A DNA stretch of 64,000 bases. Source: Aigarchaeota archaeon. GTDB taxonomy: Archaea > Thermoproteota > Nitrososphaeria_A > Caldarchaeales > Wolframiiraptoraceae. The stretch covers positions 18,332-82,331 of the forward strand of contig JANXDW010000026.1 in assembly GCA_025058515.1 (NCBI GenBank), given 5' to 3'. The position numbers and the translations under genes were made by a program. The number at the start of each line of letters is the position of its first letter. Positions within the stretch are counted from its first letter, which is position 1. Below the pieces are notes generated by a model. That model was not told the origin of the DNA. It saw only the letters and a list, made by a program, of their open reading frames with translations, and ran no database searches. Shown here piece by piece: positions 1 through 64,000 of the stretch.

Positions 1-1
1 A

Positions 2-742
<741 letters not shown>

Positions 743-920
743 TTTACTTCCCTCCTAATTTATAAGTAAAAACAGGTAAAAGATCATACTAAACTTCATT
801 ATCTCTATTCTTAAAAAAGTGATTCGTATATAGGAAACCCATATGCTCATATCTGGTAAAAGATCAATACATCTTATTGAGAATACACATTTAATCTCAC
901 TATTTCAATATAGTAAATAA

Positions 921-2120
921 TTAATCAAGTATTTTGATGTAGTAGTATAGTAGACCTGTTAAAAATCTTCCTATAGTTGAAGTGAGGTAAAGGTATAGTA
1001 ATGCTTCACTTAGTGAAAATGTAGAAGTTAAATGTTCTAGTAATAATCCTGATAAAATGGGGCCAGTGAAGAGGGCTGTACCTGTAGCAAAATTGTATAG
1101 TGCAGTGCATAGCCCCTTCTCCTTCATCGGCGTTTTCTCTAAAATGTATGAGAAGACCGATGTATCATATATTGAGCTCACTATACCACTAATCAAATGT
1201 ATTAAGAGTAGTGAGAGGAACTCTGGAGTTAAACCATAGAATAAAGGTATAATTGCAAGAGAAGAACTACTTATAATCAATAGTTTTTGAAGACCAATCT
1301 TACTTATCCATCTTAGGAGTAAGAAGAGGCAGATAGCTCCAGAGGCTCCTGAAGCAACCTCTAGTAAACTTATCTCAAAGAAGGTTAGCAAAGCTATCTT
1401 AGTCTGAGTTATTGTAAATAGAGGCCATGAAAGAGATAGAAATACACTAAAACTAGATGATGTGATTATAAATTGGATGAGATGATCATGGCTTTTTACT
1501 TCTACTAAAAGTGATCTCTGTCTATAGTCTCTCTTAACCCTAGGCGGATCTGATTCTACTTCTCGACAATTTATACTGAAGATTATAACTCCTATCAACC
1601 CAGATATGAGTGCGAGAATTAATCCTGCTACAAATCCATTCAATCCAATCTCAGATGTTATTCCAATGGTCAACGTAGCTGTAACCCAACCAATATACAT
1701 AAGTGAATTTATTCTACCTGAAAAAATACGTATCCTCTGCTCTTCTATAACTTCAGCAGAATAAGATATGAAAGTCGGTATAGTCATTGAGATTGCGATA
1801 GAGTGGAGTGTAACGAGAATTATCAAGATCGTTGGTGAACTTGTTAATAATATTGGAATTAGGAGAATTGATGACGAAATACTTCCCACGATTATAAATA
1901 GAGCTTTCTTTCCTATTCTATCACTAATGTACCCCCAGAAGATCTGGAATAAGTTTAGATTGAAGTTCGATAATGCGTAAATTAAACTTACTTGTAGAGG
2001 TGTAGCTCCTAACTGAACTGCATAAATAGGGATGAACGGTGAGCTTGCACCAATGTGAATAGAGTCTAGTAAGGCTTTTGAATACAACGCTTTCTCTACC
2101 TCTGTAGTTCTTACTCCCAT
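921..2120 (-). CDS. MFS-type transporter (multi-pass membrane protein)
   Basis: 399 aa with about 12 hydrophobic helices and an MFS-like loop charge pattern. No specific substrate can be inferred. Confidence 0.55.
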   Translation of the reverse strand: MGVRTTEVEKALYSKALLDSIHIGASSPFIPIYAVQLGATPLQVSLIYALSNFNLNLFQIFWGYISDRIGKKALFIIVGSISSSILLIPILLTSSPTILIILVTLHSIAISMTIPTFISYSAEVIEEQRIRIFSGRINSLMYIGWVTATLTIGITSEIGLNGFVAGLILALISGLIGVIIFSINCREVESDPPRVKRDYRQRSLLVEVKSHDHLIQFIITSSSFSVFLSLSWPLFTITQTKIALLTFFEISLLEVASGASGAICLFLLLRWISKIGLQKLLIISSSSLAIIPLFYGLTPEFLSLLLIHLISGIVSSIYDTSVFSYILEKTPMKEKGLCTALYNFATGTALFTGPILSGLLLEHLTSTFSLSEALLYLYLTSTIGRFLTGLLYYYIKILD

Positions 2121-2354
2121 TTAGCAACACCTCCTTTACACCCTCATGTGAGCCCAAGTATACTCCTAGAGTAGATCAGGAAATATTACAATAGTTTAGA
2201 TAACGTTATTGAAACCTACTTCTAATATTTAGATTATTTTTCCGATATTTAACTAATAATTCTAAATTGGAGTAATATTATTTATTTTCGTTATTATTGA
2301 ATATTTAAAGATATATTTTTCAGTGTAATTATCTTCTTGAAATATGTGTGAATA

Positions 2355-3110
2355 GTGATGAGCGGCTTAGTTGATCCCGTTAAGATTGCTGAGAAGCTTA
2401 AAGATTCTCTTCTTAAAAGAGAAGTCATAATACTTGTTGGATTATTCGAGGTTTCTTATGAAGGGAGAGCTTCATCTATACTTGGTCTAGGTGAAAGAGT
2501 CTTGATGATAAAATCTGATCATAGTATTATCATCCACCGACCAACTAGCTACGAACCCGTTAATTGGCAACCACCAAACTCGAAGATTGAAGTCAATATT
2601 GTTGATGGAAGACTCACGATTATAGCGAGAAGACCTAAACCTTCAGAGATACTTATAGTAAGATTCAATGAAGTCTATCATTATTCATCGTTTAAGTTAA
2701 GAGATGAAGCTGAGTTCTATATGTATGCAACTGAAGAAGATATGAAGCAAGCGATATTGATGCACCCATCTCTTATTGAAGAAGGATTTAAGCCTGTAGA
2801 AGATGAGAGAAAGATCCATCCATCTGGTTTCATAGATATCTTTGGTGTAGATGCTTCTGGAAGATTGGTAGTAGTTGAGATCAAGAGAAGAGAAGCATCA
2901 ATTGAAGATATACGCCAACTCGTCTACTATGTTGATAGCATAGAAAGAGAACTTGGTTCAAGACCGAGAGCAGTAATCGCAGCTCCAAGTATTCAGAAAT
3001 CAGCTACAAGAGAACTTACTTTACATAATGTAGAATACAAATGTATATCACCTAAAAAATGCTTGGAGATTTTGAAGAAGACTAAAGGATTAGATAGATT
3101 TACCTTCTAG
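2355..3110 (+). CDS. nucS: Endonuclease NucS (EndoMS), RecB-like nuclease fold
   Basis: 251 aa. The C-terminal motif IDIFGVDASGRLVVVEIKRR (D...E.K) has NucS-like length and architecture. Confidence 0.7.
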   Translation: MMSGLVDPVKIAEKLKDSLLKREVIILVGLFEVSYEGRASSILGLGERVLMIKSDHSIIIHRPTSYEPVNWQPPNSKIEVNIVDGRLTIIARRPKPSEILIVRFNEVYHYSSFKLRDEAEFYMYATEEDMKQAILMHPSLIEEGFKPVEDERKIHPSGFIDIFGVDASGRLVVVEIKRREASIEDIRQLVYYVDSIERELGSRPRAVIAAPSIQKSATRELTLHNVEYKCISPKKCLEILKKTKGLDRFTF

Positions 3111-4324
3111 AAGAGAGTTACTCTTTTCTGAAGTACCATTTCTTCAATCTTAGTTATATTCTCTAGTTCTTCTTTCACGATCTCGATTGCTTCTTTTACT
3201 ATACTCTGTTCATTTACATTATCTTCTGGAATGTATTGTAGAGATACTGCAAGAGGCTTATTTATTGGTCTACCTATCTGGCTTAAAAGTCTAACGTAAA
3301 TCTCTTTTATACCACCAATCTCTTGATATATTCTCTCAGACATGATCTTTGCTACCACATTATAGATCTTTCCTACATGAGATCTAGCATTCTTCCCAGC
3401 AGTAGCTTCTAAAGACATCTGCCTATTAGGTGTTATCAACCCATTAACTCTATTTCCTCTACCTGTATTTCCATCATCTCCACTCTCTGCAGACGTTCCC
3501 GTAACAGTCAAGTATACAGAGTTCTTACTAGGTATATCAGCTGTATTTACTTGTACGCTTACTTCTACATCTTTCTCTTCTGAAAGGATCTTGTAAGCTA
3601 ATTCTTCAACACTACTCTTTATCTGTTCTTTTACAGATAAGTAGTGGTCAAGGTCTGGTGTAAGAGAAGCTATTAAACTATCTGCTACTGTTATGAAGTA
3701 TTTATTCCCTATCCGTAGCCCCATAACTTTGCAATCTTCACCACTTTCAGGTATTCTCGATTTAAATTCTCTAGCGTTTATCATCCTCTCACTTTCATAA
3801 ACTATCTTCTCCAGCGGGGTGAGGGGTGAGTAACCAACTCCGAAAGAAGTATCATTAGCTAAAGGAGTCTCCTTATTTAGTTCAACCACAGTCTTCAAGT
3901 CAAGGCTTCCAGGTCTAATCTTCGTATCTATCACAACATGTTCTCCAGGATTTAAGAATCTGAAATTTTCTCGAATATATTCTTCAACTTCTCTTTTTAT
4001 CAATTCATGGTAAGGTATCTCTTCTTCTCCTACTTTTATCGTTGCTCTTCCAGCGATAAGGATATAGATAGGGGTCTCTACTACTCCACCTCCAAACCAT
4101 GTTCTAGAACTCCCACCCACCAATAGTCCTTTATCTAGATTGTGATGAAGCACCATCCCATATCTTTCTTTGTAATATCTTGATAATGCTCTACTTGCAG
4201 CTTCACATGCTGAATCTATGATATAGTCAGGGTGTCCAAGTCCTTTCCGTTCTACAAACTCTGTCTGCTGACGATGTACAGGCACTCTATCTAATCTCTC
4301 TACAATTATCTGAGATCTCCACAT
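3107..4324 (-). CDS. mat: Archaeal-type S-adenosylmethionine synthetase (methionine adenosyltransferase)
   Basis: 405 aa with an N-terminal GLGHPDYI motif and a Gly-rich TGTSAESGDDGNTGRGNR loop, both typical of archaeal MAT. Confidence 0.8.
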   Translation of the reverse strand: MWRSQIIVERLDRVPVHRQQTEFVERKGLGHPDYIIDSACEAASRALSRYYKERYGMVLHHNLDKGLLVGGSSRTWFGGGVVETPIYILIAGRATIKVGEEEIPYHELIKREVEEYIRENFRFLNPGEHVVIDTKIRPGSLDLKTVVELNKETPLANDTSFGVGYSPLTPLEKIVYESERMINAREFKSRIPESGEDCKVMGLRIGNKYFITVADSLIASLTPDLDHYLSVKEQIKSSVEELAYKILSEEKDVEVSVQVNTADIPSKNSVYLTVTGTSAESGDDGNTGRGNRVNGLITPNRQMSLEATAGKNARSHVGKIYNVVAKIMSERIYQEIGGIKEIYVRLLSQIGRPINKPLAVSLQYIPEDNVNEQSIVKEAIEIVKEELENITKIEEMVLQKRVTLF

Positions 4325-4553
4325 CTCAGAAGCCTAAAATTAGAATACTATAACACTATTTAACTCCTATTACACTATTCCTCAGACAATAAGTGGGTAG
4401 AGGTGAGGTATGAAGAAAACACTCCAAGTTATAGATTTTTACTCAATCATTATCTGAACTACGATATAGCGGGATTAAAGATTCTTGAAACGTCTTATAA
4501 CTTATAGTCTAATTTTGTATCTTTTCATCCAACCTCAACACTTAAGGAGTACC

Positions 4554-4817
4554 TTATTCACTCTCTCCAGGTATTAGCTGTATATACATTATGTTATTTC
4601 CTCTTATTAGTATTCTTGGGTACATGGCCTTCTTATTATTATCTTGATACTCTACCGCCTTCTCGATTACTAGGTTCATGTAGCTATCACACTCAACTAC
4701 AGTTCCTTCATACATTAAATCATTCTTTAAAGTTACTTTAATACTCCTATTGAGGTATTTTGTAATTAGTAGTAGAGGTTTTTTACCGGTCTCCATGGAA
4801 GACACCGAATTTTTCAA
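4554..4817 (-). CDS. Sm-like archaeal protein (SmAP/LSm)
   Basis: Sm1-like block KVTLKNDLMYEGTVVECDSYMNLVIEKAVE and Sm2-like block ILIRGNNIMYI. The true start may be the internal Met (METGKK...). Confidence 0.65.
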   Translation of the reverse strand: MKNSVSSMETGKKPLLLITKYLNRSIKVTLKNDLMYEGTVVECDSYMNLVIEKAVEYQDNNKKAMYPRILIRGNNIMYIQLIPGESE

Positions 4818-4977
4818 GAGTTCTTCTTTATTCTATACTTCTCAGATAGCTTTAAACATTTCGTTAGAAAAACTTGAAACCAAAGATCTAATTACGATCT
4901 ACTTTCCTACCCTATATTTAGTTAAGGAAGAGAATGATACATCGACCTGAGCAATTGATAGATTTACATATATGTAT

Positions 4978-5685
4978 CTATTTTAAGTTTAATACTTCTT
5001 GAAGTTTAGGTGGTATCCGAAGTTCTGAGAAGCATATCCCACAAACGAATAGGTCTCCTGAGATCTGCTGACTAAGTTTTAATGGAGCATTACATACAGG
5101 GCAAGACTTACTTGGAACATCTGGAGCAAATATTCTCTTACCACATGCTTCACATTTATTTGAACCAACTGGATTAAGCTTTCCACAATGTGGACATACA
5201 AGCTCTGAAGCTCTAGATACTACTTCTATAGTAGGTTCTTTCTCTACAGGTTTCTCCACCTTCTTTTCTACAGTAGGTTTCGCACCTGTCTCGATAATCT
5301 CCTCTATCTCTTTCTCTATCTCTTCAACAACGCTCTCTTTACTAAGTTCTACTGGACCGCTCACTCGTTCTGTAGTAAGTTTTTGAGGTTCTCTTCTAGG
5401 TGATGGTCTTCTAATAACTGGCGTAGGAGCTGGATACGCATAGCTTCCAGAAGTTATTGTTATACCTGTTCTTACAGCTCTAACATATAAGAGGAGCCCG
5501 ATACCACTTATTACTGCACCAATTATTATTGCATAAATTAAGTAGGAGAAGCCCATTACTGCTGTATCTAAGAATATTCTAATAGAGTTGTCTACGGGTA
5601 GAGATACGTAGTAAACTACTAGACCTAGGATCAATGCCACTCCAAGTAGACTTAAAGTCATGCCGATGATCATGAGCGGTGTCAT
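4978..5685 (-). CDS. Membrane-anchored protein with C-terminal tandem zinc ribbons (CPHCG..CEACG; CPVCN..CGIC)
   Basis: Two or three N-terminal TM helices, an acidic and Pro-rich linker, then four CxxC pairs. Its start overlaps the upstream Rio2 stop (ATGA). Confidence 0.4.
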   Translation of the reverse strand: MTPLMIIGMTLSLLGVALILGLVVYYVSLPVDNSIRIFLDTAVMGFSYLIYAIIIGAVISGIGLLLYVRAVRTGITITSGSYAYPAPTPVIRRPSPRREPQKLTTERVSGPVELSKESVVEEIEKEIEEIIETGAKPTVEKKVEKPVEKEPTIEVVSRASELVCPHCGKLNPVGSNKCEACGKRIFAPDVPSKSCPVCNAPLKLSQQISGDLFVCGICFSELRIPPKLQEVLNLK

Positions 5686-6617
5686 CCACTAACACCTTTT
5701 AATAGATTCTTATCTTTGGCCGTATTAAAAGTTTCCCCCAAGATCTTATCAATAAAATCTTGATATTCTCTCTGTATTATGTTTATCCTCCACCTCCGTC
5801 TAAAGTACTTTATCAAGTTAGTTAAATCTCTACTCAAATAAACATGAGCCATGGGATGATCTATCCTAACCCACTGAGGCCAATCAATAATAACTATCTC
5901 TTCAGATTGAGTAACTAAAATATTGTAGATGCTTAAATCGCTATGAACTATCCCCGAATTGTACATTCTGATAATGTTATCAAGAATCTTTGAGAATATC
6001 TTACTCGGATCTTTAATAAATTGAGCTGAAGAGATCTCTACTCCTCTAAATATCTTAGTTACTACTATGTGCTTTTCTCTAGCGATGGGCTCAGGTACAG
6101 CAACTCCTTCAGGGTGAAGGATTTTAAGAGCTTGGAATTCTCTTCTAGCAGCTTCCATTGATGCATGGAGATGTGAATGGATTAATGAGAGAGATGGTCT
6201 CTTCTTTCCATACCCTTTAAAACTTGTTCTACCTATCCTGAAAAATTTTAGAGCAATGTTCTCACCGCTAGGTGAGAGAGCCTCATAGACATCTGCTTCT
6301 TTTCCAACACCTAATGATTTCCCAATACTCTCTACTAAGTTCTTCTTGACCAGATTATTCAAAGCCAATAAATCTAATCCATTATAATTTAGTATGTAGC
6401 CTTTTGTTCTTCCTCTTGGAGACCATATAAGCTTATACAGGTTCAGTTTTTTAACTAGTTTTTCAATACTCGACTCATCGAGATTTGATTGCCTAACTAT
6501 TACTTCCTGAGGTACAACTTCATATTTTCTCATATTCTTCTCAAGTATCCTTAATATCTTGAAATGGTCTTCTTCTAGATCTTTAAATATCGTCTTGACG
6601 AGATAGTGTAGAGACAT
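5682..6617 (-). CDS. rio2: RIO-type serine kinase, Rio2-like (N-terminal wHTH plus RIO domain)
   Basis: Catalytic loop IVHSDLSIYNILV and metal-binding IIDWPQ. The 311-aa length with an N-terminal extension fits Rio2. Confidence 0.7.
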   Translation of the reverse strand: MSLHYLVKTIFKDLEEDHFKILRILEKNMRKYEVVPQEVIVRQSNLDESSIEKLVKKLNLYKLIWSPRGRTKGYILNYNGLDLLALNNLVKKNLVESIGKSLGVGKEADVYEALSPSGENIALKFFRIGRTSFKGYGKKRPSLSLIHSHLHASMEAARREFQALKILHPEGVAVPEPIAREKHIVVTKIFRGVEISSAQFIKDPSKIFSKILDNIIRMYNSGIVHSDLSIYNILVTQSEEIVIIDWPQWVRIDHPMAHVYLSRDLTNLIKYFRRRWRINIIQREYQDFIDKILGETFNTAKDKNLLKGVSG

Positions 6618-9600
6618 CTATACTTTCTTCACGCCTATCTTTATATTATCTCCATCTATCTCCCATTCTCTAACATATCCTTGAACTTCTCCTCGAATCT
6701 TTATATCAAGATGTGAGCATCTAGTCTCTTCTCTTATGAATTCTTTAACACTGTTTAGATTGTCGCTCCATTCTTCATCTGGAACAGATATATCCACAGA
6801 GATGTAGTCTAGTATGTGTAACCCCATATCTCTTCTCATGATCTGTATTCTTCTAATGACTTCTCTCCCAAGAGCTATTGCTACAAGTTCTTTTGTCTCT
6901 GTTACATCTAGATAGATCTTAGCAAATCTTCCATCTTCTCTTAATAAATTCTCTGGAAGCTTCTCTTCAAACTCTACTTCACCATTATTCAATCTAATAA
7001 TGCTTCCATCAGTAAGCATCAGTTCATAGAAACCTCTAGTTTCAAGAGCGTTCTTGAGATCTTCAACATCAACTGTAGATAGTCTTTCAACTATATCTTT
7101 CATCTTCTTTCCATATTTTGGTCCTAATATGCTGTAGACTGGTTTAACTAAATGTCTAGTCTCTGGATGATCGGCTCCAACACCTAGAATTTCCAATTCA
7201 AAAGTGTTTAACTGAATCTTGATAAATTCTCTTAGATCCTCAAAGGCTTTCTTGACTCTCATGGAGTTTGGAGAGAGTATGTATGCCTTAACTGGAGATC
7301 TTAATTTCTTTCCAGCTTTCTGACGAAGTGCTAATGCTTCCGTTAATGTTTGACGAGCTATCTCCATCATATCTTCTAGTTCATCGTTTATCCATTCTTC
7401 ATCAGCTTTTGGCCATCTAAGCATGTGCACACTCTCAGGGTCATCTTCTAGTTTAAGCTGTTGGTAGAGTTTCTCAGCTAGGTAAGGTATAATTGGAGAG
7501 ATTAATGTAACTAGTTTCTTGAGAGTATAGTAGAGGGTTGCGTAGACGCTTATCTTATCCCACGTCTGTTCTTCAATCCAGACTCTTCTCCTAATAGAGC
7601 GTACATACAATCTACTAAGGTCTTCTAATATGAATTCTCTTATTACCCTTGCAGCAGAATGTATCTCTAATTGCTCTAAAGACTTTGTAACAATCTTTAC
7701 TAAGTTATTTATTCTAGAGACTATCCATCTATCTTCTAGTCTAAGATGTTTCTCTACTTTTTGGAGTGTAAAATTATCTGGTTGGAATCGGTCTATCTCA
7801 AAGTAGGTGGATGCGAATGAGAATACATTCCATAGAATGTTGAGCTCTTGCATTATCTGTTCAACTTCTTTGTGAACGAAGTTCATGTTGTCCCATGGTG
7901 CCGACTTAGAGACCAGGTATAATCTTAGAGGGTCAGCTCCAAATCTTTCTATAGCTTCTATAGCCCACACTACGTTTCCCTTGCTCTTCGACATCTTCTT
8001 TCCTTCAGCATCCATTACGTGACCTTGGTTTAAGACTATTTTATACGGTGCCTCACCATAAAGTAGACATGATGTAAATAGTAGAGTGTAAAACCATCCT
8101 CTGGTCTGGTCTATTGCTTCTGTAATGAAATCGTATGGGAATAATTTTCTAAATAGTTCTCGATTTGATAATGCATCTATGCTCGCTGTATGAGCCATTC
8201 CAGAGTCAAGCCAAGTATCCATTACGAATACTTCTCTCATCATCAATTCACCACATCTAGAGCACTTGAACATAACCTGGTCAACCCAAGGTCTAAGTAG
8301 TCTTATCTGATCAGGCTTAACTTCTGCTTTAAGCAATTCTTCCTTACTTCCAACTACCTTCTTCTCTCCACATCTCCTACATTTCCAGATCGGTAACGGT
8401 GTACCCCAGATCTTCGTCCTACTAATACACCAATCTTCAGCATTCTCCAACCAATCTCCAAATCTATGATACCCAGCCCATGCAGGTTTCCATAATACTC
8501 TCTTATTCTCTTCAATCATTATCTTCTTTATTCTATCTACTTTTATGAACCATTGTCGACTTGAGAGGTATATTAGTGGTGAACCACATCTCCAGCAATG
8601 TGGATAGTTATGAAGTATCTTACCTTCCCAGATTAAGAGACCTCTATCTTTAAGGTATTCTACGATCTTCTTTCCTGCTTCACTGTATGTTAACCCAGAG
8701 TATTCTCCACCATCAATCGTAAAGTACCCATATGTAGATACTGGGTTGAAGATCGGTAGCCCAATCTTTACACCGACTTCAAAGTCTTCTGGACCATGGG
8801 CGGGAGCAGTATGAACACATCCAGTACCTTCCTCCATTGTCACGAATTCAGCGGCAATTACCGTGTGGGCTGGAGGACTGTGTTCTTTATGTCGAGGCAC
8901 CTTCTCGATTAATGGATGAATATACTTAAGTCCAGTGAGAGCTGAGCCTTTAAACCGTTCTAAGATCTCGAAAACTCTTACTCCAACTTCTTCAGTGAAT
9001 CTGTTAAGTAACTTCTCAGCTAAGATCCATTCTTCATTTCCTACTTTTATCTTGAGATAGTATTCATCTGGATGTACTGCTACTGCTTCATTCCCCGCTA
9101 GAGTCCAAGGGGTCGTAGTCCATATTAAAATGTATAGATTATTGCTACCCTCTATTGGAAACTTTACGTATATCGATGGATCTTCAACTTCTTCATATCC
9201 TTGAGCTACCTCATGACTGCTTAATGGTGTTTCACATCTTGGACAATATGGGACTACTTTAAAACTCTCAACTAAGTCGCCTTTCTCATAAGCTTGTTTT
9301 ATAAACCACCAAACATGCTCTATGTATCTCTCCCTTCTAGTTTCGTAAGCATTATCAAAGTCTAACCAGAGACCGAGCCTCTCCGATGCTTCTCTCCAAT
9401 GTTTTATATAGTAGTCTACCAACCTATCTGCTTCTTCAACAAACTTATCTAATCCATACAACTCTGCATCCCTCTTAGAGGTGAAGCCAAGTTTTTTCTC
9501 AACTTCTATCTCTGTAGGTAGTCCTAGGCAGTCCCATCCACCTCTCCTCCAAATATCTAGACCCTTCATTGTGTGAAATCTGAGAACGATGTCTTTGTAA

Positions 9601-9782
9601 ACTCTACCACGTGCATGACCGATATGCATGTATCCATTAGCTGTTGGAGGACCTTCAAGGAATGCGAAGATAGGTGCTCCACGATTCATATTGAATACTT
9701 TCTCTATTATATTATTCTCTTTCCACCATCGAGAGATCTCTTTTTCTACTTCTATCGGATTATACCTACCAGTTAGAACCAT
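6618..9782 (-). CDS. ileS: Isoleucyl-tRNA synthetase
   Basis: 1054 aa. HIGH motif (PPTANGYMHIGHARGR), KMSKS motif (KKMSKSKGN) and editing-domain length. Confidence 0.95.
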   Translation of the reverse strand: MVLTGRYNPIEVEKEISRWWKENNIIEKVFNMNRGAPIFAFLEGPPTANGYMHIGHARGRVYKDIVLRFHTMKGLDIWRRGGWDCLGLPTEIEVEKKLGFTSKRDAELYGLDKFVEEADRLVDYYIKHWREASERLGLWLDFDNAYETRRERYIEHVWWFIKQAYEKGDLVESFKVVPYCPRCETPLSSHEVAQGYEEVEDPSIYVKFPIEGSNNLYILIWTTTPWTLAGNEAVAVHPDEYYLKIKVGNEEWILAEKLLNRFTEEVGVRVFEILERFKGSALTGLKYIHPLIEKVPRHKEHSPPAHTVIAAEFVTMEEGTGCVHTAPAHGPEDFEVGVKIGLPIFNPVSTYGYFTIDGGEYSGLTYSEAGKKIVEYLKDRGLLIWEGKILHNYPHCWRCGSPLIYLSSRQWFIKVDRIKKIMIEENKRVLWKPAWAGYHRFGDWLENAEDWCISRTKIWGTPLPIWKCRRCGEKKVVGSKEELLKAEVKPDQIRLLRPWVDQVMFKCSRCGELMMREVFVMDTWLDSGMAHTASIDALSNRELFRKLFPYDFITEAIDQTRGWFYTLLFTSCLLYGEAPYKIVLNQGHVMDAEGKKMSKSKGNVVWAIEAIERFGADPLRLYLVSKSAPWDNMNFVHKEVEQIMQELNILWNVFSFASTYFEIDRFQPDNFTLQKVEKHLRLEDRWIVSRINNLVKIVTKSLEQLEIHSAARVIREFILEDLSRLYVRSIRRRVWIEEQTWDKISVYATLYYTLKKLVTLISPIIPYLAEKLYQQLKLEDDPESVHMLRWPKADEEWINDELEDMMEIARQTLTEALALRQKAGKKLRSPVKAYILSPNSMRVKKAFEDLREFIKIQLNTFELEILGVGADHPETRHLVKPVYSILGPKYGKKMKDIVERLSTVDVEDLKNALETRGFYELMLTDGSIIRLNNGEVEFEEKLPENLLREDGRFAKIYLDVTETKELVAIALGREVIRRIQIMRRDMGLHILDYISVDISVPDEEWSDNLNSVKEFIREETRCSHLDIKIRGEVQGYVREWEIDGDNIKIGVKKV

Positions 9783-10133
9783 AGCTTACACCCACCTTTA
9801 AATAACTATCCATCTTAACTACTTCTCCACGATTCTGACTACAAACATGGATTAATGAATTTGGTAGGACATCATCCACATCTACGTAAAATCTTAGAAG
9901 AATTTAAACCTTCAACCTAAATCGATAAGATAATCTAAGAGATGTTCGGTGGAACGAGAACTCTTCTCCACCTCTATTAAAGTATAGATATAGAATGATA
10001 GTATCGGTTTATCCAGAAGCTTATGAAGCTAATTATAATTAATAAGGATAAGAGTACTATGAGGTGATGATCATCGCTCATGTTAAATCTACGATTTTGA
10101 AAATACTAGAGATAGTATAGATCCAATAGAAAT

Positions 10134-10931
10134 CTACATTATTGCTTCATCTAGATATTTACCACATTGGCAGCTTCTCTCTTCAGGGATCTTCGGGATA
10201 GCTTTCTCTAATAACTTTCTAACCTTCTCAACATTCTCCTTCATAGTCCTTACAACTTCTTCTGCACTAACAGGTTTCTCAGCCCATACATCGTAGTCGG
10301 TTACCATGGCTATGGTTAGGTAGCACATCCTCGCTTCTCTAGCAAGGTTTACTTCAGGTACTAGAGTCATGCCTATTATATGTGCACCCCAACTTCGGTA
10401 AAGTCTAGATTCAGCTCTAGTTGAGAATCTAGGTCCTTGAATGCAGACATAGACTCCACCTCTATGTATTGGTAAGTTTAGAGATCTTGCAACATCGTAT
10501 ATTATGTCTGTTAGCTCTGGGCAGAATGGGTCGGCCATGCTAATATGAGCTACCTTCCCTCCATCGTAGAATGTTCCAGGTCTTCCCCAGGTCCTATCGA
10601 TATACTGGTCGGGAAGAACTAGTTCTCCCGGTTTATAATCTTCTTGTAGACTACCTACAGCACTCGGTGCGAGGATTCTCTCAACCTCTAATTCTTTTAG
10701 TGCCCAGATATTTGCACGATAGTTTATAGCGTGTGGAGGAATTGTGTGACCTTCTCCATGTCTTGGGATGAAGGCTACCGACCTATTCATATACTCTCCT
10801 ACAGTAACATAAGCACTAGGTGAACCGTATGGTGTATAGACTTTAATTTTCTCAACATTCTTTAGAAGACCTGGGTCGTATATTCCAGACCCGCCTATCA
10901 GCCCTATCTTACATTTCCTAATCCCAACCAT
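10134..10931 (-). CDS. mtnP: S-methyl-5'-thioadenosine phosphorylase / purine nucleoside phosphorylase (PNP family II)
   Basis: N-terminal [14 protein letters not shown]-fold residues, and a C-terminal Cys cluster (CQCGKY) as in archaeal MTAPs. Confidence 0.75.
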
Positions 10932-10972
10932 AAAACATCTAAACTTTAGAGATAATATCTTTAAGATAAATA

Positions 10973-11749
10973 TTATATTAGAGTGGCGAGTTCTCTAAAA
11001 GAAGTTTTCTTGAAACCCTTAATCTCTTCTCCTCTTGAAGTAACGTTATAGAGCTTTTTATCTGAAGTTGATGAATAGAGTTCTAGAAGAGTCTTACCGA
11101 TAGAGAGCTTCTTCTTTTTAATCTTAACCCATCTCTCGTCCATCATATTATAGTTTTTAGAGTACTGACCTATCTCTTCTCCAAAATCCATTCCCGCTAA
11201 CACTATCTTCTCGAAACCTAGTATATCAGATAAGAAGACTGCTCTATCTCCATCTGTGAATCCACCGAAGTTGTACATGTTTCCAAATGGTTCGCATTGT
11301 ACAGTCCCTAGTATTCTCCCATATAGACGTGGTAAAAGACTTCTTATCTTTATAATATTATCTCCATGAGCATGTACTATCATGGCAAGACATCTCCTCG
11401 AAGATTCTATCAATATATCATCACCTCCATCTAGATCTGTTACAATAAAATCCATTCTTAGTTTCTTGTCTAAGAATGCTCGTGAAGCTCCATCAGCTAC
11501 AAAGACGGTGACTTTATCAATTATATCTAACTCTATAAACTCCTGTATGTCTAATGTAAGCGATGGACCTGCACCGAAGATTATCGCTGTATCATTTTCC
11601 TTAATCATCTCTTTCAATTCATGAATTGTTAAAGCTCTACTAGCTAACATCTCATTCAATATATGAGCTGCTCTAAGATCTTCTTCAACTGAGTATCCCA
11701 TCTCTCTAACTATCTCAAGATATATCGGCTCCCACTCTTCCCATCTCAC
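10973..11749 (-). CDS. MptE-like protein (DUF115/PF01973 family; putative 6-hydroxymethyl-7,8-dihydropterin diphosphokinase)
   Basis: IIFGAGPSL Rossmann-like motif and about 250-aa size typical of the DUF115/MptE family. It sits next to an MptA-type GTP cyclohydrolase. Confidence 0.45.
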
Positions 11750-11760
11750 TAGATTACCAC

Positions 11761-12630
11761 CTACATATCTAGCAGTTTCTTCAGATCCCCTATCCTCACA
11801 TTAATTTTTGCTGCAATATCTTGAGAGTGCAAGCTTTCTTTACTCTGAACACATGCTAATATCTTCGACTCATCAGGGAGATCTGACCATTTATCAACAA
11901 TCTTTTTAACGATCTCTCTCAAGGTATCTTCTACGAATTTAGAATTCTTTAATGCATCAACCACTATTCTTGCTTCATCTATTCTCTTCAAGTAAGAATG
12001 TAGAGGAGAGCTGAAAGATGATTTAACTATCTCCAATAATTGTATGAGGTCAACCTCAAAGTCTCTGGGAACTTGGAGGAAGACTCTAGCTCTACTTCTC
12101 TGCATATGGGTTGTATCTATTCCATGGAAAGAGCTCTTAACTACTTCTCTTGCACATGGGCATGCGGTTAAACCTTCAACTTCAACTCCAACATACTTTA
12201 CGGTTGCTAGCTCTCTATGTGCTATTATTCTAACATGTATTTTAAAATGCTCATAAGACACCGATTTAGTAACAGGTGATTCCGATTTATAGTATGCGGG
12301 AGACTCTATATCAATGTAAACTTTACTTGAGTATGGATGAACACTTAGTAATCTCCTTGCAATCTCTTCTCCTACTTCTTCAAGTTTCACTTTCTCTCCT
12401 GAAAATTCTTTAACTATCTCTAAGATAACACCATATATTCTAGAAGCATGGATCCCTCGTTTATCTCGAGGCAAGTCTATAAATATGTTAAACTTTGGGA
12501 CGAGAATTATCTCTAACCCGTTAAGAATTATTCTACCAGTAGGTATCCTTATGTTTTTAAAACCTACCCGATTTATTGGGATCGGTACATCTGGCCTTAG
12601 ATCTTGAACATCTGGAATACTGCTCATCAA
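11761..12630 (-). CDS. mptA: GTP cyclohydrolase MptA/FolE2 family (type IB)
   Basis: N-terminal PDVQDLRPDVPIPINRVG and a conserved CPC motif (LTACPCAREV). Length 289 aa. Confidence 0.55.
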   Translation of the reverse strand: MMSSIPDVQDLRPDVPIPINRVGFKNIRIPTGRIILNGLEIILVPKFNIFIDLPRDKRGIHASRIYGVILEIVKEFSGEKVKLEEVGEEIARRLLSVHPYSSKVYIDIESPAYYKSESPVTKSVSYEHFKIHVRIIAHRELATVKYVGVEVEGLTACPCAREVVKSSFHGIDTTHMQRSRARVFLQVPRDFEVDLIQLLEIVKSSFSSPLHSYLKRIDEARIVVDALKNSKFVEDTLREIVKKIVDKWSDLPDESKILACVQSKESLHSQDIAAKINVRIGDLKKLLDM

Positions 12631-12719
12631 TATGCTCTAAAAGAGACTTGCTAATAAACTAACTTTAAATGATAAATTATGAGTTATCTATCTGAGGCGG
12701 TGGTCTAGGTGTTTGAGGT

Positions 12720-13646
12720 TTGAAGCTCAAGGTAGAAGCTGGTTCAAGAATCCATCTAGGATTCATCGATCCAATAGGTGTTCTCGGACGTAGATGGGGT
12801 TCAGTAGGATTATACTTAAATGAGCCAAAGCTATCTCTCACAATATCTAAATGTAATGATATTATTGTAGATGGTCCAAGATGGTTGAAGGATTTAGCAG
12901 AGAACATAGTTAAAAGACTTGGAATAGATGGGTTAATGATTGAGTGCTCTAACCATATCCCTAGACACGTAGGATTAGGCTCTGGAACTCAGACGATCCT
13001 CTCAATAGGGTTAGCAGTTTCTAAGATCTATAAGCTTGATTTAACACTTAGAGATATAGCTTTGATGTTTAATAGATGTAGAAAGTCTGGTGCAGGATTC
13101 TGGCTATTCCAAGTAGGCGGCATAGTCATAGATGGAGGAAATACATCTGAGGAAGAAATTCCACCATTACTAGCTAGGTTCGACCTCCCCGAGGAGTGGA
13201 TGATTCTTCTAGCTATTCCCTTAAATGAAGGTTTAGGTCTTCATGGAAGAATTGAAGAAGAGAAATTTAAGATGCTTAATGCGGCAGATCCTAAAGAAGC
13301 TTCATTGATAATCTTGATGAAGTTACTACCATCTATAGTGCAGAGGAATTTTGAGAGATTCTCAGAGGCTGTAGAAGAACTTGACCTAGTAACATCTAGA
13401 TTCTTTGAAACAGCTCAATCGGGTAGATATTTTAAAAGTTCTTCTAAAGTTGTTGAATTTTTGAAAAACATAGGAGTGAGGGGGGTGGGGCAAAGCTCTT
13501 GGGGTCCTACGATATATGGATTTTTAGAAAGCTCTGAAGTTGAAGAAGTGGGTAAGAAGCTTAAAAACATAGAGGGTTTTAGATTCATCTTTACAACTCC
13601 ACGTAATAAGGGTGCAGAGATCTCTCAACTCCAATCTAGTTTTTAG
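12720..13646 (+). CDS. GHMP-kinase-fold enzyme, beta-ribofuranosylaminobenzene 5'-phosphate (beta-RFAP) synthase-like
   Basis: N-terminal SRIHLGFIDPIG resembles the RIH(M/F)GLID start of beta-RFAP synthases. GHMP motif HVGLGSGTQ. Context is MptA and MptE-like genes. Confidence 0.5.
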   Translation: MKLKVEAGSRIHLGFIDPIGVLGRRWGSVGLYLNEPKLSLTISKCNDIIVDGPRWLKDLAENIVKRLGIDGLMIECSNHIPRHVGLGSGTQTILSIGLAVSKIYKLDLTLRDIALMFNRCRKSGAGFWLFQVGGIVIDGGNTSEEEIPPLLARFDLPEEWMILLAIPLNEGLGLHGRIEEEKFKMLNAADPKEASLIILMKLLPSIVQRNFERFSEAVEELDLVTSRFFETAQSGRYFKSSSKVVEFLKNIGVRGVGQSSWGPTIYGFLESSEVEEVGKKLKNIEGFRFIFTTPRNKGAEISQLQSSF

Positions 13647-13671
13647 AATTTAGGAGGAGTTAAGATTAGAT

Positions 13672-16371
13672 CTATTTTTTCTTTGATTCTTTATACAGTT
13701 TTCTTAGTACGTATTTTAAGATTCCTCCATGCTTGAAGTACTCAACCTCTATATTGGTATCTAGTCTAGCGATAACGTTGAATACTATCTCGGAACCATC
13801 TTCTCTTCTAGCTATAACTCTTAGCTTTTTCCTTGGATAAAGTCCTTCCTCGATCCCTTCTATATCATAAACCTCTCTACCAGTTAATCCAAGAGTTTTC
13901 CAATTCTTACCTTCTTCAAATTGTAGAGGCAGTATTCCCATGCCGACTAAGTTACTCCTATGTATACTCTCAAAGCTCTCTGCTAAAACTGCTTTAACCC
14001 CAAGTAGGTATGGTCCCTTAGCCGCCCAATCTCTTGAACTACCTGCACCATACTGTTTACCGGCTAAAACGATCGCGGATACTCCTTCCTTCATGTATAG
14101 TTGAGATGCATCATATATTCTTAATAATTCTCCACTCGGATGATGGATCGTCCAGCCTCCTTCCTTCTCTGGTGTTAATAGATTTCTTAACCTAAGATTA
14201 TCGAATGTACCTCTTATCATTACTTCATGATTCCCTCTTCTAGACCCATATGTATTAAAGTCTTCAGGCTTAACGCCTCTCTCTATAAGATATTTTCCAG
14301 CAAGACTATCTACAGGTATTGATCCAGCTGGAGAGATGTGGTCTGTAGTTATTCGGTCGCCTAACATTACGAGAACTCTAGCATTCTTAATATCTTTAAG
14401 TGGAGGTGGATCAAGTGTAATATCATCGAAGAATGGAGGCCTCCTGATATAAGTAGACTTTTCATCCCAAGGATATAGGTCGCTCTTCTCTATAGAGATC
14501 TCTCTCCACTTAGGACCACCTTCAAATATCTTACTGTACTTCTTTCTGAAGTCGGATGGTTTGATCACATTCTTCACGACTTCTTTCACTTCTTCACTTG
14601 ATGGCCAGATATCTCTAAGAAATACTGGATTATTATTCGGGTCTCTTCCAATAGGCTCGTTAAGTAGATCAATATCTATTCTTCCCGCAATAGCGTATGC
14701 AACTACTAGTAGAGGCGAGGCCAAGAAACTTCCTCTAGTCAGAGGATGAATTCTACCTGCAAAATTCCTATTACCACTCAGTATACTTACAACATATAAT
14801 TGGTGTGTCTTTATAGCGTTAGAGATATTTTGTTGGAGAGGTCCACTATTCCCGATACAAGTAGTACATCCAAATCCAACGACATGGAATCTAAGAGCTT
14901 CTAAGTATTGTAATAGACCAGCCTTCTTAAGATACTCTACTACGACTGGGCTTCCAGGTGCAAAGCTTGTCTTAACCCATGGTTTAGTAGATAAACCTCT
15001 TTCAACTGCTTTTTTAGCTAAGAGTGCTGCACCAATCATTAAGCTAGGGTTAGAGGTATTGACGCAGCTTGTTATAGCTGCTATGACTATATTTCCATGA
15101 GTTAACTCTGTCTTTACTCCATCGAATTCTACTAATGCTTTTGGAGAGGTCTCTATGCTTAAACCCCTCTTTCTAGCATCTTCTAGATACTCGTTTAAGA
15201 TTTGGATGAATCTCTCTTTCACATTTGATAAAGGTATCCTATCCTCTGGGTTGAGTGGTCCCGCTATTGTAGGCTCAACCTCTCCTAGATCTATCGTAAT
15301 TAATTCTACATAATCTGGTGTAGGAGATGATTCATCTCTAAATATCCCTATCTTCTTTGAATATCTCTCAACAAATCGTATATGCTCACGGCTTCTAGCT
15401 GTAATCTCAAGGTACCTGAGTACTTCTCTATCTATCGGGAAGTAGGCTGTCCTAGGTCCATACTCAGGGGACATATTAGAGATCGTAGCTCTATCTGGTG
15501 CAGATAGCTTCTCCACCCCAGGACCTATAAACTCAACTATCTTATCTACTAGATTCTTCTTTCTTAGAATCTCTGTAATCGTTAAGACTATGTCTGTTGC
15601 ATTTACTCCTTCTTTAGGTTCTCCTTCAAGCCTAACCCCTACAACTTCAGGTATCGAGATATAGTATGGTTGTCCAAGCATTACCGCCTCTGCTTCTATC
15701 CCTCCAACACCCCATCCGAGGACACCGATAGATGAGACCATAGTTGTATGTGAGTCTGTTCCTATAACGGTATCTGGAAATGCTACGAGACCTTCACGAA
15801 TTCTTTCAAGATGTACAACCTTTGCAAGATACTCAAGATTAACTTGATGTATTATCCCAAATCCTGGAGATGCCACCTTCAAGTTCTTGAATGCTTTCTC
15901 AGCCCACTTTAAGAAAGAATATCTTTCAATATTTCTCTCCATCTCTAGATTGATATTTTGATATAATGCGTAGCTTGTACCGTAGTAGTCTACTTGGACT
16001 GAGTGGTCGATTATTAAATGTACAGGTACAAGTGGGTTAACAATTTTAGGATCTCCACCTAGCTTCTTCATAGCATCCCTCATAGCGGCCAAGTCTACGA
16101 GTGCGGGAACGCCTGTAAAATCTTGTAATATCACTCTACTGGGTAGATAGGGGATCTCTCTACCAATGTTATTCCTCCAATCCAATATCGCTTTAACATC
16201 TTCTTCTGTAACTATCTTTCCATCATAATTTCTTAAAAGGTTCTCGATCAAGATTCTTATAGAGTATGGGATAGATTCTATGCTTACACCACTGATCTTA
16301 TTCAAGTTCCATATTGTAGCCCTCCCCTTATATGTCCTCAACACGTCTCTAACGGATGAGAAGTCTATCAT
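13672..16371 (-). CDS. acn: Aconitate hydratase (aconitase A family)
   Basis: 899 aa with Fe-S cluster Cys ligands (ITSCVNTSNP, GFGCTTCIGNSG) and a C-terminal swivel domain. Confidence 0.9.
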   Translation of the reverse strand: MIDFSSVRDVLRTYKGRATIWNLNKISGVSIESIPYSIRILIENLLRNYDGKIVTEEDVKAILDWRNNIGREIPYLPSRVILQDFTGVPALVDLAAMRDAMKKLGGDPKIVNPLVPVHLIIDHSVQVDYYGTSYALYQNINLEMERNIERYSFLKWAEKAFKNLKVASPGFGIIHQVNLEYLAKVVHLERIREGLVAFPDTVIGTDSHTTMVSSIGVLGWGVGGIEAEAVMLGQPYYISIPEVVGVRLEGEPKEGVNATDIVLTITEILRKKNLVDKIVEFIGPGVEKLSAPDRATISNMSPEYGPRTAYFPIDREVLRYLEITARSREHIRFVERYSKKIGIFRDESSPTPDYVELITIDLGEVEPTIAGPLNPEDRIPLSNVKERFIQILNEYLEDARKRGLSIETSPKALVEFDGVKTELTHGNIVIAAITSCVNTSNPSLMIGAALLAKKAVERGLSTKPWVKTSFAPGSPVVVEYLKKAGLLQYLEALRFHVVGFGCTTCIGNSGPLQQNISNAIKTHQLYVVSILSGNRNFAGRIHPLTRGSFLASPLLVVAYAIAGRIDIDLLNEPIGRDPNNNPVFLRDIWPSSEEVKEVVKNVIKPSDFRKKYSKIFEGGPKWREISIEKSDLYPWDEKSTYIRRPPFFDDITLDPPPLKDIKNARVLVMLGDRITTDHISPAGSIPVDSLAGKYLIERGVKPEDFNTYGSRRGNHEVMIRGTFDNLRLRNLLTPEKEGGWTIHHPSGELLRIYDASQLYMKEGVSAIVLAGKQYGAGSSRDWAAKGPYLLGVKAVLAESFESIHRSNLVGMGILPLQFEEGKNWKTLGLTGREVYDIEGIEEGLYPRKKLRVIARREDGSEIVFNVIARLDTNIEVEYFKHGGILKYVLRKLYKESKKK

Positions 16372-16507
16372 ATATCATCATCATCGATACTCTCTAAAAT
16401 ACTTTAATCTAGAACTCTGTGAAGATTTATTATAAGAATCTTAGGGTAAGAATGTTCTACTCAGCAACTTAAAACTTTAATTATCATCTAGTAAAAGTTA
16501 TCTTGGA

Positions 16508-18280
16508 ATGTTATTCTCTCAGCTTGTTGAGTACTACGAGAAGATAGAAGCTACGACAAGTAGGATAGAGATGACCAATCTACTCGTAGATCTCTTGAAG
16601 AAAAGCCCACCAGATATTATCGATAAGATTGTATATTTAACAGTTGGTGAGATATATCCTCCATTCATAGGCATCGAGCTAGGTGTAGCCGATAAACTAG
16701 CTCTTAGAACTATAAAGATTGCCTCAGGACGGTCTGAGAAGCTTATTAGAGAAGAGTATAGTAGACTTGGAGATGTAGGTCTAGTTGGAGAAAAATTGCT
16801 ACAGACCCGTAGCCAGATTACACTACATACAAGAGAGCTAACAGTATCCGATGTATATCATTCATTAGAAAAGATCGCTAAAACATCTGGAGAAGGAGCT
16901 ATGGAGACAAAAGTACAGATCTTGGTAGGATTATTATCTTCAGCTACTCCTAAAGAGGCTAAGTATATTTTAAGAATAGTTACAGGAAAGCTAAGATTAG
17001 GAGTTGCAGATATGACGATCCTCGATGCTCTTGCAATCTTGTATGGAGGTGGAAAAGAGACTAGAGAAATATTTGAGAGAGCATATAATATCACATCAGA
17101 TATAGGATATATTGCAAAGATCGCCGCTCTCGAAGGTCTTGAAGGAATTAAGAATATAAAGATCTCTATTGGAAGACCTGTAAGACCCATGCTCGCTGAA
17201 CGCCTCTCTTCAGCTGAAGAGATAATCTCAAAGATTGGTGGAAAATGTTTAGCAGAGTATAAGTACGATGGTGAAAGGATGCAGATCCACAAGAAAGATT
17301 TGGATGTTATGATCTTCTCTAGGAGGCAAGAGAACATCACTTCACAGTACCCCGATGTTGTCAAGCTTGTCCAAGAAAACATTCTAGCCGATGAAGCTAT
17401 CTTAGAATGTGAAGCTGTAGCAATAGATCCTGAGACTTATGAGACTTTACCATTCCAAGAACTGATGCATAGAAAGAGAAAGCATGAGATAGAGAAAGCA
17501 GTTGAAGAATATCCTGTGAATCTATACTTCTTCGATATACTCTATCTAGATGGTAGAGACTTAACATTAGAACCATTAGAAGAGAGAAGAAGAACACTAG
17601 AAAGAATAGTGAAGACAGGTGATAGAATATATCTAAGTAAAGCAATATCTACTGATAATCCATTAGAATTAGAGAAGTTCTTCCACGAAGCGATTGAGAA
17701 TGGATGTGAGGGATTGGTTGTAAAGAGTTTAGGAAAAGAAGCAATATATAGAGCAGGAGCAAGAGGGTGGCTCTGGATTAAATATAAACGAGATTATAAG
17801 AGTGAGATGATAGATACAGTAGATCTAGTCGTAGTAGGAGCATTCTATGGAAGAGGTAGGAGAAGTGGAAAATATGGAGCACTCTTGATGGCTGCATACG
17901 ATCCTGAGAAAGATGTCTTCCCATCTGTCTGTAAAGTTGGAAGCGGTTTCACCGATGAAGACCTTGAGAAGCTTCCAGCATTACTTGAACCATATAAGAT
18001 CCCTCATAGACATGCTAGAGTCATAACAGGGGTGGAGACAGATGTCTGGTTTGAGCCTAGGCTGGTATTAGAGATCATAGGTGCAGAGATAACTTTAAGC
18101 CCAATACACCGTGCAGGTTGGAATCTTATAAAAGAAGAATCAGGATTAGCGATTAGATTCCCGAGATTTACTGGAAGATATAGATTGGATAAATCTCCAG
18201 AAGATTGTACAACGGTAGATGAAATCATTAAGATGTATAGGTCACAGTTGAAGAAGATAATGGAAGCATCACCTACATAA
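16508..18280 (+). CDS. lig: ATP-dependent DNA ligase
   Basis: 590 aa. Adenylation motif I, AEYKYDGERMQIH (KxDG). Confidence 0.9.
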   Translation: MLFSQLVEYYEKIEATTSRIEMTNLLVDLLKKSPPDIIDKIVYLTVGEIYPPFIGIELGVADKLALRTIKIASGRSEKLIREEYSRLGDVGLVGEKLLQTRSQITLHTRELTVSDVYHSLEKIAKTSGEGAMETKVQILVGLLSSATPKEAKYILRIVTGKLRLGVADMTILDALAILYGGGKETREIFERAYNITSDIGYIAKIAALEGLEGIKNIKISIGRPVRPMLAERLSSAEEIISKIGGKCLAEYKYDGERMQIHKKDLDVMIFSRRQENITSQYPDVVKLVQENILADEAILECEAVAIDPETYETLPFQELMHRKRKHEIEKAVEEYPVNLYFFDILYLDGRDLTLEPLEERRRTLERIVKTGDRIYLSKAISTDNPLELEKFFHEAIENGCEGLVVKSLGKEAIYRAGARGWLWIKYKRDYKSEMIDTVDLVVVGAFYGRGRRSGKYGALLMAAYDPEKDVFPSVCKVGSGFTDEDLEKLPALLEPYKIPHRHARVITGVETDVWFEPRLVLEIIGAEITLSPIHRAGWNLIKEESGLAIRFPRFTGRYRLDKSPEDCTTVDEIIKMYRSQLKKIMEASPT

Positions 18281-18296
18281 TAGAGGTGTAGGAATA

Positions 18297-18899
18297 TTGA
18301 GTCAAGAAGAAAAAGAAAAACCTAAGATCTTAGCAGAGCTCAAAGAGTATCTTGAAAGAAGGATAAGCGATCTTGAGAAAGAGTTGGAGCTTCTTAGATT
18401 GATGGTAGAAGTAGTTGATGAGAAGCTTGTAGAAAAGAGTTTCAAGAAGCCGAGCTTAACCCCAGAAGTTAAAGAAGTTGTTAAAGAACCTCTTATGAAA
18501 GGTGAACCACAAGCCTCAATGACCTCAGAACTTGAAGAAGGAAAGATTAGAATTTTGAAAGCCAAGACAGGAGAGGTTTTAGCCAGAGTTATCATCTCTC
18601 CAAATGAGTTAAGGTTTATCATTGATCCTGAGGTAAAGGTTACAGTAGATACTAAGCCTTTCTCATCTTTCCTAGTTAAGAAAGTTCTCGAGGCCATGAG
18701 TAGGATGGATGGCGAGAGAGTTAAGAAGGGGGCGCTACCCCCTGGGCAAGAACTTAGTTACAATATAATCCAAGATGGAGATAGGGTTAAAGAGATAGTG
18801 GTAAGAAATTTCAGAGAAGAGTATAGGATTAGAGAGATAGTGAATGCTATTAGGTGGACTCTTGAGACTATATTTGAGAAACAGTCTACTCACCAATAA
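18297..18899 (+). CDS. Hypothetical protein with N-terminal coiled coil
   Basis: 200-aa uninterrupted ORF in AT-rich DNA with a TTG start and heptad-like EKELELLRLMVEVV. No family recognised. Confidence 0.3.
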   Translation: MSQEEKEKPKILAELKEYLERRISDLEKELELLRLMVEVVDEKLVEKSFKKPSLTPEVKEVVKEPLMKGEPQASMTSELEEGKIRILKAKTGEVLARVIISPNELRFIIDPEVKVTVDTKPFSSFLVKKVLEAMSRMDGERVKKGALPPGQELSYNIIQDGDRVKEIVVRNFREEYRIREIVNAIRWTLETIFEKQSTHQ

Positions 18900-19311
18900 T
18901 AGTTGTTACAATCTTTCTCGACCTAGGTCTAGTATCAAGCTCTACTAGGACTACCTGCTGCCAAGTGCCTAGTAATGGTCTACCATTCTCTACGGGGATA
19001 GATATGCTTGGACCAATTATCGATGCTCTTACATGACTATGACCATTATCATCTCCCCATCTAAGATGATGCTTGTATTCAGCATCTCTTGGAGCAATCC
19101 TCTCAAGAGAATTCATTAAATCTTCTCTAAGACCAGACTCATACTCTATGGTAGTTAAAGCAGCTGTAGACCCTGTAACAAATAGATGCAGTACGCCATT
19201 ATTGATACCAGACTTGGCTAAATGTTCTACTAAATATTTCTCGAGATTTACGATATCACCTTCTCTACTTGTCCTTACTTCTATCTCTCCCCGATAGATT
19301 TTGATAGCCAT
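18886..19311 (-). CDS. YjbQ/UPF0047 family protein (secondary thiamine-phosphate synthase-like)
   Basis: 141 aa with UPF0047-like blocks HLFVTGSTAALTTIEYE and HSHVRASIIGPS. Confidence 0.7.
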   Translation of the reverse strand: MAIKIYRGEIEVRTSREGDIVNLEKYLVEHLAKSGINNGVLHLFVTGSTAALTTIEYESGLREDLMNSLERIAPRDAEYKHHLRWGDDNGHSHVRASIIGPSISIPVENGRPLLGTWQQVVLVELDTRPRSRKIVTTIIGE

Positions 19312-19611
19312 ACCATCACAATTTTATTAAACTCAGTTAATAAACGTTACAAAAGATTAGCTTGATGATTTTCAATCGATCTACCATTTATAGTTAAAAA
19401 TCATTAAGATAACTTTAGGATAGTAATTTGCTATAAACGTACCTTATGTTTAAAATCATCTTTAATTAGATCGATAAGAACGGTTTGAGGATGGAGATAT
19501 GCAAGGTTAAAAAGCTCAATAAACTTTTTTATCTCGAGAGATCTCAAGAACCGATTTAAAAAAACTCTATAAATATCTCTGAAACTGTTATATCAGCAGT
19601 GGAATAGTCTT

Positions 19612-22332
19612 ATGAAAGAGATGTACTCTAAGATACTGTACATAAATATCATAATCACCATATTGATATTGTTTCCCCTCAGTATTTCAATTGTAGAAGC
19701 ATCATCAATAACTATAACGATAAAAACAGTTGATGGAGAAGTTCTCCCAAATGCTATAGTGAAGATATTCAACTCAACACACACATTTACTTCAAAAACA
19801 GGCTCAGATGGTAAAGCTACCTTGACAGGAGTTGATGGAAAAAAATTATACACTCTTGAAGTATATTATCCTTCTGGATTTTTAGTTAATAGAATCTCAG
19901 ATTTCAATTATAGCGCGTTGACTCCGAAAGAAGTTAAAGTTGGAGTATTAAGTAAATGGAGTATCACTTTTTGGGATAAGTATGGTAGAGACCGATTGTC
20001 AAATACTCTCATAGAAATAAAACATTCAGAGAATAATACATTAAGGTATTCTGGTAGAACAGATGGAAACGGTAAGGTGGAGTTCTCATATCTTCCTTTG
20101 AGTGAAGCTAACAGTATGGTCTATTTAATAAACGTCAGCTATGCTAATTTAAATTTTGAACTAGAATATGAGTGCTCTATTGATACTAAAAACATCGATA
20201 TCAAGCTAGATCTATATAGAGTGATAGTTAAAGTCTTGGATTTTATGAATAAACCTATTCAAGGAGTTATAGTGGAGCTTGTAGGAGAACTAGGTCAGAA
20301 GACCTATTTTAAAGAGAGCTCAAACTCTACAGGTTACTCAGTCTTGAAACTTGTTCCGAAAGGTGATTACTATCTAATTGCTAAACTCCAAGAATACGTA
20401 GTCTATAGTTCGAGCGCTAAGGTCATTAAAGTGAAAGATTCTGATGTAGAATATTCTATAACAGCTCAAGCCGTTCGACTTAATATAACAGTCTATGATT
20501 TTGATGGAGAAAAAATTGTCTCAGGATTCAACGTAGATCTCGTAGGAGAGATAAGAGATATGAATAATAAATTAGTAGCTAGGACTTCAACAAAAGATGG
20601 GAAGCTCAGGTTTGATCATGTTCCATTTGGAAAATTTAAGCTAAATCTCACAATAGCTGATACCACTGTCTTCTTTCAAGATTATGAAGTAAAATCGGAG
20701 ACAGTACAAGGCTCCATTAAAGCAGGATTCTACGATATTAAGATCAATGTTGATGGCGTCCATCTTGTGAACTCCATGATTGTAAAATATCTTAAAGGCT
20801 TACTTAAGAAAAATCTTCTAGAAATCCCTCTTGACTTCTCTCGAGGATATGCAACTTTAGAAAATGTTCCTACTTCAATTGGATATATATTGAAATTGTA
20901 TTTTGATAAAACAGAGATAGGAGAGCATAAAGTTAACATTACAAGAGATGAAGAAGAAATAACGATACAGATTAGAGGTAAGAACATTACTGTAAATACT
21001 CTAAATCTAAACGATAAACCTATAGTAGCTGAGATACAAGCATATATTCGAGGTAATGAACCATATTTTTCATTCAAGACGGATCCTTCAGGCGTGGCTA
21101 GAATTGGTGAGTTACTTCCGATAACCTATCTATTGAAAGGACATGTTATGGGAGTAGATTGTGGTCAGCTGGAGATCAATCCTCAAGTATCTGAAGAGTA
21201 TACTCTTAAACTTAATGTAAAGAACGCGTTTGTAAGAGTATACGATAAAGATAAAGAATCGATGATCCAAGATGCTACCGTAGAATTATACGTAGGTAAA
21301 TCGAAGATCTCAAGTACTACTAATTCATCTGGAGTAGCATCTTTCGAGAACATCCCATTAACAAAGTACTCTTATAAAACCTACTTCTACGGGTTCAAAG
21401 TTGCTGAAGGTGAATTAACCCTAACTCTTGATAGCGAAGTATCAGAGATAGTTGCTCCTGGGATCTTAGATGTAAGATTAGCTATAGTAGATGGTGAACG
21501 ACAACCCATAGATGGTGGAAGAATAATACTCTCGATCGGAGATAAACAGATCGAGGCTAAGATAGATGATAATGGTTTTGCTAGAATTAGAGAACTACCA
21601 AATTCAACAATCTATATCGAGAGACTTCACTATAAAGGTGTAAACGTAAACGTAGAACCATCTGAGATAAATCTAGTTAGAGATGAGATGTTAGTAGTTT
21701 TAAGCACAAGTGTGTACACTCTTCAAGGATCAGTGATATTGAAGAATGAGAAACCTATGAATTTCGGTGAAGTAAACATATATGTTAACGGAGAAAAAAT
21801 CTCTACGATAAGTCTATCTGAAAGTAATTCTTTCTCTGAAAGATTACCGAGTGGAGAGGTGAAGATAGATGTCATCTTTAAGAAATCTAGGGTTGCCTCG
21901 AAAACTTTAACTCTCGATTCTCCTAAGCAAATAATATTAACCGCTGAAGTCTACAAACTTAATAGCATATTCTATGATACGCTTAATAAACCACTTGAAG
22001 GTTTAAACATTGAAGTGAGATCTGATAAAGATTTTCTAGAAGAACTAGAAACAAATGAGAAGGGGGTTGTTGAGGTATATCTACCTTCAGGATCATACCT
22101 TCTAAAGATAAATTATGATAATAGAACTTATGATTCTTCAATAAAGTTGAGAGAAGATACCGAGTTAGTATTTATGCTTCCTATAGAAATCTCCAATCCA
22201 GTAATCTTAATCTTGCTACCATTCATAAATATTGCCATAGTATCCCTCTGCTTCTCAAAGATAATCTCTATAAGAAAAGTTAAAGTAAAGAAGACGCGTA
22301 GAAAGTTACCGAGTAGATTACCTAGGGTTTGA
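19612..22332 (+). CDS. Large cell-surface protein: N-terminal signal/TM, repeated beta-sandwich (carboxypeptidase-regulatory-like) modules, C-terminal TM anchor with basic tail
   Basis: 906 aa. A module like V.V.D..G..I.G..V.L.GE recurs at least five times. A C-terminal hydrophobic helix is followed by KVKVKKTRRKLPSRLPRV. Confidence 0.5.
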   Translation: MKEMYSKILYINIIITILILFPLSISIVEASSITITIKTVDGEVLPNAIVKIFNSTHTFTSKTGSDGKATLTGVDGKKLYTLEVYYPSGFLVNRISDFNYSALTPKEVKVGVLSKWSITFWDKYGRDRLSNTLIEIKHSENNTLRYSGRTDGNGKVEFSYLPLSEANSMVYLINVSYANLNFELEYECSIDTKNIDIKLDLYRVIVKVLDFMNKPIQGVIVELVGELGQKTYFKESSNSTGYSVLKLVPKGDYYLIAKLQEYVVYSSSAKVIKVKDSDVEYSITAQAVRLNITVYDFDGEKIVSGFNVDLVGEIRDMNNKLVARTSTKDGKLRFDHVPFGKFKLNLTIADTTVFFQDYEVKSETVQGSIKAGFYDIKINVDGVHLVNSMIVKYLKGLLKKNLLEIPLDFSRGYATLENVPTSIGYILKLYFDKTEIGEHKVNITRDEEEITIQIRGKNITVNTLNLNDKPIVAEIQAYIRGNEPYFSFKTDPSGVARIGELLPITYLLKGHVMGVDCGQLEINPQVSEEYTLKLNVKNAFVRVYDKDKESMIQDATVELYVGKSKISSTTNSSGVASFENIPLTKYSYKTYFYGFKVAEGELTLTLDSEVSEIVAPGILDVRLAIVDGERQPIDGGRIILSIGDKQIEAKIDDNGFARIRELPNSTIYIERLHYKGVNVNVEPSEINLVRDEMLVVLSTSVYTLQGSVILKNEKPMNFGEVNIYVNGEKISTISLSESNSFSERLPSGEVKIDVIFKKSRVASKTLTLDSPKQIILTAEVYKLNSIFYDTLNKPLEGLNIEVRSDKDFLEELETNEKGVVEVYLPSGSYLLKINYDNRTYDSSIKLREDTELVFMLPIEISNPVILILLPFINIAIVSLCFSKIISIRKVKVKKTRRKLPSRLPRV

Positions 22333-22333
22333 G

Positions 22334-22903
22334 GTGGATAGATTGAGCAAGATAAAGAAAGCTTTAAACTTTCTAGTCTTCATCACCTTATTCATACTCT
22401 TAGGATTATTGGTCATAGCTGCTTTATACAATCTTTCAGGAGAGGTCTTCCCACTACTAGTTGTAAAAAGTGGAAGTATGGAGCCAGTTCTAAGTAGAGG
22501 GGATATAATATTGATAGAGAAAGTAAGTCCTGATGAAATTAGAGCAGATATCGTGAATGGGGATATTATAGTTTTCTATAAACCTGGAACAAATATACTC
22601 ATAGTTCATAGAGCTATAAGAAAAGTTGATGGAGGTTTTATAACTAAAGGAGATGCGAATACTGGTTCAGACTATTTTTCACCTGTACCTCCAGAGAACA
22701 TCGTCGGTAGGTGGACGGGTATGAAGATACCTTCATGGTCTGGGCTAGGATATTTATCGCTATTCTTAAGAGGAGAGCTCTATCCACCTTATGGTAAGAT
22801 AGTCTTGATAGTGCTCCTAGTTATAAACGTGGTTTTCATAGTGAAAGATATTCTTTCAAGAGGGAAGAAGAACGCTCAGGAAGAGAAGAAAGTAGAGTCT
22901 TAA
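22334..22903 (+). CDS. Signal peptidase I, archaeal/Sec11 type
   Basis: N-terminal TM, catalytic SGSMEP box, and a GDAN-like box (KGDANTGSD). Confidence 0.7.
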   Translation: MDRLSKIKKALNFLVFITLFILLGLLVIAALYNLSGEVFPLLVVKSGSMEPVLSRGDIILIEKVSPDEIRADIVNGDIIVFYKPGTNILIVHRAIRKVDGGFITKGDANTGSDYFSPVPPENIVGRWTGMKIPSWSGLGYLSLFLRGELYPPYGKIVLIVLLVINVVFIVKDILSRGKKNAQEEKKVES

Positions 22904-23507
22904 GATATTCTTCAAATATCTTTCCAGACGCAGTCTTCTTAACTATATCTATACTGTATGAGATAGACTTTAACAATCTTTCAATACTGATCCCTTGGTC
23001 AAGATAAGGCTCAATCCTACTCATATTTACTGCACACTCTACTAACGCATATACAGCTCTACTATATGGTTCGATTATTCCTACACCTTCATAAACTACT
23101 ACAACTTTACATATGAAATCTCTTCTAGAAATCTTATCAATTACTTCTTCTACATTAAACTCGATGTAAGCCTCCATATTCTTTAATCTTGGAACATCAA
23201 CTATCTCCGCATCCTCGATCTCTTCATGTAAGTATCTTTCTTTATCTTTAGCTAGGTACTTGATAAATAAGATAGGGTTACGAGTTACATTTACAACACC
23301 TCGTCCACTCTCTATGAGATTACTATGTGTCTTTGTATCTTTATAGACGGAGAGAAGGAAGCTAGAGAGATTATCAAGAAACTTTATACCCATTGGTGCT
23401 GCATTTATCTCTCCATCTCTAGATTTTGTTGTTAGTATAACTTCATAGATGAGGTCTGGGGAAACTGTTGGCAGAATATCTCTTATAGACTTAGAGATCT
23501 TCTTCAT
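22836..23507 (-). CDS. Hypothetical protein, DUF447-like (FMN-binding split-barrel?), H4MPT-associated family
   Basis: 223 aa. The family assignment comes from remembered DUF447 features and adjacency to a CitG-like gene, and was not verified. Confidence 0.3.
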   Translation of the reverse strand: MKKISKSIRDILPTVSPDLIYEVILTTKSRDGEINAAPMGIKFLDNLSSFLLSVYKDTKTHSNLIESGRGVVNVTRNPILFIKYLAKDKERYLHEEIEDAEIVDVPRLKNMEAYIEFNVEEVIDKISRRDFICKVVVVYEGVGIIEPYSRAVYALVECAVNMSRIEPYLDQGISIERLLKSISYSIDIVKKTASGKIFEEYLKTLLSSLPERSSSLLKEYLSL

Positions 23508-23583
23508 CTTCCTTGATTAAAGATTTATACCTCTTATAGAAATATTTTTACAAGATACATTTTACTGGAAAAGTCTAAATATG

Positions 23584-24492
23584 CTAGAAAGTGTATCCTG
23601 ATAATAAGACTACTGCTATAGATGAAGCCAGTAAGTCGGCGGTTGCACCAGGTCTTGTTCTCCAGCTTTTCCTCATTGAGAGATCTAGTTCTCTCAACAT
23701 TTTAAGTCCTTCCCTATTGTTTACTCCTCCTAATTCTAGAATCTTAGATGCCATGTAGGATACTCTTTCTGCTAATGGTTTTCCACCTCTCTTTAAGATG
23801 TGTGTATCTAGATATTTTGAGAGAAGTTGGAGGAAGGTTTGAGCTAAAGCATTTCTCATAGACATCTTCTCTATATTCTTTATTAACTGTGAAGCTCCAT
23901 ACATAGTCCTTGAATACAATCTAACCCATTCATGTGCTACAACCTCTATATTTACAAAAGGTTTAAGAGCATCTACAGGTTTCAATCTTAGTCTCTTTAT
24001 CTCATCGTATGTTTCATCACTGAAAATATCCATGAATGGTATTCTACGTAGACCTCTAGGTCCAACTATCTTGAGAGCATTAAATATATGTATTGTATCT
24101 TTCCAATCCATTCTCGATAGAATTATCTTTAAGTTCTTCCTAAGACCTCCCATACTTAAAGGTTTAGATCTAGATAGTGCTGATGCACAAGCTAGAGGAG
24201 AGATTAAAAGTAGTGCTCCTAGATGGGTATTGCCTCCTCTCTGAGATGTGATCATGTTTCGAGCTCCTCTATAGACTACTTCTCCAAGACCTCTACCAAG
24301 TTTCTTGTAACCAATCTCTGCAGACTCTCTAAAACATGAGTAAAGTGAAGAAGAGGATATTAAGAAGTGCTCAAATAAAGTTTCATGAAAATCGCTGTAT
24401 CTATCTACTAATCCAGGTTTAGGTGTTGTAGCTACTTCTAGTAAGAGAGCTGAAACACATCTAGAAGCTATCCAATCAAAATCTATATCCAA
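23584..24492 (-). CDS. Triphosphoribosyl-dephospho-CoA synthase (CitG/MdcB)-like protein
   Basis: N-terminal ATTPKPGLVDR motif, diagnostic of the CitG family. 302 aa. Confidence 0.65.
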   Translation of the reverse strand: MDIDFDWIASRCVSALLLEVATTPKPGLVDRYSDFHETLFEHFLISSSSLYSCFRESAEIGYKKLGRGLGEVVYRGARNMITSQRGGNTHLGALLLISPLACASALSRSKPLSMGGLRKNLKIILSRMDWKDTIHIFNALKIVGPRGLRRIPFMDIFSDETYDEIKRLRLKPVDALKPFVNIEVVAHEWVRLYSRTMYGASQLIKNIEKMSMRNALAQTFLQLLSKYLDTHILKRGGKPLAERVSYMASKILELGGVNNREGLKMLRELDLSMRKSWRTRPGATADLLASSIAVVLLSGYTF

Positions 24493-24494
24493 CT

Positions 24495-24914
24495 CTATTT
24501 CACCAATCTATCTAGAATATTTGATAGAGACTCAACAGCGGTGAGCCCGATGCTCTTAAACTTCTTCAACTCATTCCAGTAAGTTAAGTCTACCTTCTCT
24601 ACTAAACCTTCTAGAAACTTTTTTAGATAGATAGTTTTCTTACTCCCTTCTTCATCGATATCTAGTAGGAGGACTACATGATCAACACCCATCGACCTTA
24701 GCTTCTGAACGAGATCTCTAGGAGATCTATATATGATGATCTCTCCTTTAACCCCTATTCCTCTCAGAGCTTCAAAATCTCTCTTTCCTTCAACTATTAT
24801 TGGAGAACCATCTTCAGATTCTTCAATAAGTTTTCTAATCCATTCTTTAAGTTCTTCATACTCTTTAAGATTTCTACATCTCTTCTTTATTCTCGATCCA
24901 CCAATTAAAAATAT
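24495..24914 (-). CDS. Small Toprim-domain protein (COG1658-like); start codon uncertain
   Basis: Toprim Glu box IIVEGKRDFEAL and DxD box LLLDIDEEG. The ORF is open from a stop at 24921-24923 and has no in-frame ATG/GTG/TTG upstream of the E box. Confidence 0.5.
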   Translation of the reverse strand: MFLIGGSRIKKRCRNLKEYEELKEWIRKLIEESEDGSPIIVEGKRDFEALRGIGVKGEIIIYRSPRDLVQKLRSMGVDHVVLLLDIDEEGSKKTIYLKKFLEGLVEKVDLTYWNELKKFKSIGLTAVESLSNILDRLVK

Positions 24915-25153
24915 CTTATACTAATCTTTATTTTTAGCTTTCTCAAATTCTATGAAGGATTTAAGGGAGAATATAATCTAGAGGTTTAACATCTAGGAAT
25001 AAGTGAGTATTGAAATGAGTGTTTTTATCATTTTTTGACTTCTTATTCAAGTGGAGAAGAGCTTTAGTACATCTATTGGTTATACCAGTGTATTACAAAA
25101 TTATTTTTACATCTACATTTTCTAGTAACCCTAGAGTTGGAGGTGAGAGATAA

Positions 25154-25300
25154 GTGAAAGTAGTTACAGTTCATCTCCCTGAACCTTACATAGAGGCTAT
25201 AGATGAACTTGTAAAGAAGAGGATATACCCCAATAGAGCTGAGGCCATAAGAATGGCCGTAAGAGATTTTATCCAATCGGAGGCAAACATAAGTGAATGA
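25154..25300 (+). CDS. Ribbon-helix-helix (CopG/Arc/MetJ-like) small DNA-binding protein, 48 aa
   Basis: Not in the ORF track. GTG start preceded by AGGTGAGAG. Sequence VKVVTVHLPEPYIEAIDELVKKRIYPNRAEAIRMAVRDFIQ gives a beta-strand plus two helices. It overlaps the ftsZ start by 8 nt. Confidence 0.45.
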   Translation: MKVVTVHLPEPYIEAIDELVKKRIYPNRAEAIRMAVRDFIQSEANISE

Positions 25301-26351
25301 AGAAATCTTGATTGATGCAGAGATTTTGAATGATGTTAGAATTACGGTGATCGGCGTAGGAGGAGCTGGATGTAATACCGTCAACCGACTGACGAACCCC
25401 AACCTTAACAAGATAAAATTAATAGCAGCAAATACAGATGCGCAACATCTAGAACTCATAAAGACTAAGAATAAGATAGTTTTAGGGAAGTCTGTTACAA
25501 AGTTTAGAGGTGCTGGAGGAGACCCGGCGAAAGGCAGAGAAGCTGCTGAAGAATCTATAGAAGAGATTAGAGAAGCTATAGAAGACTCTGATATAGTTTT
25601 CATCTCAGCTGGGCTAGGTGGGGGAACAGGTACTGGTGCTGCACCTCTAATAGCTGAAGTCGCAAAAGAAGTTGGAGCAGTAGCAATAGGTTTCGTCACC
25701 TTACCATTCAAGTTTGAGGGAAGTATTAGGAAGAGGATAGCTTTACAAGGTCTAGAAGAGATGAAGAGAAGCTGCCATACAGTTATCGCAATAGATAATA
25801 ATAAATTATTAGAACTATATCCTCAATATAGTTTAAAGAGCGCTTTAGCATTAGCAGATGAAGTAATAAGTAACATGATATTGAGTATAATGGAGTCTAT
25901 TGTTAAGCCTAGCTTAATAAACATAGATTACGCAGATTTTCGAACGATTATGATGAGAGGGAATCTCGCAGCCCTCGGGATAGGGGTCTCATCTACTCCA
26001 AATAGAGCTGAAGAAGCAGCATTCAATGCTTTAGAATGCCCATTACTAGATGTTTCATACGATGGTCTAACAGGAGCGATAATACATGTTACAGGTGGAG
26101 AAGATATGAAGATCAGTGAAGCTGCTAGACCTGCAGAAATAGTCTCAGAACTTATGGATAAAGAAGCTCTAATAATCTGGGGTGCTAGAATAGATAGTTC
26201 TTTCGATTCAAAACTCCAAGTATCTTTAATATTGACAGGTGTAAAAGATAAAGAAGTTGATATTTCTTTATCTCAGAATAAAACGTCTGAGATATTATAT
26301 GAAGAAGAATTAGAGAAGATCATGGAAGAACTAGGAGTTAAGGCATTATAA
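25293..26351 (+). CDS. ftsZ: Cell division GTPase FtsZ
   Basis: Tubulin/FtsZ signature GGGTGTGAAP and N-terminal ITVIGVGGAGCNTVNRL. 352 aa with a GTG start. Confidence 0.85.
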   Translation: MNEEILIDAEILNDVRITVIGVGGAGCNTVNRLTNPNLNKIKLIAANTDAQHLELIKTKNKIVLGKSVTKFRGAGGDPAKGREAAEESIEEIREAIEDSDIVFISAGLGGGTGTGAAPLIAEVAKEVGAVAIGFVTLPFKFEGSIRKRIALQGLEEMKRSCHTVIAIDNNKLLELYPQYSLKSALALADEVISNMILSIMESIVKPSLINIDYADFRTIMMRGNLAALGIGVSSTPNRAEEAAFNALECPLLDVSYDGLTGAIIHVTGGEDMKISEAARPAEIVSELMDKEALIIWGARIDSSFDSKLQVSLILTGVKDKEVDISLSQNKTSEILYEEELEKIMEELGVKAL

Positions 26352-26573
26352 TAATGAGAATGAGGATCTAGATAAAGAAGACAACGAAATAAATATATCC
26401 TGTTTTTCACATCCTCATCATCTTTCTTTTTATAAGTATCTCTCACTAATCTAACGTTTAATCTATTCATTCCAAAACTTCCACGATAATAATTTTCATA
26501 TTCCCATATTAACGTAACCTAACAGATGAGTCTTAATATTAAAGTGAAGAATCATTCATATTTCTTATCAGGA

Positions 26574-26652
26574 TCATTAAAAATTCTTCTATTACACTTG
26601 AAGTCTTAGAATATTATTTTAATAAACGTCGAGTTCATTAAAAATTCTTCTA
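26574..26652. repeat. Two perfect copies of the 18-nt direct repeat TCATTAAAAATTCTTCTA (26574-26591 and 26635-26652), 61 nt apart, upstream of carbamate kinase
   Basis: Read directly in the intergenic sequence. Confidence 0.6.
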
Positions 26653-26736
26653 GAAGTTGATATTCATCTTAGTTAGTAATTAGGATGGTCAGATGCTTTA
26701 GAAAGGTTCTTTAAATGACTTTTTATAAAAAATTGT

Positions 26737-27699
26737 GTGAATCGTAGAGAAGAGAAATTAGTTGTTATAGCTTTAGGAGGCAACGCTCTATTAAGAAGAG
26801 GTCAGAATGGAACTTTTGAAGAACAGTATGAGAACGTAAAGCAGACATGTAAGATCTTAGCTGACCTTATTGAGAATGGATATAAGCTAGCAATAACACA
26901 TGGTAATGGTCCACAGGTAGGAGCTACTATACTTAGGCATGACGCTGGTTTCAGAGTTTATGGAGTTCCTCCATTCCCCATGGATGTATGCGGGGCTGAG
27001 ACACAAGGTTTCATAGGATATATGATCCAGCAAGCATTAACAAACGAGTTACTAATGAGAGGAATCAAGAAGAACGTCATCACAATTATTACAAGAGTAG
27101 TTGTAGATAAAAATGACCCAGATTTTTCTAATCCAAGTAAACCAGTTGGAGCATTTTACACAGAGAAGGAGATGATGGAGATCAAGAAGATTCATCCTGA
27201 ATACATCTTTAAAGAAGATAAAGCTAGAGGAGGTTGGAGAAGGGTTGTCCCATCTCCTGATCCGAAATACTTGGTGGAGATGCCTGGGATAAAAGCGTTA
27301 GTAGATGCAGGGTACATAGTGATCTCAAGTGGTGGAGGAGGAATCCCAGTAATAGAAGAGAATTCTGAGATGAGAGGTGTTGAAGCAGTTATAGATAAAG
27401 ACTTAGCTGGAGAAAGACTCGCAACATCTCTAGGTGCAAGTAAATTCATAATTCTAACGGATGTTGATGGAATATACGTAGACTACGATAAGTCTACCCG
27501 AAGGAAGATAGACGTTATAAGAGTTGAAGAATTGAAGAAGCTTTACGATGAGGGGCATTTCCCACCAGGTAGCATGGGTCCAAAAGTTAAAGCAGCTATA
27601 AGATTCATTGAATCTGGAGGAGATGAAGCTATAATTGCTGACTTAAAAGACTTGATGAATGCGATAAGAGGTAAGGCGGGAACACATATAATCCGATAA
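26737..27699 (+). CDS. arcC: Carbamate kinase
   Basis: N-terminal KLVVIALGGNALL, amino-acid kinase fold, 320 aa. A GTG start with a TTTAAAT element about 25 nt upstream suggests a leaderless mRNA. Confidence 0.8.
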   Translation: MNRREEKLVVIALGGNALLRRGQNGTFEEQYENVKQTCKILADLIENGYKLAITHGNGPQVGATILRHDAGFRVYGVPPFPMDVCGAETQGFIGYMIQQALTNELLMRGIKKNVITIITRVVVDKNDPDFSNPSKPVGAFYTEKEMMEIKKIHPEYIFKEDKARGGWRRVVPSPDPKYLVEMPGIKALVDAGYIVISSGGGGIPVIEENSEMRGVEAVIDKDLAGERLATSLGASKFIILTDVDGIYVDYDKSTRRKIDVIRVEELKKLYDEGHFPPGSMGPKVKAAIRFIESGGDEAIIADLKDLMNAIRGKAGTHIIR

Positions 27700-27783
27700 T
27701 AAATAGATCAATATATTACATACTTTACTGACATTAATGATAAAATCTATTTATTTTCAATTTTTACAATCTAGTAGACAGTA

Positions 27784-28434
27784 ATGTTGATTAAAGCAGT
27801 AGTATTCGATCTAGATGGCACCTTACTAGTTCATAAACTAAGATTGAGAGAAGCAAAAGAGAAGTTTCTAGAGAAGTTAGAAGAATTAGGCTTGAAAGGC
27901 TCATGGATCTCTACTGATATGCCATTAGCACATATCTTGAGTGGACTAGATGAAAAAGATAGAGCACTAGCCTTTAATATATTAGATAATGTATTCGAGC
28001 AGTTTGAGACTAAAGCTGTAGAAGAAGCTGAGTTAAGAGAAGATGTAAGAGAAGTCCTCACCTTCTTAAAGAAGTTGAAGATTAAGATGGCTATTGCTAC
28101 AAATAATGGTAGAAAGAGTGTTGAATCGATTTTAAGAAAGATGTTGTTAGAAGAGTTTTTCGATGTAGTAGTGACGAGAAATGATGTTCAAGACCTTAAG
28201 CCTAATGGTAAAATGTTACTCGAGACCGTGAAGAAGCTAGGTGTAAATATAGAAGAAGTAATTCACATAGGAGATACTACTTATGATGTCTTGGCTGCAC
28301 ATGAAAATGGTATAAAGTGTATAGCTATTACAGGAGGAGCACATAGTAGAGAACTACTTCTATCTTCAAACCCTGAATTTATAGTGGATAGTTTTAAGGA
28401 GATACCTGCGATAATAATGAATTTACAGAAATAA
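27784..28434 (+). CDS. HAD-superfamily hydrolase (phosphatase)
   Basis: Motif I VVFDLDGTL, and motifs III and IV (K...GDTTYD). Confidence 0.7.
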   Translation: MLIKAVVFDLDGTLLVHKLRLREAKEKFLEKLEELGLKGSWISTDMPLAHILSGLDEKDRALAFNILDNVFEQFETKAVEEAELREDVREVLTFLKKLKIKMAIATNNGRKSVESILRKMLLEEFFDVVVTRNDVQDLKPNGKMLLETVKKLGVNIEEVIHIGDTTYDVLAAHENGIKCIAITGGAHSRELLLSSNPEFIVDSFKEIPAIIMNLQK

Positions 28435-28500
28435 CAAAAATTGTAGTGTTTCTTAACCTTAATATGTTTCTGGAAATGTTATAATAGATTAGGGATAATA

Positions 28501-29274
28501 ATGTGGAAGAAGTACGCGGTGCTCATCGTCGTGGCCATTCTTCTCGCGACTGCATACTTACTATTCACCATAAATATTCTATCTATCCCAGATATAGTAG
28601 GTCAAATACTTCAAGAATTTAGGAATATAATTTTAACAGAGGTAGAACCTGAATATGTAAGATTGATCATTAATGTATTAGAAGTAGATTTAAATCATTC
28701 TTTAAATTACGTTGGTAATGAGACGGGTACTCCCTATCCTCTTATGAACACTTACGTTGTACTAAGTGGAGAATTTAGATCAACTGATAGATATGGTAGA
28801 GCATCATTCATTGTGCCGAAAGGTATCCATTCACTAATGGTAGTAAGATATGGTAGAACATGGACTACAAATATAGATGTCAAATCAGATGGTGAGATAA
28901 AGATCATATTCTACTTGTTCAGAGTTGAGGCTTCAAGTATAGAAGTTAATCCTAAACCATTTGAAGGATTAAGTAGGGTGAAGATGTTATTCAATCTCCC
29001 CAGCTTTGGAGAATATTATGTAGGTAAACCTACAATAACGTATTATACTCCTTGGGGTCAATTGAGAATATATTATGGAGATGCGGAAGTCATTATCGGG
29101 ACAGATATAGAAGAAGTATGGAAAATTGTTGATATAAGTTTCTTGAGGAAAGAGATAGGTGGAACAAGAATCGAGTTTATAGAAGATGTTAAAGGTTTTC
29201 CTACATACGTTTTACCATGGTATACATTTCTCCCTGTAGTTAGAGTAGAGGTAGAAGAAGAATGGTACCAGTGA
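28501..29274 (+). CDS. Membrane-anchored extracellular protein (N-terminal TM, beta-rich domain)
   Basis: N-terminal hydrophobic helix. The segment VVLSGEFRSTDRYGRASFIVPKG resembles CarboxypepD_reg-like modules. It is the first gene of a co-oriented cluster. Confidence 0.35.
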   Translation: MWKKYAVLIVVAILLATAYLLFTINILSIPDIVGQILQEFRNIILTEVEPEYVRLIINVLEVDLNHSLNYVGNETGTPYPLMNTYVVLSGEFRSTDRYGRASFIVPKGIHSLMVVRYGRTWTTNIDVKSDGEIKIIFYLFRVEASSIEVNPKPFEGLSRVKMLFNLPSFGEYYVGKPTITYYTPWGQLRIYYGDAEVIIGTDIEEVWKIVDISFLRKEIGGTRIEFIEDVKGFPTYVLPWYTFLPVVRVEVEEEWYQ

Positions 29275-29732
29275 TAGATCTTGAAACTGCATTCTGGATA
29301 ACTTTTGATACAGCTCTAGCTTCTATAGCAATTTATCTACTGATTAAGTATACCAAGCTAAAGAAGAATACGGGAACTACTAAATCCGATGCACAAGCCA
29401 ATCCTCTCTATAAGAGTCTAGATATTAGATCCTACTTCTCTACATATGATAAGAAAAGAGCAGTTGCAACATTATTCAATGATATAATCTCAGAGATAAC
29501 TAGAGTCAACGGGTTAACTATACCTAAAAGTTCAACTATGAAAGAAGTCTTAATAAGGCTTGATAATACGATTCCAAGATACACGTATGTCTTACTCCAA
29601 GACATGTACGAGCTTTATGAACGTATCAGGTTTGGAAATCATGATCCAACTGATGAAGAAATCAATGAATTCGTAAATAAAATAGAATTATTTACTGAGT
29701 CTTTCAGACGACCAGTAGGTGTAGAGAATTGA
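29262..29732 (+). CDS. DUF4129-like membrane-anchored protein (MoxR-operon associated)
   Basis: N-terminal TM helix, then a C-terminal block KEVLIRLDNTIPRYTYVLLQDMYELYERIRFG resembling the DUF4129 conserved region. It lies upstream of MoxR and DUF58. Confidence 0.4.
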   Translation: MVPVIDLETAFWITFDTALASIAIYLLIKYTKLKKNTGTTKSDAQANPLYKSLDIRSYFSTYDKKRAVATLFNDIISEITRVNGLTIPKSSTMKEVLIRLDNTIPRYTYVLLQDMYELYERIRFGNHDPTDEEINEFVNKIELFTESFRRPVGVEN

Positions 29733-29904
29733 ACATAACTCTAACTACTTTGATCATCGCTATAATAACGATTGCTTTATCAATTCTCTTACCTAGGTTA
29801 CCGAAGTCTGTAGATAAATATAGAGAAGAACATGTTGCAAAAAAGAAGGATAAAAGAAAGATGGGGAGAGACGTAATTCTAGATGAGTTGCGTAAGAGTA
29901 GAAG

Positions 29905-30870
29905 GTGAGAATATTGGTTAACGATTATCTTTTCATTAAAAATATTGCTGAGAAGCTTGAGTCGAATATACATGAAATAATAGTTGGGATGGGGGAAGCT
30001 ATTAGAAGCTTACTCATAGGATTATTATCCGAGGGGCATATACTAATTGAAGGACCTCCTGGGACGGCTAAAACATATCTTGGACGAGTTTTCGCAAACT
30101 CTCTAGGACTTGAATATAGAAGAATACAGTTTACCATAGACCTCATGCCCAGCGATATTACTGGATCTCTAATCTATAATAGAGCGACTGGGACTCTAGA
30201 GTTTAGACCTGGCCCTATATTTGCTAATGTCGTTTTAGCAGATGAGATAAACCGGGCTTCCCCTCGTTCTCAATCAGCTCTTCTTGAATGTATGCAAGAG
30301 AAGCAAGTAACTATCGAGGGCGTAGCCTATCCGCTTCCAAGACCATTTTTAATTATCGCTACCCAAAACCCTATAGAACTTGAAGGGACGTACCCTCTAC
30401 CAGAAGCTGAGCTCGATAGATTCTTGATAAGAGTCTTCATAGACTATCTGGATGCTTCATCAGAATTAGAGATACTTAGTAAGAAACAGCTACATGGTGA
30501 GAAGATCGATGTTGAAAAGATTGCAAGTTTAGAAGAGATACTTAAAGCAATAGATTTAACTAGCAAAGTATATGTTGATAGATCTATTCTCGAGTATATT
30601 GTTAAGTTAGGTAATGCGACTAGAAAACGTGAAGACATCTTACTGGGGGTGAGCCCTAGAGGTGAAGTATATCTTCTATACGCTTCAAAGGCCGCAGCTG
30701 CAATCGATGGCAAGTCTTATGTTACTCCAGACCATATCAAATCAGTAGTTAAATTAGTATTCAATCATAGAATCATCTTGAAGAGTAGAAGTGTCAACCC
30801 TATGACTTTACGTCGTGAAATTCTTAAGATATTGGATGAGATCGTTGAAGAGGTAGAGCCCCCTAGATGA
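29905..30870 (+). CDS. MoxR-family AAA+ ATPase
   Basis: Walker A GPPGTAKT, Walker B VVLADEINRA, and a length of about 320 aa typical of MoxR. Confidence 0.85.
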   Translation: MRILVNDYLFIKNIAEKLESNIHEIIVGMGEAIRSLLIGLLSEGHILIEGPPGTAKTYLGRVFANSLGLEYRRIQFTIDLMPSDITGSLIYNRATGTLEFRPGPIFANVVLADEINRASPRSQSALLECMQEKQVTIEGVAYPLPRPFLIIATQNPIELEGTYPLPEAELDRFLIRVFIDYLDASSELEILSKKQLHGEKIDVEKIASLEEILKAIDLTSKVYVDRSILEYIVKLGNATRKREDILLGVSPRGEVYLLYASKAAAAIDGKSYVTPDHIKSVVKLVFNHRIILKSRSVNPMTLRREILKILDEIVEEVEPPR

Positions 30871-32072
30871 AGTTAACAGTTCAAGCTGTAAGAATATATC
30901 AGTATTCTGCAATATTCTTCTCAGCAACATCCTTGTTGTTAATTAACCATCCCGCAATCATCTTAACACCTATATTTATAGTACTCACATTAACACTCTA
31001 CGTAACCAGAAGCTTAAAAAAACTTAAAAGAATAGATGAGAACTATTTCAAATCATCTCTAACCATCTCTCCCAATATTCTACTTGTTGGTGAGAAAGCA
31101 ACAGTAAGAGTACACGTCAAATGTAATGTCTCAGATAAGTATAGAGGAGAAGTTCAAGTAATTCTTGATGAAGGAGTAAAAATAGATGATGGAAGAAGTA
31201 GCTGGACTGGAATCATAGATTCTAATCAAGAGATCTTATTAGAATTCATCGTTAAGATTGGAAGAGCAGGATTAATTAAGATTGGACCGATAATACTAGT
31301 GGTTAAAGATGATCTTGATTTTGTAGCTAAAACTATTAAATTGGATAATGTAGGGATAATATTCTCATTCCAAGAACCTTTAAGAACAAGAGGAGTATTA
31401 ACAACATCTGCGATAAGAGGTTCTATTCAGCCTGGTTACACACTTAATCCATTCATAGGTATCGATGAAGAATATAGAGAAAGTGTAGAGAGTCTACAAT
31501 CATCTTTAAAAAAAGTTGATTGGAGGAGGACAGCTAGAATAGGAGGAGAGGAGGTTTATGTTAAAGATTACGCTAAGAGAAGATCTTCAGACATCATTAT
31601 AGGAGTCGGGAGTGGACTAGACCTAGACATACCTTCTATTGGAAATATCAAAACATGGGTAATGCAGATAATAATCTCTTATGCTTTACATTATCTGAGA
31701 GAAGGCTCAAGAATGTGGATCCTAGAATATGATGAAGAAAAGCCAATTTACATTCAATTAAAACATACTTATGGAGAGTTAATCTTAAAAGATGAGGTGG
31801 AGCCTTCAGGAGGAATAATCATATACATTTCTAGATTAATAATGCTAAAAGAATTAGATTTCTTAAATAAGAATATTGATCTTCAGAGGTTTAAACTGGA
31901 AGTACTTATATTGGATATCTCAGATGAAGTCATAGAAATTGTAAAAGAGGATGCGATAAACTATGAGGTTGAGAGATTGAGAAAACTTAAGACAGAATTA
32001 AGAGATTCTGTTAAGATAGTGAAGCTTAAAGATCTTTTAGAAGGCCTCCGAAGGAGTCTCGCTTCTAGGTGA
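30867..32072 (+). CDS. DUF58-family protein (MoxR partner, vWA-like fold) with N-terminal TM helices
   Basis: Block KKVDWRRTARIGGEEVYVKDY matches the DUF58 IDWK.SAR.G.L.VRE core. Its start overlaps the MoxR stop. Confidence 0.6.
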   Translation: MKLTVQAVRIYQYSAIFFSATSLLLINHPAIILTPIFIVLTLTLYVTRSLKKLKRIDENYFKSSLTISPNILLVGEKATVRVHVKCNVSDKYRGEVQVILDEGVKIDDGRSSWTGIIDSNQEILLEFIVKIGRAGLIKIGPIILVVKDDLDFVAKTIKLDNVGIIFSFQEPLRTRGVLTTSAIRGSIQPGYTLNPFIGIDEEYRESVESLQSSLKKVDWRRTARIGGEEVYVKDYAKRRSSDIIIGVGSGLDLDIPSIGNIKTWVMQIIISYALHYLREGSRMWILEYDEEKPIYIQLKHTYGELILKDEVEPSGGIIIYISRLIMLKELDFLNKNIDLQRFKLEVLILDISDEVIEIVKEDAINYEVERLRKLKTELRDSVKIVKLKDLLEGLRRSLASR

Positions 32073-32080
32073 ACTCATGA

Positions 32081-32794
32081 ATGAATACTTCAACGATGAT
32101 CTTAACTTTAATCTTGTTGTCACCTTACATCTACACTCTACTCTATATATTGTCTAAGTTTACCCAGATAGATTACTTTACATTAATTGGGCTATTCTCT
32201 CTCATATCTTTAGCTATCTCGAAATATTCTTCAATAATACTCTTTTCTTTTACGATAGTTCCCTCCATTACTTGTTTCGGATTACTCGTAAGCGGATATC
32301 CTCTCCCACTGATAGGGTTAGCCACAGGCTTCCTCATGGCCTTCCCCCTCTTCACACTATTAGGAGCTCTATATGAGAATCGATCTGAGAACATTGTATT
32401 AAGCTACCTCATCGCTTTAATCCTGAACATCTCTCTCTTAATCAGTTCTGAGGTAGAGAAGCCTTCTCCCACAAATTTTATTTCAACCTTAATATCGAGA
32501 GTTCCTAGAACCATACTTCAAGGAGAAGGCTATACACTAACTGAATATGTGAACAGCATCTTCACAATCTTAACCGCTTTATCTTGTCTATCGTTAATCT
32601 TCATTATTATTAAGAGAATTGAGCCTAGCTTCCCCAAAAGCTTAAGAGACCTGAATCCCTTGATACTCTCTACTCTCATAACCTTAACTCTATCTTTACT
32701 AACATATTTCTGGGTCTATAGCAACTTCATAGTAATCTCTTCAATATTGATTATAATGGTATACGTTATCATATCTTTAAAGATGGCGAAATAA
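32081..32794 (+). CDS. Polytopic integral membrane protein, function unknown
   Basis: 237 aa with 6-7 hydrophobic helices. Confidence 0.4.
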   Translation: MNTSTMILTLILLSPYIYTLLYILSKFTQIDYFTLIGLFSLISLAISKYSSIILFSFTIVPSITCFGLLVSGYPLPLIGLATGFLMAFPLFTLLGALYENRSENIVLSYLIALILNISLLISSEVEKPSPTNFISTLISRVPRTILQGEGYTLTEYVNSIFTILTALSCLSLIFIIIKRIEPSFPKSLRDLNPLILSTLITLTLSLLTYFWVYSNFIVISSILIIMVYVIISLKMAK

Positions 32795-32795
32795 T

Positions 32796-34433
32796 ATGGA
32801 GATGAAGATTTACAAGTCCTTCTTAATAATTCTGATAATCTCCTCAACACTATTTTTACATACTTCTCTTGCAGAACCTCAAGCTAAAGATCCATCGGTA
32901 ATGATTGGTTTCAGTAGAAATTATTTATTTCCACTACTCGATGGTGGAATACTATATTTTGAGAAGGGAGAACAGCTCTGGGCAATGGTTATAGAAGAGA
33001 AAACTACATTGAGTTTAATCTCTCCTTCAAAAGATATTAAAACATATGATCTCTCTCCTCTTCAACCAACTTTAATCAAAACTTTTAACGATGATGACCC
33101 AGTTGGAGAATGGATTCTAAATAATAATGGAAGAAACTTAACTATTATCCTATCTGAGAGAGCTCAACTATCTAATTTTGTCCAACTAAATTATAGACTA
33201 CAAAAAGGAATGCTTCTGATCGATATAGCTAATGGTAACCAGAGTGCATTCATTATCACAGATGTAGGGGGAAGGGTACTCATCCCAGCTGGAACTGAAT
33301 TAACGATCATGCTTAAAGATCTCAACTTAGTAGAGGGTGAATATGATGGAGAGATCGTTGTAGACCTAGTTTATCGGGATGAGTTTAATTATTCAGGAAG
33401 ATTGAATGGTCGCCCATACCTAGTTAAGATGGAGTCAATTGCTGGTAGAGTTATCGGTAAGATTGAGGGAGATACCGTGAAATTATCTATTCCTAATCTA
33501 CACACAGTAGGGTCTGGAGGCATAATACCTGTTAGGATGGGAGAAGCAATATTGAAAGTTAAACATCCCTTGAGCGTTGAGCCTAGAAGTTTAGAGAAGA
33601 ACAATTCATCAAGTCTCGATCTTCAAAGAATTGAGATATACGTTGTTGATAAGAGCTTCATGAGATGGGCTGGTGTGAGAACTGCGAAATCAGTTATGAT
33701 AAATGTTAGAGAAGCATTAAACAAGACTTTAAGAATTCTCTCATCTAATGGAAGCAGTTCGGGAATCTCTTACTCTACAGTTCCTATATCATCAGTTCTT
33801 TTTTATGAGCCTAGACTTAATAGAATTATTGAGAATATATCTGTAGTGGTGGATGGGCGGCAATCAGTAGTTGTAGATGATATAGCGTATATTCTTTTAT
33901 CTGATAGTGAAACCGCAGTCCCTAACTTGGTTTCAGATGGTGGTGAAGAGATCTCAGTACATGCTTATTTAAATCAATTCAAAATCTATAGTGGTAAATT
34001 TAAGATCAGTAGAGGAGAATTAAAAACTATTCCTGTCCAGCTACATTCTATCAATATACAAGCATTTCTCCCAAATAATGAGAGAGCTCTTAGTGGAGAG
34101 CTCAAAATAAATGGTTCTAGATTAAACTATTTGAATGGTTCTGGTTCAGCTCTTTTACCAACTGGAACCTACAGGATCGAATTCATTATTGATGATTGGT
34201 ATGGAGGATCTGTTTTAAAGATCTCGGGAGATACCACTATAAGAATTACATTAGTAAGAAAGCTTACTATATTGGATGTTCTCAGAATAATAGCTGGATT
34301 AGAGGTTGCCATAGTATTATCCACTGTAATCTTTATTATTAGATATAAGAAGAAGATCCAGAAGAACATAGCTGTAACGAGATCTCCAAATCTTTCCAAC
34401 CATATTATAAGCTTCTCCTCTATACCGAGCTAA
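32796..34433 (+). CDS. Secreted or surface protein with N-terminal signal peptide and C-terminal TM anchor
   Basis: 545 aa. N-terminal hydrophobic segment, beta-rich body, C-terminal helix LEVAIVLSTVIFII followed by RYKKKIQK. Confidence 0.4.
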   Translation: MEMKIYKSFLIILIISSTLFLHTSLAEPQAKDPSVMIGFSRNYLFPLLDGGILYFEKGEQLWAMVIEEKTTLSLISPSKDIKTYDLSPLQPTLIKTFNDDDPVGEWILNNNGRNLTIILSERAQLSNFVQLNYRLQKGMLLIDIANGNQSAFIITDVGGRVLIPAGTELTIMLKDLNLVEGEYDGEIVVDLVYRDEFNYSGRLNGRPYLVKMESIAGRVIGKIEGDTVKLSIPNLHTVGSGGIIPVRMGEAILKVKHPLSVEPRSLEKNNSSSLDLQRIEIYVVDKSFMRWAGVRTAKSVMINVREALNKTLRILSSNGSSSGISYSTVPISSVLFYEPRLNRIIENISVVVDGRQSVVVDDIAYILLSDSETAVPNLVSDGGEEISVHAYLNQFKIYSGKFKISRGELKTIPVQLHSINIQAFLPNNERALSGELKINGSRLNYLNGSGSALLPTGTYRIEFIIDDWYGGSVLKISGDTTIRITLVRKLTILDVLRIIAGLEVAIVLSTVIFIIRYKKKIQKNIAVTRSPNLSNHIISFSSIPS

Positions 34434-34472
34434 ATTTTTTATCTAGTGATGATAGCTAGTAGATGATAGAAT

Positions 34473-35867
34473 GTGTCTGAATTCAGAAAAATAGTCCCTG
34501 ATACTAGTATAATAATAAATGGTAAACTTCTAGAATTACTTGAAAAAGAAGATTTAATGAACTGTGAAATAATATTTCCAGTAGCTGTAATTGATGAGCT
34601 TCAGGCTCAGGCATCTAAGGGGAAAGAGATAGGTTTTAGAGGATTAGAACAAGTGAAGAGGATTAGAGAGTTAGCTGAGCGGAAGGGTTATGTAATTAGA
34701 TTCGCTGGAGAGAGACCAACTTTAGAAGATATCAAACTTGCACGTAGTGGGAGAATAGATGCGATAATTAGAGATTTTGCTAAAGGTGAGCACGCTGTAC
34801 TATATACATCGGATTACGTTCAAGCACTTGTAGCAGAAGCTGAAGGAGTACAAGTCAATTATATAGAAGCTTATGAGAAGAAGCCTAAGCTAATATTCGA
34901 AGATTACTTTACAGCAGATACAGTAAGTGTACATCTAAAAGCAAATCTATCTCCATTGGCCAAGAGAGGAAAACCAGGAAGATTCATATTAGTTAAGCTT
35001 AGAGAAGAACCTCTCACAGAAGAAGAGTTAAACAATATGATAAATGAGATACTTGAGACGGCTAGAATAGGAGGAGAGGGAAGCATAGAGTTATTGAAAA
35101 GTAATGCTATGGTAGTTCAGCTTGGTCGGTATCGAGCTGTTATCACTAAACCACCCTTCTCAGATAGTCTAGAGATTACGATATCTAGACCTATGACTAA
35201 GCTCACTCTCCAAGATTACAAATTATCAGAAAGGTTTGTGAAAAGATTAATGGAGAGAGCTGAAGGAATACTGATTACTGGTTCACATGGATCAGGGAAA
35301 ACTACTTTCGCAAGTAGTTTAGCAGAATTCTATGTTTCACAAGGGAAGATCGTTAAAACATTTGAGTCTCCAAGAGATCTACAAGTCGGTCTTGAGGTTA
35401 CTCGTTATGGACCTCTAGAAGGAGATTTTGAAAAGACTGCAGAGTTAATGCTACTAGTTAGACCTGACTACATAATATTCGATGAGATGAAGAAATTGAA
35501 AGATTTCCAGATTTTCGCAGATCTGAGGTTGGCCGGTATAGGTATGGTTGGAGTAATCCATTCAAGCGACCCAATCGATGCCATAGAGAGATTTATCAAT
35601 AGATTAGAACTTGGATCTATACCGAAGATAATAGATACAGTAATCTTTCTCAAAGATGGAGAAGTTAAGAAGGTGTATGAACTCGATCTAGTTTTAAAAG
35701 TTCCAACAGGGATGCCCTCATCAAATCTAGTTAGAAGTGTAATAGAAGTAAGGGATTTTGAGACAGGTAAATTAGAGTACGAGATATACACATATGGAGA
35801 GAGACATATTATAGTCTCTCTTGAAAAAAGTAGTAGTAATGAAGAGTTAGAGAACACCGGCACTTGA
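34473..35867 (+). CDS. PIN-domain / PilT-like ATPase (COG1855-like; PIN plus P-loop NTPase plus C-terminal KH-like region)
   Basis: N-terminal PIN-like acidic residues (IVPDTSIII), Walker A ILITGSHGSGKTT, Walker B IIFDEM. Confidence 0.6.
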   Translation: MSEFRKIVPDTSIIINGKLLELLEKEDLMNCEIIFPVAVIDELQAQASKGKEIGFRGLEQVKRIRELAERKGYVIRFAGERPTLEDIKLARSGRIDAIIRDFAKGEHAVLYTSDYVQALVAEAEGVQVNYIEAYEKKPKLIFEDYFTADTVSVHLKANLSPLAKRGKPGRFILVKLREEPLTEEELNNMINEILETARIGGEGSIELLKSNAMVVQLGRYRAVITKPPFSDSLEITISRPMTKLTLQDYKLSERFVKRLMERAEGILITGSHGSGKTTFASSLAEFYVSQGKIVKTFESPRDLQVGLEVTRYGPLEGDFEKTAELMLLVRPDYIIFDEMKKLKDFQIFADLRLAGIGMVGVIHSSDPIDAIERFINRLELGSIPKIIDTVIFLKDGEVKKVYELDLVLKVPTGMPSSNLVRSVIEVRDFETGKLEYEIYTYGERHIIVSLEKSSSNEELENTGT

Positions 35868-35946
35868 ATTATTCTTGTTGCGATTTCTACCTAGGTTAGA
35901 AGATTGTAAGTTTTTAAGATGCTTCTACATCTCATCCATGTAGAAT

Positions 35947-36363
35947 ATGGTGAGGGCTGGAAAGACTTCTATAATAGAGTACTTAAAAGAAAAGGCTAGT
36001 AGCTTAAGAACTGAGACAGCTATAACTATATACTCAATATTCTTAATATTCTTCATCATATTTCTTCTAAGTGGTTTGATTTATTCTCTTACTACTGAGG
36101 AACCTATACCGATAGCTTTTCTACCAACTGGATCGATCAGAGTATTTCTCTGGAGTATTAATGCACAGAGCCATGCAGAGACTATCGTTATAGCTCTATA
36201 CTATTTAATGGGTGGAGGGGGAGTCTTACTGTACGTAAATGCTATTACCAAACTACGTAATCCTAGGACTACCAAGTACATGCTCTTCTTTAGCTTCTTA
36301 CTCATACTACTAGCTGGAATAGGGATCTATTCAGCATATATCTCTAAGTTTACTCCACCTTAG
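35947..36363 (+). CDS. Small polytopic membrane protein, unknown function
   Basis: 138 aa with 3-4 TM helices. Its 3' end overlaps the convergent KaiC/RadB-like gene by 14 nt. Confidence 0.35.
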   Translation: MVRAGKTSIIEYLKEKASSLRTETAITIYSIFLIFFIIFLLSGLIYSLTTEEPIPIAFLPTGSIRVFLWSINAQSHAETIVIALYYLMGGGGVLLYVNAITKLRNPRTTKYMLFFSFLLILLAGIGIYSAYISKFTPP

Positions 36364-37036
36364 AACTAGGTTCACCTACACCACTTTCATTAATGATGAA
36401 ATACGCTGGACCAGTTTTTTCAGGCTTCTCTAAAAATAATTCTCTAAAACCTTTAGAGCCTATTGTCAACTTGATAATCCATCTTGCCCAGTGGCTCAAT
36501 ATTCTGTATGCTACAGCTTTTCTATTTTCTTGCTCAGGTAGATCGTGTACTTGACCTATCAATACTACAAGAGATTTATCTCTTGTAGTTAGCTCAGATA
36601 ACATAGCAACTTGCATGGCCAATCTCTTATAGATTGGTAGATCAGACCTCACTTCTCCATACATCTCTATCCTATGTTGATGTGTAAAATCGTCTAATAC
36701 TATTATGTCGAATAGTTTCTCTGAATTGTAGAGATGTAGGATAAAGTCTTCTTGATCTTGGAAATCTTGAATCATTCTTATTGATAGCTTTGAAGGATCT
36801 AGTGACCAAGATTCTAAGATTTGTAGAACTCTTTGAGGATGAAGTCTTATAGAACAATCTAGGAAGAGTGGTCTTAAACCATTTCTTATAGCTGAAGCAC
36901 ATAGGGTTAAAGCTAAACTCGTCTTTCCAGACTTCTCTTCACCGTATATGAAGTAGAGTTCTCCTAGTTTGAATCCTCCGAACAATAATCTATCGATTCC
37001 TTTAACATAGGTTGGTACAAGATCTAAGGTTGACAC
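36350..37036 (-). CDS. RecA-superfamily ATPase, KaiC/RadB-like single domain
   Basis: GIDRLLFGGFKLGELYFIYGEEKSGKTSLAL (Walker A) and Walker B IIVLDD. 228 aa. Confidence 0.55.
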   Translation of the reverse strand: MSTLDLVPTYVKGIDRLLFGGFKLGELYFIYGEEKSGKTSLALTLCASAIRNGLRPLFLDCSIRLHPQRVLQILESWSLDPSKLSIRMIQDFQDQEDFILHLYNSEKLFDIIVLDDFTHQHRIEMYGEVRSDLPIYKRLAMQVAMLSELTTRDKSLVVLIGQVHDLPEQENRKAVAYRILSHWARWIIKLTIGSKGFRELFLEKPEKTGPAYFIINESGVGEPSSKVE

Positions 37037-37176
37037 CGATGCTATCCCATCTAGAATAGTTTAAGCAGAGATAATAAGTTAACTTAAACTATGTTTAGAA
37101 GTAGTACACCAATCGTAGTAAACTCTATAGTTAATTCCATAATATCTTTAAGTTATTTATTCCAGAATCTGGATTG

Positions 37177-37767
37177 TTATGAAAGCATATCTAGACCATC
37201 TAGCCAAACCTCTTCACATATCTTAGTCTCTGGACCATGACCTGGATAAACAATAGTATCTGGAGATAAACTCCTAGAGATATTCTTTAGGCTTACCACC
37301 ATCTTACCCATAGAATGAGGATTTGATATTCTTCCATAACCTCCTTTTAGAAGAGTATCTCCTGAAAATAGAATCTTCAATTCTCTTACTGTAAAACATG
37401 TAGACCCATCTGTGTGTCCAGGTGTGTGGAGTACCACGATACTAAGATTTCCTACTTTAACCTTCTGCATATGTTTATGTAAGATGTCAGGCTTAGTTTC
37501 ACTGTACTGTTCATTAAGAAGAATAAGGTCATCTCTGTGAATTGAGATCTCTCCACTAAATCTTGATTTGACCTCTTTTAGAAATTTAACATGTCTTGGA
37601 TGCACATGAGTTATCAAGATATACTTAACATCAACATCTTTCAATACATCTTCTAATAGGTAGGTGGGAGCTGCTGCATCTATTATACACGCTTCACCAT
37701 CATCTATCAATAAGTAAGAATTCGTATCATTAAATGTAATTTTAAATAGATTCTTCAACCTACTCAT
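37177..37767 (-). CDS. Metallo-beta-lactamase-fold hydrolase
   Basis: ILITHVHPRHV (HxHxxH variant), downstream HTPGHTDGS, and a C-terminal His. Confidence 0.6.
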   Translation of the reverse strand: MSRLKNLFKITFNDTNSYLLIDDGEACIIDAAAPTYLLEDVLKDVDVKYILITHVHPRHVKFLKEVKSRFSGEISIHRDDLILLNEQYSETKPDILHKHMQKVKVGNLSIVVLHTPGHTDGSTCFTVRELKILFSGDTLLKGGYGRISNPHSMGKMVVSLKNISRSLSPDTIVYPGHGPETKICEEVWLDGLDMLS

Positions 37768-37776
37768 CTAATATAG

Positions 37777-37810
37777 ATGAACATATCTACTATTGGATAA
37801 ACATATCTAT
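37777..37810. repeat. Tandem imperfect direct repeat GAT(G/A)AACATATCTA(C/T) (37777-37791 and 37797-37811), immediately upstream of the MBL-hydrolase start on the minus strand
   Basis: Read directly in the sequence; 14 of 15 positions match. It lies in the putative promoter region. Confidence 0.5.
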
Positions 37811-37987
37811 AAGCTATCTTAAGATTGATGAGTTTTATTATTTTATGTATATGTGAGTTACAGAAATAATCCTATAAGCTTAACCGAGGTTATATTTTGT
37901 AGAAGTCGGGGGTTAATCTGATGAAGGAGGCTGGAAAGAATGTCTACTGACTATAAGATAAAGCTGTAGTTCTTCTCGATGTATTAT

Positions 37988-39190
37988 CTATAAATATTTA
38001 TCTCTTGATAAATTCCTATTGAGAAAACAGGAGGGGTCAGAAGAGAGCGGATCTCCAGAGTATGCGTATGATCTTGCACGGCAGCCTCCACATACTTCTC
38101 TTAAATTACATTCTCTACAAAATCCTTTCAAGTTTCTTCTATCTCTAAAAATATTGAATACCTCTCCTCTCCATATTTCTTCCGCATTCTTTTCTAAGAG
38201 ATTTCCAGTATTAATTGGTAGGAAGGGGCATGGCCATACATCTCCATTTGGTTTAATATAGAACATTCCCCTTCCAGCTATACATCCTTTAAAGATTAGT
38301 GAGGCGAGCCTCGGATTTAAATTCTTCTTTAGAGCTAAGTATGCGAAGAATTCAGGTAGGCCTACAGGTATTATGATAGGCTTAACCGTGCTCTGGATAT
38401 TTTCTAAAGTTTTTATTACGTAATAAAATTCACTTATGGATAATGCTTCATTGATGAGCTGTTCTCCTCTTCCAGAAGGCATTAACTGATATAGTAGTGT
38501 TACATGTGCTTCAAGCTTATCTGAAATCTCCAGTAATTGCTTAAGCTGGTTTAAGTTTCTCCTCGATAACGTTATATTTATCTGAGTGTACATTTTTTCT
38601 CTGCGAGCATTTATTATTCCTTTAATGGCTGATCGCAATGCCCCCCTGACCCCTCTATAATCATCATGCTGGTCGGGAGAGGTAAAGTCTATGCTTACCG
38701 CAACGCCTTCAACACCATTCTCAACCATCTTCCTAACCACATCTCTAGTGATTAGTACACCGTTAGTAGCAATTACTATGCTAAACCCCATATTTCGAGC
38801 ATACCTGACAAGGTCGAGTAGATCATTCCTTATAAGAGGTTCTCCACCTGTAAAGACGAGCATACGGAAATCATCAACATGTGCAAGGTTCTCTATAATC
38901 TTCTTTGCTTCTTCTGTACGTAATTCTCTATCCCCTTTTTCGCCACCTCTTGCATGGCAGTGGACGCATCTTAAATTGCAGTTAGATGTGACTTCGTAAA
39001 CTGGGTGTACTGGGTATCCGAAGCATCCTAGACCAATGGCCCCAGCTGCAACGTTTAAGAGAGTCTTAATGTATCTGAGCCAGTATCCTAAACCTCTCCA
39101 TCCCGTTATCTCTTTAAACGTTGTAAGTGTCATTGCTTGTCGCATTATAAGTGAGGGCGGAATATATGGAGGTAAAACAAACCTATTCAT
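37988..39190 (-). CDS. Radical SAM enzyme with C-terminal SPASM domain (AhbD/PqqE-like architecture)
   Basis: CNLRCVHCHARG (Cx3Cx2C) preceded by VYEVTS, TIM-barrel core, and a C-terminal Cys-rich tail CPFLP...CRECNLREVCGGCRARS. Confidence 0.7.
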   Translation of the reverse strand: MNRFVLPPYIPPSLIMRQAMTLTTFKEITGWRGLGYWLRYIKTLLNVAAGAIGLGCFGYPVHPVYEVTSNCNLRCVHCHARGGEKGDRELRTEEAKKIIENLAHVDDFRMLVFTGGEPLIRNDLLDLVRYARNMGFSIVIATNGVLITRDVVRKMVENGVEGVAVSIDFTSPDQHDDYRGVRGALRSAIKGIINARREKMYTQINITLSRRNLNQLKQLLEISDKLEAHVTLLYQLMPSGRGEQLINEALSISEFYYVIKTLENIQSTVKPIIIPVGLPEFFAYLALKKNLNPRLASLIFKGCIAGRGMFYIKPNGDVWPCPFLPINTGNLLEKNAEEIWRGEVFNIFRDRRNLKGFCRECNLREVCGGCRARSYAYSGDPLSSDPSCFLNRNLSRDKYL

Positions 39191-39201
39191 AACCGTAATC
39201 T

Positions 39202-40131
39202 TTACATTACACTTCCGATTACGTATGAAATTGACAATAGCATCGTCGTTAAAGCATATGTTATGATTGTGCCAGCCATTGCTGGTTTCAGTTTCTGGGG
39301 ATACTCGTAATATCTAATACAAGTAGATATACTTCTAACTGTTAATGGGATTGTTGCAAGAGCGATAAGACCTATCAATGGAATAATCTCCATAAAGACT
39401 CCTAATAATATGGAGATATAGCTAAATACCATTAAGAAAATGTAGAAACTTCTAGAATTTTCTCTACCTAGCCTAACTACAAGGTTATTCTTTCCGATGG
39501 ACTTGTCCGCTCGATAATCTGGGAACTCGTTAATCCATATTACAGCAGTTATCAGAGCTGCTGGTACTAGTGAAGGGATTAGAAAGCTGGTTGATGGAAG
39601 ACTGCCCGTTTGAACATAATAACTACCGAAAGGTATTAGTATACCATAGTTTAACCCTATCATCACTTCTCCTAGTCCTCTGTAAGCCCACATCAGTGGA
39701 GGCGCAGTGTAGAATGCACCTGCGAGGAATCCAATAATAGTCAGAGGGATAATGTATAGACCCACTGTCACTGTAAAGTACACCGCTATAGTGGAAGCGA
39801 TTATCCATGAAACTAACCCCATCTTAAAAACACTTGAAGGCTCAAGTAGCTTTCTTGGAAGTATACGGCTCCCCGCATTAAACGGTGTAATATCTTCTTC
39901 CATAATCACAACATCTACACCACTCCTATAGTCAAAGAACTCATTAAAGGTATATGTCCCGATCATTACAAATATGATTCCCGCTAATGTTAATAGAAAG
40001 TTGAGCATATTAAATACTCCTAGATCATAGAATGCTATGCACGTACCTAGGATAACTGGCGGAATACCAGCTAAAAAGAACTTGACTCTAATGGCCTCAA
40101 GCCAGACTCGTATCTTGAAGACCATAGACAT
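39202..40131 (-). CDS. UbiA-family aromatic prenyltransferase, MenA-like (1,4-dihydroxy-2-naphthoate polyprenyltransferase-like)
   Basis: Polytopic, 309 aa. Asp-rich motif NEFFDYRSGVD matches the MenA-type N(D/E)xxDxxxGxD spacing. A second Asp-rich region is DYRADKSIGKNN. Confidence 0.55.
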   Translation of the reverse strand: MSMVFKIRVWLEAIRVKFFLAGIPPVILGTCIAFYDLGVFNMLNFLLTLAGIIFVMIGTYTFNEFFDYRSGVDVVIMEEDITPFNAGSRILPRKLLEPSSVFKMGLVSWIIASTIAVYFTVTVGLYIIPLTIIGFLAGAFYTAPPLMWAYRGLGEVMIGLNYGILIPFGSYYVQTGSLPSTSFLIPSLVPAALITAVIWINEFPDYRADKSIGKNNLVVRLGRENSRSFYIFLMVFSYISILLGVFMEIIPLIGLIALATIPLTVRSISTCIRYYEYPQKLKPAMAGTIITYALTTMLLSISYVIGSVM

Positions 40132-40399
40132 CTAGCACTCAGTACCTTCCCGGAGAATTTATCCTTAACTCTGAAACCAAATTTTAAACTTTTAAATTAC
40201 TGAATCTCCGTTATGTTGGATCTTGTTAAATCTCAGATTAACGATGATTATCTATTCTCTACCAATTTTACTATATTTTCAATTGAAGGCAATTTATCAG
40301 TTCATAATCTTCTACTACTTAAAGAACCATGTATTTAAAATTCGCCAATTCGATTGTCCATTACCTTCTTCACCCTTTCTAGAGTGGCCTAGATATAGT

Positions 40400-40520
40400 T
40401 GCGGGGGGTGGGATTTGAACCCACGAACCCCTACGGGATTCCCCACTTTAATTCAGGGGTTCTCATCTCTTATTTGAGAACCTGAACCCTGCGCCGTTGA
40501 CCAGGCTTGGCTACCCCCGC
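40400..40520 (-). tRNA. tRNA-Leu (anticodon CAG) with two predicted introns
   Basis: Minus-strand sequence GCGGGGG-TA-GCCAAGCCTGGTCAACGGC-G-CAGGG-TTCAGG[about 21-nt insert]CCCTG-[about 15-nt insert]-TCCCGTAGGGGTTC-GTGGGTTCAAATCCCAC-CCCCCGC-A. The acceptor and T arms are perfect, the D arm is Leu-type, the variable arm is long, and the discriminator is A. Confidence 0.8.
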
Positions 40521-40622
40521 TTATCTAATTTAATTATCCTCTAAGAGTATTAAAGATAGTTTTTAATTATAAATCTTAATTGATGTGGTTGGTCTCTTTT
40601 CCATAACCTAGTTTTATATCTC

Positions 40623-41594
40623 TTATTCTTCAACCTCCTTCCTTACTTCTCCTCTTATTATTGAGAGGATTATTGCTGAGCCTAGAACTGTGAAGACAAC
40701 TCCGATTGATAGCCATAAGGGTATCTCCATTATTGATGCTATGAAGATCTTTATTCCAAGGAATACTAAGATTCCTGATAGAGCTGGTCCAACATACTTG
40801 AATCTGAATATTGTTATTGCTATTAGAGAATATAATGCTCTTAACCCTAGAATTGCAGATATATTCGATGTGTATGCTAGGAAGAAGTCCATGGTAATCG
40901 CTATCACAGCTGGCACAGAGTCGAATGCGAAAACTACGTCTGTAGTCTCTATAGCTAAGAGAGCCAATAGCAATGGTGTAAACATCAGTTTACTGCTCTG
41001 CTTTGATCTAATTAGGAACTTTGCACCATCGTATAGGTCAGTTATCGGGAAGAACTTTTTAGCAAATTTTATTACAGGGTTTCTAGAAGGATCTACTTTT
41101 ACTTCTCCTGCTTTAAGTAGCTTTATTCCTGAATAGATTAATACTGCGCCAAAGACGTATACAGTCCAGTGGAATTGTTCTATGAGCCATATTCCTCCAG
41201 CAATAAAGACCGCTCTAAGCATTATAGCTGTGATTATTCCAGCGTAGAGAACTATAGGCTGTACTCTAAGCGGTACATTAAAATATCCAAAGATTACTGC
41301 GAAAACGAAGAGATTATCCATACTTAAACTCTTTTCTGTGACGAAAGCTGCATAATATAGAGCTAAAGCTTCTGGACCTCCAAACCAGTATGCGAATAAA
41401 CCCCACGCAAGTCCTATGATAATCCACAATGCTGACCAAGCACCTGCTTCCCTATAGGTCATTGAATGTTTTCTTCTCACACCTACAAACAGGTCTATCG
41501 CTATGAAGATTATTATCACGATATGATATAACTCCCAAAACCACATCGGAACCTCTATCTTGATAGGATGTGATCCAGAAACCGCTTCAACCAT
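40623..41594 (-). CDS. TerC-family integral membrane protein
   Basis: TEKSLSMDNLFVFAVIFGYF matches the TerC EKSLSVDN motif. About 9 TM helices. Confidence 0.7.
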   Translation of the reverse strand: MVEAVSGSHPIKIEVPMWFWELYHIVIIIFIAIDLFVGVRRKHSMTYREAGAWSALWIIIGLAWGLFAYWFGGPEALALYYAAFVTEKSLSMDNLFVFAVIFGYFNVPLRVQPIVLYAGIITAIMLRAVFIAGGIWLIEQFHWTVYVFGAVLIYSGIKLLKAGEVKVDPSRNPVIKFAKKFFPITDLYDGAKFLIRSKQSSKLMFTPLLLALLAIETTDVVFAFDSVPAVIAITMDFFLAYTSNISAILGLRALYSLIAITIFRFKYVGPALSGILVFLGIKIFIASIMEIPLWLSIGVVFTVLGSAIILSIIRGEVRKEVEE

Positions 41595-41925
41595 GTGTAC
41601 TTCGAGAGAGATCGAGAAGAGCCGTTAAAAAATATTATTCTTGAAAAGTTTAGTAAAAACATTCTAAGAATTTAACTTTATGGATCCATCTTATAGGAAC
41701 ATTGAGAACTAGTTACTGAGAAGATTCATTATTCTTATTATCTAGGACTATGTTTGTTACTCTACCATGCTTACTAGAACATATAAGATTTAATCATCCA
41801 TCCAATTCATAATTTATTTTATCAAGAGATGTTAAGAAAATCTTGAAACTATGTCATCGTGATGAGAGATTAAAAGACAATAGTGGTTAAAGGTTTAGAA
41901 GAATAATAGGATTGGTAAGGTTTGA

Positions 41926-44652
41926 TTATTTTAATACATTAGGGTTAGTTGAGGAAAGTTTATTGTAACGGCTTATCGATACTAGTTTTAATAATTCGAT
42001 TGAGAGGAATGTCGCCATGCCTCCAAAGCCCATCCACATAAAATCTTCGATTGTGGGGAGACTAAGATGCAGTGCCTCTCTTGTTACTGGGAACCATATA
42101 AGTAGTCCTATTAACACAGACTCCCAGAAAACTGCTAGGATAAGCCATTTGTGCGGTCTCACCTTGAAGACCGTATGCCTCAATGACCTGCAACTTATAG
42201 CTACAACTAGCTCTATTGCGACAAAGAGTAGGAAAAGTCTTGTTCTTGCGGCATCGATTCCATATGGTAGTGCACTGTAGAATGCAAATATCATCACCGG
42301 TGGCTCAACTATTAAGGCTCTTATCAAGAAGCTAACAACTTCTTTTGAGAAGACGCTCTCACCACGTTTTATTGGTGGTCTATTCATTAAGTCTGGGTCG
42401 GGAGGACTTAAGCCTAGGGCAAGAGCTGGTAATCCATCTGTCGCCAAGTTTATGTAAAGTATGTGTACAGGTAGTAATGCTAAAGCTTCTTCACCTGTAA
42501 ATCCTAAGTATCTTAAGAGGAAGAGTGTTGTAAAAGATAAGACTACGATCTCTACTAGATTCGCTTGGAGAAGGTATGCTAAGTATCTCTTGATGTTGTC
42601 TAGTATCCACCTCCCAAGCTCTATTGCCTTCACTAGCGTGGCTAGACTATCGTCTGTTAGTATAAGGTCTGAAGACTCTTTTGCTACTGCTGTTCCCCTG
42701 ATCCCCATGGCCACTCCTACATCAGCTCTCTTCAGTGCAGGAGCATCATTGACTCCATCTCCAGTCATCGCGACAGATGCTCCCCTTGCTTTACATGCCT
42801 CTACAATCTTCAGCTTCTGGATAGGAGTAGTCCTAGCGTAGACTGTTACTTTCTCTACATCTCTTGCAAGTTCCTTAGCATCCATCGCCTCTAGCTCTTG
42901 ACCTGTTATAACATAGTCTGCATCTATTCCACATTCTTTAGCGACAGCTATAGCTGTAAGTTTGTGATCTCCAGTTATCATAACTGGCTTGACTCCTGCA
43001 GACTTAGCTACCTCTATCGCCTTAATTGATTCAGGTCTCGGAGGATCTATTAATCCGACGAGACCTAGGAAGGTGAGCTCATTCTCAGAGGCAGATACAT
43101 CAGGGTTCTCCATCTCTCTATATCCGAAACCTAAAACTCTCAGTCCATGGGATGCTAACTGTTCATTGATCTCCAGTAGCTTAGTTCTTGTAGTATCATC
43201 AAGCGGTCTCTCTTCACCGTTGACCAAGATCTTAGTACAACGTTGGATAACTACCTCAGGCGCTCCCTTTACAAATGAGAACGGCTTTCCATCCACTATG
43301 TTTATCGTCGACATCATCTTCCTCTCACTAGTGAATGGATTCTCAGCTACTCGAGGATAGGAGTTGGAGACCTTCGAAGGGTCGATTCCTGCCTTGATGG
43401 CCATGAAGAGTAGTGCTACTTCAGTCGGGTCTCCTGAATGTTTCCACTTACCATCAGAGTAGGAGACAGATGCATCATTACATAGAATAGAAGATTTAAG
43501 GAGTAGATCGAAGGTTTTCGAATTTTTCGGAATGTCTTCAACTACTCCATCAGCGTTGAAACCTGTCCCTGTAACATTTAAGAGCTTTGAATCTACGTAG
43601 ATTGCTCTAACAGTCTGCTCTCCTTTTGTGAGAGTGCCAGTCTTATCGAAACACATAACTTGCGTAGATCCTAGGCTCTCCACGGCCGCTAATTTTCTAA
43701 CTAAGGCTCCATGCTTTGCCAAAGTCCAAGCACCTATCGCTAATGATGCTGTAACTATGGCTGGTAGTGCTTCAGGAACTGCTGCTACTGCTAGAGCTAC
43801 GCTGAACATAAAGACCTCCATCATGAACTCGAGGGTTAGTCCTCCTAACAATAGTGATTCGATTAACTCTATAATGATGAGTGCGACTATGATCGTGATC
43901 GCTAGGATGCCGAATTTCTTCCCCAACTCATTCATCCTAACTTCTAATGGAGTCTTCTCTTCACTTACCGCTACAGTATATGTCGCCACTTTTCCAAACT
44001 CTGTAGACTTACCCGTCGCAATGACTACGGCTTTTCCTCTACCAGAGGTCACTAAGGTTCCTGCGTAGACTAGGTTTAATCGATCTGCGAGAGGGACATC
44101 AGCAGAGAGTTTAGATGTCACCTTCTCTACTGGTACCGACTCACCGGTGAGAGCTGATTCATCTACTTTGAGTCCCCAGGAATCTATAAGTCTACCATCG
44201 GCGGCCACGATATCGCCTTCACCGAGTATGAGTATATCTCCAGGGACTACTTGCTCAGTTGGTATTGTAACGATATTACCATCTCTTAAGACTTTACAAG
44301 TGGGAGCGGTTAGTTCTTTAAGCTTCTCTAATGCTTTCTCCGCTCTATATTCTTGAACGAATCCGAGAATACCGATGAAGACTATTATGACAGATATAAC
44401 GATGGCCTCTACGGTCTCTCCAAGTATTGCTGTGATGACTGTGGCGGCGAGGAGTATGAGGATCAGTGCATTCGTGAATTGTCTCAAGAAGATAAATATA
44501 GGACTTATCCTTTTCTCCTCAACCAAGATATTCGCTCCATACTTTTTTAATCTATTTTGAGCTTCTGTAGAACTTAATCCACTATCAGGGTTCGTTCCAA
44601 GAACTTTCACAACATCTTCAACTTCCATTGCATGGAACTCATACTGCGACAT
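41926..44652 (-). CDS. P-type cation-transporting ATPase (P2-like)
   Basis: 908 aa with TGES, phosphorylation site CFDKTGTLT, hinge MTGDGVNDAPALK, and 10 TM helices. Confidence 0.9.
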   Translation of the reverse strand: MSQYEFHAMEVEDVVKVLGTNPDSGLSSTEAQNRLKKYGANILVEEKRISPIFIFLRQFTNALILILLAATVITAILGETVEAIVISVIIVFIGILGFVQEYRAEKALEKLKELTAPTCKVLRDGNIVTIPTEQVVPGDILILGEGDIVAADGRLIDSWGLKVDESALTGESVPVEKVTSKLSADVPLADRLNLVYAGTLVTSGRGKAVVIATGKSTEFGKVATYTVAVSEEKTPLEVRMNELGKKFGILAITIIVALIIIELIESLLLGGLTLEFMMEVFMFSVALAVAAVPEALPAIVTASLAIGAWTLAKHGALVRKLAAVESLGSTQVMCFDKTGTLTKGEQTVRAIYVDSKLLNVTGTGFNADGVVEDIPKNSKTFDLLLKSSILCNDASVSYSDGKWKHSGDPTEVALLFMAIKAGIDPSKVSNSYPRVAENPFTSERKMMSTINIVDGKPFSFVKGAPEVVIQRCTKILVNGEERPLDDTTRTKLLEINEQLASHGLRVLGFGYREMENPDVSASENELTFLGLVGLIDPPRPESIKAIEVAKSAGVKPVMITGDHKLTAIAVAKECGIDADYVITGQELEAMDAKELARDVEKVTVYARTTPIQKLKIVEACKARGASVAMTGDGVNDAPALKRADVGVAMGIRGTAVAKESSDLILTDDSLATLVKAIELGRWILDNIKRYLAYLLQANLVEIVVLSFTTLFLLRYLGFTGEEALALLPVHILYINLATDGLPALALGLSPPDPDLMNRPPIKRGESVFSKEVVSFLIRALIVEPPVMIFAFYSALPYGIDAARTRLFLLFVAIELVVAISCRSLRHTVFKVRPHKWLILAVFWESVLIGLLIWFPVTREALHLSLPTIEDFMWMGFGGMATFLSIELLKLVSISRYNKLSSTNPNVLK

Positions 44653-44819
44653 ACCTAAAGTCCCTTTAAGAAAAGAGATTTTAGTCTAATATAATCATTT
44701 TCATGTATTAAATCTGAAAGCTCTTTTACGTGTCTCAGTAGGAGATATTGTCAGCCCTAATCTCCATCTACATTCATCATTAGAGAACAATTTTTCCTTC
44801 TAATAATTGTGGTTAGAAA

Positions 44820-45617
44820 TTGAGTTTTAGAGAAAAATATAATTCTTACTATCTAAAATCTAATATTGAAATGAAGATTCATAGTAATGCTTTGCTGGTA
44901 TCTTTGTGGCTCTCTCCAATAATTGTTATGTTGTGTATTAGAGTTCCATGGCTTGTGGTAGCTGGTGCTGAGAGATTCTTCGTACCATTTAGCGAGCTTG
45001 AATTCTACTTAGGTCAGTCGACAAAATATCTCTCTATTCTATCTATTATGCTATTTATCATGTTTAAGTTTAGTATAAGTTTTAGAGATATAGGAATATG
45101 GACAACTTTCAGACTTGCTCTTGGCGATATTCTCCACGGTGGAGTCTTCGCACTCTTTTACATATTGATAACATGGGTTGCATCTATCTTCTTTATACCC
45201 TTTATTCCAGAAAGAGCTGAAACAGTCTTCTTTAACTTATTCTATGGTTACGTTATACCTGTTGATAAAATGTTGGAGCTAATCTCCATCCTCAATCCAT
45301 GGATATATGCAGTCTACATGACTACTATTCCAGCGATTGTAGAAGAGATGTATTTTAGGGGATACTCGATAAACCTTCTAAGAAACTTCTCAGGCAACTT
45401 ATGGATAGTAAACTTGCTTCAAGCATCATTATTCTCTGCTCTTCACTGGTATAGAGGGTTGCTCGCAGGGATACTTCCCATGTTTATCTTCGGAATCCTC
45501 TTCGGCTTCTTAACGATAAAAAACAATTTTAGATTAACCTCAGCTATAACGGGACACTTGATAGTTAACATGCTTAGCATCTCTCTATATCTACGAGGAT
45601 TAGAGATGATTCAATAG
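44820..45617 (+). CDS. CPBP-family intramembrane metalloprotease (CAAX protease/Abi domain)
   Basis: EExxFRG motif (IVEEMYFRGYS) and downstream His (FSALHWY) in a polytopic membrane protein. Confidence 0.65.
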   Translation: MSFREKYNSYYLKSNIEMKIHSNALLVSLWLSPIIVMLCIRVPWLVVAGAERFFVPFSELEFYLGQSTKYLSILSIMLFIMFKFSISFRDIGIWTTFRLALGDILHGGVFALFYILITWVASIFFIPFIPERAETVFFNLFYGYVIPVDKMLELISILNPWIYAVYMTTIPAIVEEMYFRGYSINLLRNFSGNLWIVNLLQASLFSALHWYRGLLAGILPMFIFGILFGFLTIKNNFRLTSAITGHLIVNMLSISLYLRGLEMIQ

Positions 45618-45672
45618 ATTAGTCTACTTAGATTATTCAAAAATAAAAATAAGTGGAGTAGAACTAGTTGAT

Positions 45673-47058
45673 TTATTCTGCGAGTGGTGGTGTGAAGAAT
45701 ATTCCTCCCCACAGTAGCCATACTAGGAATAGGGCGAAGATTACGTTTACTATCTGAGCTATAACATATGCTGCAGCTGGTCTACCTCTACCTATCGCTA
45801 TAAGTTCTTTGAATCTTGTATCTAGTCCGATGCCGACGAAGGCTAGTGGGAAGAAGATGACACTCCTGAATTTATCTACTGGTGTTGCCCAGAACTTTGC
45901 GACAAAGTCAGATTTAGCTTTCGCAAGGCTAACCCCCATGGTTTCTGCTACGTTCACCATGATGATCGAGAGCAGTATGCTAGCAACGATGAATCCTAGA
46001 ATGAACTTGGGGAATCTGTACCATACCTCCATCGGGCTTACTCTTTCTTCAGGTTTCTTCTCTACTCTAAATATCCAGACTACAGCTAGTAGGAATGCCA
46101 CGAAACCTATTAAGACGTTCTGAGCCATTTTAACAATCGCTGCTACATCCATTGCTCTTCCACCTAGGAAACCTCCGGCAGCAACTACAGCTGGCGTAGT
46201 ATCTATTGTTGCCCCAATCCATGCACCTGCGACGTGCATCCAGTATTTACCTATTACAGGTGCGAGAGCTTTTGATAGATATGGTAGACCAACTAGCAAT
46301 GGTATAGATGTAATCAGTACGAGCGATATTGTGTAGCTAACGTACTTGGGATTTCCCTTAACTGCACCTCCAGCTGCGATAGCAGCAGATACACCGCAGA
46401 TAGATACACCGCTTGCCATTATCGATGAGAACTCTCTATCGAGCCCAAATCCTCTACAGATGTAGAATGCTGCATACCATATTACTAATACGTTTATTAT
46501 TGCTTGAACTACGGCCAGTCCACCAGCAACGACTAAGTCTGTGAAGAATATGTTGAGACCTAAGATTACTAGACCGATCTTGATAAAGAGCTCTGTTCTA
46601 ACTGCAGGCTTAAGCCATTTCGGTACACCTACAGTATTGCTGATCAATAATCCTATTACTAGAGCCCATAGTGGATACTCTAGACCCCAAGTCCTCGCAA
46701 ACTCTGTAGCTCCAATTATTATTGCAAGCCATGCAAGTATAAACATCACTATGAACCCTGGAATGTATTGTTTGACAAATCTTTTCTCGATAATGGATAC
46801 AGCTATTAGCGTTAATATCATTGTGTAGATTAGTACTAAGACCCATCCTGTAAAGTGGTCTGCGGATGCCCATGCAGGTGGTGTTGGAAGCCATTTTGTC
46901 TCTGCTTTCAAGTACCATCCTATCCATGGTTGATAGAATGGTTGAGCTTTCCAACCTGTCACTGCAGCAGCTACTAAGCCTATTAGGATTATTATGAAGC
47001 CTACCCAGACAGCCCACCAATCTTCTTTTTTCCATAAACTAGACCAATCTATCGGCAT
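45673..47058 (-). CDS. Polytopic membrane transporter-like protein, family unresolved (possibly YeiH/UPF0324-like)
   Basis: 461 aa with 10 or more TM helices and a Gly/Ala-rich re-entrant-like segment CGVSAAIAAGGAVKG. Confidence 0.3.
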   Translation of the reverse strand: MPIDWSSLWKKEDWWAVWVGFIIILIGLVAAAVTGWKAQPFYQPWIGWYLKAETKWLPTPPAWASADHFTGWVLVLIYTMILTLIAVSIIEKRFVKQYIPGFIVMFILAWLAIIIGATEFARTWGLEYPLWALVIGLLISNTVGVPKWLKPAVRTELFIKIGLVILGLNIFFTDLVVAGGLAVVQAIINVLVIWYAAFYICRGFGLDREFSSIMASGVSICGVSAAIAAGGAVKGNPKYVSYTISLVLITSIPLLVGLPYLSKALAPVIGKYWMHVAGAWIGATIDTTPAVVAAGGFLGGRAMDVAAIVKMAQNVLIGFVAFLLAVVWIFRVEKKPEERVSPMEVWYRFPKFILGFIVASILLSIIMVNVAETMGVSLAKAKSDFVAKFWATPVDKFRSVIFFPLAFVGIGLDTRFKELIAIGRGRPAAAYVIAQIVNVIFALFLVWLLWGGIFFTPPLAE

Positions 47059-47171
47059 ATGTACTCATTTACGTCTTGGTAATAAAACTTTATATCTTTT
47101 TACATGGAAAAATTAGTTCTTTAAATTTTTAAGCTGAGTATAGTATATATCGTTAGATTTAGATATATTTT

Positions 47172-48233
47172 TTGAAGATTGTGAAGATAATCCAGATCGA
47201 GGTCTCTTCAAGATGTAACGCAGACTGCTTGATGTGTCCTAAATCTAGTTATAAAGATCTATGGAGTTTTGGAGATATGGATCTTGAAGATTATACTAAG
47301 ATAAGTAGTTGTTTCGATGAATGCGATATCGTATGGTTGCAAGGATGGGGGGAGCCATTGCTCTCTAAAAATATTTACGAGATGGTTAGATTGGCTGGGA
47401 GAAGAGATACTACAGTAGGTCTTACAACAAATGCTATGCTATTAAATAGTGAACGATCGAGGAGATTGATAGAGAATGGTGTTAAAGTCTTATCTATATC
47501 GATTGCAGGTGGAACGAGAGAGACTCATGAGAGTATTAGGAGGGGGACCAGCTTTAATAAAATTATTGAGAATGTTAAAGCATTGACACAGTTGAGGAGA
47601 AATGTAAATGCAAGAGATTTAAAGGTGATCTTCACATTCTTGAGAATTAAACAGAATATTGCTGAGCTTCCAAGAGTTGTCGAGCTTGCATCTGAGCTAG
47701 ATGTAGACCAAGTTATCGGAACGAACATAGACTATATACCGACTAAAGAACACTACGATATGAAGATCTTTTCAGAGGGTAAAGCTTCTAAAGAGTATTT
47801 AGAGATAATAAGATCGAGTGAAGAAAGAGCAAGAGAGTTAGGGGTCTCTATCTTCAACTATCCTATAGAGATGGAGGAAGTCATAGTATGCCCTGAAGAC
47901 CCTACTAGAGGATTATTCATCTCTCACGATGGAAGCGTCTCACCATGTGTTTACTTAAATGTACCTTTAAGATCTCATACAATTCCAAGATATTTCAAGA
48001 ATACTCAATACGATGTTCCTAAACTAATTTACGGGAACATAAAGGTAGAGAGGTTAGAAGAGATTTGGAGAAAAAAAGAATATATGGAATTTAGGGATGT
48101 TTATAATGAGAGAGTAAAGTCTTCGAAACCTACTGTGAGCTTCATTCAATCTTTACTTGAAGTTAGAGAGGTACATAGGATTCCCCAGATACCTGAACCG
48201 TGCAGAACTTGTTATAAAGCTTATGGAGTTTAA
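47172..48233 (+). CDS. Radical SAM enzyme with C-terminal Cys-containing (twitch/SPASM-like) extension
   Basis: CNADCLMCPK (Cx3Cx2C), GGEPLL-like WGEPLL, and C-terminal Cys residues (CPEDP...SPCVY...CRTC). A TTG or GTG start. Confidence 0.55.
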   Translation: MKIVKIIQIEVSSRCNADCLMCPKSSYKDLWSFGDMDLEDYTKISSCFDECDIVWLQGWGEPLLSKNIYEMVRLAGRRDTTVGLTTNAMLLNSERSRRLIENGVKVLSISIAGGTRETHESIRRGTSFNKIIENVKALTQLRRNVNARDLKVIFTFLRIKQNIAELPRVVELASELDVDQVIGTNIDYIPTKEHYDMKIFSEGKASKEYLEIIRSSEERARELGVSIFNYPIEMEEVIVCPEDPTRGLFISHDGSVSPCVYLNVPLRSHTIPRYFKNTQYDVPKLIYGNIKVERLEEIWRKKEYMEFRDVYNERVKSSKPTVSFIQSLLEVREVHRIPQIPEPCRTCYKAYGV

Positions 48234-48235
48234 GG

Positions 48236-48424
48236 TTACATCTCGGTAACCGTTATCGCTCCAGATGGGCAGACCGCTTCACATGATCTACATCCTAGAC
48301 ATTGATCTTGATTGACTGGTACAGCTTTACCATTTTGAAGTTCGAAGACGCTCACTGGACATATGGTTACGCATTCCCCATCACCAGTACATTTTTCTTT
48401 ATCTACTGATACTATCCATGTCAT
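48236..48424 (-). CDS. 2x[4Fe-4S] ferredoxin
   Basis: 62 aa with CTGDGECVTICP and CLGCRSCEAVCP. Confidence 0.7.
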   Translation of the reverse strand: MTWIVSVDKEKCTGDGECVTICPVSVFELQNGKAVPVNQDQCLGCRSCEAVCPSGAITVTEM

Positions 48425-48520
48425 GATCAGTTCACCATATTTAGAAAGATACTCTGCAATTTAAGTATGATTTAATTTAAAAAATTTTTGTCGAAGGTGA
48501 AAAGTTGGAGAGAGTGAGAA

Positions 48521-48733
48521 CTATTCGGTTGCCTCTGGAACTTTTACTCTTGTTTCGCCTCCAAAAGATACCCACTCGATCTTTCCCTCATTGACAAGCA
48601 CATTTACCGCTTTATCTACAATCTTCTTATCTAATTTCAATGTTTTAGCTATATCTCTACTCGTAACAGATCTTTTAACCTTCTTCAAGTATTCTAGAAT
48701 CTGCTGTTTAACTTCTTCTGTTACCTCGGACAT
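48521..48733 (-). CDS. dsrD: DsrD-like small winged-helix protein
   Basis: 70 aa, located downstream of dsrAB. Pattern KQQILEYLKK...LVNEGKIEWVSFGGETRV resembles the DsrD LVNDE.LEYWSSGST core. Confidence 0.55.
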   Translation of the reverse strand: MSEVTEEVKQQILEYLKKVKRSVTSRDIAKTLKLDKKIVDKAVNVLVNEGKIEWVSFGGETRVKVPEATE

Positions 48734-48966
48734 CTTACCTCATCTAATATAGATTAATTCTACTTGAAAAGCATTATCCTTACTTAATGAAATATTGATG
48801 GATACAATCATTCTAGCTTTAGCTAGGGCTTTTACCCATCTTTTCAGAACATTTACCTTTAAGGCTTTAAACAAAGACAATTTGATCCTGGATAAAATAT
48901 ATAATAGGGGATTTAAAGTTTGTAGATTTTGTTTCTACTAACTTATCTCTTGACTCTCTCGTTAGT

Positions 48967-50040
48967 CTATCTCCATTTAAATTGTGTAGTAGTTCTAAAT
49001 GTTGGTAGAGAGAAGATGAAATCATCAATATGCTTATCTGTGAAAGGTATCTCTGTTAAGGTGAAGAATCTCTCCCACCCAATCCTCTTTATCCAATCTC
49101 CTATCCTCTCACCCTTCTTAGCGTTCTTAATCCATGCATCTATAACTTTTTTAGCTGCTTGAACACATTCTGGCCATCTAGGAGGATTATTTGGAAGATA
49201 TGGTATTGCAAGTCTAGAGAATTCTGGAGGACCTCCAGCTACAGCGTTCCCTCCAACCCACATAGATAAGCAGTCATATTTTGGATTGTGTATAAACATC
49301 CCTGGGCAGACTGTGTAGCAGTTTCCACAATACATGCACCTCTCCTCATTAACTATTACTGATTTCTTTTCTGGTGCAGGTCTGATAGCTGCTGTAGGAC
49401 AGCTGGCGACAAGAGTAGGTATCTCGCAAAGCCTACTAACTATATCATCATTAACTACTGGAGGCTTTCTATGCATTCCAACAAATGCAAGGTCTGAACA
49501 GTGTACTGCTCCACACATATTTAAGCAGCATGCAATAGCTATCTTTAGTTTACCTGGTAGATCATCTCTAACAAAGTAATCGTATAGTTCATCGTAGAGA
49601 GCCTTGGCAAGTCCTGGAGCATCTATTATGGCCGTATGGCAGTGAACCCATCCTTGAGTATGTATTATAGCTTTCAAGGATCGACCAGTTCCTCCCACAG
49701 GCCAACCTCTCTCTCTTAATTCTCTTAGTAATCCATCCAGTTTATTCTTATCGGTAACTATGAACTCTACATTATGTCTACTCGTAAACTTCACGTATCC
49801 ATCAGAATATTTATCAGCGATATCGCATAGCTCTCTAACGAAGTAGACGCTAACTATCTTTGGTATCGCTGCTCTAACCATGTAGACTTCATCACCATTC
49901 ATAGAGACGTGTTTTATTATACCTGGAGCAACATATTCGTGGTATCTCCATTTACCGTAATTCTTCATTAATACTGGGTGGACCATCTCTCTATAATGCG
50001 GAGGACCAATATCTGTTATGTACTTCTTCTCTCCAGACAT
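48967..50040 (-). CDS. dsrB: Dissimilatory sulfite reductase beta subunit
   Basis: N-terminal TDIGPPHYREMVHPVLMKNYGKWRYHE, siroheme/Fe-S Cys residues, and an inserted ferredoxin domain (CMYCGNCYTVCP). Confidence 0.85.
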   Translation of the reverse strand: MSGEKKYITDIGPPHYREMVHPVLMKNYGKWRYHEYVAPGIIKHVSMNGDEVYMVRAAIPKIVSVYFVRELCDIADKYSDGYVKFTSRHNVEFIVTDKNKLDGLLRELRERGWPVGGTGRSLKAIIHTQGWVHCHTAIIDAPGLAKALYDELYDYFVRDDLPGKLKIAIACCLNMCGAVHCSDLAFVGMHRKPPVVNDDIVSRLCEIPTLVASCPTAAIRPAPEKKSVIVNEERCMYCGNCYTVCPGMFIHNPKYDCLSMWVGGNAVAGGPPEFSRLAIPYLPNNPPRWPECVQAAKKVIDAWIKNAKKGERIGDWIKRIGWERFFTLTEIPFTDKHIDDFIFSLPTFRTTTQFKWR

Positions 50041-50044
50041 CTTC

Positions 50045-51223
50045 TTACTTCACCTCCTCAAGTTCTTCAGGACTCCAGAAGTAGTATGGATTAGCTCTAG
50101 GAGCATAAACCATCTGAGGAGCCGGTGGTTGACCGATAGCTTTCAAGAAATTCCTCATACCAACCCTATATACTAATTCTCCTACCCTCTCTCTAGTTTT
50201 AGCATTCTCATCCCACCAGTCGAGAATCTTTCTAGTCAACTCCTTTAATTCTCTATATGGTTTGTCAGCCTTCATAAATGGTACGATAACCCATCCGAGA
50301 AATGCTCCCTGCAGTATAGTTGCCTTCCCTCCTAAGAGTATTGATACACCTCTATCATCTCCTGGGAGAATGGCCTTGGGTAAAGCTGATAGACATTTCA
50401 TACATCTTGTACAATCTTCTGGTATGACTCTGAGTTCTTTACCATCCCATTCAAGAGCTTGTGGTGGACATCTAGCAGCTACAGCCGCTATATTCACACC
50501 CTTCTTAGCATATTCTCTTACAGCCTCTTGATCTATCTTTATAGAATCTCTCCATGTTCCAATTATTGCTAAATCTGCACGGGCTAGTGCTGCTACACAA
50601 TCGTTAGGACATCCAGCTATCTTAATCTTGAATTTGTATGGGAATCTAGGTCTATGTATCTCATCTTGAAGTTCCATGGTTAACTCATGGTAGATGTCTA
50701 GAGTATCGATACATGACCATTGGCAGAAAGCTGGTCCACCACAACAACTGAGAGTTCTCACATCACCTCCAGAGCCTCCTAGATCGAATCCTATTGAAAT
50801 CAAGTCTTCAAAACAAGGTTGGAGGCTCGCTGTCTGAGCTCCTAGTAAGATTATGTCTCCTGTAGAACCGTGTAGATTTATGAATCCGGAGCCATGCTTC
50901 TCCCATACATCACAAAGCTTTCTTAATGCTTTGGTTGAGTAAAACCACCCAGCGGGCTGTGCTACTCTAAGTGTATGAACTTCAGGGGTTTGCATAACTT
51001 CAGGTGGAAGATCACTATATCTGCCGATTACGCCTCCACCATACCCTCTTACACCAACTATACCTCCATGCTTCCAGTGGGTTACTCTCTCTACATAAGA
51101 TCTCTCCAATTGTAGTAAGATATTCTTCGAGTAAGGTTTTACCGCCGCCATCCGCTTCATCTCTGTTACGAAACTAGGCCATCGACCTTTCTCTAATTCA
51201 TCTAAGAGAGGTGTCTCAGACAT
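50045..51223 (-). CDS. dsrA: Dissimilatory sulfite reductase alpha subunit
   Basis: N-terminal [16 protein letters not shown], nitrite/sulfite reductase Cys residues, and a ferredoxin-like CTRCMKC. Confidence 0.85.
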
Positions 51224-51474
51224 TTTCTACTCGACTACATTTATTTCGTTAGTCGTATATATTCTTTCTTATTGAAAAATTTCTTTCTAATTGAAAAATC
51301 CTTCCATCTAAAGAATAACGTAGTTATAGAAGAAGAGCAATCACATATATAGATTGAAGGTAAAAACCACACCACAAATGTAAATTATCAATCTAGTCCA
51401 TGAATAGTATAATGGGATTTAATATTTTCTCTTCTCTCAGTTTACCTATCTCAAATCATCCATAATCATCTATC

Positions 51475-52869
51475 CTAGTATACTAGTGAGTTGGCTAGTA
51501 TCTCGCTTAACCCTGAAACATTTATGCTAGAGTTGTAGTAGCTAACCGTATCTAGAAACTGTCTTTTACAGTTTGCACATATCGTTACCAAAGTTGAGGC
51601 ACCGGTATTTTTAACCTGCTCCATCTTCAATCTTCCATAAGTCTTCATCCTGAACTCTGGGAAATTGTACTTATTCATTAAAGCAAATCCACCTCCACCT
51701 CCACAACAGTAATTGTACTCTCTATTCGGAAACATCTCTCTAAAATCTTTACATGAAGCAGCTAATACTCTTCGAGGCTCATCATATATCCCACCGCATC
51801 TTCCAATCTTACATGAATCATGAAAAGTAACGGGTGCGGGATTCTTATCTTTATCAAGTCTCAATCTTCCTTCTCTTAAAAACTTATCGTATAATTCTAC
51901 TATATGGATTACCTTGAATGGTCTCTCTTCAGGGGGGATTAAGTCTTTTATCAAGTGTCCGAGAACATCGTAAGAATGTCCACATTCTCCGACGACTACA
52001 TATTCTGGTTTAAGTTTCTTGAAAGTTTCTAAATGAGCTTTAATTACACGTAATAAGTCTTTATCACTATAGAATAGACCGTAGTTTACGTTATCAAATA
52101 CTCCGGTTTTCGGAGAGTTAAATGTCCAATCTTCATTCACGTAATTCATTATCTCAACGATACCTCTTATCGTATCGAGAAAAGATAGATAATCTCCAGC
52201 ATTGTTTATTATTAGATATTTTGCACCAACTTTATCGACTGGAATCTCTACGTTAACATTTTTTCTATTCTCCTCAATCTCACTCTTCACGAAATCTAAT
52301 ATATTGATTAAAGCATCATACGGTATCTTTGGAGCACTGCCAAAATTAATCTGATTCTCCACTCCTTCTTCTTTTAACTCATCTGGAACAATTCCTAACT
52401 CAGCTAATATCTTCCTCGCCTCCCTCATTATCAATCCATTATCTAAACCGAATGGACAAGCCAATACACATCTTCTACAGATTGTACACCTGTAGGCAGC
52501 CTCAGATAATGCATTGATATCTTGTTCAGTGGCTTCTTTAGCACCTACTAGTCTTCCGAATAGTTTCCCACTCCACGTAAAATGTTTCTTGTAAATCTTT
52601 CTTAGAAGGTCGGCTCTGTAGAGTGGACTATAGATCTTTTGTCTTCCACTTCCCACATATACTGGGCAGGCCTCAGCACATGTTCCACAATGAGTACATG
52701 CTTCAAGGCTTAATTTTAATGGTAGGAGGAATGCCCAGTTATTCTCTTTACTCAATATTTCTCTAAATGCTTTGAGGAATCTATCAACCTTAGGTTCTTG
52801 TGGACGGACCTTTGCATCTGAGAGACCTCTATACTCATCAAATAATTTTTCTAAATTCATAGGCTTCAC
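51475..52869 (-). CDS. dsrK: DsrK/HdrD-like Fe-S oxidoreductase (two [4Fe-4S] motifs plus CCG domains)
   Basis: CTHCGTCAEACP, CTICRRCVLACP, and a CCG-type Cys cluster YNYCCGGGGGFAL. Confidence 0.75.
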   Translation of the reverse strand: MKPMNLEKLFDEYRGLSDAKVRPQEPKVDRFLKAFREILSKENNWAFLLPLKLSLEACTHCGTCAEACPVYVGSGRQKIYSPLYRADLLRKIYKKHFTWSGKLFGRLVGAKEATEQDINALSEAAYRCTICRRCVLACPFGLDNGLIMREARKILAELGIVPDELKEEGVENQINFGSAPKIPYDALINILDFVKSEIEENRKNVNVEIPVDKVGAKYLIINNAGDYLSFLDTIRGIVEIMNYVNEDWTFNSPKTGVFDNVNYGLFYSDKDLLRVIKAHLETFKKLKPEYVVVGECGHSYDVLGHLIKDLIPPEERPFKVIHIVELYDKFLREGRLRLDKDKNPAPVTFHDSCKIGRCGGIYDEPRRVLAASCKDFREMFPNREYNYCCGGGGGFALMNKYNFPEFRMKTYGRLKMEQVKNTGASTLVTICANCKRQFLDTVSYYNSSINVSGLSEILANSLVY

Positions 52870-53549
52870 CTCCTAATATGTCTTTGATCAAGAATTATTT
52901 TTTGTCCATAGAATATTGCTATCGGATGTATGAGGGTTTTAAAAGGTAGGTACATCATGTAAACTTGTGCAAATAGTATGTGGATTAAGAATAATGTATC
53001 TGCAGGTGGGAGTACAGGGTTCAAGGTTATAATGCCTTGGATCCAGCTCCATACTTGAATAGAGTCTATCAACTTGAACATCCGAATATATTGTCCTAGA
53101 AGTAATGTGACTATAAGTAATCCTAGAGCTAGATAATCTGAAAAATAGGATTCTGTTTTCTTATCGTAGATCCTTCTTATGAGAAAACCGAAAGAGCCGA
53201 TTGCTGCGAACATTCCTGCCGCACTTCCTATCTCGTATTCGAGAGGAAGATGAGGCATGAAGATATACTTAGCGTGGAGTGAGAGGCTTACGATTAATCC
53301 TATGTGAAACATCCATGCTAGAGTGAATATAAGTTTATCAAATTTTCTTGGACCAGGTAAGGAGAAGATCCTCTTTCCAATAGTGATGAATATGCTTGCG
53401 AGGTTTTTCTTTGCAGGGAATATAGCCCACATCACTGGTCTAGGGAGGAACATGAATTTGAAGAAGTTGTATCCTAATGCGATTCCAAAGGTCGCCATCA
53501 TGATGTAAGGCAAGACTACCCCAATTATAAACAACGTAAAATCATACAT
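52866..53549 (-). CDS. dsrM: DsrM/HdrE/NarI-like membrane b-type cytochrome subunit
   Basis: 227 aa with 5 TM helices and conserved His in helices. Its stop overlaps the dsrK start. Confidence 0.55.
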   Translation of the reverse strand: MYDFTLFIIGVVLPYIMMATFGIALGYNFFKFMFLPRPVMWAIFPAKKNLASIFITIGKRIFSLPGPRKFDKLIFTLAWMFHIGLIVSLSLHAKYIFMPHLPLEYEIGSAAGMFAAIGSFGFLIRRIYDKKTESYFSDYLALGLLIVTLLLGQYIRMFKLIDSIQVWSWIQGIITLNPVLPPADTLFLIHILFAQVYMMYLPFKTLIHPIAIFYGQKIILDQRHIRR

Positions 53550-53776
53550 CTAGAGATCACCCTTATACTTAAATCTGCAATATGCAAATCTAGTTGACAC
53601 TTTTATTAAGCTTTTATCTTTTCTAAGCATAGTTCATATGGAGGATAAAGAGTCACATATTTAAATTTATGTTTATTACAATGGTTATTGTAATGTGTTA
53701 GACCGCAGATCTCCAGCATTCAGAATGATTATTATCTATCTAAAGAATAGCAATTCATGAATCGTGATCATCATTA

Positions 53777-54511
53777 TTATTCCAACCATCTCAACTTCTC
53801 CCTTAATGTTACTACTTCTCCTAGAATTATGACAGCTGGAGGTTTAACTTGATATCTCTGAGAAATCTCTACAATATTCTGTAAGTCTCCAGTTAGTACT
53901 CTTTGTTCTCTTAAAGTTGCATTCTCTACTATAGCGATAGGAGTAGTTGGAGGAAGACTTGAAGATGCTATTTTTACGATCTTCTCTAGGTTAGAGACGC
54001 CCATTAATATTATCGTAGTATCAACTGATGAGAATATCTTCTTTAAGTAATCTAATTCATCTACGCATCCCTCCTTTCTATGCCCCGTGACAATAGCTAT
54101 AGAAGATGAATATTCTCTATGGGTTACCGGTATCCCGGCATAGGTTGGACCAGCTAACGCTGAAGAGATACCGGGAATTATCTCGTAGGATATACCTGCT
54201 TCTTTAAGTACTTCACATTCCTCTCCACCTCTACCAAATAACATTGGATCACCATTCTTCAACCTTACAACATTATCGTATTTTCTAGCCTTCTCGACTA
54301 ATAGTTTATTTATCTCTTCCTGCTTCCAACTTTCACCTACTTCTTTCCCAACACAGATAAACTCTTTAGCATTAACAGCATATTCTAATATCTTCTCATT
54401 GACTAATCTATCATATATCACGACATCAGACTTCTGTAAGATCTTTAATCCTTTAAGTGTTATCAACTCAGGGTCTCCTGGACCTGCACCAACTAGATAG
54501 ACTTTACCCAA
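53777..54511 (-). CDS. cobA: Uroporphyrinogen-III C-methyltransferase (SUMT)
   Basis: VYLVGAGPGDPELITLKG and a tetrapyrrole methylase fold. 244 aa. Confidence 0.85.
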   Translation of the reverse strand: MGKVYLVGAGPGDPELITLKGLKILQKSDVVIYDRLVNEKILEYAVNAKEFICVGKEVGESWKQEEINKLLVEKARKYDNVVRLKNGDPMLFGRGGEECEVLKEAGISYEIIPGISSALAGPTYAGIPVTHREYSSSIAIVTGHRKEGCVDELDYLKKIFSSVDTTIILMGVSNLEKIVKIASSSLPPTTPIAIVENATLREQRVLTGDLQNIVEISQRYQVKPPAVIILGEVVTLREKLRWLE

Positions 54512-54703
54512 TGATTCTCTCCTCTATACTATGGTTTTAATTCATCTATATTAATAGTCTTAGTTCTTCTCCTCTCTTGATAAGAGAAGTCTATACGATT
54601 AGATTGAAGAATGTGAGGAAAACTAATGTCTACTTACTTATTCTCTACTTCAACATTTTATAAAATTATTGTTCATCTAAGAGTTTAAGCTGAATCTTTT
54701 TAA

Positions 54704-55417
54704 ATGTTTTGTTCAAGCTACTATTGTGGAAGTAGGATGAGGATGCCATTCTTTATTGAGATGTCCCAGAAGAAGATACTGATAATTGGTGGAGGATATA
54801 AGGGGTTGAAAAGAGTTGAAAAGTATCTTAAGACAGGCGCAGAGATAATAGTATATAGTAAAAGTTTTGATGAGAAATTGACTGAGTTAGCAGATGGAAA
54901 TCAAGTAAAATTGGTGAAAGGGGATGTTGAAGATTATGAGAGATTAGAAGAGTTGATAGAAGAATCTGATATCGTTATGGTTGCGCTTGAGAAAAAAGAT
55001 TACAATGAAAAGATTAAGAAGATTACTAAAAAGTATCGTAGACTTCTCAACTTAGCTAATGATGCAGAAGAGACAGATCTAGTAGTACCTATTGACTCCA
55101 CCGTAGGTCCATTAAGGATAGCTATTACAACTGAAGGGAAGAGTAGTATAATTGCAAGAGAAGCTTTGCACAAGATAGTAAAATTATTAGAAGAAGATAT
55201 AGAGTTGAGAGAATTTACAGAGTTAATGTACTCTGTAAAGAAAATAGTTAAAAAGACTCATTTTGATTCTAAGAAGAAGTTAGAGATATATTACAAAATT
55301 TATAACAATAGTTTATTGAGAGAAGCTATCAAGATTGGAGATTATGGAAAAGCTAGAGAGATTGTTTTCAATATATTAAGAGAAGAAGGTTTAAGAGTTG
55401 AAGAAGGCGAATTATGA
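54704..55417 (+). CDS. sirC: Precorrin-2 dehydrogenase / sirohydrochlorin ferrochelatase (SirC/Met8-like Rossmann domain)
   Basis: KKILIIGGGYKGLKRVEKYLKTGAEIIVYS. The true start is probably the internal Met near 54737-54743. Confidence 0.65.
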   Translation: MFCSSYYCGSRMRMPFFIEMSQKKILIIGGGYKGLKRVEKYLKTGAEIIVYSKSFDEKLTELADGNQVKLVKGDVEDYERLEELIEESDIVMVALEKKDYNEKIKKITKKYRRLLNLANDAEETDLVVPIDSTVGPLRIAITTEGKSSIIAREALHKIVKLLEEDIELREFTELMYSVKKIVKKTHFDSKKKLEIYYKIYNNSLLREAIKIGDYGKAREIVFNILREEGLRVEEGEL

Positions 55418-56787
55418 TGAAAGCTAAGAGAATAATCATCTCTAGCGTAAGCGGGAAAACTGGTAAAACAATAATAACTACAGCCATAGTAAAGAAACTT
55501 GTAGAACTTGGATATAGAGTACAGTCATTTAAGATCGGGCCAGATTTTATCGACCCTTCATATCATAACTTATTCTCAAGTAGACCTTCACGTAATCTAG
55601 ATTCTATCATGATGAAGAAAGATGTTCTCTTATCTTCTTTTACACGTGCAATGAGAGATGCGGATATCGGTGTAATTGAAGGAGTTTTTGGATTATATGA
55701 TAGTATTGATGGAGTATCAGAAGAAGGTAGCACAGCTCAAGTCTCCAAGATCCTTAAAGCCCCAGTCATCTTAATTATTAATGCAGAGAGAATTAATCGA
55801 GGAGTATTAGCTTTGATAAAGGGTTTTAGAGAATTTGACGAAGAAGTTCTTCTCAAAGGTATCATTATAAACAATATTGGAAGTGAGAACCAGAAGAGAA
55901 AGTTGCTTAAAACAATCTATGAGAATTTTAAAGATTTGGAGATTGTTGGAGCTGTCTTTAGAAGCGACCTCGTAGAAGAGAAGATGATATACAGACATCT
56001 TGGTTTAATACCGGTTGTTGAAAGATCTCGAGAGATAAGTGAGATAAGAGAAGCTGTAAATCAAGTGGCTGAACAGATAGATATAGAGAAGATAATTAGT
56101 CTAGCATCTGAAGTTGATGAACTTCCAGAGCCTACCGAAGATATGACAAGCTATCACTTTAAGACGAAGGTAGGCATTTTGAAAGATAGTATATTCTCAT
56201 TCTACTATCCTGAAAATCTAGAATACCTTCAAAAATTTGCAGATAGAACATATTACATAAATTCAATGGTGGATGAGGCTCTTCCAGATATAGATCTACT
56301 ATATATTGGCGGTGGGTTTCCAGAAGTTTATGCAAGTTTACTTGAGAAGAATAATCCATTAAAGAATGAGATAAGGAGAAAGGTTGAGAAAGGATTAAAG
56401 ATATATGCTGAATGTGGTGGGTTAATGTATCTTTCTAATAAGATCAAGACATTGAATGGAGAAGAGTATGATATGATAGGATTAATTGATGGAATCACGG
56501 AGATGAGTAAGAGACCTGTAGGACATGGGTATGTTTATCTTAAAGCATTAAGAGATAACCCGTTAATAGGAGTTAATGAGTATCTCGTTGGACATGAATT
56601 TCACTATTCTCGATTGATCTTAAGAGAGAAAGTGGATTTTGCTTTCAAAGTTGAGAGAGGATATGGTATCGATGGAGTTCATGATGGATTACTTAAAGAA
56701 AACATCTTAACAATGTACACTCATTTACATGTTCTACATAATAAAAACATGTTCCTAAAGATACTTAAGTGGGCTGAGAGAGATTAA
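55414..56787 (+). CDS. dsrN: CbiA/CobB-family amidotransferase, DsrN-like (putative siroheme amidase)
   Basis: N-terminal P-loop SGKTGKT and FKIGPDFIDPSYH, plus a C-terminal glutamine amidotransferase Cys (AECGGLMYL). It lies beside siroheme and dsr genes. Confidence 0.7.
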   Translation: MMKAKRIIISSVSGKTGKTIITTAIVKKLVELGYRVQSFKIGPDFIDPSYHNLFSSRPSRNLDSIMMKKDVLLSSFTRAMRDADIGVIEGVFGLYDSIDGVSEEGSTAQVSKILKAPVILIINAERINRGVLALIKGFREFDEEVLLKGIIINNIGSENQKRKLLKTIYENFKDLEIVGAVFRSDLVEEKMIYRHLGLIPVVERSREISEIREAVNQVAEQIDIEKIISLASEVDELPEPTEDMTSYHFKTKVGILKDSIFSFYYPENLEYLQKFADRTYYINSMVDEALPDIDLLYIGGGFPEVYASLLEKNNPLKNEIRRKVEKGLKIYAECGGLMYLSNKIKTLNGEEYDMIGLIDGITEMSKRPVGHGYVYLKALRDNPLIGVNEYLVGHEFHYSRLILREKVDFAFKVERGYGIDGVHDGLLKENILTMYTHLHVLHNKNMFLKILKWAERD

Positions 56788-57602
56788 TAGTAACCAATGT
56801 TTTTAAGGAATTCTAAGATCTCTTTATTCACTATTTCTGGAACCTCTAAGAGGAAATAGTGTCCATATCCTTCAAGTATTATCAACTTCGAGTTCGGTAT
56901 CATCTCCTTAGCTCTCCTAACGTAGTCTAATGGTACTCGATCATCTTTATCACCAGCCATTATAAGAGTAGGAACTTTTATTTCTCTCAACTTTTTCGAT
57001 GCATCATATTTACTAAGAGTCTTGACTAAATTCAAGTACTCTCTCCTTCTATTCTCAGTTAAGTCTTTTATGGCCCATTCTTTAACTTCTTGTGGAGTAT
57101 TTGGATGGAATGTTTTTTCTATCTCTCTTCTTACAAGGTCTTCATATCTAGAAGACTCGAATCCTTCAAAATCTGCAAAATCCATAAACATCGTTAACAT
57201 CTCTCTCCAAACTCTTAGATAGGCTTCCATAAGCATCTTAGGTCTCTTGAATAATCTGCTGGCTAACATTATGAGAGCTTTTACCTTCTCTGGATGCATA
57301 AAATAATACTGGGTAGCTATCATGCCTCCCATAGACCATCCAGCGAGAGCTACTTCTTCTATGTTTAGATGTTTGAGAAGAAGATCTAAGTCTTCTGCAA
57401 GTTTTTCAACTGTAGTAGGTTTCTCTAACTTAACAGATTTTCCATGTCCTCTAACATCTAAAGCTATTACTTTATAATATTTAGAGAATTCAGGGATCTG
57501 CATCCTCCACCATTCATGGGAAGCCCAAGCTCCATGGATTAAGATTAACGCTCTACCTTCTCCAAATACTTCATAATAGATCTCATTGTTTATATACGGC
57601 AT
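56784..57602 (-). CDS. Alpha/beta-fold hydrolase
   Basis: Nucleophile elbow GWSMGG and HGAWASHEWW (HG oxyanion). 272 aa. Confidence 0.65.
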   Translation of the reverse strand: MPYINNEIYYEVFGEGRALILIHGAWASHEWWRMQIPEFSKYYKVIALDVRGHGKSVKLEKPTTVEKLAEDLDLLLKHLNIEEVALAGWSMGGMIATQYYFMHPEKVKALIMLASRLFKRPKMLMEAYLRVWREMLTMFMDFADFEGFESSRYEDLVRREIEKTFHPNTPQEVKEWAIKDLTENRRREYLNLVKTLSKYDASKKLREIKVPTLIMAGDKDDRVPLDYVRRAKEMIPNSKLIILEGYGHYFLLEVPEIVNKEILEFLKNIGYY

Positions 57603-57907
57603 CTATTAGAATAATAAAAAGGTTGAATTAAAACATAACCTAGCTAATGACAATGTTGTAAGCATAACTTATTATCTTACTCTAGATCAAGTATATATCC
57701 TTTTTCATATTAATCTCTCCAACGCTAATCTATAAGCTCAAGTCTATATCAGTAGATACTCTATACTTCCAGTGAGTCGGGATGATGAAATAGAATAAAA
57801 TCTTATCTAATGTTTATTTGAACCCATGTATCTTGAATGCTCTGATTTTTACGCCTAAAGAAATATATATCAGTATCTTGACTCTCATATAATGAAGGTG
57901 AAAGATA

Positions 57908-58228
57908 ATGCCCTATGTAGATTTTAAAGGTCAGAAACTCGAAGTTGATGAAGATGGTTTTCTACAAGAACCTGAGAAGTGGAGCCCAGAGGTGGCAGAA
58001 TTCTTTGCTAAACACTTTGAAAATGTTGAAAAACTCACTGATGATCATTGGAAAGTGATAAACTATCTAAGAGAGTATTGGCAGAAATATGGGGTAGCAC
58101 CTCCTATAAGGATGCTTCTTAAACAGACTGGATTCACTCTCCAGAAGATCTATGAACTATTCCCCTCCGGACCTGCTAAAGGTGCATGTAAAGTCGCTGG
58201 ACTACCGAAGCCGACAGGCTGCGTTTAA
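57908..58228 (+). CDS. dsrC: DsrC (TusE/DsrC family) with both conserved C-terminal cysteines
   Basis: 106 aa. The C-terminus is ACKVAGLPKPTGCV (Cys-x10-Cys, penultimate Cys). Confidence 0.8.
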   Translation: MPYVDFKGQKLEVDEDGFLQEPEKWSPEVAEFFAKHFENVEKLTDDHWKVINYLREYWQKYGVAPPIRMLLKQTGFTLQKIYELFPSGPAKGACKVAGLPKPTGCV

Positions 58229-58273
58229 GATCGATTCTTTGAAGATCTTCACAACATCCTTACATAGTCAAGG

Positions 58274-58978
58274 GTGATCGGGTTGAGCCATGAGTCTAAA
58301 GGCGAAGATAAAGTATCTAAAGAAAGAAGAACTACTTTAAAATTTATTACATCTCTATCTTTTGTAATGGGTTTAGGTAGTGTAGCTTCTCTTCTTAAAT
58401 CTGTTACTCCTCCTGTTTTAGAGATTCCCGAATGGCCTAGGATTAAGATCGCAAATATAAATAATATTAAACCTTTAACATGGTATCTCTTCACATATCC
58501 TACTAGTGAGATACCATGTATATTGGTAAAAACAGGGAAGAGCACTCCCTACGGTATCGGCCCCGATAAAGATATAGTTGCTTATGTTATGATATGTCAG
58601 CATGCAAGATATTATGGGACGATTTATATTCCTCCAAGGGAGAAAAGGGATCCAGCAAAGTTAACGTACTTAAAGACTGTGCCTCCAAATGTTTTAGAGC
58701 TATATCCAGATAAAAACCTACTATACTGTCCAGCACATGCTGCTATATACGATCTTGAAGATGGTGGGAGTGTCTTAAGCGGACCACCATTCTGTAGTCT
58801 ATGTAAAGTAGTTCTCGAATATGATGATACAACTAGAGATATATATGTAGTTGGTTTAGCTCCTCCAGCCCCTGCTGTACCTGGAGTTACATTATGTTCT
58901 AAAGATGCTGAAGAATTGAAGAGGATCATGTTGGGGAAGAAACTCTTATCTGAAGTTACTTTAGAAGAGAAGATATAG
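58274..58978 (+). CDS. Rieske-type [2Fe-2S] protein, atypical (no disulfide cysteines, long inter-box spacer), twin-arginine-like N-terminus
   Basis: Box I CQH and Box II CPAH, about 43 residues apart. N-terminus KERRTTLKF plus a hydrophobic stretch. It lies directly upstream of cytochrome b. Confidence 0.5.
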   Translation: MIGLSHESKGEDKVSKERRTTLKFITSLSFVMGLGSVASLLKSVTPPVLEIPEWPRIKIANINNIKPLTWYLFTYPTSEIPCILVKTGKSTPYGIGPDKDIVAYVMICQHARYYGTIYIPPREKRDPAKLTYLKTVPPNVLELYPDKNLLYCPAHAAIYDLEDGGSVLSGPPFCSLCKVVLEYDDTTRDIYVVGLAPPAPAVPGVTLCSKDAEELKRIMLGKKLLSEVTLEEKI

Positions 58979-58989
58979 GAGGATGAAGT

Positions 58990-60468
58990 ATGAGTAAGAG
59001 TTTTTTAAAGAAGTTTGTAGACTGGCTAGATGAAAACTTTGGATTTACCAGGACCATACTACGCCCTGCTCCTGAGTATTCTCTTCGAAATCCATCTTAC
59101 TGGCTTGGAGCTATAGCCGTGGTAGCTTTCTTCACAGCTGGAGCCGCAGGCATAATCTTATTACAATATTATGATCCACATCCTGATAATGCATGGGAGT
59201 CTGTGAGTAGAATCATGATCGAGGTCCCCTTTGGAAACCTCATAAGAAACATCCACATATACTCAGCCTTCTCAATGATCTTCATCGCCTTTTTACATTT
59301 TATGAGAAATTATTTTACTCTAGCTTATAGGAGACCTAGAGAGTTGATGTGGATAGTCGGGATGCTTATGGGTTTAGCTACTTTAATGATGGGGTTCACG
59401 GGATATCTTCTCCCATGGTATGCTCTCTCCTACGCAGCTGTAGGATTCGGGATAACGATAATAAAACAGTTACCACAACCTATAAGCGGTTTCCTAGAAT
59501 ACCTTATATCAGGATATGGAACAGACATGGAATTACTTAGACGGTTCTATACATTCCACACAGTCCTACTACCAGCATTAATAATAATCTTATTAGCAAT
59601 TAAGTTACATATTTTTGAAGTCCACGGTATAACTGAACCTCTAAGAAGAGATCTTCCAGAAGAAGAGAGGAAGCTCGTACCTTGGTTCCCGAACGTATTC
59701 CTATACTTTGTAATCATTGTTACTACATTTATTACAATAATATTGACTGCATCAATAATATATCCATTTGGACTACATGAGAAATATACTCCAGGCGTAG
59801 TTACGATACCGATGCCTGAATGGTATTTTATGTGGACTTACGCTATCGCTAAGACAGAGTTTATCGAAGCTTTTGGAGAGACAGGCTTCAAGCTATTCGT
59901 AGCAACTTTAACAATAATAACACTGATCTTCATATTCTTACCATTCTTAGATAGGTGGAAAGATAAACATCCTTCAGAGAGACCATTCTTCATCGCTATA
60001 GGAGTATGGATGATAGTTGAGCTAGTTCTAATGACATATCTTGCATGGATAACTGCAGGCACATACATTCCATCAGAAATCGCTATCCTCAGCATAACTA
60101 TTCCAGCAATCATCATCTTCTTAGCAGCATATGTATACTCGAGAAAGATTGTAAAACCACCTGAGCTAGTCTGGGAGAAATTCAGCAAGCTTAAAGTATC
60201 AAGATTCAGCGAGGGCTCGATTAATTCAAAGAGATATGTTTGGAATATTGTAAGATTTATGATAAGTATTATGTGTGCAGGGTTATCGTTTAGGATAATA
60301 TATGGATGGCTTACAGAGGGGATCGGTTCTGCATGGATGATCTTCGGTCTAGTTCTCCTCTCCATCTCCACCCTCGAATCTCTTAGAATAATTTACATCG
60401 CAGACCTATCCTCTCAAAATATTAAGAATAGGTCAAGATCGTTAGAGAGGTGGTGGGGAATTGGTTGA
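58990..60468 (+). CDS. Cytochrome b (bc-complex type) with C-terminal extension
   Basis: Helix B His pair H-x13-H (NIHIYSAFSMIFIAFLHF), PRELMWIVGMLMG, and GYLLPW. 492 aa. Confidence 0.7.
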   Translation: MSKSFLKKFVDWLDENFGFTRTILRPAPEYSLRNPSYWLGAIAVVAFFTAGAAGIILLQYYDPHPDNAWESVSRIMIEVPFGNLIRNIHIYSAFSMIFIAFLHFMRNYFTLAYRRPRELMWIVGMLMGLATLMMGFTGYLLPWYALSYAAVGFGITIIKQLPQPISGFLEYLISGYGTDMELLRRFYTFHTVLLPALIIILLAIKLHIFEVHGITEPLRRDLPEEERKLVPWFPNVFLYFVIIVTTFITIILTASIIYPFGLHEKYTPGVVTIPMPEWYFMWTYAIAKTEFIEAFGETGFKLFVATLTIITLIFIFLPFLDRWKDKHPSERPFFIAIGVWMIVELVLMTYLAWITAGTYIPSEIAILSITIPAIIIFLAAYVYSRKIVKPPELVWEKFSKLKVSRFSEGSINSKRYVWNIVRFMISIMCAGLSFRIIYGWLTEGIGSAWMIFGLVLLSISTLESLRIIYIADLSSQNIKNRSRSLERWWGIG

Positions 60469-60721
60469 GAGAACATACATAGTTCTCTTAGTACTTTTAA
60501 TTGTTCAAGCAATCTTAACAGGGCTCGTCTGGATGGTGAACCCTATACTAGTTACCCATCAAGTAGCTGCAGCAGGATATATCGCCTCAAGTTTACTCAT
60601 TCTTGCGATGATCGTTTATGTTTATTACCGCGGTGATGATTATGATCAAGAATGGATAGCTGCGGGAGTAGGGATGATCGTCCTAATCCTCTTGTTAACA
60701 TATATAAAGGGAGGTTTCTAG
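60461..60721 (+). CDS. Small two-helix membrane protein
   Basis: 86 aa with two hydrophobic helices. It overlaps the cytochrome b stop and abuts the next gene. Confidence 0.3.
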   Translation: MVERTYIVLLVLLIVQAILTGLVWMVNPILVTHQVAAAGYIASSLLILAMIVYVYYRGDDYDQEWIAAGVGMIVLILLLTYIKGGF

Positions 60722-61531
60722 ATGGATGTCCTGTTATTCATCATAGGTTCTATAACTCCGTACATAGCTTTCTTCGTACTAATACTAGGGTTGATCTATA
60801 GAGTAGCTCGATGGCTATCTATACCTGTACCAATTAGATTTCCAGTAGCTCCTGCACCAATAACATATACAGGAGTTCTGAAGAGGATGTCTATAGATCT
60901 CTTCGCATTCGGTAGCTTGATAAAAGGGAATAAGAAGCTTTGGCTAGGAGGATATGCTTTCCACATAGCGCTCGCTGTAACATTAATATCTCATATAATA
61001 AATGTCTACTTCCACAATTTATGGGAAGTCATAGGATATGGATGGTATGAGGCAGTACTATACTCAGGGTTCTTCTTCCTCGCTGCACTCTCTTTCCTAC
61101 TTGTAAGAAGGATAGTTCTACCGAATGTAAGATATATCTCAAAAATTAGTGATTACTTGATCTTGATCCTACTTTTCGCAATAGTCTTCTTAGGAGTCTA
61201 TATGAGAAGCTTTGGATTAGTAGATGTATCATCTGTTAGCAATTATATGTACAGCCTATTGACGTTTAACCCGATACCTCCACCAAGTAACATATGGTTC
61301 CTCACCCATTATGTCCTTGCTCAAATATTATTCATCTACGTCCCCTTCAGCAAAGTATCTCATCTAATAGGCTGGATGCTCTCGACCACGAGGAATATGA
61401 GAAATATCACTAGGTGGAGGAGGCATGTAAACCCATGGGACTACCCTGTAGAAGTACTCACATGGGAAGAATATTATGAGAAATTCAAAGATGAGTTAGA
61501 GTCCATCGGTCCAGGAGGTGAGAGAAGATGA
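60722..61531 (+). CDS. HdrE/DsrM/NarI-like membrane b-cytochrome subunit (paralog of 52866-53549)
   Basis: 269 aa. Its N-terminal topology is similar to the DsrM-like protein and it has conserved His in TM helices. It overlaps the next gene by 4 nt. Confidence 0.5.
   Translation: MDVLLFIIGSITPYIAFFVLILGLIYRVARWLSIPVPIRFPVAPAPITYTGVLKRMSIDLFAFGSLIKGNKKLWLGGYAFHIALAVTLISHIINVYFHNLWEVIGYGWYEAVLYSGFFFLAALSFLLVRRIVLPNVRYISKISDYLILILLFAIVFLGVYMRSFGLVDVSSVSNYMYSLLTFNPIPPPSNIWFLTHYVLAQILFIYVPFSKVSHLIGWMLSTTRNMRNITRWRRHVNPWDYPVEVLTWEEYYEKFKDELESIGPGGERR

Positions 61532-64000: not shown

Follow-up and report, generated by a model that had tools for sequence, protein, structure and literature searches.

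The futalosine pathway offers a precedent for pairing these two types of enzyme: the radical-SAM enzymes MqnE and MqnC cooperate with the UbiA-type prenyltransferase MqnP in oxygen-independent quinone synthesis. Another group of radical-SAM enzymes, AhbD, NirJ2, AhbC and NirJ1, performs oxidative side-chain chemistry on ring systems. Here we describe a locus from an Aigarchaeota genome in which a gene for a UbiA-superfamily prenyltransferase directly precedes a gene for a radical SAM/SPASM enzyme with AhbD, NirJ2, AhbC and NirJ1 as its closest curated families (NCBIfam). The NCBI product names of the two proteins are just "prenyltransferase" and "radical SAM protein". Literature on a UbiA/radical-SAM pair was searched for and none was found; the two-gene module is undescribed in the literature found and has no curated family.

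The two genes and their products

Both genes lie on the minus strand of the window, the whole 64-kb stretch of DNA that was analysed. The first gene of the pair (39202..40131) encodes a 309-aa UbiA-superfamily membrane prenyltransferase related to MenA and UBIAD1 (PF01040), and the second (37988..39190) encodes a 400-aa radical SAM/SPASM enzyme (PF04055 and PF13186). Reading along the minus strand, an 11-nt intercistronic spacer, agattacggtt (39191..39201), separates the TAA stop codon of UbiA from the radical-SAM ATG. A preliminary description of the locus had called the two genes translationally coupled across an 11-nt gap. The gap is borne out by the ORF coordinates, whereas coupling is a conjecture; there is no clear Shine-Dalgarno match inside the spacer. 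That the two genes form an operon is predicted from their tight spacing, which is conserved and in other genomes shrinks to overlaps of 1 to 8 nt. The AT-rich intergenic region ahead of UbiA (40132..40399, minus strand), inspected by eye, probably contains the operon promoter, with putative TTTAAAA-type boxes ~45–60 nt ahead of the UbiA ATG.

In the UbiA protein, PF01040 covers residues 24–260 (103.5 bits). Specifically, the first Asp-rich motif read from the sequence, N63-EFF-D67-YRS-G71-V-D73 (39913..39945, minus strand), has the spacing N63-x3-D67-x3-G71-x-D73, which confirms the MenA-type NxxxDxxxGxD spacing noted previously. The second motif, N201-EFP-D205-YRA-D209-KSIG-K214 (39490..39531, minus strand), has the spacing N201-x3-D205-x3-D209. 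All 41 radical-SAM-linked UbiA partners have D205, D209 and K214 as well as D67, and 39 of them have D73. The best NCBIfam matches are MenA models, all under cutoff: NF004751 scores 137.4 bits against 264 and TIGR00751 scores 94.7 bits against 102.15, a shortfall of 7.5 bits. Positive controls from Archaeoglobus (126.9 bits) and Thorarchaeota (118 bits) score above the TIGR00751 cutoff of 102. Models of heme O synthase (CtaB/CyoE) and DGGGP synthase gave no NCBIfam match at E ≤ 0.01, the ChlG match reaches 29.6 bits against 137 for MenA, and UBIAD1 is the sole PDB sequence match (E 6e-13). Thus, by profile and PDB sequence matches, the protein groups with MenA/UBIAD1 and not with heme O or DGGGP synthase, as had been suggested. 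The AF2 model is all-helical (pLDDT 93); in a fold search with this model, DGGGP synthase ties with UBIAD1, with no separation.

The radical-SAM-linked UbiA proteins fall into two clades, A and B, and both types adjoin radical-SAM genes. The sister group of clade A scores above the MenA cutoff and includes the Archaeoglobus and Thorarchaeota proteins. Bacterial and Thermoplasmata partners fall far short of the MenA cutoff, and clade-B partners score 50–60 bits on the MenA model and 46–57 bits on ChlG/BchG models. Because their MenA scores are low and chlorophyll synthase models score nearly equal, a quinone acceptor is insecure for clade-B UbiA.

The radical-SAM protein contains PF04055 at residues 65–220 and PF13186 (SPASM) at residues 303–362. 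The CX3CX2C cluster motif (C71, C75 and C78; 38957..38980, minus strand) is invariant in the family alignment, and residues 64–78 read VYEVTSNCNLRCVHC. The SPASM region (38027..38284, minus strand; PF13186) has seven cysteines (C303, C321, C358, C361, C367, C370 and C388), kept in at least 90% of family members and predicted to hold two auxiliary Fe-S clusters. All motifs quoted in the preliminary description for both proteins are found in the translations, including the AhbD/PqqE-like N-terminal motif and the SPASM Cys tail.

In a profile search across SPASM subfamilies, AhbD (TIGR04545) comes first at 274.1 bits, under the cutoff of 500, in a full-length alignment of residues 65–390 on model positions 4–337; relatives of the window protein score 220–295 bits on the same model. 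None of the other models reaches its cutoff (NirJ2, 247 against 500; TIGR04053, 230 against 395; and the peptide-maturase models MftC, 155 against 265, and PqqE, 128 against 381). The AF2 model (pLDDT 83) matches the folds of PqqE, SuiB and anSME, and the fold search with it returned generic SPASM neighbours only, with no discrimination among them. A second radical SAM/SPASM gene of the window (47172–48233) was considered as the "real AhbD"; its product resembles a tungsten-cofactor oxidoreductase maturase instead.

Residues 1–64 (38999..39190, minus strand) form a family-specific N-terminal extension with three predicted helices, and the extension contains a moderately hydrophobic helix. W31, W37, G50, C56, G58 and H62 are its invariant residues, and the window protein has all of them. 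In the present analysis, the UbiA-linked radical SAM/SPASM family is defined by this extension together with a neighbouring UbiA gene; the window protein has the conserved extension and an adjacent UbiA gene 11 nt upstream. The UbiA-linked proteins form a monophyletic clade, apart from extension-less AhbD-like proteins. Specifically, the extension is missing from the AhbD-like outgroups, namely a Bathyarchaeia clade and a paralog at locus L018. The Bathyarchaeia relatives (L050-L055, L058 and L065) served as an outgroup; they lack the extension, and the gene ahead of theirs codes for a Laminin_G_3 protein, not UbiA. A phmmer search of 1.84 billion representatives with the extension gave 18 matches, all N-terminal in the same type of protein, and revealed no fusions to UbiA and no other homes of the extension, at the low sensitivity of a 64-aa query.

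Conservation of the pair in Archaea and Bacteria

Of the 51 testable loci, 49 have a UbiA gene beside the radical-SAM gene, as do 46 of the 48 left once duplicates are removed. This recurrence goes beyond chance, in keeping with the expectation that the pair is kept as neighbours in related genomes, here across Archaea and Bacteria. UbiA is usually directly upstream (same strand in 44 loci, duplicates included; divergent in 2), with estimated spacers mostly of −8 to about +50 nt. In two Methanosarcinales/ANME-1 loci, the radical-SAM gene occurs without UbiA. The archaeal carriers are Aigarchaeota, Fervidicoccaceae, Acidilobus, Methanomethylicia, Geothermarchaeota, Thermoplasmata and Methanosarcinales, and the bacterial carriers are Syntrophales, Desulfomonile, Aminicenantes, Chloroflexota and Phycisphaerae. 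Distances among the UbiA partners correlate with distances among the radical-SAM partners (Mantel r = 0.57; 0 of 2000 permutations as high).

The other neighbours of the pair are unrelated from lineage to lineage. When the ORFs from 61 loci were clustered all against all and 111 flanking ORFs were scanned with Pfam, no third gene common to the lineages emerged, and the synteny in Syntrophales consists of housekeeping genes (TrpRS, ScpA/B, pseudouridine synthase and HU). Neither the 64-kb window nor the flanks of related loci contain men, mqn or ubi head-group genes. Quinone- or isoprenoid-related neighbours are sporadic and confined to some lineages: a polyprenyl synthase is directly downstream of the pair in L047, an SdhA-like flavoprotein directly upstream in L045, a molybdopterin oxidoreductase directly upstream in L026, and HdrD-like CCG-domain proteins are near the pair in L002 and L052. 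A PF02621 (MqnA/D) protein beside the radical-SAM gene in L040 looked like a link to menaquinone and is actually an ABC-transporter binding protein. LarB-like, LarA and HypE-like neighbours (L002, L041 and L042) occur in a few euryarchaeal loci only and were therefore set aside.

A proposed two-step route and its alternatives

Because the UbiA/radical-SAM pair recurs in ~50 other archaeal and bacterial genomes, we regard it as a two-enzyme module. We put forward as the likeliest reading, with a little less than even confidence, that the pair is a self-contained bicistronic unit whose enzymes act at the membrane and, in two steps that need no oxygen, give a modified prenylated lipid of the quinone type; the kind of substrate, the sequence of the two steps and the type of reaction are what we infer. 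In step 1, judging from homology and the intact motifs, the UbiA enzyme would move a polyprenyl group from polyprenyl diphosphate to an aromatic acceptor, with Mg2+ bound by its two Asp-rich motifs during the transfer; a hydroquinone- or naphthoate-type acceptor, like those of MenA and UBIAD1, is probable. In step 2, by analogy, the CX3CX2C cluster of the radical-SAM enzyme would cleave SAM to a 5'-deoxyadenosyl radical, which would abstract a hydrogen from the head group of the prenylated product or its precursor, and the two SPASM auxiliary clusters would remove the electron. The result would be an oxidative tailoring, e.g. an AhbD/NirJ-type decarboxylation or dehydrogenation. The N-terminal extension, with Cys56, His62 and the hydrophobic helix, may tether the enzyme to the membrane or to UbiA, or may aid lipid binding. 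Anaerobes would be the users of this quinone-like product. Several points speak against the route: men, mqn and ubi head-group genes are absent from the window and from the flanks of related loci, quinone-related neighbours are sporadic, the radical-SAM gene occurs without UbiA in two loci, and some carriers, Fervidicoccaceae and Methanomethylicia among them, come from groups that are not known for respiratory quinones. It is possible, though less likely than not, that the pair makes a new prenylated redox lipid or supplies a menaquinone-like quinone without O2, bypassing the known late steps, in many anaerobic archaea and bacteria, and that the radical-SAM protein is a new functional subfamily whose Cys-bearing extension lets an AhbD-type enzyme work on a membrane lipid.

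The preliminary description had weighed an AhbD-like heme synthase against a radical-SAM step on a naphthoquinone or other prenylated cofactor. The second idea survives in its general form, which the conserved pair supports, but "naphthoquinone" stays an interpretation with the window UbiA under the MenA cutoff. A true AhbD heme synthase is disfavoured by the score of 274 against 500 bits, the N-terminal extension, the separate clade and the linkage to UbiA rather than to ahb genes.

Other readings account for parts of the evidence. The nearest families of the radical-SAM protein (AhbD, NirJ2, AhbC, NirJ1 and NirJ) are all tetrapyrrole enzymes, and the AhbD match is full length; the pair could be a tetrapyrrole module, in which the radical-SAM enzyme decarboxylates or trims a propionate or acetate of a heme or siroheme intermediate and UbiA prenylates the macrocycle, in a step modelled on heme O synthase or chlorophyll synthase, to give a membrane-anchored porphyrinoid in anaerobes. 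The AhbD cutoff may be too strict for archaeal lineages, because a probable AhbD-like paralog in Methanomethylicia reaches just 302 bits, and the ChlG/BchG scores of clade-B UbiA are little under their MenA scores. In addition, a uroporphyrinogen-III methyltransferase gene in the window (53777–54511) suggests that the organism makes sirohydrochlorin-type precursors. However, this gene is 14 kb from the pair and lies among dsr genes, the flanks of the pair are free of ahb and hem genes at all loci examined, and the window UbiA matches MenA far better than ChlG and lacks a heme O synthase match; we consider the tetrapyrrole reading rather unlikely. Chemistry on the lipid tail appears improbable as well, namely that UbiA adds an isoprenoid to a non-quinone acceptor and the radical-SAM enzyme then couples, cyclises or cross-links the chain in the manner of GDGT-MAS. 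GDGT-MAS (7tol) is the second-best PDB sequence match of the radical-SAM protein (E 4e-13) and is also among the fold-search matches (25% identity), but the sequence match is limited to the generic radical-SAM core (residues 66–175). Similarly, the UbiA model matches the folds of DGGGP synthase and UBIAD1 equally well, but the window UbiA matches no DGGGP synthase model. The hydrophobic N-terminal helix is compatible with a lipid substrate and fermentative lineages carry the pair; against this, the pair is present in Bacteria as well.

The top curated families of the two proteins are AhbD and MenA, the UbiA protein misses the TIGR00751 cutoff narrowly, and DsrK-like and DsrM-like genes are present in the window. 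These observations would fit a true AhbD and a true MenA that work as independent housekeeping enzymes and are adjacent as cofactor suppliers of one respiratory chain, e.g. DsrMK. We judge this quite unlikely. The tight linkage, with overlapping stop and start codons, is kept across Archaea and Bacteria while other neighbours change, the radical-SAM family with its unique invariant extension is separate from extension-less AhbD-like proteins, one of which, a paralog, has its gene 6.6 kb away from the pair at a Methanomethylicia locus, and clade-B UbiA proteins are far under the MenA thresholds. The link to a menaquinone-dependent DsrMK drawn in the preliminary description also proved weak: the dsr genes are 9.8–14 kb from the pair with unrelated genes between, at other loci no dsr genes were seen close to the pair, and the Pfam scan of the 111 flanking ORFs gave no dsr-like, molybdopterin- or Sdh-type matches. 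Among solved structures, the SPASM fold is closest to PqqE, SuiB, SkfB and anSME, which would suit a peptide or protein maturase (RiPP-like, as PqqE, MftC and sactisynthases) teamed with a prenyltransferase. That reading is very improbable: no conserved small ORF or precursor gene is beside the pair in ~50 loci, the scores on peptide-maturase HMMs are far under those on AhbD/NirJ models, and no UbiA-family enzyme is known to prenylate peptides.

Little is understood of how quinones and isoprenoid lipids are made in many uncultured anaerobes, among them TACK archaea, Thermoplasmata, Syntrophales, Aminicenantes and Chloroflexota. Since the UbiA/radical-SAM pair is conserved in two domains of life, has no curated family and turned up in no literature found, it is a directly testable candidate for an oxygen-independent step that is missing from the synthesis of a membrane redox carrier or lipid. 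If the two-step route is true, the AhbD/NirJ branch of radical-SAM enzymes gains a new reaction, and the product is a possible lipid biomarker. Two carriers, Acidilobus sp. 7A and Stetteria hydrogenophila, are in culture, so that experiments are feasible.

Comparison with known systems

The radical-SAM protein resembles AhbD and NirJ2 (TIGR04545/TIGR04055) in its radical-SAM domain and seven-cysteine SPASM domain, aligned over the full length of the HMM. Unlike AhbD, which has ~340 aa, the 400-aa window protein carries an extra invariant extension of ~60 aa; its family forms a separate clade and is partnered by UbiA, not by ahbA/B/C. The UbiA protein shares with MenA and UBIAD1 the UbiA fold, the N-x3-D-x3-G-x-D and N-x3-D-x3-D motifs and the top rank of MenA models, but it belongs to the sister clade A, scores under every curated MenA cutoff, and is obligately paired with a radical-SAM gene outside any men or mqn gene context.

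The enzymes of the futalosine pathway are unlike the window pair, in that SPASM domains are absent from MqnE and MqnC, and MqnP resembles UbiA more than MenA; also, no mqn genes were observed beside a pair of the window type. GDGT-MAS/Tes (7tol) is likewise a radical-SAM enzyme with extra Fe-S clusters and acts on membrane isoprenoid lipids, but it has 526 aa, another domain architecture and no UbiA partner, and the likeness is confined to the radical-SAM core.

The MenA-clade UbiA proteins partnered by PNPOx-like proteins (Thorarchaeota L089; L088; fusions P0173, P0184, P0233 and P0197) are ~43% identical to the window UbiA. In L089, these related genes cluster with polyprenyl synthase, geranylgeranyl reductase and PNPOx-like proteins, and L088 has PNPOx-like neighbours as well. 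The window UbiA shares with them the loop motif PF-x-GGSR, the second motif INEFPDY-x-AD and a dedicated redox-enzyme partner, which is a flavin-type PNPOx-like protein in these systems, sometimes fused to the UbiA N-terminus, and a radical-SAM enzyme in the window.

Layout and sequence assignment of the two genes

The UbiA-family prenyltransferase gene (39202-40131, minus strand, 309 aa) and the radical SAM/SPASM gene (37988-39190, minus strand, 400 aa) are arranged head to tail, with the UbiA gene upstream. An 11-nt intercistronic gap (agattacggtt) separates the TAA of the UbiA gene from the ATG of the radical-SAM gene, and inspection of this spacer revealed no clear ribosome-binding match. 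The unit looks bicistronic because a ~270-nt AT-rich spacer and an intron-containing tRNA gene lie on the 5' side of the UbiA gene, while a gap of 220 nt precedes a metallo-beta-lactamase-fold gene on the 3' side of the radical-SAM gene. In the source, an 'Aigarchaeota archaeon' metagenome-assembled genome, NCBI labels the products 'radical SAM protein' (MCS7126017.1) and 'prenyltransferase' (MCS7126018.1), and nothing more specific.

The tRNA gene (40400-40520, minus strand) is located between a TerC/Alx gene and the UbiA gene and scores 43.6 bits with Rfam RF00005 (gathering score 29); ARAGORN found no tRNA over the whole window. Inspected by eye, this probable tRNA-Leu(CAG) shows an acceptor stem (GCGGGGG/CCCCCGC), a long variable arm and an anticodon stem (CAGGG/CCCTG), and position 37 is followed by an intron of ~22 nt. 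Immediately downstream of the pair are two minus-strand genes (36350-37036 and 37177-37767), one for a glyoxalase-II-like metallo-beta-lactamase-fold protein and one for a RadB-like RecA-family ATPase, neither of which is kept beside the pair in other genomes.

All of the motifs in the preliminary description were confirmed. Specifically, residues 64-78 of the radical-SAM protein read VYEVTSNCNLRCVHC and contain C71, C75, and C78, and seven C-terminal cysteines are present at positions 303, 321, 358, 361, 367, 370, and 388; its domains are PF04055 (residues 65-220) and PF13186 (residues 303-362). The UbiA protein (PF01040, residues 24-260, 103.5 bits) carries N63-x3-D67-x3-G71-x-D73 and N201-x3-D205-x3-D209.

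The top curated score of the radical-SAM protein is to AhbD (TIGR04545), at 274 bits against a cutoff of 500, so the suggestion that it is an AhbD heme synthase is not supported. NirJ2 (247 bits, cutoff 500) and TIGR04053 (230 bits, cutoff 395) also remain below cutoff, and AhbC, NirJ1, MftC, and PqqE score lower than these three. Among solved structures, its sequence matches PqqE, GDGT-MAS, BlsE, and other generic relatives. The UbiA protein gives strong curated matches exclusively to MenA models, all under cutoff (NF004751, 137 bits, cutoff 264; TIGR00751, 94.7 bits, cutoff 102.15), and human UBIAD1 is the only solved structure reached by its sequence search (E 6e-13). The NCBIfam models of heme O synthase and DGGGP synthase gave no match to it at E <= 0.01. 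The protein is thus MenA/UBIAD1-like, and did not group with either of those two synthases. Both AlphaFold models have high confidence. That of the radical-SAM protein (pLDDT 83) matches PqqE, SuiB, SkfB, BlsE, and anSME in fold, and DGGGP synthase and UBIAD1 tie in E-value as fold matches of the UbiA model (pLDDT 93); the fold neighbours of these predicted structures are not diagnostic.

Conservation of the pair and the N-terminal extension

Homologs of the radical-SAM protein align over the full length, including the first 60 residues, with 45-69% identity. They occur in archaea (Aigarchaeota/Nitrososphaeria, Geocrenenecus, Fervidicoccaceae, Stetteria, Thermoplasmata, Baldrarchaeota, and Geothermarchaeota) and also in Chloroflexota and Phycisphaerae. 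In exact-protein look-ups, the gene just upstream was a UbiA gene in each of four groups (a Fervidicoccaceae contig, Thermoplasmata, Chloroflexi, and Phycisphaerae), with a 4-nt overlap in each of the latter two; all remaining neighbours differ among these groups. Starting from UbiA proteins, look-ups led back to the radical-SAM gene in a Geothermarchaeota contig and in Acidilobus sp. 7A, whose genome is complete.

Scanning a single genome for each GTDB species yielded 80 further loci, and tblastn was used to locate the two genes in every locus. A locus was considered testable if it contained a member of the family, namely a radical-SAM protein bearing the conserved N-terminal extension (residues 1-64), and enough upstream sequence (n=51, or n=48 without duplicate contigs). 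The UbiA gene is adjacent in 49 of the 51 testable loci and in 46 of 48 after duplicate removal, so the pair is conserved as neighbours across Archaea and Bacteria. In 44 loci (duplicates counted), the UbiA gene directly precedes the radical-SAM gene and shares its strand, with estimated spacers from -8 to +137 nt, mostly <50; two loci (L014 and L092) have a divergent arrangement, and only L040 and L042, from Methanosarcinales and ANME-1, have the radical-SAM gene without a UbiA gene. The pairwise distances of one protein correlate with those of the other (r = 0.57, a value not reached in any of 2000 Mantel permutations), with shared phylogeny still included in this correlation. Clustering of all ORFs from 61 loci revealed no third family common to different lineages; the conserved block around the Syntrophales pair consists of housekeeping genes, and a Pfam scan of 111 flanking ORFs returned scattered families only.

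In a neighbour-joining tree, extension-bearing radical-SAM proteins form one clade. W31, W37, G50, C56, G58, H62, and E66 are invariant in all 49 family members, as are the CX3CX2C cysteines and several core residues. Six of these residues (W31, W37, G50, C56, H62, and E66) occur in none of the four outgroup sequences. In the predicted structure, the extension folds into three helices, and residues 41-61 are moderately hydrophobic (mean Kyte-Doolittle ~1.4, under that of a typical transmembrane helix). When residues 1-64 were searched with phmmer against 1.84 billion representative proteins, 18 matches were returned, all N-terminal and in proteins of <=450 aa, with no fusion to any other domain. 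Neither the extension nor the pair is represented by a curated NCBIfam or Pfam family.

The nearest outgroups without the extension are a Bathyarchaeia clade and a paralog from a Methanomethylicia locus. The former is a separate clade of 390-aa AhbD-like radical SAM/SPASM proteins (L050, L051, and L054, about 6935-9200; AhbD 275 bits), whose genes are preceded on the same strand by a gene for a ~320-aa Laminin_G_3 (concanavalin-like) protein, not UbiA. The latter is a 347-aa AhbD-like protein (L018, 15811-16854, minus strand) encoded 6.6 kb from the UbiA-radical SAM pair; its AhbD score of 302 bits (cutoff 500) suggests that the curated cutoff may be set too high for archaea of these lineages.

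The UbiA partners split into two clades, and the radical-SAM gene adjoins both types. Clade A comprises the window protein, other Aigarchaeota, Fervidicoccaceae, Acidilobus 7A, Methanomethylicia, one Thermoplasmatota, one Geothermarchaeota, and Hecatellales; its sister clade, which lacks the radical-SAM gene, scores above the MenA cutoff (127 bits in Archaeoglobus and 118 bits in Thorarchaeota). Clade B comprises most Thermoplasmata, other Acidilobaceae, another Geothermarchaeota, and every bacterial partner, and scores only 50-60 bits on TIGR00751, with chlorophyll synthase models scoring nearly as high. All 41 UbiA partners have D67, D205, D209, and K214, and 39 of them also have D73.

Neighbouring genes

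A polyprenyl synthase gene lies directly downstream of the pair in L047, while a succinate dehydrogenase/fumarate reductase flavoprotein gene (L045) or a molybdopterin oxidoreductase gene (L026) lies directly upstream. Genes for HdrD-like CCG iron-sulfur proteins are nearby in L002 and L052, and a pterin-binding methyltransferase-like gene forms an apparent three-gene operon with the pair in L002/L003. These hints favour an isoprenoid-quinone context, but are sporadic and prove nothing on the substrate. In Methanosarcinales and ANME-1 (L041, 1543-2313; L042, 7161-7934), the gene directly upstream of the pair or, in ANME-1, of the radical-SAM gene alone codes for a LarB-like protein containing an AIR-carboxylase (AIRC) domain; LarA and a HypE-like AIRS gene are in the vicinity in L002, from Thermoplasmata.

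MenA-clade UbiA genes were also observed beside genes for PNPOx_N proteins, including a DUF7530+PNPOx_N protein (L088, 6001-7494; L089, 6001-8804). In Thorarchaeota, L089 combines the UbiA gene and genes for PNPOx-like proteins with those for a geranylgeranyl reductase, an HdrD-like CCG protein, and a polyprenyl synthase, and looks like an uncharacterised prenyl-lipid gene cluster. A PNPOx-like domain is fused to the UbiA N-terminus in several MenA-clade proteins (P0173, P0184, P0233, and P0197) of Thorarchaeota and other uncultured lineages. The flavin-type partner of the sister clade and the radical-SAM partner could be alternative enzymes for an equivalent redox step beside prenyl transfer.

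The window also contains a dissimilatory sulfite reductase cluster (48967-54511, minus strand); dsrAB in Aigarchaeota were reportedly described before by Hua et al. 2018 (PMC6053391). The cluster comprises dsrAB (48967-51223, minus strand), in which dsrB (489 bits) and dsrA (528 bits) exceed their cutoffs, a DsrK-like gene (51475-52869, minus strand; 299 bits, cutoff 400), a weak DsrM-like membrane-protein gene (52866-53549, minus strand; 30 bits, cutoff 300), and then a uroporphyrinogen-III C-methyltransferase gene. The proposed link of the pair to DsrMK is weak. The dsr genes are 9.8-14 kb from the pair, behind TerC/Alx, P-type ATPase, CPBP protease-like, YeiH-like transporter, and another radical-SAM gene, and nothing dsr-like was found among the 111 flanking ORFs from other genomes. 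That second radical SAM/SPASM gene (47172-48233, plus strand, 353 aa, TTG start), flanked by the YeiH-like transporter gene and dsrB, best matches the tungsten-cofactor oxidoreductase radical SAM maturase (TIGR04317, 179 bits, cutoff 380) and scores only 74 bits with AhbD.

Possible function of the pair

In the most likely mechanism, which we propose tentatively, the UbiA enzyme would act in the membrane and prenylate a hydroquinone- or naphthoate-type aromatic acceptor. The extension would keep the radical-SAM enzyme close to the membrane or to its UbiA partner, where the 5'-deoxyadenosyl radical and two auxiliary clusters would oxidatively tailor the head group in an oxygen-independent manner, with AhbD/NirJ-type decarboxylation or dehydrogenation as the closest analogy. 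The earlier idea of an undescribed radical-SAM modification of a prenylated cofactor is supported in its general form, with its naphthoquinone identity unproven.

A module directed at a tetrapyrrole is unlikely, and GDGT-MAS-like chemistry on the isoprenoid tail of a non-quinone lipid is similarly improbable. That the two are independent enzymes, AhbD and MenA, is less probable still; this explanation is weakened most, because the genes are tightly linked in both domains, the radical-SAM family carries its own specific extension, and one locus has a separate AhbD-like paralog near the pair. A peptide maturase is very improbable.

Nothing on a UbiA-radical SAM pair was found in the literature. 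The pair is a clean lead, open to testing, to an anaerobic step that is missing from quinone or lipid biosynthesis, and cultured carriers exist (Acidilobus sp. 7A and Stetteria hydrogenophila). Because the UbiA and radical-SAM enzyme classes are both well known already, the pair is not a new kind of system.

Follow-up and report, generated by a model that had tools for sequence, protein, structure and literature searches.

At positions 40400–40520 on the minus strand of the window, by which we mean the whole 64,000-nucleotide stretch of DNA that was analysed, lies a 121-nt gene for tRNA-Leu(CAG), its length including the discriminator A73. The initial annotation had placed a tRNA-Leu(CAG) at these positions with its strand unnamed, and the identification is confirmed by a full-length match to Rfam RF00005 that runs from 40520 to 40400, covers model positions 1–71 and scores 43.6 bits (E = 5.8e-6) against a gathering score of 29. 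No other Rfam match in the 64 kb rises above the gathering score. With a score above that threshold over the full model, and with a Leu anticodon, a long variable arm and A73 once its introns are removed, the gene belongs to the class II tRNA-Leu genes. Each arm that had been described can be read in the sequence: the acceptor stem GCGGGGG/CCCCCGC, the D arm GCC(A)-AGCCUGGUCAA-(C)GGC, the anticodon stem CAGGG/CCCUG with the anticodon CAG at 40482–40484, the Leu-type variable arm U-CCC-GUAG-GGG-UU-C and the T arm GUGGG-UUCAAAU-CCCAC, followed by A at position 73. A CCA tail is absent from the encoded gene. The Rfam alignment accommodates the surplus length by inserts of 24 nt in the anticodon loop and 27 nt in the variable region, and the 121-nt precursor folds better than its own dinucleotide shuffles (z = −3.8), none of 200 shuffles folding as well.

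Read along the minus strand, the gene is made up of three exons and two inserts. Exon 1 (GCGGGGGUAGCCAAGCCUGGUCAACGGCGCAGGGUUCAGG; 40 nt, 40481–40520) holds positions 1–37, that is, the 5′ strand of the acceptor stem, the D arm, the 5′ strand of the anticodon stem and the loop as far as G37. It is followed by intron 1 (UUCUCAAAUAAGAGAUGAGAA; 21 nt, 40460–40480) at the canonical position 37/38, by exon 2 (CCCCUG; 6 nt, 40454–40459), which supplies positions 38–43 as C38 plus the 3′ strand of the anticodon stem, and by intron 2 (AAUUAAAGUGGGGAA; 15 nt, 40439–40453) at the non-canonical position 43/44, where the anticodon stem gives way to the variable arm. Exon 3 (UCCCGUAGGGGUUCGUGGGUUCAAAUCCCACCCCCCGCA; 39 nt, 40400–40438) contributes positions 44–73, with the variable arm, the T arm, the 3′ strand of the acceptor stem and the discriminator A. 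The 21-nt and 15-nt inserts had been proposed earlier as TTCTCAAATAAGAGATGAGAA and AATTAAAGTGGGGAA, and both prove exact.

The junctions are fixed by genes that have no introns. A one-genome-per-species scan for Leu(CAG) genes that share the anticodon arm returned 39 loci. The 85-nt spliced sequence is identical, with no base differing, to the intronless tRNA-Leu(CAG) of four loci: Ca. Wolframiiraptor gerlachensis (L018), two uncultured Nitrososphaeria (L019 and L029) and a metagenome contig (L122). Exon 1 equals, base for base, nucleotides 1–40 of the L018, L019 and L029 genes; G43, the last base of the anticodon stem, stands directly before U44 in the spliced sequence; and neither junction tolerates a shift of even one base against the intronless genes. 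Given this identity and the immovable junctions, the introns lie at 37/38 and 43/44. The spliced 85-nt sequence, as present in L018, scores 53.3 bits with Rfam compared with 43.6 bits unspliced. tRNAscan-SE 2.0 accepts non-canonical introns when their removal raises the score (PMC8450103), and the inserts thus satisfy that criterion.

Upstream of the gene, a putative archaeal TATA box, TTTATAA (40567–40573, minus strand), lies 47–53 nt before the mature 5′ end, and a second TATA-like sequence, TTTAATA (40547–40553, minus strand), occupies −33 to −27. The motif (A)ATTTATAAC recurs 37–48 nt upstream of the orthologous genes in five other loci (L127, L131, L133, L136 and L139), and the TATA-like element probably drives transcription of the tRNA gene. 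An 84-aa ORF with a TTG start (40223–40477, plus strand) runs antisense through the gene and is almost certainly spurious.

Directly 3′ of the gene, which ends at 40400, is a 2,486-bp segment (37907–40392) with genes for a UbiA-family prenyltransferase of 309 aa and a radical SAM/SPASM protein of 400 aa. The window, GCA_026413845.1 and one Logan contig all contain the segment; in its place the conspecific GCA_033582315.1 has 20 unrelated bases, and the breakpoint of the indel is no more than about 7 nt away from the 3′ end of the tRNA. Integrase-type att duplications and direct repeats were sought at this 2.5-kb indel and none was found, nor was an integrase. In the hot-spring run SRR15826900, Logan contigs are interrupted within the tRNA gene from both sides: L002 ends at 40491 and L126 starts at 40428. 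These breaks are likely to arise from k-mers in the 5′ half and the 3′ part of tRNA-Leu that are common to many Leu genes of the community, together with the downstream indel, and they may alternatively reflect a polymorphism in the population for the presence or absence of introns.

Intron 1 carries every element of a strict hBHBh′ motif, with two 3-nt bulges, a 4-bp helix between them, flanking helices on both sides and both junctions within the bulges. The outer helix h is the anticodon stem CAGGG/CCCUG; the central helix H, UUCA/UGAG, is drawn from U32–A35 and is paired at four of four positions; the bulges read G36 G37↓U and A A↓C38, the junction (↓) following the second nucleotide in each; and the inner helix h′, UCUC/GAGA, has 4 bp, no mispair and a 6-nt loop. 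Excision at 37/38 yields the 7-nt anticodon loop UUCAGGC. In all seven sequences that bear intron 1, every position of H and h′ forms a standard pair; one h′ pair is C–G in four of them and U–A in the other three, a compensatory change, and two H pairs alternate between G–C or A–U and G–U. In 2.2% of shuffles of the intron, the central helix forms at the correct register with all its pairs, and the strict BHB is at most about 2 kcal/mol above the local minimum. The pattern of conservation supports the strict BHB as the favoured fold. The relaxed context assigned to this intron in the initial annotation was thus mistaken, as the compensatory change among relatives bears out, and the TTCTCA/TGAGAA hairpin on which that motif had been founded is only a thermodynamic alternative that forms part of the precursor MFE. 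The labels "relaxed" and "strict" had in effect been swapped: the relaxed intron is the second, at 43/44.

In intron 2, the central helix is formed by C38–C41 with a GGGG located 3–6 nt from the 3′ end of the intron, giving a 4-bp helix with at least one 3-nt bulge whose junction follows the second nucleotide. Its register was set by applying the rule of four paired bases, two bulge bases and a cut to the compared junctions, and the bulges then read U42 G43↓A and A A↓U44. The CCCC/GGGG helix is paired at four of four positions in each of five orthologue types and the bulge nucleotides are conserved; within the intron, invariance is confined to the opening AA and the closing hexamer GGGGA(A/U). 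A helix in the correct register occurs in 0.35% of shuffles. As the central helix does not vary, it offers conservation with zero covariation.

The flanking helices of intron 2 are slight. The inner helix h′ has 2, 2, 1, 0 and 0 bp in the five orthologue types, with 50% of its positions paired and one swap of U–G for G–U; because it is so weak, the 5′ junction lies effectively in a loop, of 11–16 nt. The outer helix pairs G36 G37 with the two leading C of the variable stem, amounts to 2 bp and competes with that stem, and G36 G37 adjoin C38 only once intron 1 is gone; constrained folds offer an alternative outer helix between G29–G31 and the CCC of the variable arm. The strict form, with both h and h′ present, is not found here, and we class the intron as relaxed because h′ has 0–2 bp and h has 2 bp that are available only after intron 1 has gone; the predicted structure is a relaxed hBH/bulge–helix–loop (BHL) motif as defined previously (PMC5829648). 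Two other registers, CCUG/UGGG (as in the precursor MFE) and CCCU/GGGG, were discarded since their cuts fall 1–2 bases off the compared junctions, as was a GGGG-AAU-CCC hairpin, which would put the 3′ junction in a 3-nt loop and lacks bulge–helix geometry.

Because its central helix borrows C38–C41, the fold around intron 2 (BHB2) requires an open anticodon stem. In the intermediate without intron 1 it is predicted at −29.7 kcal/mol compared with −38.5 kcal/mol for the cloverleaf, about 9 kcal/mol above, and in the local arm it lies 0–5 kcal/mol above the free MFE. BHB2 is therefore above the predicted ground state, so its support comes from register and conservation and not from thermodynamics. 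Thermodynamic folding by itself recovered neither BHB as the MFE, and we left it out of the positive evidence.

The earlier proposal of two introns, one of them beyond the anticodon loop, holds, and both introns recur at the same sites in relatives. An identical 121-nt gene is present in GCA_026413845.1 and GCA_033582315.1, which belong to the same species (assemblies 99.4–99.9% identical). The protein encoded next to the tRNA gene, TerC, has homologues of 64–80% identity in other Aigarchaeota, Nitrososphaerota and Caldarchaeales MAGs, and among the TerC-adjacent loci examined, in those that still have a tRNA gene there (L127–L133 and L136–L141), a tRNA-Leu(CAG) directly follows TerC and bears inserts at exactly 37/38 and 43/44. 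In the lineage of L134 and L135 the TerC–tRNA synteny is lost. Across the five orthologue types, the window included, intron 1 measures 17–23 nt and intron 2 measures 15–20 nt; the exons are nearly invariant, and the intron interiors are unrelated in sequence with the helix-forming nucleotides kept. Near-invariant exons alongside drifting introns indicate that the gene is under selection, and the distribution is that of a two-intron state ancestral to the clade rather than of a lesion in one genome. Downstream of its Leu orthologue, L133 has two more tRNA genes, at 4393–4482 and 5075–5149; for one, of 90 nt, ARAGORN left the anticodon undetermined, and it may itself bear an intron.

A metagenome scan for inserts of 8–38 nt at 43/44 with the exact flanks of the window gene gave no match, an artefact in that the pattern required U32 and the orthologues have C32. 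A second metagenome scan, keyed to the shared 5′ half, gave 81 loci, none with an insert at 43/44; it yielded one contig (L050) that has intron 1 only, in a clearly homologous 21-nt form. We observed the 43/44 site in no group other than the clade identified by TerC synteny.

ARAGORN, which had been suggested as a check on the introns, reports no tRNA in the whole 64-kb window and misses every intron-bearing Leu gene at the orthologous loci, yet it calls the 85-nt intronless sequence as tRNA-Leu(cag). One alternative is a decaying pseudogene, disrupted by insertions while an intact tRNA-Leu(CAG) elsewhere in the genome does the work; in its favour are the failure of ARAGORN to recognise the gene and the view of only 64 kb of the genome, so that a second copy could exist. 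But ARAGORN also misses L050, the only gene examined with the 37/38 intron alone, and the failure on the window gene is for that reason a limit of the tool. Decay would, moreover, be hard to square with exons that stay conserved and fully paired in five diverged syntenic types while the introns drift, with a conserved TATA-like element upstream or with splice-motif geometry in exact register at both inserts. We regard a pseudogene as very improbable.

A second alternative is that only the insert at 37/38 is an intron and that the 15-nt insert stays in the mature tRNA, giving a variable region of 29 nt between positions 44 and 48. Class II tRNAs do tolerate long variable arms, and the Rfam model absorbs the insert within its 27-nt variable-region insertion. 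Against this, in all of 120 other Leu genes retrieved by a shared anticodon arm or 5′ half, nothing is inserted after position 43, and the intron-free genes among them are all 84–85 nt long. The insert varies in length (15–20 nt) and in sequence across orthologues and has no conserved extended stem; its invariant nucleotides are just those that the splicing motif needs. If retained, it would also compete with the anticodon stem and with the variable stem. This reading we consider very unlikely.

The locus is thus read, with high confidence, as a functional single-transcript tRNA-Leu(CAG) gene with exons of 40, 6 and 39 nt and two protein-spliced introns of the BHB class. We infer from sequence a pathway in which transcription would begin from the conserved TATA-like element and the splicing endonuclease would cut the strict BHB of intron 1 (BHB1) at G37↓U and A↓C38 in a cloverleaf-like fold, after which the exons would be ligated. 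The anticodon arm would then refold, the GGGG of intron 2 displacing G29–G31 and capturing C38–C41; the endonuclease would cut 43/44 at UG↓A and AA↓U, an RtcB-type ligase would join the ends and the anticodon stem would re-form. RNase P and the CCA-adding enzyme would finish the termini. Judged by geometry, the most likely order is intron 1 first and intron 2 second. The Aigarchaeota EndA is reported to be an (αβ)2 heterotetramer of broad specificity (PMC5829648, PMC3082918), and by analogy an (αβ)2 EndA is a reasonable candidate for the enzyme acting here.

How strictly the two steps depend on each other is a separate question. C38 is needed by BHB1 as well as by BHB2, and BHB2 further draws C39–C41 out of the anticodon stem, which is the outer helix of BHB1; the two motifs are mutually exclusive. 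The 43/44 intron may be a conserved strand-swap device that imposes an obligatory order and passes a 6-nt micro-exon from one BHB to the next, with the invariant GGGG possibly mimicking the 5′ strand of the anticodon stem; the order would be obligatory because the outer helix of intron 2 needs exons 1 and 2 to be ligated. We put this forward only tentatively and think it on the whole unlikely. If true, it would provide, in a Caldarchaeales clade, a natural system for refolding-dependent sequential tRNA splicing or, alternatively, a checkpoint on the folding of the anticodon arm.

The same sequences can be accounted for by two genuine introns that are removed independently and in either order, a broad-specificity endonuclease cutting bulges as they transiently form. 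Enzymes of the (αβ)2 type cut the relaxed motifs HBh′, hBH and BHL (PMC5829648), and the central helix and bulges of intron 2 can form with intron 1 still present: a conformer of this kind, with the variable stem and the intron-1 hairpin, is predicted at −39.5 kcal/mol compared with −43.7 kcal/mol for the cloverleaf with BHB1, and the alternative outer helix between G29–G31 and CCC needs no excision of intron 1. It is less easily reconciled with a strictly adjacent outer helix, G36 G37 with CC, that exists only after ligation of exon 1 to exon 2, and with two BHBs that share C38, compete for C39–C41 and never occur together in one molecule. We regard independent removal as a serious possibility, if not the one we would choose.

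In practice the gene matters most for annotation. It escapes standard bacterial-mode tRNA finders, and with ARAGORN passing over both it and its orthologues, genomes of this clade would seem to be without a CUG decoder unless an intron-aware archaeal search is used. The paired introns at 37/38 and 43/44 mark a group of Aigarchaeota/Caldarchaeales MAGs, in keeping with the TACK-type lineage suggested earlier from the introns. The organism is an Aigarchaeota/Nitrososphaeria (Caldarchaeales) MAG from a hot spring: exact protein matches assign the window to hot-spring MAGs carrying the NCBI labels "Aigarchaeota archaeon" or "Nitrososphaeria archaeon". With its middle exon of 6 nt and its mutually exclusive folds, the gene is a compact test case for ordered splicing; it leaves the current understanding of archaeal tRNA splicing unchanged.

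The same tRNA is interrupted elsewhere at other positions. In eight loci from Caldarchaeum and Pelearchaeum MAGs and one Nitrososphaerota MAG, about 30 nt are inserted where the D loop meets the 3′ strand of the D stem, instead of at 37/38 and 43/44 as in the window gene; two further loci have a 15–20-nt insert inside the variable loop of tRNA-Leu(CAG), and three, from some Pyrobaculum and Thermoproteus MAGs (Thermoproteaceae), have inserts in the 5′ half, in the D-arm region. With the insert sites differing among TACK lineages, tRNA-Leu(CAG) appears to have been interrupted independently several times, which suggests repeated intron gain in one isoacceptor. In the literature searched, which did not include the main intron survey papers, we found no earlier record of the 43/44 site.

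Compared with the canonical archaeal hBHBh′ intron at 37/38, intron 1 has every element and differs in nothing material, being simply short at 21 nt. Intron 2 resembles the relaxed introns (HBh′, hBH and BHL, cut by (αβ)2 or ε2 EndA) in its one defined AAU bulge, its 4-bp helix and its short outer helix, and differs from them in that its central helix uses the 3′ strand of the anticodon stem and that just 6 nt make up exon 2. Ca. Caldiarchaeum subterraneum and the Thermoproteales are documented to have multi-intron tRNA genes (PMC3082918, PMC3293823, PMC8450103); for the Aigarchaeota, tRNAs with several introns, including introns in the D, V and T arms, are known together with a heterotetrameric EndA (PMC3082918, PMC5829648), and for closely spaced tRNA introns stepwise BHB formation, one intron being removed before the motif of the next can form, has been described (PMC8450103). 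The window gene, likewise from a TACK archaeon, is of the same kind as those of C. subterraneum and the Thermoproteales, which carry two or three short BHB-class introns at 37/38 and in the D, V or T arm. The multi-intron genes of C. subterraneum are Leu(UAA), Gln(CUG)/Glu(CUG) and Thr(GGU), the CUG gene being given as Gln in one paper and as Glu in the other; here the gene is Leu(CAG). Multi-intron tRNAs, V-arm introns and stepwise BHB formation are thus already described for the lineage, and what is specific to this gene is its isoacceptor, Leu(CAG), its intron site at 43/44, a middle exon of 6 nt and a central helix that uses an anticodon-stem strand.

Follow-up and report, generated by a model that had tools for sequence, protein, structure and literature searches.

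The dsr genes of the Caldarchaeales ('Aigarchaeota') have already been published, and their biology is ordinary and largely known. The potential for dissimilatory sulfite reduction has been reported for the lineage (PMC4351914, PMC6053391, PMC10547907, PMC10504309), which has been known since 2013–2015 as a reductive sulfite reducer of the bacterial type (PMC4351914, PMC6053391, PMC10591310), and Müller et al. inferred independent acquisitions of bacterial dsrAB by Aigarchaeota and Archaeoglobus. Other loci from the order (SAG JGI 0000106-J15, JZ bin_15 and Wolframiiraptoraceae MAGs) share with ours the gene order M1K1-dsrABD-ferredoxin // radical SAM-PF03601. GCA_039630055 also has SUMT, sirC-dsrN, the hydrolase, dsrC and a Rieske gene in common with it, whereas in some relatives the upstream place of sirC-dsrN is taken by hemL-hemC-SUMT-hemD or TauE. 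The genome analysed here (37% GC) is more AT-rich than those of other Caldarchaeales. In published accounts of Caldarchaeales dsr loci we found no description of DsrD, of two MK pairs or of Rieske/cytochrome b genes.

On genomic evidence, the window, the 64,000-nucleotide stretch of DNA that was analysed, most probably holds the genes for dissimilatory sulfite reduction (Dsr) as one cluster, in a Wolframiiraptoraceae-like hot-spring archaeon of the Caldarchaeales (formerly 'Aigarchaeota') (Table 1). An earlier note had listed ORFs for SUMT, DsrM, DsrK, DsrA, DsrB, a 70-aa DsrD and a ferredoxin, together with SirC, a CbiA-family protein and a radical SAM protein, and all of them lie where it placed them and on the strands it gave; the ORFs it read as dsrM and dsrK encode a NarI-like and a CCG/Fe-S protein. 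Its description of an AT-rich archaeal genome also agrees with our data (GC 0.34–0.40 in the region; NucS, archaeal SAM synthetase, RIO kinase and ATP-dependent DNA ligase within the window). Its interval of 47172–57602 was incomplete, as the cluster reaches ~45.7–63.0 kb and both DsrC (57908–58228) and DsrMK (60722–62994) fall beyond 57602. Because the gene survey of the window revealed no integrase, tRNA or composition break at the dsr genes, the region is better viewed as a conserved gene cluster than as the mobile island that the note's wording could imply. The cluster is kept in four other Caldarchaeales MAGs.

Table 1. Features of the dsr cluster in window coordinates.
Feature	Position	Strand	Basis or remark
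PF03601/YeiH-family membrane protein, putative sulfur-oxyanion transporter	45673..47058	-	TIGR00698 77 bits; PF03601
Radical SAM/SPASM protein, uncharacterised subfamily	47172..48233	+	PF04055, PF13186
Ferredoxin, 62 aa, 2x[4Fe-4S]	48236..48424	-	Fer4 families
DsrD, allosteric activator of DsrAB, 70 aa	48521..48733	-	Pfam DsrD 23.3 bits (GA 24.2)
DsrB, dissimilatory sulfite reductase beta subunit	48967..50040	-	TIGR02066 489 bits (cut-off 341)
DsrA, dissimilatory sulfite reductase alpha subunit	50045..51223	-	TIGR02064 528 bits (cut-off 393)
Promoter-like block upstream of dsrA	51255..51299	-	AAAGAATATATAC at 51255-51267; overlaps 19-bp tandem duplication 51262-51299
K1, DsrK-like Hdr-type paralogue	51475..52869	-	CCG/Fe-S protein; NCBIfam DsrK 299 bits (cut-off 400)
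M1, DsrM-like NarI-family dihaem cytochrome b paralogue	52866..53549	-	PF02665
Uroporphyrinogen-III C-methyltransferase (SUMT/CobA/SirA)	53777..54511	-	NF004790 303 bits (cut-off 198); TIGR01469 292 bits
SirC/CysG-N-like predicted precorrin-2 dehydrogenase	54704..55417	+	TIGR01470 72 bits (cut-off 62); PF13241
DsrN-type siroheme a,c-diamide synthase (CbiA/CobB family)	55414..56787	+	TIGR00379 489 bits
Alpha/beta-hydrolase	56784..57602	-	position between dsrN and dsrC conserved within Caldarchaeales alone
DsrC, sulfur-carrier substrate of DsrAB and DsrK	57908..58228	+	TIGR03342 129 bits (cut-off 53.5)
Divergent Rieske-type [2Fe-2S] protein, twin-arginine N-terminus	58274..58978	+	partial NCBIfam matches to SoxL2 and arsenite oxidase small subunit
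Cytochrome b of Rieske/cytochrome b complex	58990..60468	+	SoxC 177 bits, b6 144 bits; PF00033/PF13631; PEWY Qo motif at aa 276
Two-helix membrane protein, 86 aa	60461..60721	+	conserved partner of Rieske/cytochrome b genes
DsrM, canonical lineage, DsrM-1-like open quinol site	60722..61531	+	NCBIfam DsrM 166 bits
DsrK, canonical, catalytic subunit reducing DsrC trisulfide	61528..62994	+	NCBIfam DsrK 600 bits (cut-off 400)

DsrA and DsrB both exceed the NCBI equivalog thresholds, and the closest solved structure of each is A. fulgidus DsrAB (3mm5_A, E 4e-161; 3mm5_B, E 3e-139); these matches bear out the dissimilatory enzyme proposed earlier and rule out an assimilatory or asr-type sulfite reductase. 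The sulfite-binding Arg/Lys and cluster Cys are conserved, with the Cx5C...Cx3C motif and R86, R156, K197, K199 and K201 in DsrA, and Cys134/171/172/176 and the ferredoxin-domain CxxCxxCxxxC in DsrB. Identity to other Caldarchaeales MAGs is 88–92% for DsrA and 90–92% for DsrB. Against reductive enzymes of Bacillota, Chloroflexota and Syntrophia, DsrA identity is 62–68%, compared with 43–46% for oxidative-context enzymes (dsrABEFHC-MK-L) and 29–34% for those of Thermoproteales and Thermoplasmatota. Neighbour-joining trees, built from a single subunit and few reference sequences, gave the DsrA clade 97/100 bootstrap support. By sequence, DsrAB is assigned to the reductive bacterial-type lineage, not to the oxidative or the Thermoproteales archaeal type (PMC4351914); of the archaeal and bacterial clades between which the note had proposed to place DsrAB, the bacterial one applies. 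Upstream of dsrA, the AAAGAATATATAC block is invariant across four Caldarchaeales loci and may act as a promoter.

The 70-aa ORF is DsrD, as the profile comparison suggested by the note confirmed (hhalign against positional DsrDs: probability 98.85%, E 4e-17). Its place is always immediately 3' of dsrB, where an HMM of it matches the ORF in dozens of loci from bacteria and Archaeoglobus; 24 orthologues also have 70 aa (PF08679 in most), and 1wq2 DsrD ranks 4th for its winged-helix model (pLDDT 86). The ferredoxin is a candidate electron donor to DsrAB; copies 84–92% identical lie 3' of dsrD in relatives, and L108 as well as many loci of bacteria have a homologue adjoining dsrAB. Convergent with the ferredoxin gene across a 2-nt gap is the radical SAM/SPASM gene, whose product matches W_rSAM_matur best in NCBIfam (179 bits, below the 380 cut-off) and AhbD at just 74 bits. 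Homologues from dsr-linked loci of Pyrobaculum, Korarchaeia and Dehalococcoidia share this score profile; the gene is a recurrent dsr neighbour, and its product may be a maturase. The PF03601 gene, another recurrent dsr neighbour, adjoins the radical SAM gene in all Caldarchaeales dsr loci, and 15 of the 80 bacterial loci, as well as L091, L106 and L107, have a homologue no more than 10 kb from dsrA; by analogy with TauZ (PMC5320631), the protein may transport a sulfur oxyanion.

Sulfur disproportionators and organosulfonate degraders likewise possess DsrD and reductive-type DsrAB (PMC8794893), so more than one source of the substrate is conceivable. The enzymes could serve thiosulfate or sulfur disproportionation or the use of organosulfonate-derived sulfite rather than respiration of external sulfite, and the TauE- and PF03601-type sulfite/sulfate exporter-like genes beside dsr loci of relatives, as well as a sulfite-oxidase-family Mo-domain gene 6 kb past the window end, are consistent with this. 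However, the window showed no genes for a thiosulfate reductase, sulfonate lyase or sulfur transferase, and the literature infers sulfite reduction for the lineage. We therefore regard such a metabolism as unlikely.

The siroheme genes and the DsrN-type amidase are attached to the dsr cluster, as the earlier note described, and this arrangement is conserved in relatives. SirC is assigned as a probable precorrin-2 dehydrogenase by family match, an assignment that does not include ferrochelatase activity; its NCBI annotation is shorter (226-aa product). The CbiA-family gene scores 398 bits on the NCBIfam CobB equivalog (cut-off 254), in agreement with its GenBank annotation, and the libraries used contain no DsrN-specific model, so it might encode CfbB or a usual cobyrinate a,c-diamide synthase of cobalamin synthesis and just happen to lie beside dsr genes. 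Yet its CfbB score of 450 bits is below the 560 cut-off, the window contains no further cobalamin genes, and the gene overlaps sirC by 4 nt and is translationally coupled to it. In bacteria it matches best the ORF that follows dsrD in dsrABDN loci, and synteny with dsrC recurs in 17 metagenome loci. The named close homologues all come from dsr-bearing archaea and none from methanogens, with MK and SUMT as neighbours of the Pyrobaculum copy and dsrC as neighbour of the Archaeoglobus copy. This context supports DsrN and makes a cobalamin or CfbB function quite improbable.

The cluster contains two MK pairs. The note had placed dsrMK beside dsrAB; an MK-type pair exists there, but its motifs identify it as an Hdr-like paralogue, and the canonical DsrMK lies with DsrC at 57908–62994. 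K1 keeps the Hdr-like C431-x-x-C434 where DsrK has CxxD, and its orthologues adjoin dsrAB in relatives as well as in L092, L105 and L108. M1 reaches just 30 bits on the DsrM model, and its four haem-ligand His align with NarI. The canonical DsrK has the DsrK-specific C454-x-x-D457 and scores 600–665 bits against bacterial DsrK, and the canonical DsrM scores 130–155 bits against bacterial DsrM. In this DsrM, S90-H91-I-I93 replaces the R-H-x-R of JOP-type DsrM, and the two blocking Arg are absent (open-site and DsrK motif criteria: bioRxiv 10.64898/2026.08.25.746951). DsrC keeps both C-terminal Cys (C94-x10-C105-V). MenA is encoded in the window, which indicates menaquinone.

In the sulfite-reduction scheme that we favour, SUMT and SirC would convert uroporphyrinogen III towards siroheme, which DsrN would amidate. 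The DsrD-activated DsrAB and DsrC would reduce sulfite to the DsrC trisulfide, with two electrons passing directly to DsrAB, likely from the small ferredoxin. Canonical DsrMK would oxidise menaquinol at the open, NarI-like DsrM site and transfer four electrons from DsrM to DsrK, which would reduce the trisulfide to sulfide, energy being conserved via a redox loop at DsrMK. The Hdr-like MK pair and the Rieske/cytochrome b complex, presumably co-transcribed with dsrC and dsrMK, are conserved parts of the cluster. The description 'nearly self-contained' fits only sulfite reduction; genes for sulfate activation were not encountered, and none could be assigned to the sirohydrochlorin ferrochelatase step. 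Of the sat, apr, qmo and dsrJOP genes that the note had proposed to look for, none lies in the window or within 10 kb past its end. A complete sulfate reducer could encode sat, aprAB and a Qmo/Hdr module elsewhere, ~74 kb of the genome having been inspected, and Caldarchaeales are among the archaea that encode sulfate-reduction pathways in thermoalkaline springs (PMC11094006). Besides the absence of these genes from the inspected DNA, archaea of matching DsrK/DsrN grade generally have only dsrABCMKN without Qmo (PMC10504309), and we consider full sulfate reduction very unlikely.

The dsrC, Rieske, cytochrome b, small membrane protein and dsrMK genes form one tight operon, of which we found no published description. 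The same order is repeated in Korarchaeia and two unassigned lineages, and Rieske/cytochrome b genes were found in none of the 80 bacterial dsrA loci examined. The Rieske ligands C108, H110, C152 and H155 are invariant among orthologues, which pass the Pfam Rieske model at 30–33 bits, compared with 14.7 for the window copy. The 86-aa membrane protein had no family match; L091 and 15 of the 17 loci L093-L109 carry an orthologue 3' of cytochrome b (L099 and L100 stop short of the position, and L109 gave no match). A Rieske/cytochrome b complex normally feeds an acceptor of higher potential. The complex is left unexplained by a plain sulfite-reduction scheme, which counts against our best explanation. 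Oxidative operation, in which sulfur or sulfide would yield sulfite and electrons would pass from DsrC and DsrMK through the quinone pool and Rieske/cytochrome b to a terminal acceptor, fits this operon as an electron path of sulfur oxidisers and the occurrence of sqr in many Aigarchaeota (PMC6053391), but is scarcely credible given the reductive placement of DsrA, the presence of DsrD and the lack of dsrEFH, dsrL, terminal oxidase and cytochrome c genes in the window.

Among more distant systems, Archaeoglobus fulgidus resembles this sulfite-reduction cluster as an archaeon with bacterial-type DsrAB and DsrD, with CxxD in DsrK and with DsrN beside DsrC. Archaeoglobus has DsrJOP, sat, apr and qmo, and the quinol site of its DsrM is blocked; in the window, by contrast, JOP was not found, DsrM has the open-type signature, and Rieske/cytochrome b genes are in the operon. 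Desulfotomaculum-type Bacillota (dsrABD(N), dsrC-dsrMK and a second dsrMK copy), which are sulfate reducers, share the ferredoxin gene near dsrAB and have a DsrA 60–68% identical to that of the window. Also as in the window, Bacillota have DsrMK without JOP beside dsrC and a second dsrMK copy (PMC3569383). Two aligned Syntrophomonadaceae DsrM (~330 aa) keep both Arg of R-H-x-R, unlike the window DsrM.

The archaeal-type Dsr systems of Thermoproteales (Pyrobaculum, Thermocladium) and Thermoplasmatota share the minimal DsrABCMK+N logic (DsrN 45% identical) despite their distant DsrA. In P. neutrophilum, dsrN-SUMT is accompanied by two MK-like pairs and by a radical SAM/SPASM homologue with 33% identity; both Pyrobaculum K proteins have CxxC, and early-diverging archaeal Dsr systems are without DsrD (PMC8794893). 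'Ca. Methanodesulfokora/Methanodesulfokores washburnensis' (Korarchaeia), whose genome also has mcr (PMC12787533), has a DsrA in the window's clade and shares the core order dsrN ... radical SAM-dsrC-Rieske-cytochrome b-small membrane protein-dsrM-dsrK-dsrA-dsrB. It has one MK pair, DsrD was not detected beside its dsrB, and its Rieske protein, unlike the window copy, keeps the canonical disulfide cysteines and passes Pfam. The only fresh angle of the window's locus is the Rieske/cytochrome b complex built into its dsr cluster, just outside the coordinates first flagged.

Our analysis bears out the observation of an archaeal sulfite-reduction locus, which the earlier note had claimed for the stretch 47172-57602, and supports its interpretation with corrections to the MK pair and to the limits of the locus. 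The gene list given there and our ORF map match exactly, and the coordinates are collected below together with those of the genes that extend or surround the locus.

Genes and features of the dsr region and its surroundings (window coordinates)
Feature	Position	Strand	Remark
MoxR-type AAA ATPase, then five successive ORFs (401, 237, 545, 464 and 138 aa)	29905-36363	+	
AhbD/NirJ2-like radical SAM/SPASM gene	37988-39190	-	274 bits, below cut-off
The same gene with the adjoining MenA-type DHNA prenyltransferase gene	37988-40131	-	
P-type cation ATPase	41926-44652	-	
PF03601 membrane gene	45673-47058		
Radical SAM/SPASM gene	47172-48233	+	end 2 nt from ferredoxin stop
Ferredoxin, 62 aa	48236-48424	-	ORF map
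DsrD, 70-aa ORF	48521-48733	-	directly after dsrB
DsrB	48967-50040	-	dsrB equivalog
DsrA	50045-51223	-	dsrA equivalog
Block upstream of dsrA	51255-51299	-	
CCG/Fe-S gene (K1)	51475-52869	-	ORF map
NarI-family gene (M1)	52866-53549	-	4-nt overlap with CCG/Fe-S gene
SUMT	53777-54511	-	ORF map
SirC	54704-55417	+	4-nt overlap with CbiA-family gene
CbiA-family gene (DsrN candidate)	55414-56787	+	ORF map
Alpha/beta-hydrolase	56784-57602	-	between dsrN and dsrC
DsrC	57908-58228	+	
dsrC through second dsrMK pair, six genes	57908-62994	+	
Second MK pair (M2 and K2)	60722-62994	+	
K2	61528-62994	+	

The sulfite reductase is dissimilatory and not of the asr type. Both subunits passed the curated cut-offs of their equivalog models (DsrA, 528.3 bits against 392.85; DsrB, 488.7 bits against 341.5), while the AsrC-type sulfite_red_C model scored them at only 37-41 bits. 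The nearest solved structure is Archaeoglobus fulgidus DsrAB (E 4e-161 for DsrA and 3e-139 for DsrB). DsrA carries the siroheme-[4Fe-4S] motif C161-x5-C167...C205-x3-C209, and the sulfite-binding basic residues R86, R156, K197, K199 and K201 are conserved in the A. fulgidus alignment; in DsrB, C134/171/172/176 and the ferredoxin-domain CxxCxxCxxxC at 235-245 are present.

The placement of DsrAB, which the earlier note had proposed as a check, is in the reductive, bacterial-type lineage, as judged by neighbour-joining (NJ) trees and pairwise identities of DsrA. Bacterial reductive-type references with organism names came from a DsrA-alignment scan of genome contigs, in which the matches listed were bacterial and Archaeoglobus loci, with no Caldarchaeales genome among them. 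Further references were representatives of 50%-identity clusters named via their members (Thermocladium, Pyrobaculum, Thermoprotei, Thermoplasmatota, Desulfobaccales), and two cluster representatives were typed as oxidative by their dsrABEFHC-MK-L context. The window DsrA is 62-68% identical to sequences from Bacillota, Chloroflexota, Dehalococcoidia and Syntrophia, 53-58% to those from Desulfobacterota, Nitrospirota and an Archaeoglobus MAG, 43-46% to oxidative references with dsrEFH/dsrL context, and 29-34% to archaeal-type references (Thermoproteales, Thermoplasmatota). In paralogue-rooted NJ trees it lies within the reductive bacterial-type group or at its base, where it forms a clade with other metagenomic sequences (97/100 bootstrap). 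A scan of viral contigs gave no oxidative rdsrA.

The 70-aa ORF is DsrD, as the earlier note had proposed. Its score against Pfam PF08679 is 23.3 bits, slightly below the gathering threshold (GA) of 24.2, and it has the motif EWVSFGGET compared with YWSSGSTT in Desulfobacterota DsrD. PF08679 also misses DsrDs identified by position in Desulfotomaculum, Desulfobacterales and Syntrophomonadaceae; its threshold is therefore too narrow to decide, and the score slightly below it is no valid refutation. An orthologue passes the model (24.7 against 24.2); 24 orthologues were found in Caldarchaeales, nearly all of 70 aa and most with a PF08679 match. Run against the 80 listed bacterial and Archaeoglobus loci, an HMM built from the orthologues picked out exactly the small ORF right after dsrB, with E-values of 1e-23 for Chloroflexota and 8e-11 for Archaeoglobus and weak values for Desulfobacterota, and hhalign of the DsrD profile against the positional DsrDs gave a probability of 98.85% (E 4e-17). 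AF2 predicted a winged helix (pLDDT 86) with a TM score of 0.72-0.76 to 1wq2 DsrD; DsrD ranked fourth among many winged helices in the fold search, which alone is not discriminating. PDB sequence and profile searches with the 70-aa protein matched Z-alpha domains and did not retrieve 1UCR/1WQ2. DsrD is an allosteric activator of DsrAB that is absent in archaea with early-diverging DsrAB (PMC8794893), and its presence here fits the bacterial-type DsrAB. It is not uniform across the DsrAB clade, as no DsrD was detectable after dsrB in Korarchaeal and AT-rich relatives (loci L101-L104, L091 and L106), where a CGGC-domain or hem gene is found instead.

The canonical DsrMK pair lies outside the stretch first described, and the pair adjacent to dsrAB is a paralogue. 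The note had named the latter dsrMK; an MK-like pair does stand there, but its CxxC motif and low scores do not fit canonical DsrMK, which is encoded at 60722-62994. Canonical DsrK was recognized by two CxxCxxCxxxC motifs, a CCG domain, an Asp in place of the last Hdr cysteine (CxxD) and the equivalog score. K2, the DsrK of the second pair, scores 600 bits against the cut-off of 400 (600-665 bits in comparison with bacterial DsrK) and has C454-A-V-D457 as in canonical DsrK. In the A. fulgidus DsrMKJOP structures, the Asp of CxxD binds the non-cubane cluster and is specific to DsrK as a ligand (bioRxiv 10.64898/2026.08.25.746951). K1, beside dsrAB, reaches only 299 bits and keeps the Hdr-like C431-A-N-C434, and we regard it as a DsrK/HdrD-like paralogue. 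With the DsrM model, M2 scores 166 bits and M1 30 bits, both below the cut-off of 300, which was built on JOP-type DsrM; in both proteins the four haem-ligand histidines align with NarI H56, H66, H187 and H205. Two MK pairs also occur in four related loci (L091, L092, L105 and L108) and in Pyrobaculum, and Desulfotomaculum ruminis has two pairs as well (PMC3569383). The K proteins of Chloroflexota and Pyrobaculum have CxxC too.

The sequence covered does not indicate a DsrMKJOP complex: no dsrJ, dsrO or dsrP was found in the window and the 10 kb past its end, and M2 has S-H-I-I at the position of the R-H-x-R that marks a blocked quinol site. The same range contains no dsrEFH or dsrL and none of the genes for complete dissimilatory sulfate reduction (sat, aprAB, qmoABC or equivalents), which covers part of the genome-wide check that had been proposed. 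DsrC, encoded upstream of the canonical pair, scores 128.6 bits against 53.5 and has both conserved C-terminal cysteines, C94 and C105 in ...GACKVAGLPKPTGCV (Cys-x10-Cys-x).

A Rieske/cytochrome b module is inserted between dsrC and the canonical dsrMK. The order is dsrC, a Rieske-like gene, cytochrome b, a gene for an 86-aa membrane protein, dsrM and dsrK, and with gaps of 45, 11, -8, 0 and -4 nt the six genes are read as one operon. The cytochrome b (492 aa) has the PEWY Qo motif and matches to cytochrome b families. We count the other protein as Rieske-like because the ligands C108, H110, C152 and H155 are conserved and the RR motif is present in its twin-arginine N-terminus. Its Pfam score of 14.7 lies below the GA of 20.3, which orthologues pass; in Caldarchaeales the disulfide cysteines are missing, an insertion is present and the proteins score under the Pfam threshold. 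An AF2 single-sequence model of this protein was unusable (pLDDT 42).

Among the metagenome loci scanned, the link between this module and dsr genes is confined to the closest relatives of the Rieske-like protein. A Rieske-alignment scan of JGI metagenomes yielded 80 loci, and in the closest 17 (31-77% identity; L093-L109) dsrC is directly upstream and cytochrome b downstream in all; the arrangement is also seen in L091. In most of these the small membrane gene and dsrMK follow, and in several dsrAB comes next; upstream, 11 of the 17 have sirC-dsrN and 5 more have dsrN without sirC. The remaining 63 loci, more distant and including contigs of 9-16 kb, contain no dsr gene, and the 80 listed bacterial dsrA loci contain no Rieske/cytochrome b genes. 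Four groups can be told apart among the dsr-linked loci, namely Caldarchaeales, Korarchaeia, a hot-spring lineage of 33% GC and a lineage of 51% GC from other metagenomes, and their DsrA sequences make up the clade with 97/100 bootstrap. In one of the Korarchaeia loci (L101), dsrN is 100% identical to that of 'Ca. Methanodesulfokora washburnensis'.

The role of the module may be considered in relation to the quinol site of DsrM. It could be needed as a substitute for JOP where that site is blocked, the criterion for which is two arginines in R-H-x-R, as in JOP-type DsrM (bioRxiv 10.64898/2026.08.25.746951). This explanation is unsupported, as the window DsrM (M2) lacks both arginines and has an open, NarI-like S-H-I-I. 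Tentatively, the Rieske/cytochrome b complex with its 86-aa subunit may be an integral, co-transcribed part of sulfite reduction in one clade comprising Caldarchaeales, Korarchaeia ('Methanodesulfokora'), the AT-rich hot-spring lineage and the 51%-GC lineage. There it might replace DsrJOP by coupling menaquinol oxidation at the outer face to DsrC-trisulfide reduction, or it might allow the pathway to run in both directions. With the radical SAM/SPASM and PF03601 genes, it would constitute an undescribed Dsr architecture. Our full-text literature search found no paper that ties Rieske/cytochrome b to archaeal dsr genes, and an earlier account of the link is possible.

The two companion genes recur with the dsr genes across lineages (L060, L030, L041, L004, L022, L023, L027, L101-L104 and L173). 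All Caldarchaeales dsr loci have the radical SAM/SPASM gene, of an uncharacterised subfamily, next to that for the PF03601 (YeiH-like) membrane protein (45673-48233 in the window), and in loci of Dehalococcoidia, Chloroflexota and Syntrophia homologues of both genes occur as pairs no more than 10 kb from dsrA. In Korarchaeia the radical SAM gene directly precedes dsrC, and in Pyrobaculum a homologue with 33% identity stands beside MK-dsrN-SUMT. The dsr-linked radical SAM protein has its best match, below cut-off, in a 'tungsten cofactor maturase' model. It is not the haem synthase AhbD, for which it scores 74 bits and for which a separate AhbD-like gene exists in the window. In taurine degradation, sulfate export is ascribed to PF03601 proteins (TauZ; PMC5320631), and by analogy putative sulfite/sulfate transport is a reasonable guess for the gene here. 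TauE/SafE-type sulfite exporter-like genes occur in or beside the dsr cluster of some relatives (L084, 5871-6656; L091, 19449-20234), and none was found in the window.

The CbiA-family gene is accepted as DsrN on the basis of gene context, in agreement with the earlier reading, and its role as a siroheme amidase is predicted. Its product has CbiA and GATase_3 domains, matches generic CobB models and scores below the CfbB cut-off. Its best match in bacterial loci is always the ORF after dsrD (dsrABDN). Every close homologue with a named source belongs to an archaeon that carries dsr genes (Caldarchaeales, 'Ca. Methanodesulfokora', Archaeoglobus, Hydrothermarchaeales, Pyrobaculum or Thermoproteus), and there are no methanogens among them, a distribution that fits DsrN; the homologue lies between the MK pair and SUMT in Pyrobaculum neutrophilum and abuts dsrC in an Archaeoglobus MAG. 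No other cobalamin genes were found in the window. The attached siroheme genes consist of SUMT and a CysG-N/SirC-like dehydrogenase, both above model cut-offs. No gene is assigned to the ferrochelatase step: the window contains no CbiX/SirB-type chelatase, and the sequence of SirC is compatible with either a monofunctional or a bifunctional (CysG-N/Met8p-type) enzyme.

A conserved block precedes dsrA. Some 32-44 nt before the start of dsrA, four Caldarchaeales loci share the block AAAGAATATATAC without any change, although the intergenic DNA around it has diverged, which suggests a separate, predicted promoter for dsrABD. An adjoining 19-bp unit (ATTTTTCAAT[T/A]AGAAAGAA) is tandemly duplicated in the window genome. 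Apart from this block, counts of TATA-like hexamers in AT-rich intergenic DNA were uninformative.

The surrounding DNA is AT-rich and archaeal in gene content. GC is 0.34-0.40 near the dsr locus and 0.37 across the window, with the highest value (0.44) at the P-type cation ATPase gene, and the archaeal genes include NucS, an archaeal-type SAM synthetase, RIO kinase, an ATP-dependent DNA ligase and MptE. Rfam gave no match between 44 and 64 kb, and no tRNA was found in the window. The alpha/beta-hydrolase on the opposite strand between dsrN and dsrC is kept in all Caldarchaeales-type loci (L087, L093-L099) and is absent from the other lineages. The AhbD-like gene and its MenA-type neighbour suggest that haem b synthesis depends on siroheme and that the quinone is menaquinone. 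The five ORFs after the MoxR-type ATPase have no Pfam match at E 1e-6. About 6 kb past the window end, the flanking sequence (L175, 16359-16937) encodes a 192-aa sulfite-oxidase-family protein with a molybdopterin domain (PF00174), and a NosD-like beta-helix protein is likewise encoded shortly past the dsr cluster.

The locus is a clean 'minimal plus' example of archaeal Dsr, with DsrABC, DsrD, DsrN, siroheme genes, a JOP-less DsrMK and a second, Hdr-like MK pair, and this set stands at the disputed archaeal/bacterial boundary in Dsr evolution. The sole potentially new element, seen only in gene order and mostly outside the region first flagged, is the Rieske/cytochrome b insertion with its radical SAM and PF03601 companions. 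If functional, the Rieske/cytochrome b genes, kept between dsrC and dsrMK in four lineages or more, would be of importance, as they bear on how DsrMK-only organisms link quinol oxidation, trisulfide reduction and energy conservation, a question that arose from the DsrMKJOP structures of 2026.

In other respects, the dsr locus is a further member of the published archaeal sulfite-reduction loci and of low to moderate interest. Reductive bacterial-type dsr genes in Aigarchaeota/Caldarchaeales have been reported since 2013-2015, and the contig is public in GenBank: the window DsrA is 100% identical to a protein recorded there for 'MAG: Aigarchaeota archaeon' (JAOAKF010000003.1, 143.8 kb, in GCA_026413845.1), and the window probably matches about 61.4-125.4 kb of that record in reverse complement. 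The placement of DsrAB is also already in the literature: Müller et al. (PMC4351914) agree with it, as do Hua et al. (2018) for JZ bin_15 (PMC6053391), and Neukirchen et al. (2023) found Aigarchaeota and Korarchaeota basal in the bacterial reductive type (PMC10504309). In Diao et al. (2023), where the family is named Wolframiiraptoraceae, the transfer was not reproduced (PMC10591310). Four other Caldarchaeales MAGs have DsrA with 88-92% and DsrB with 90-92% identity to those described here, in the same gene order as in the window.
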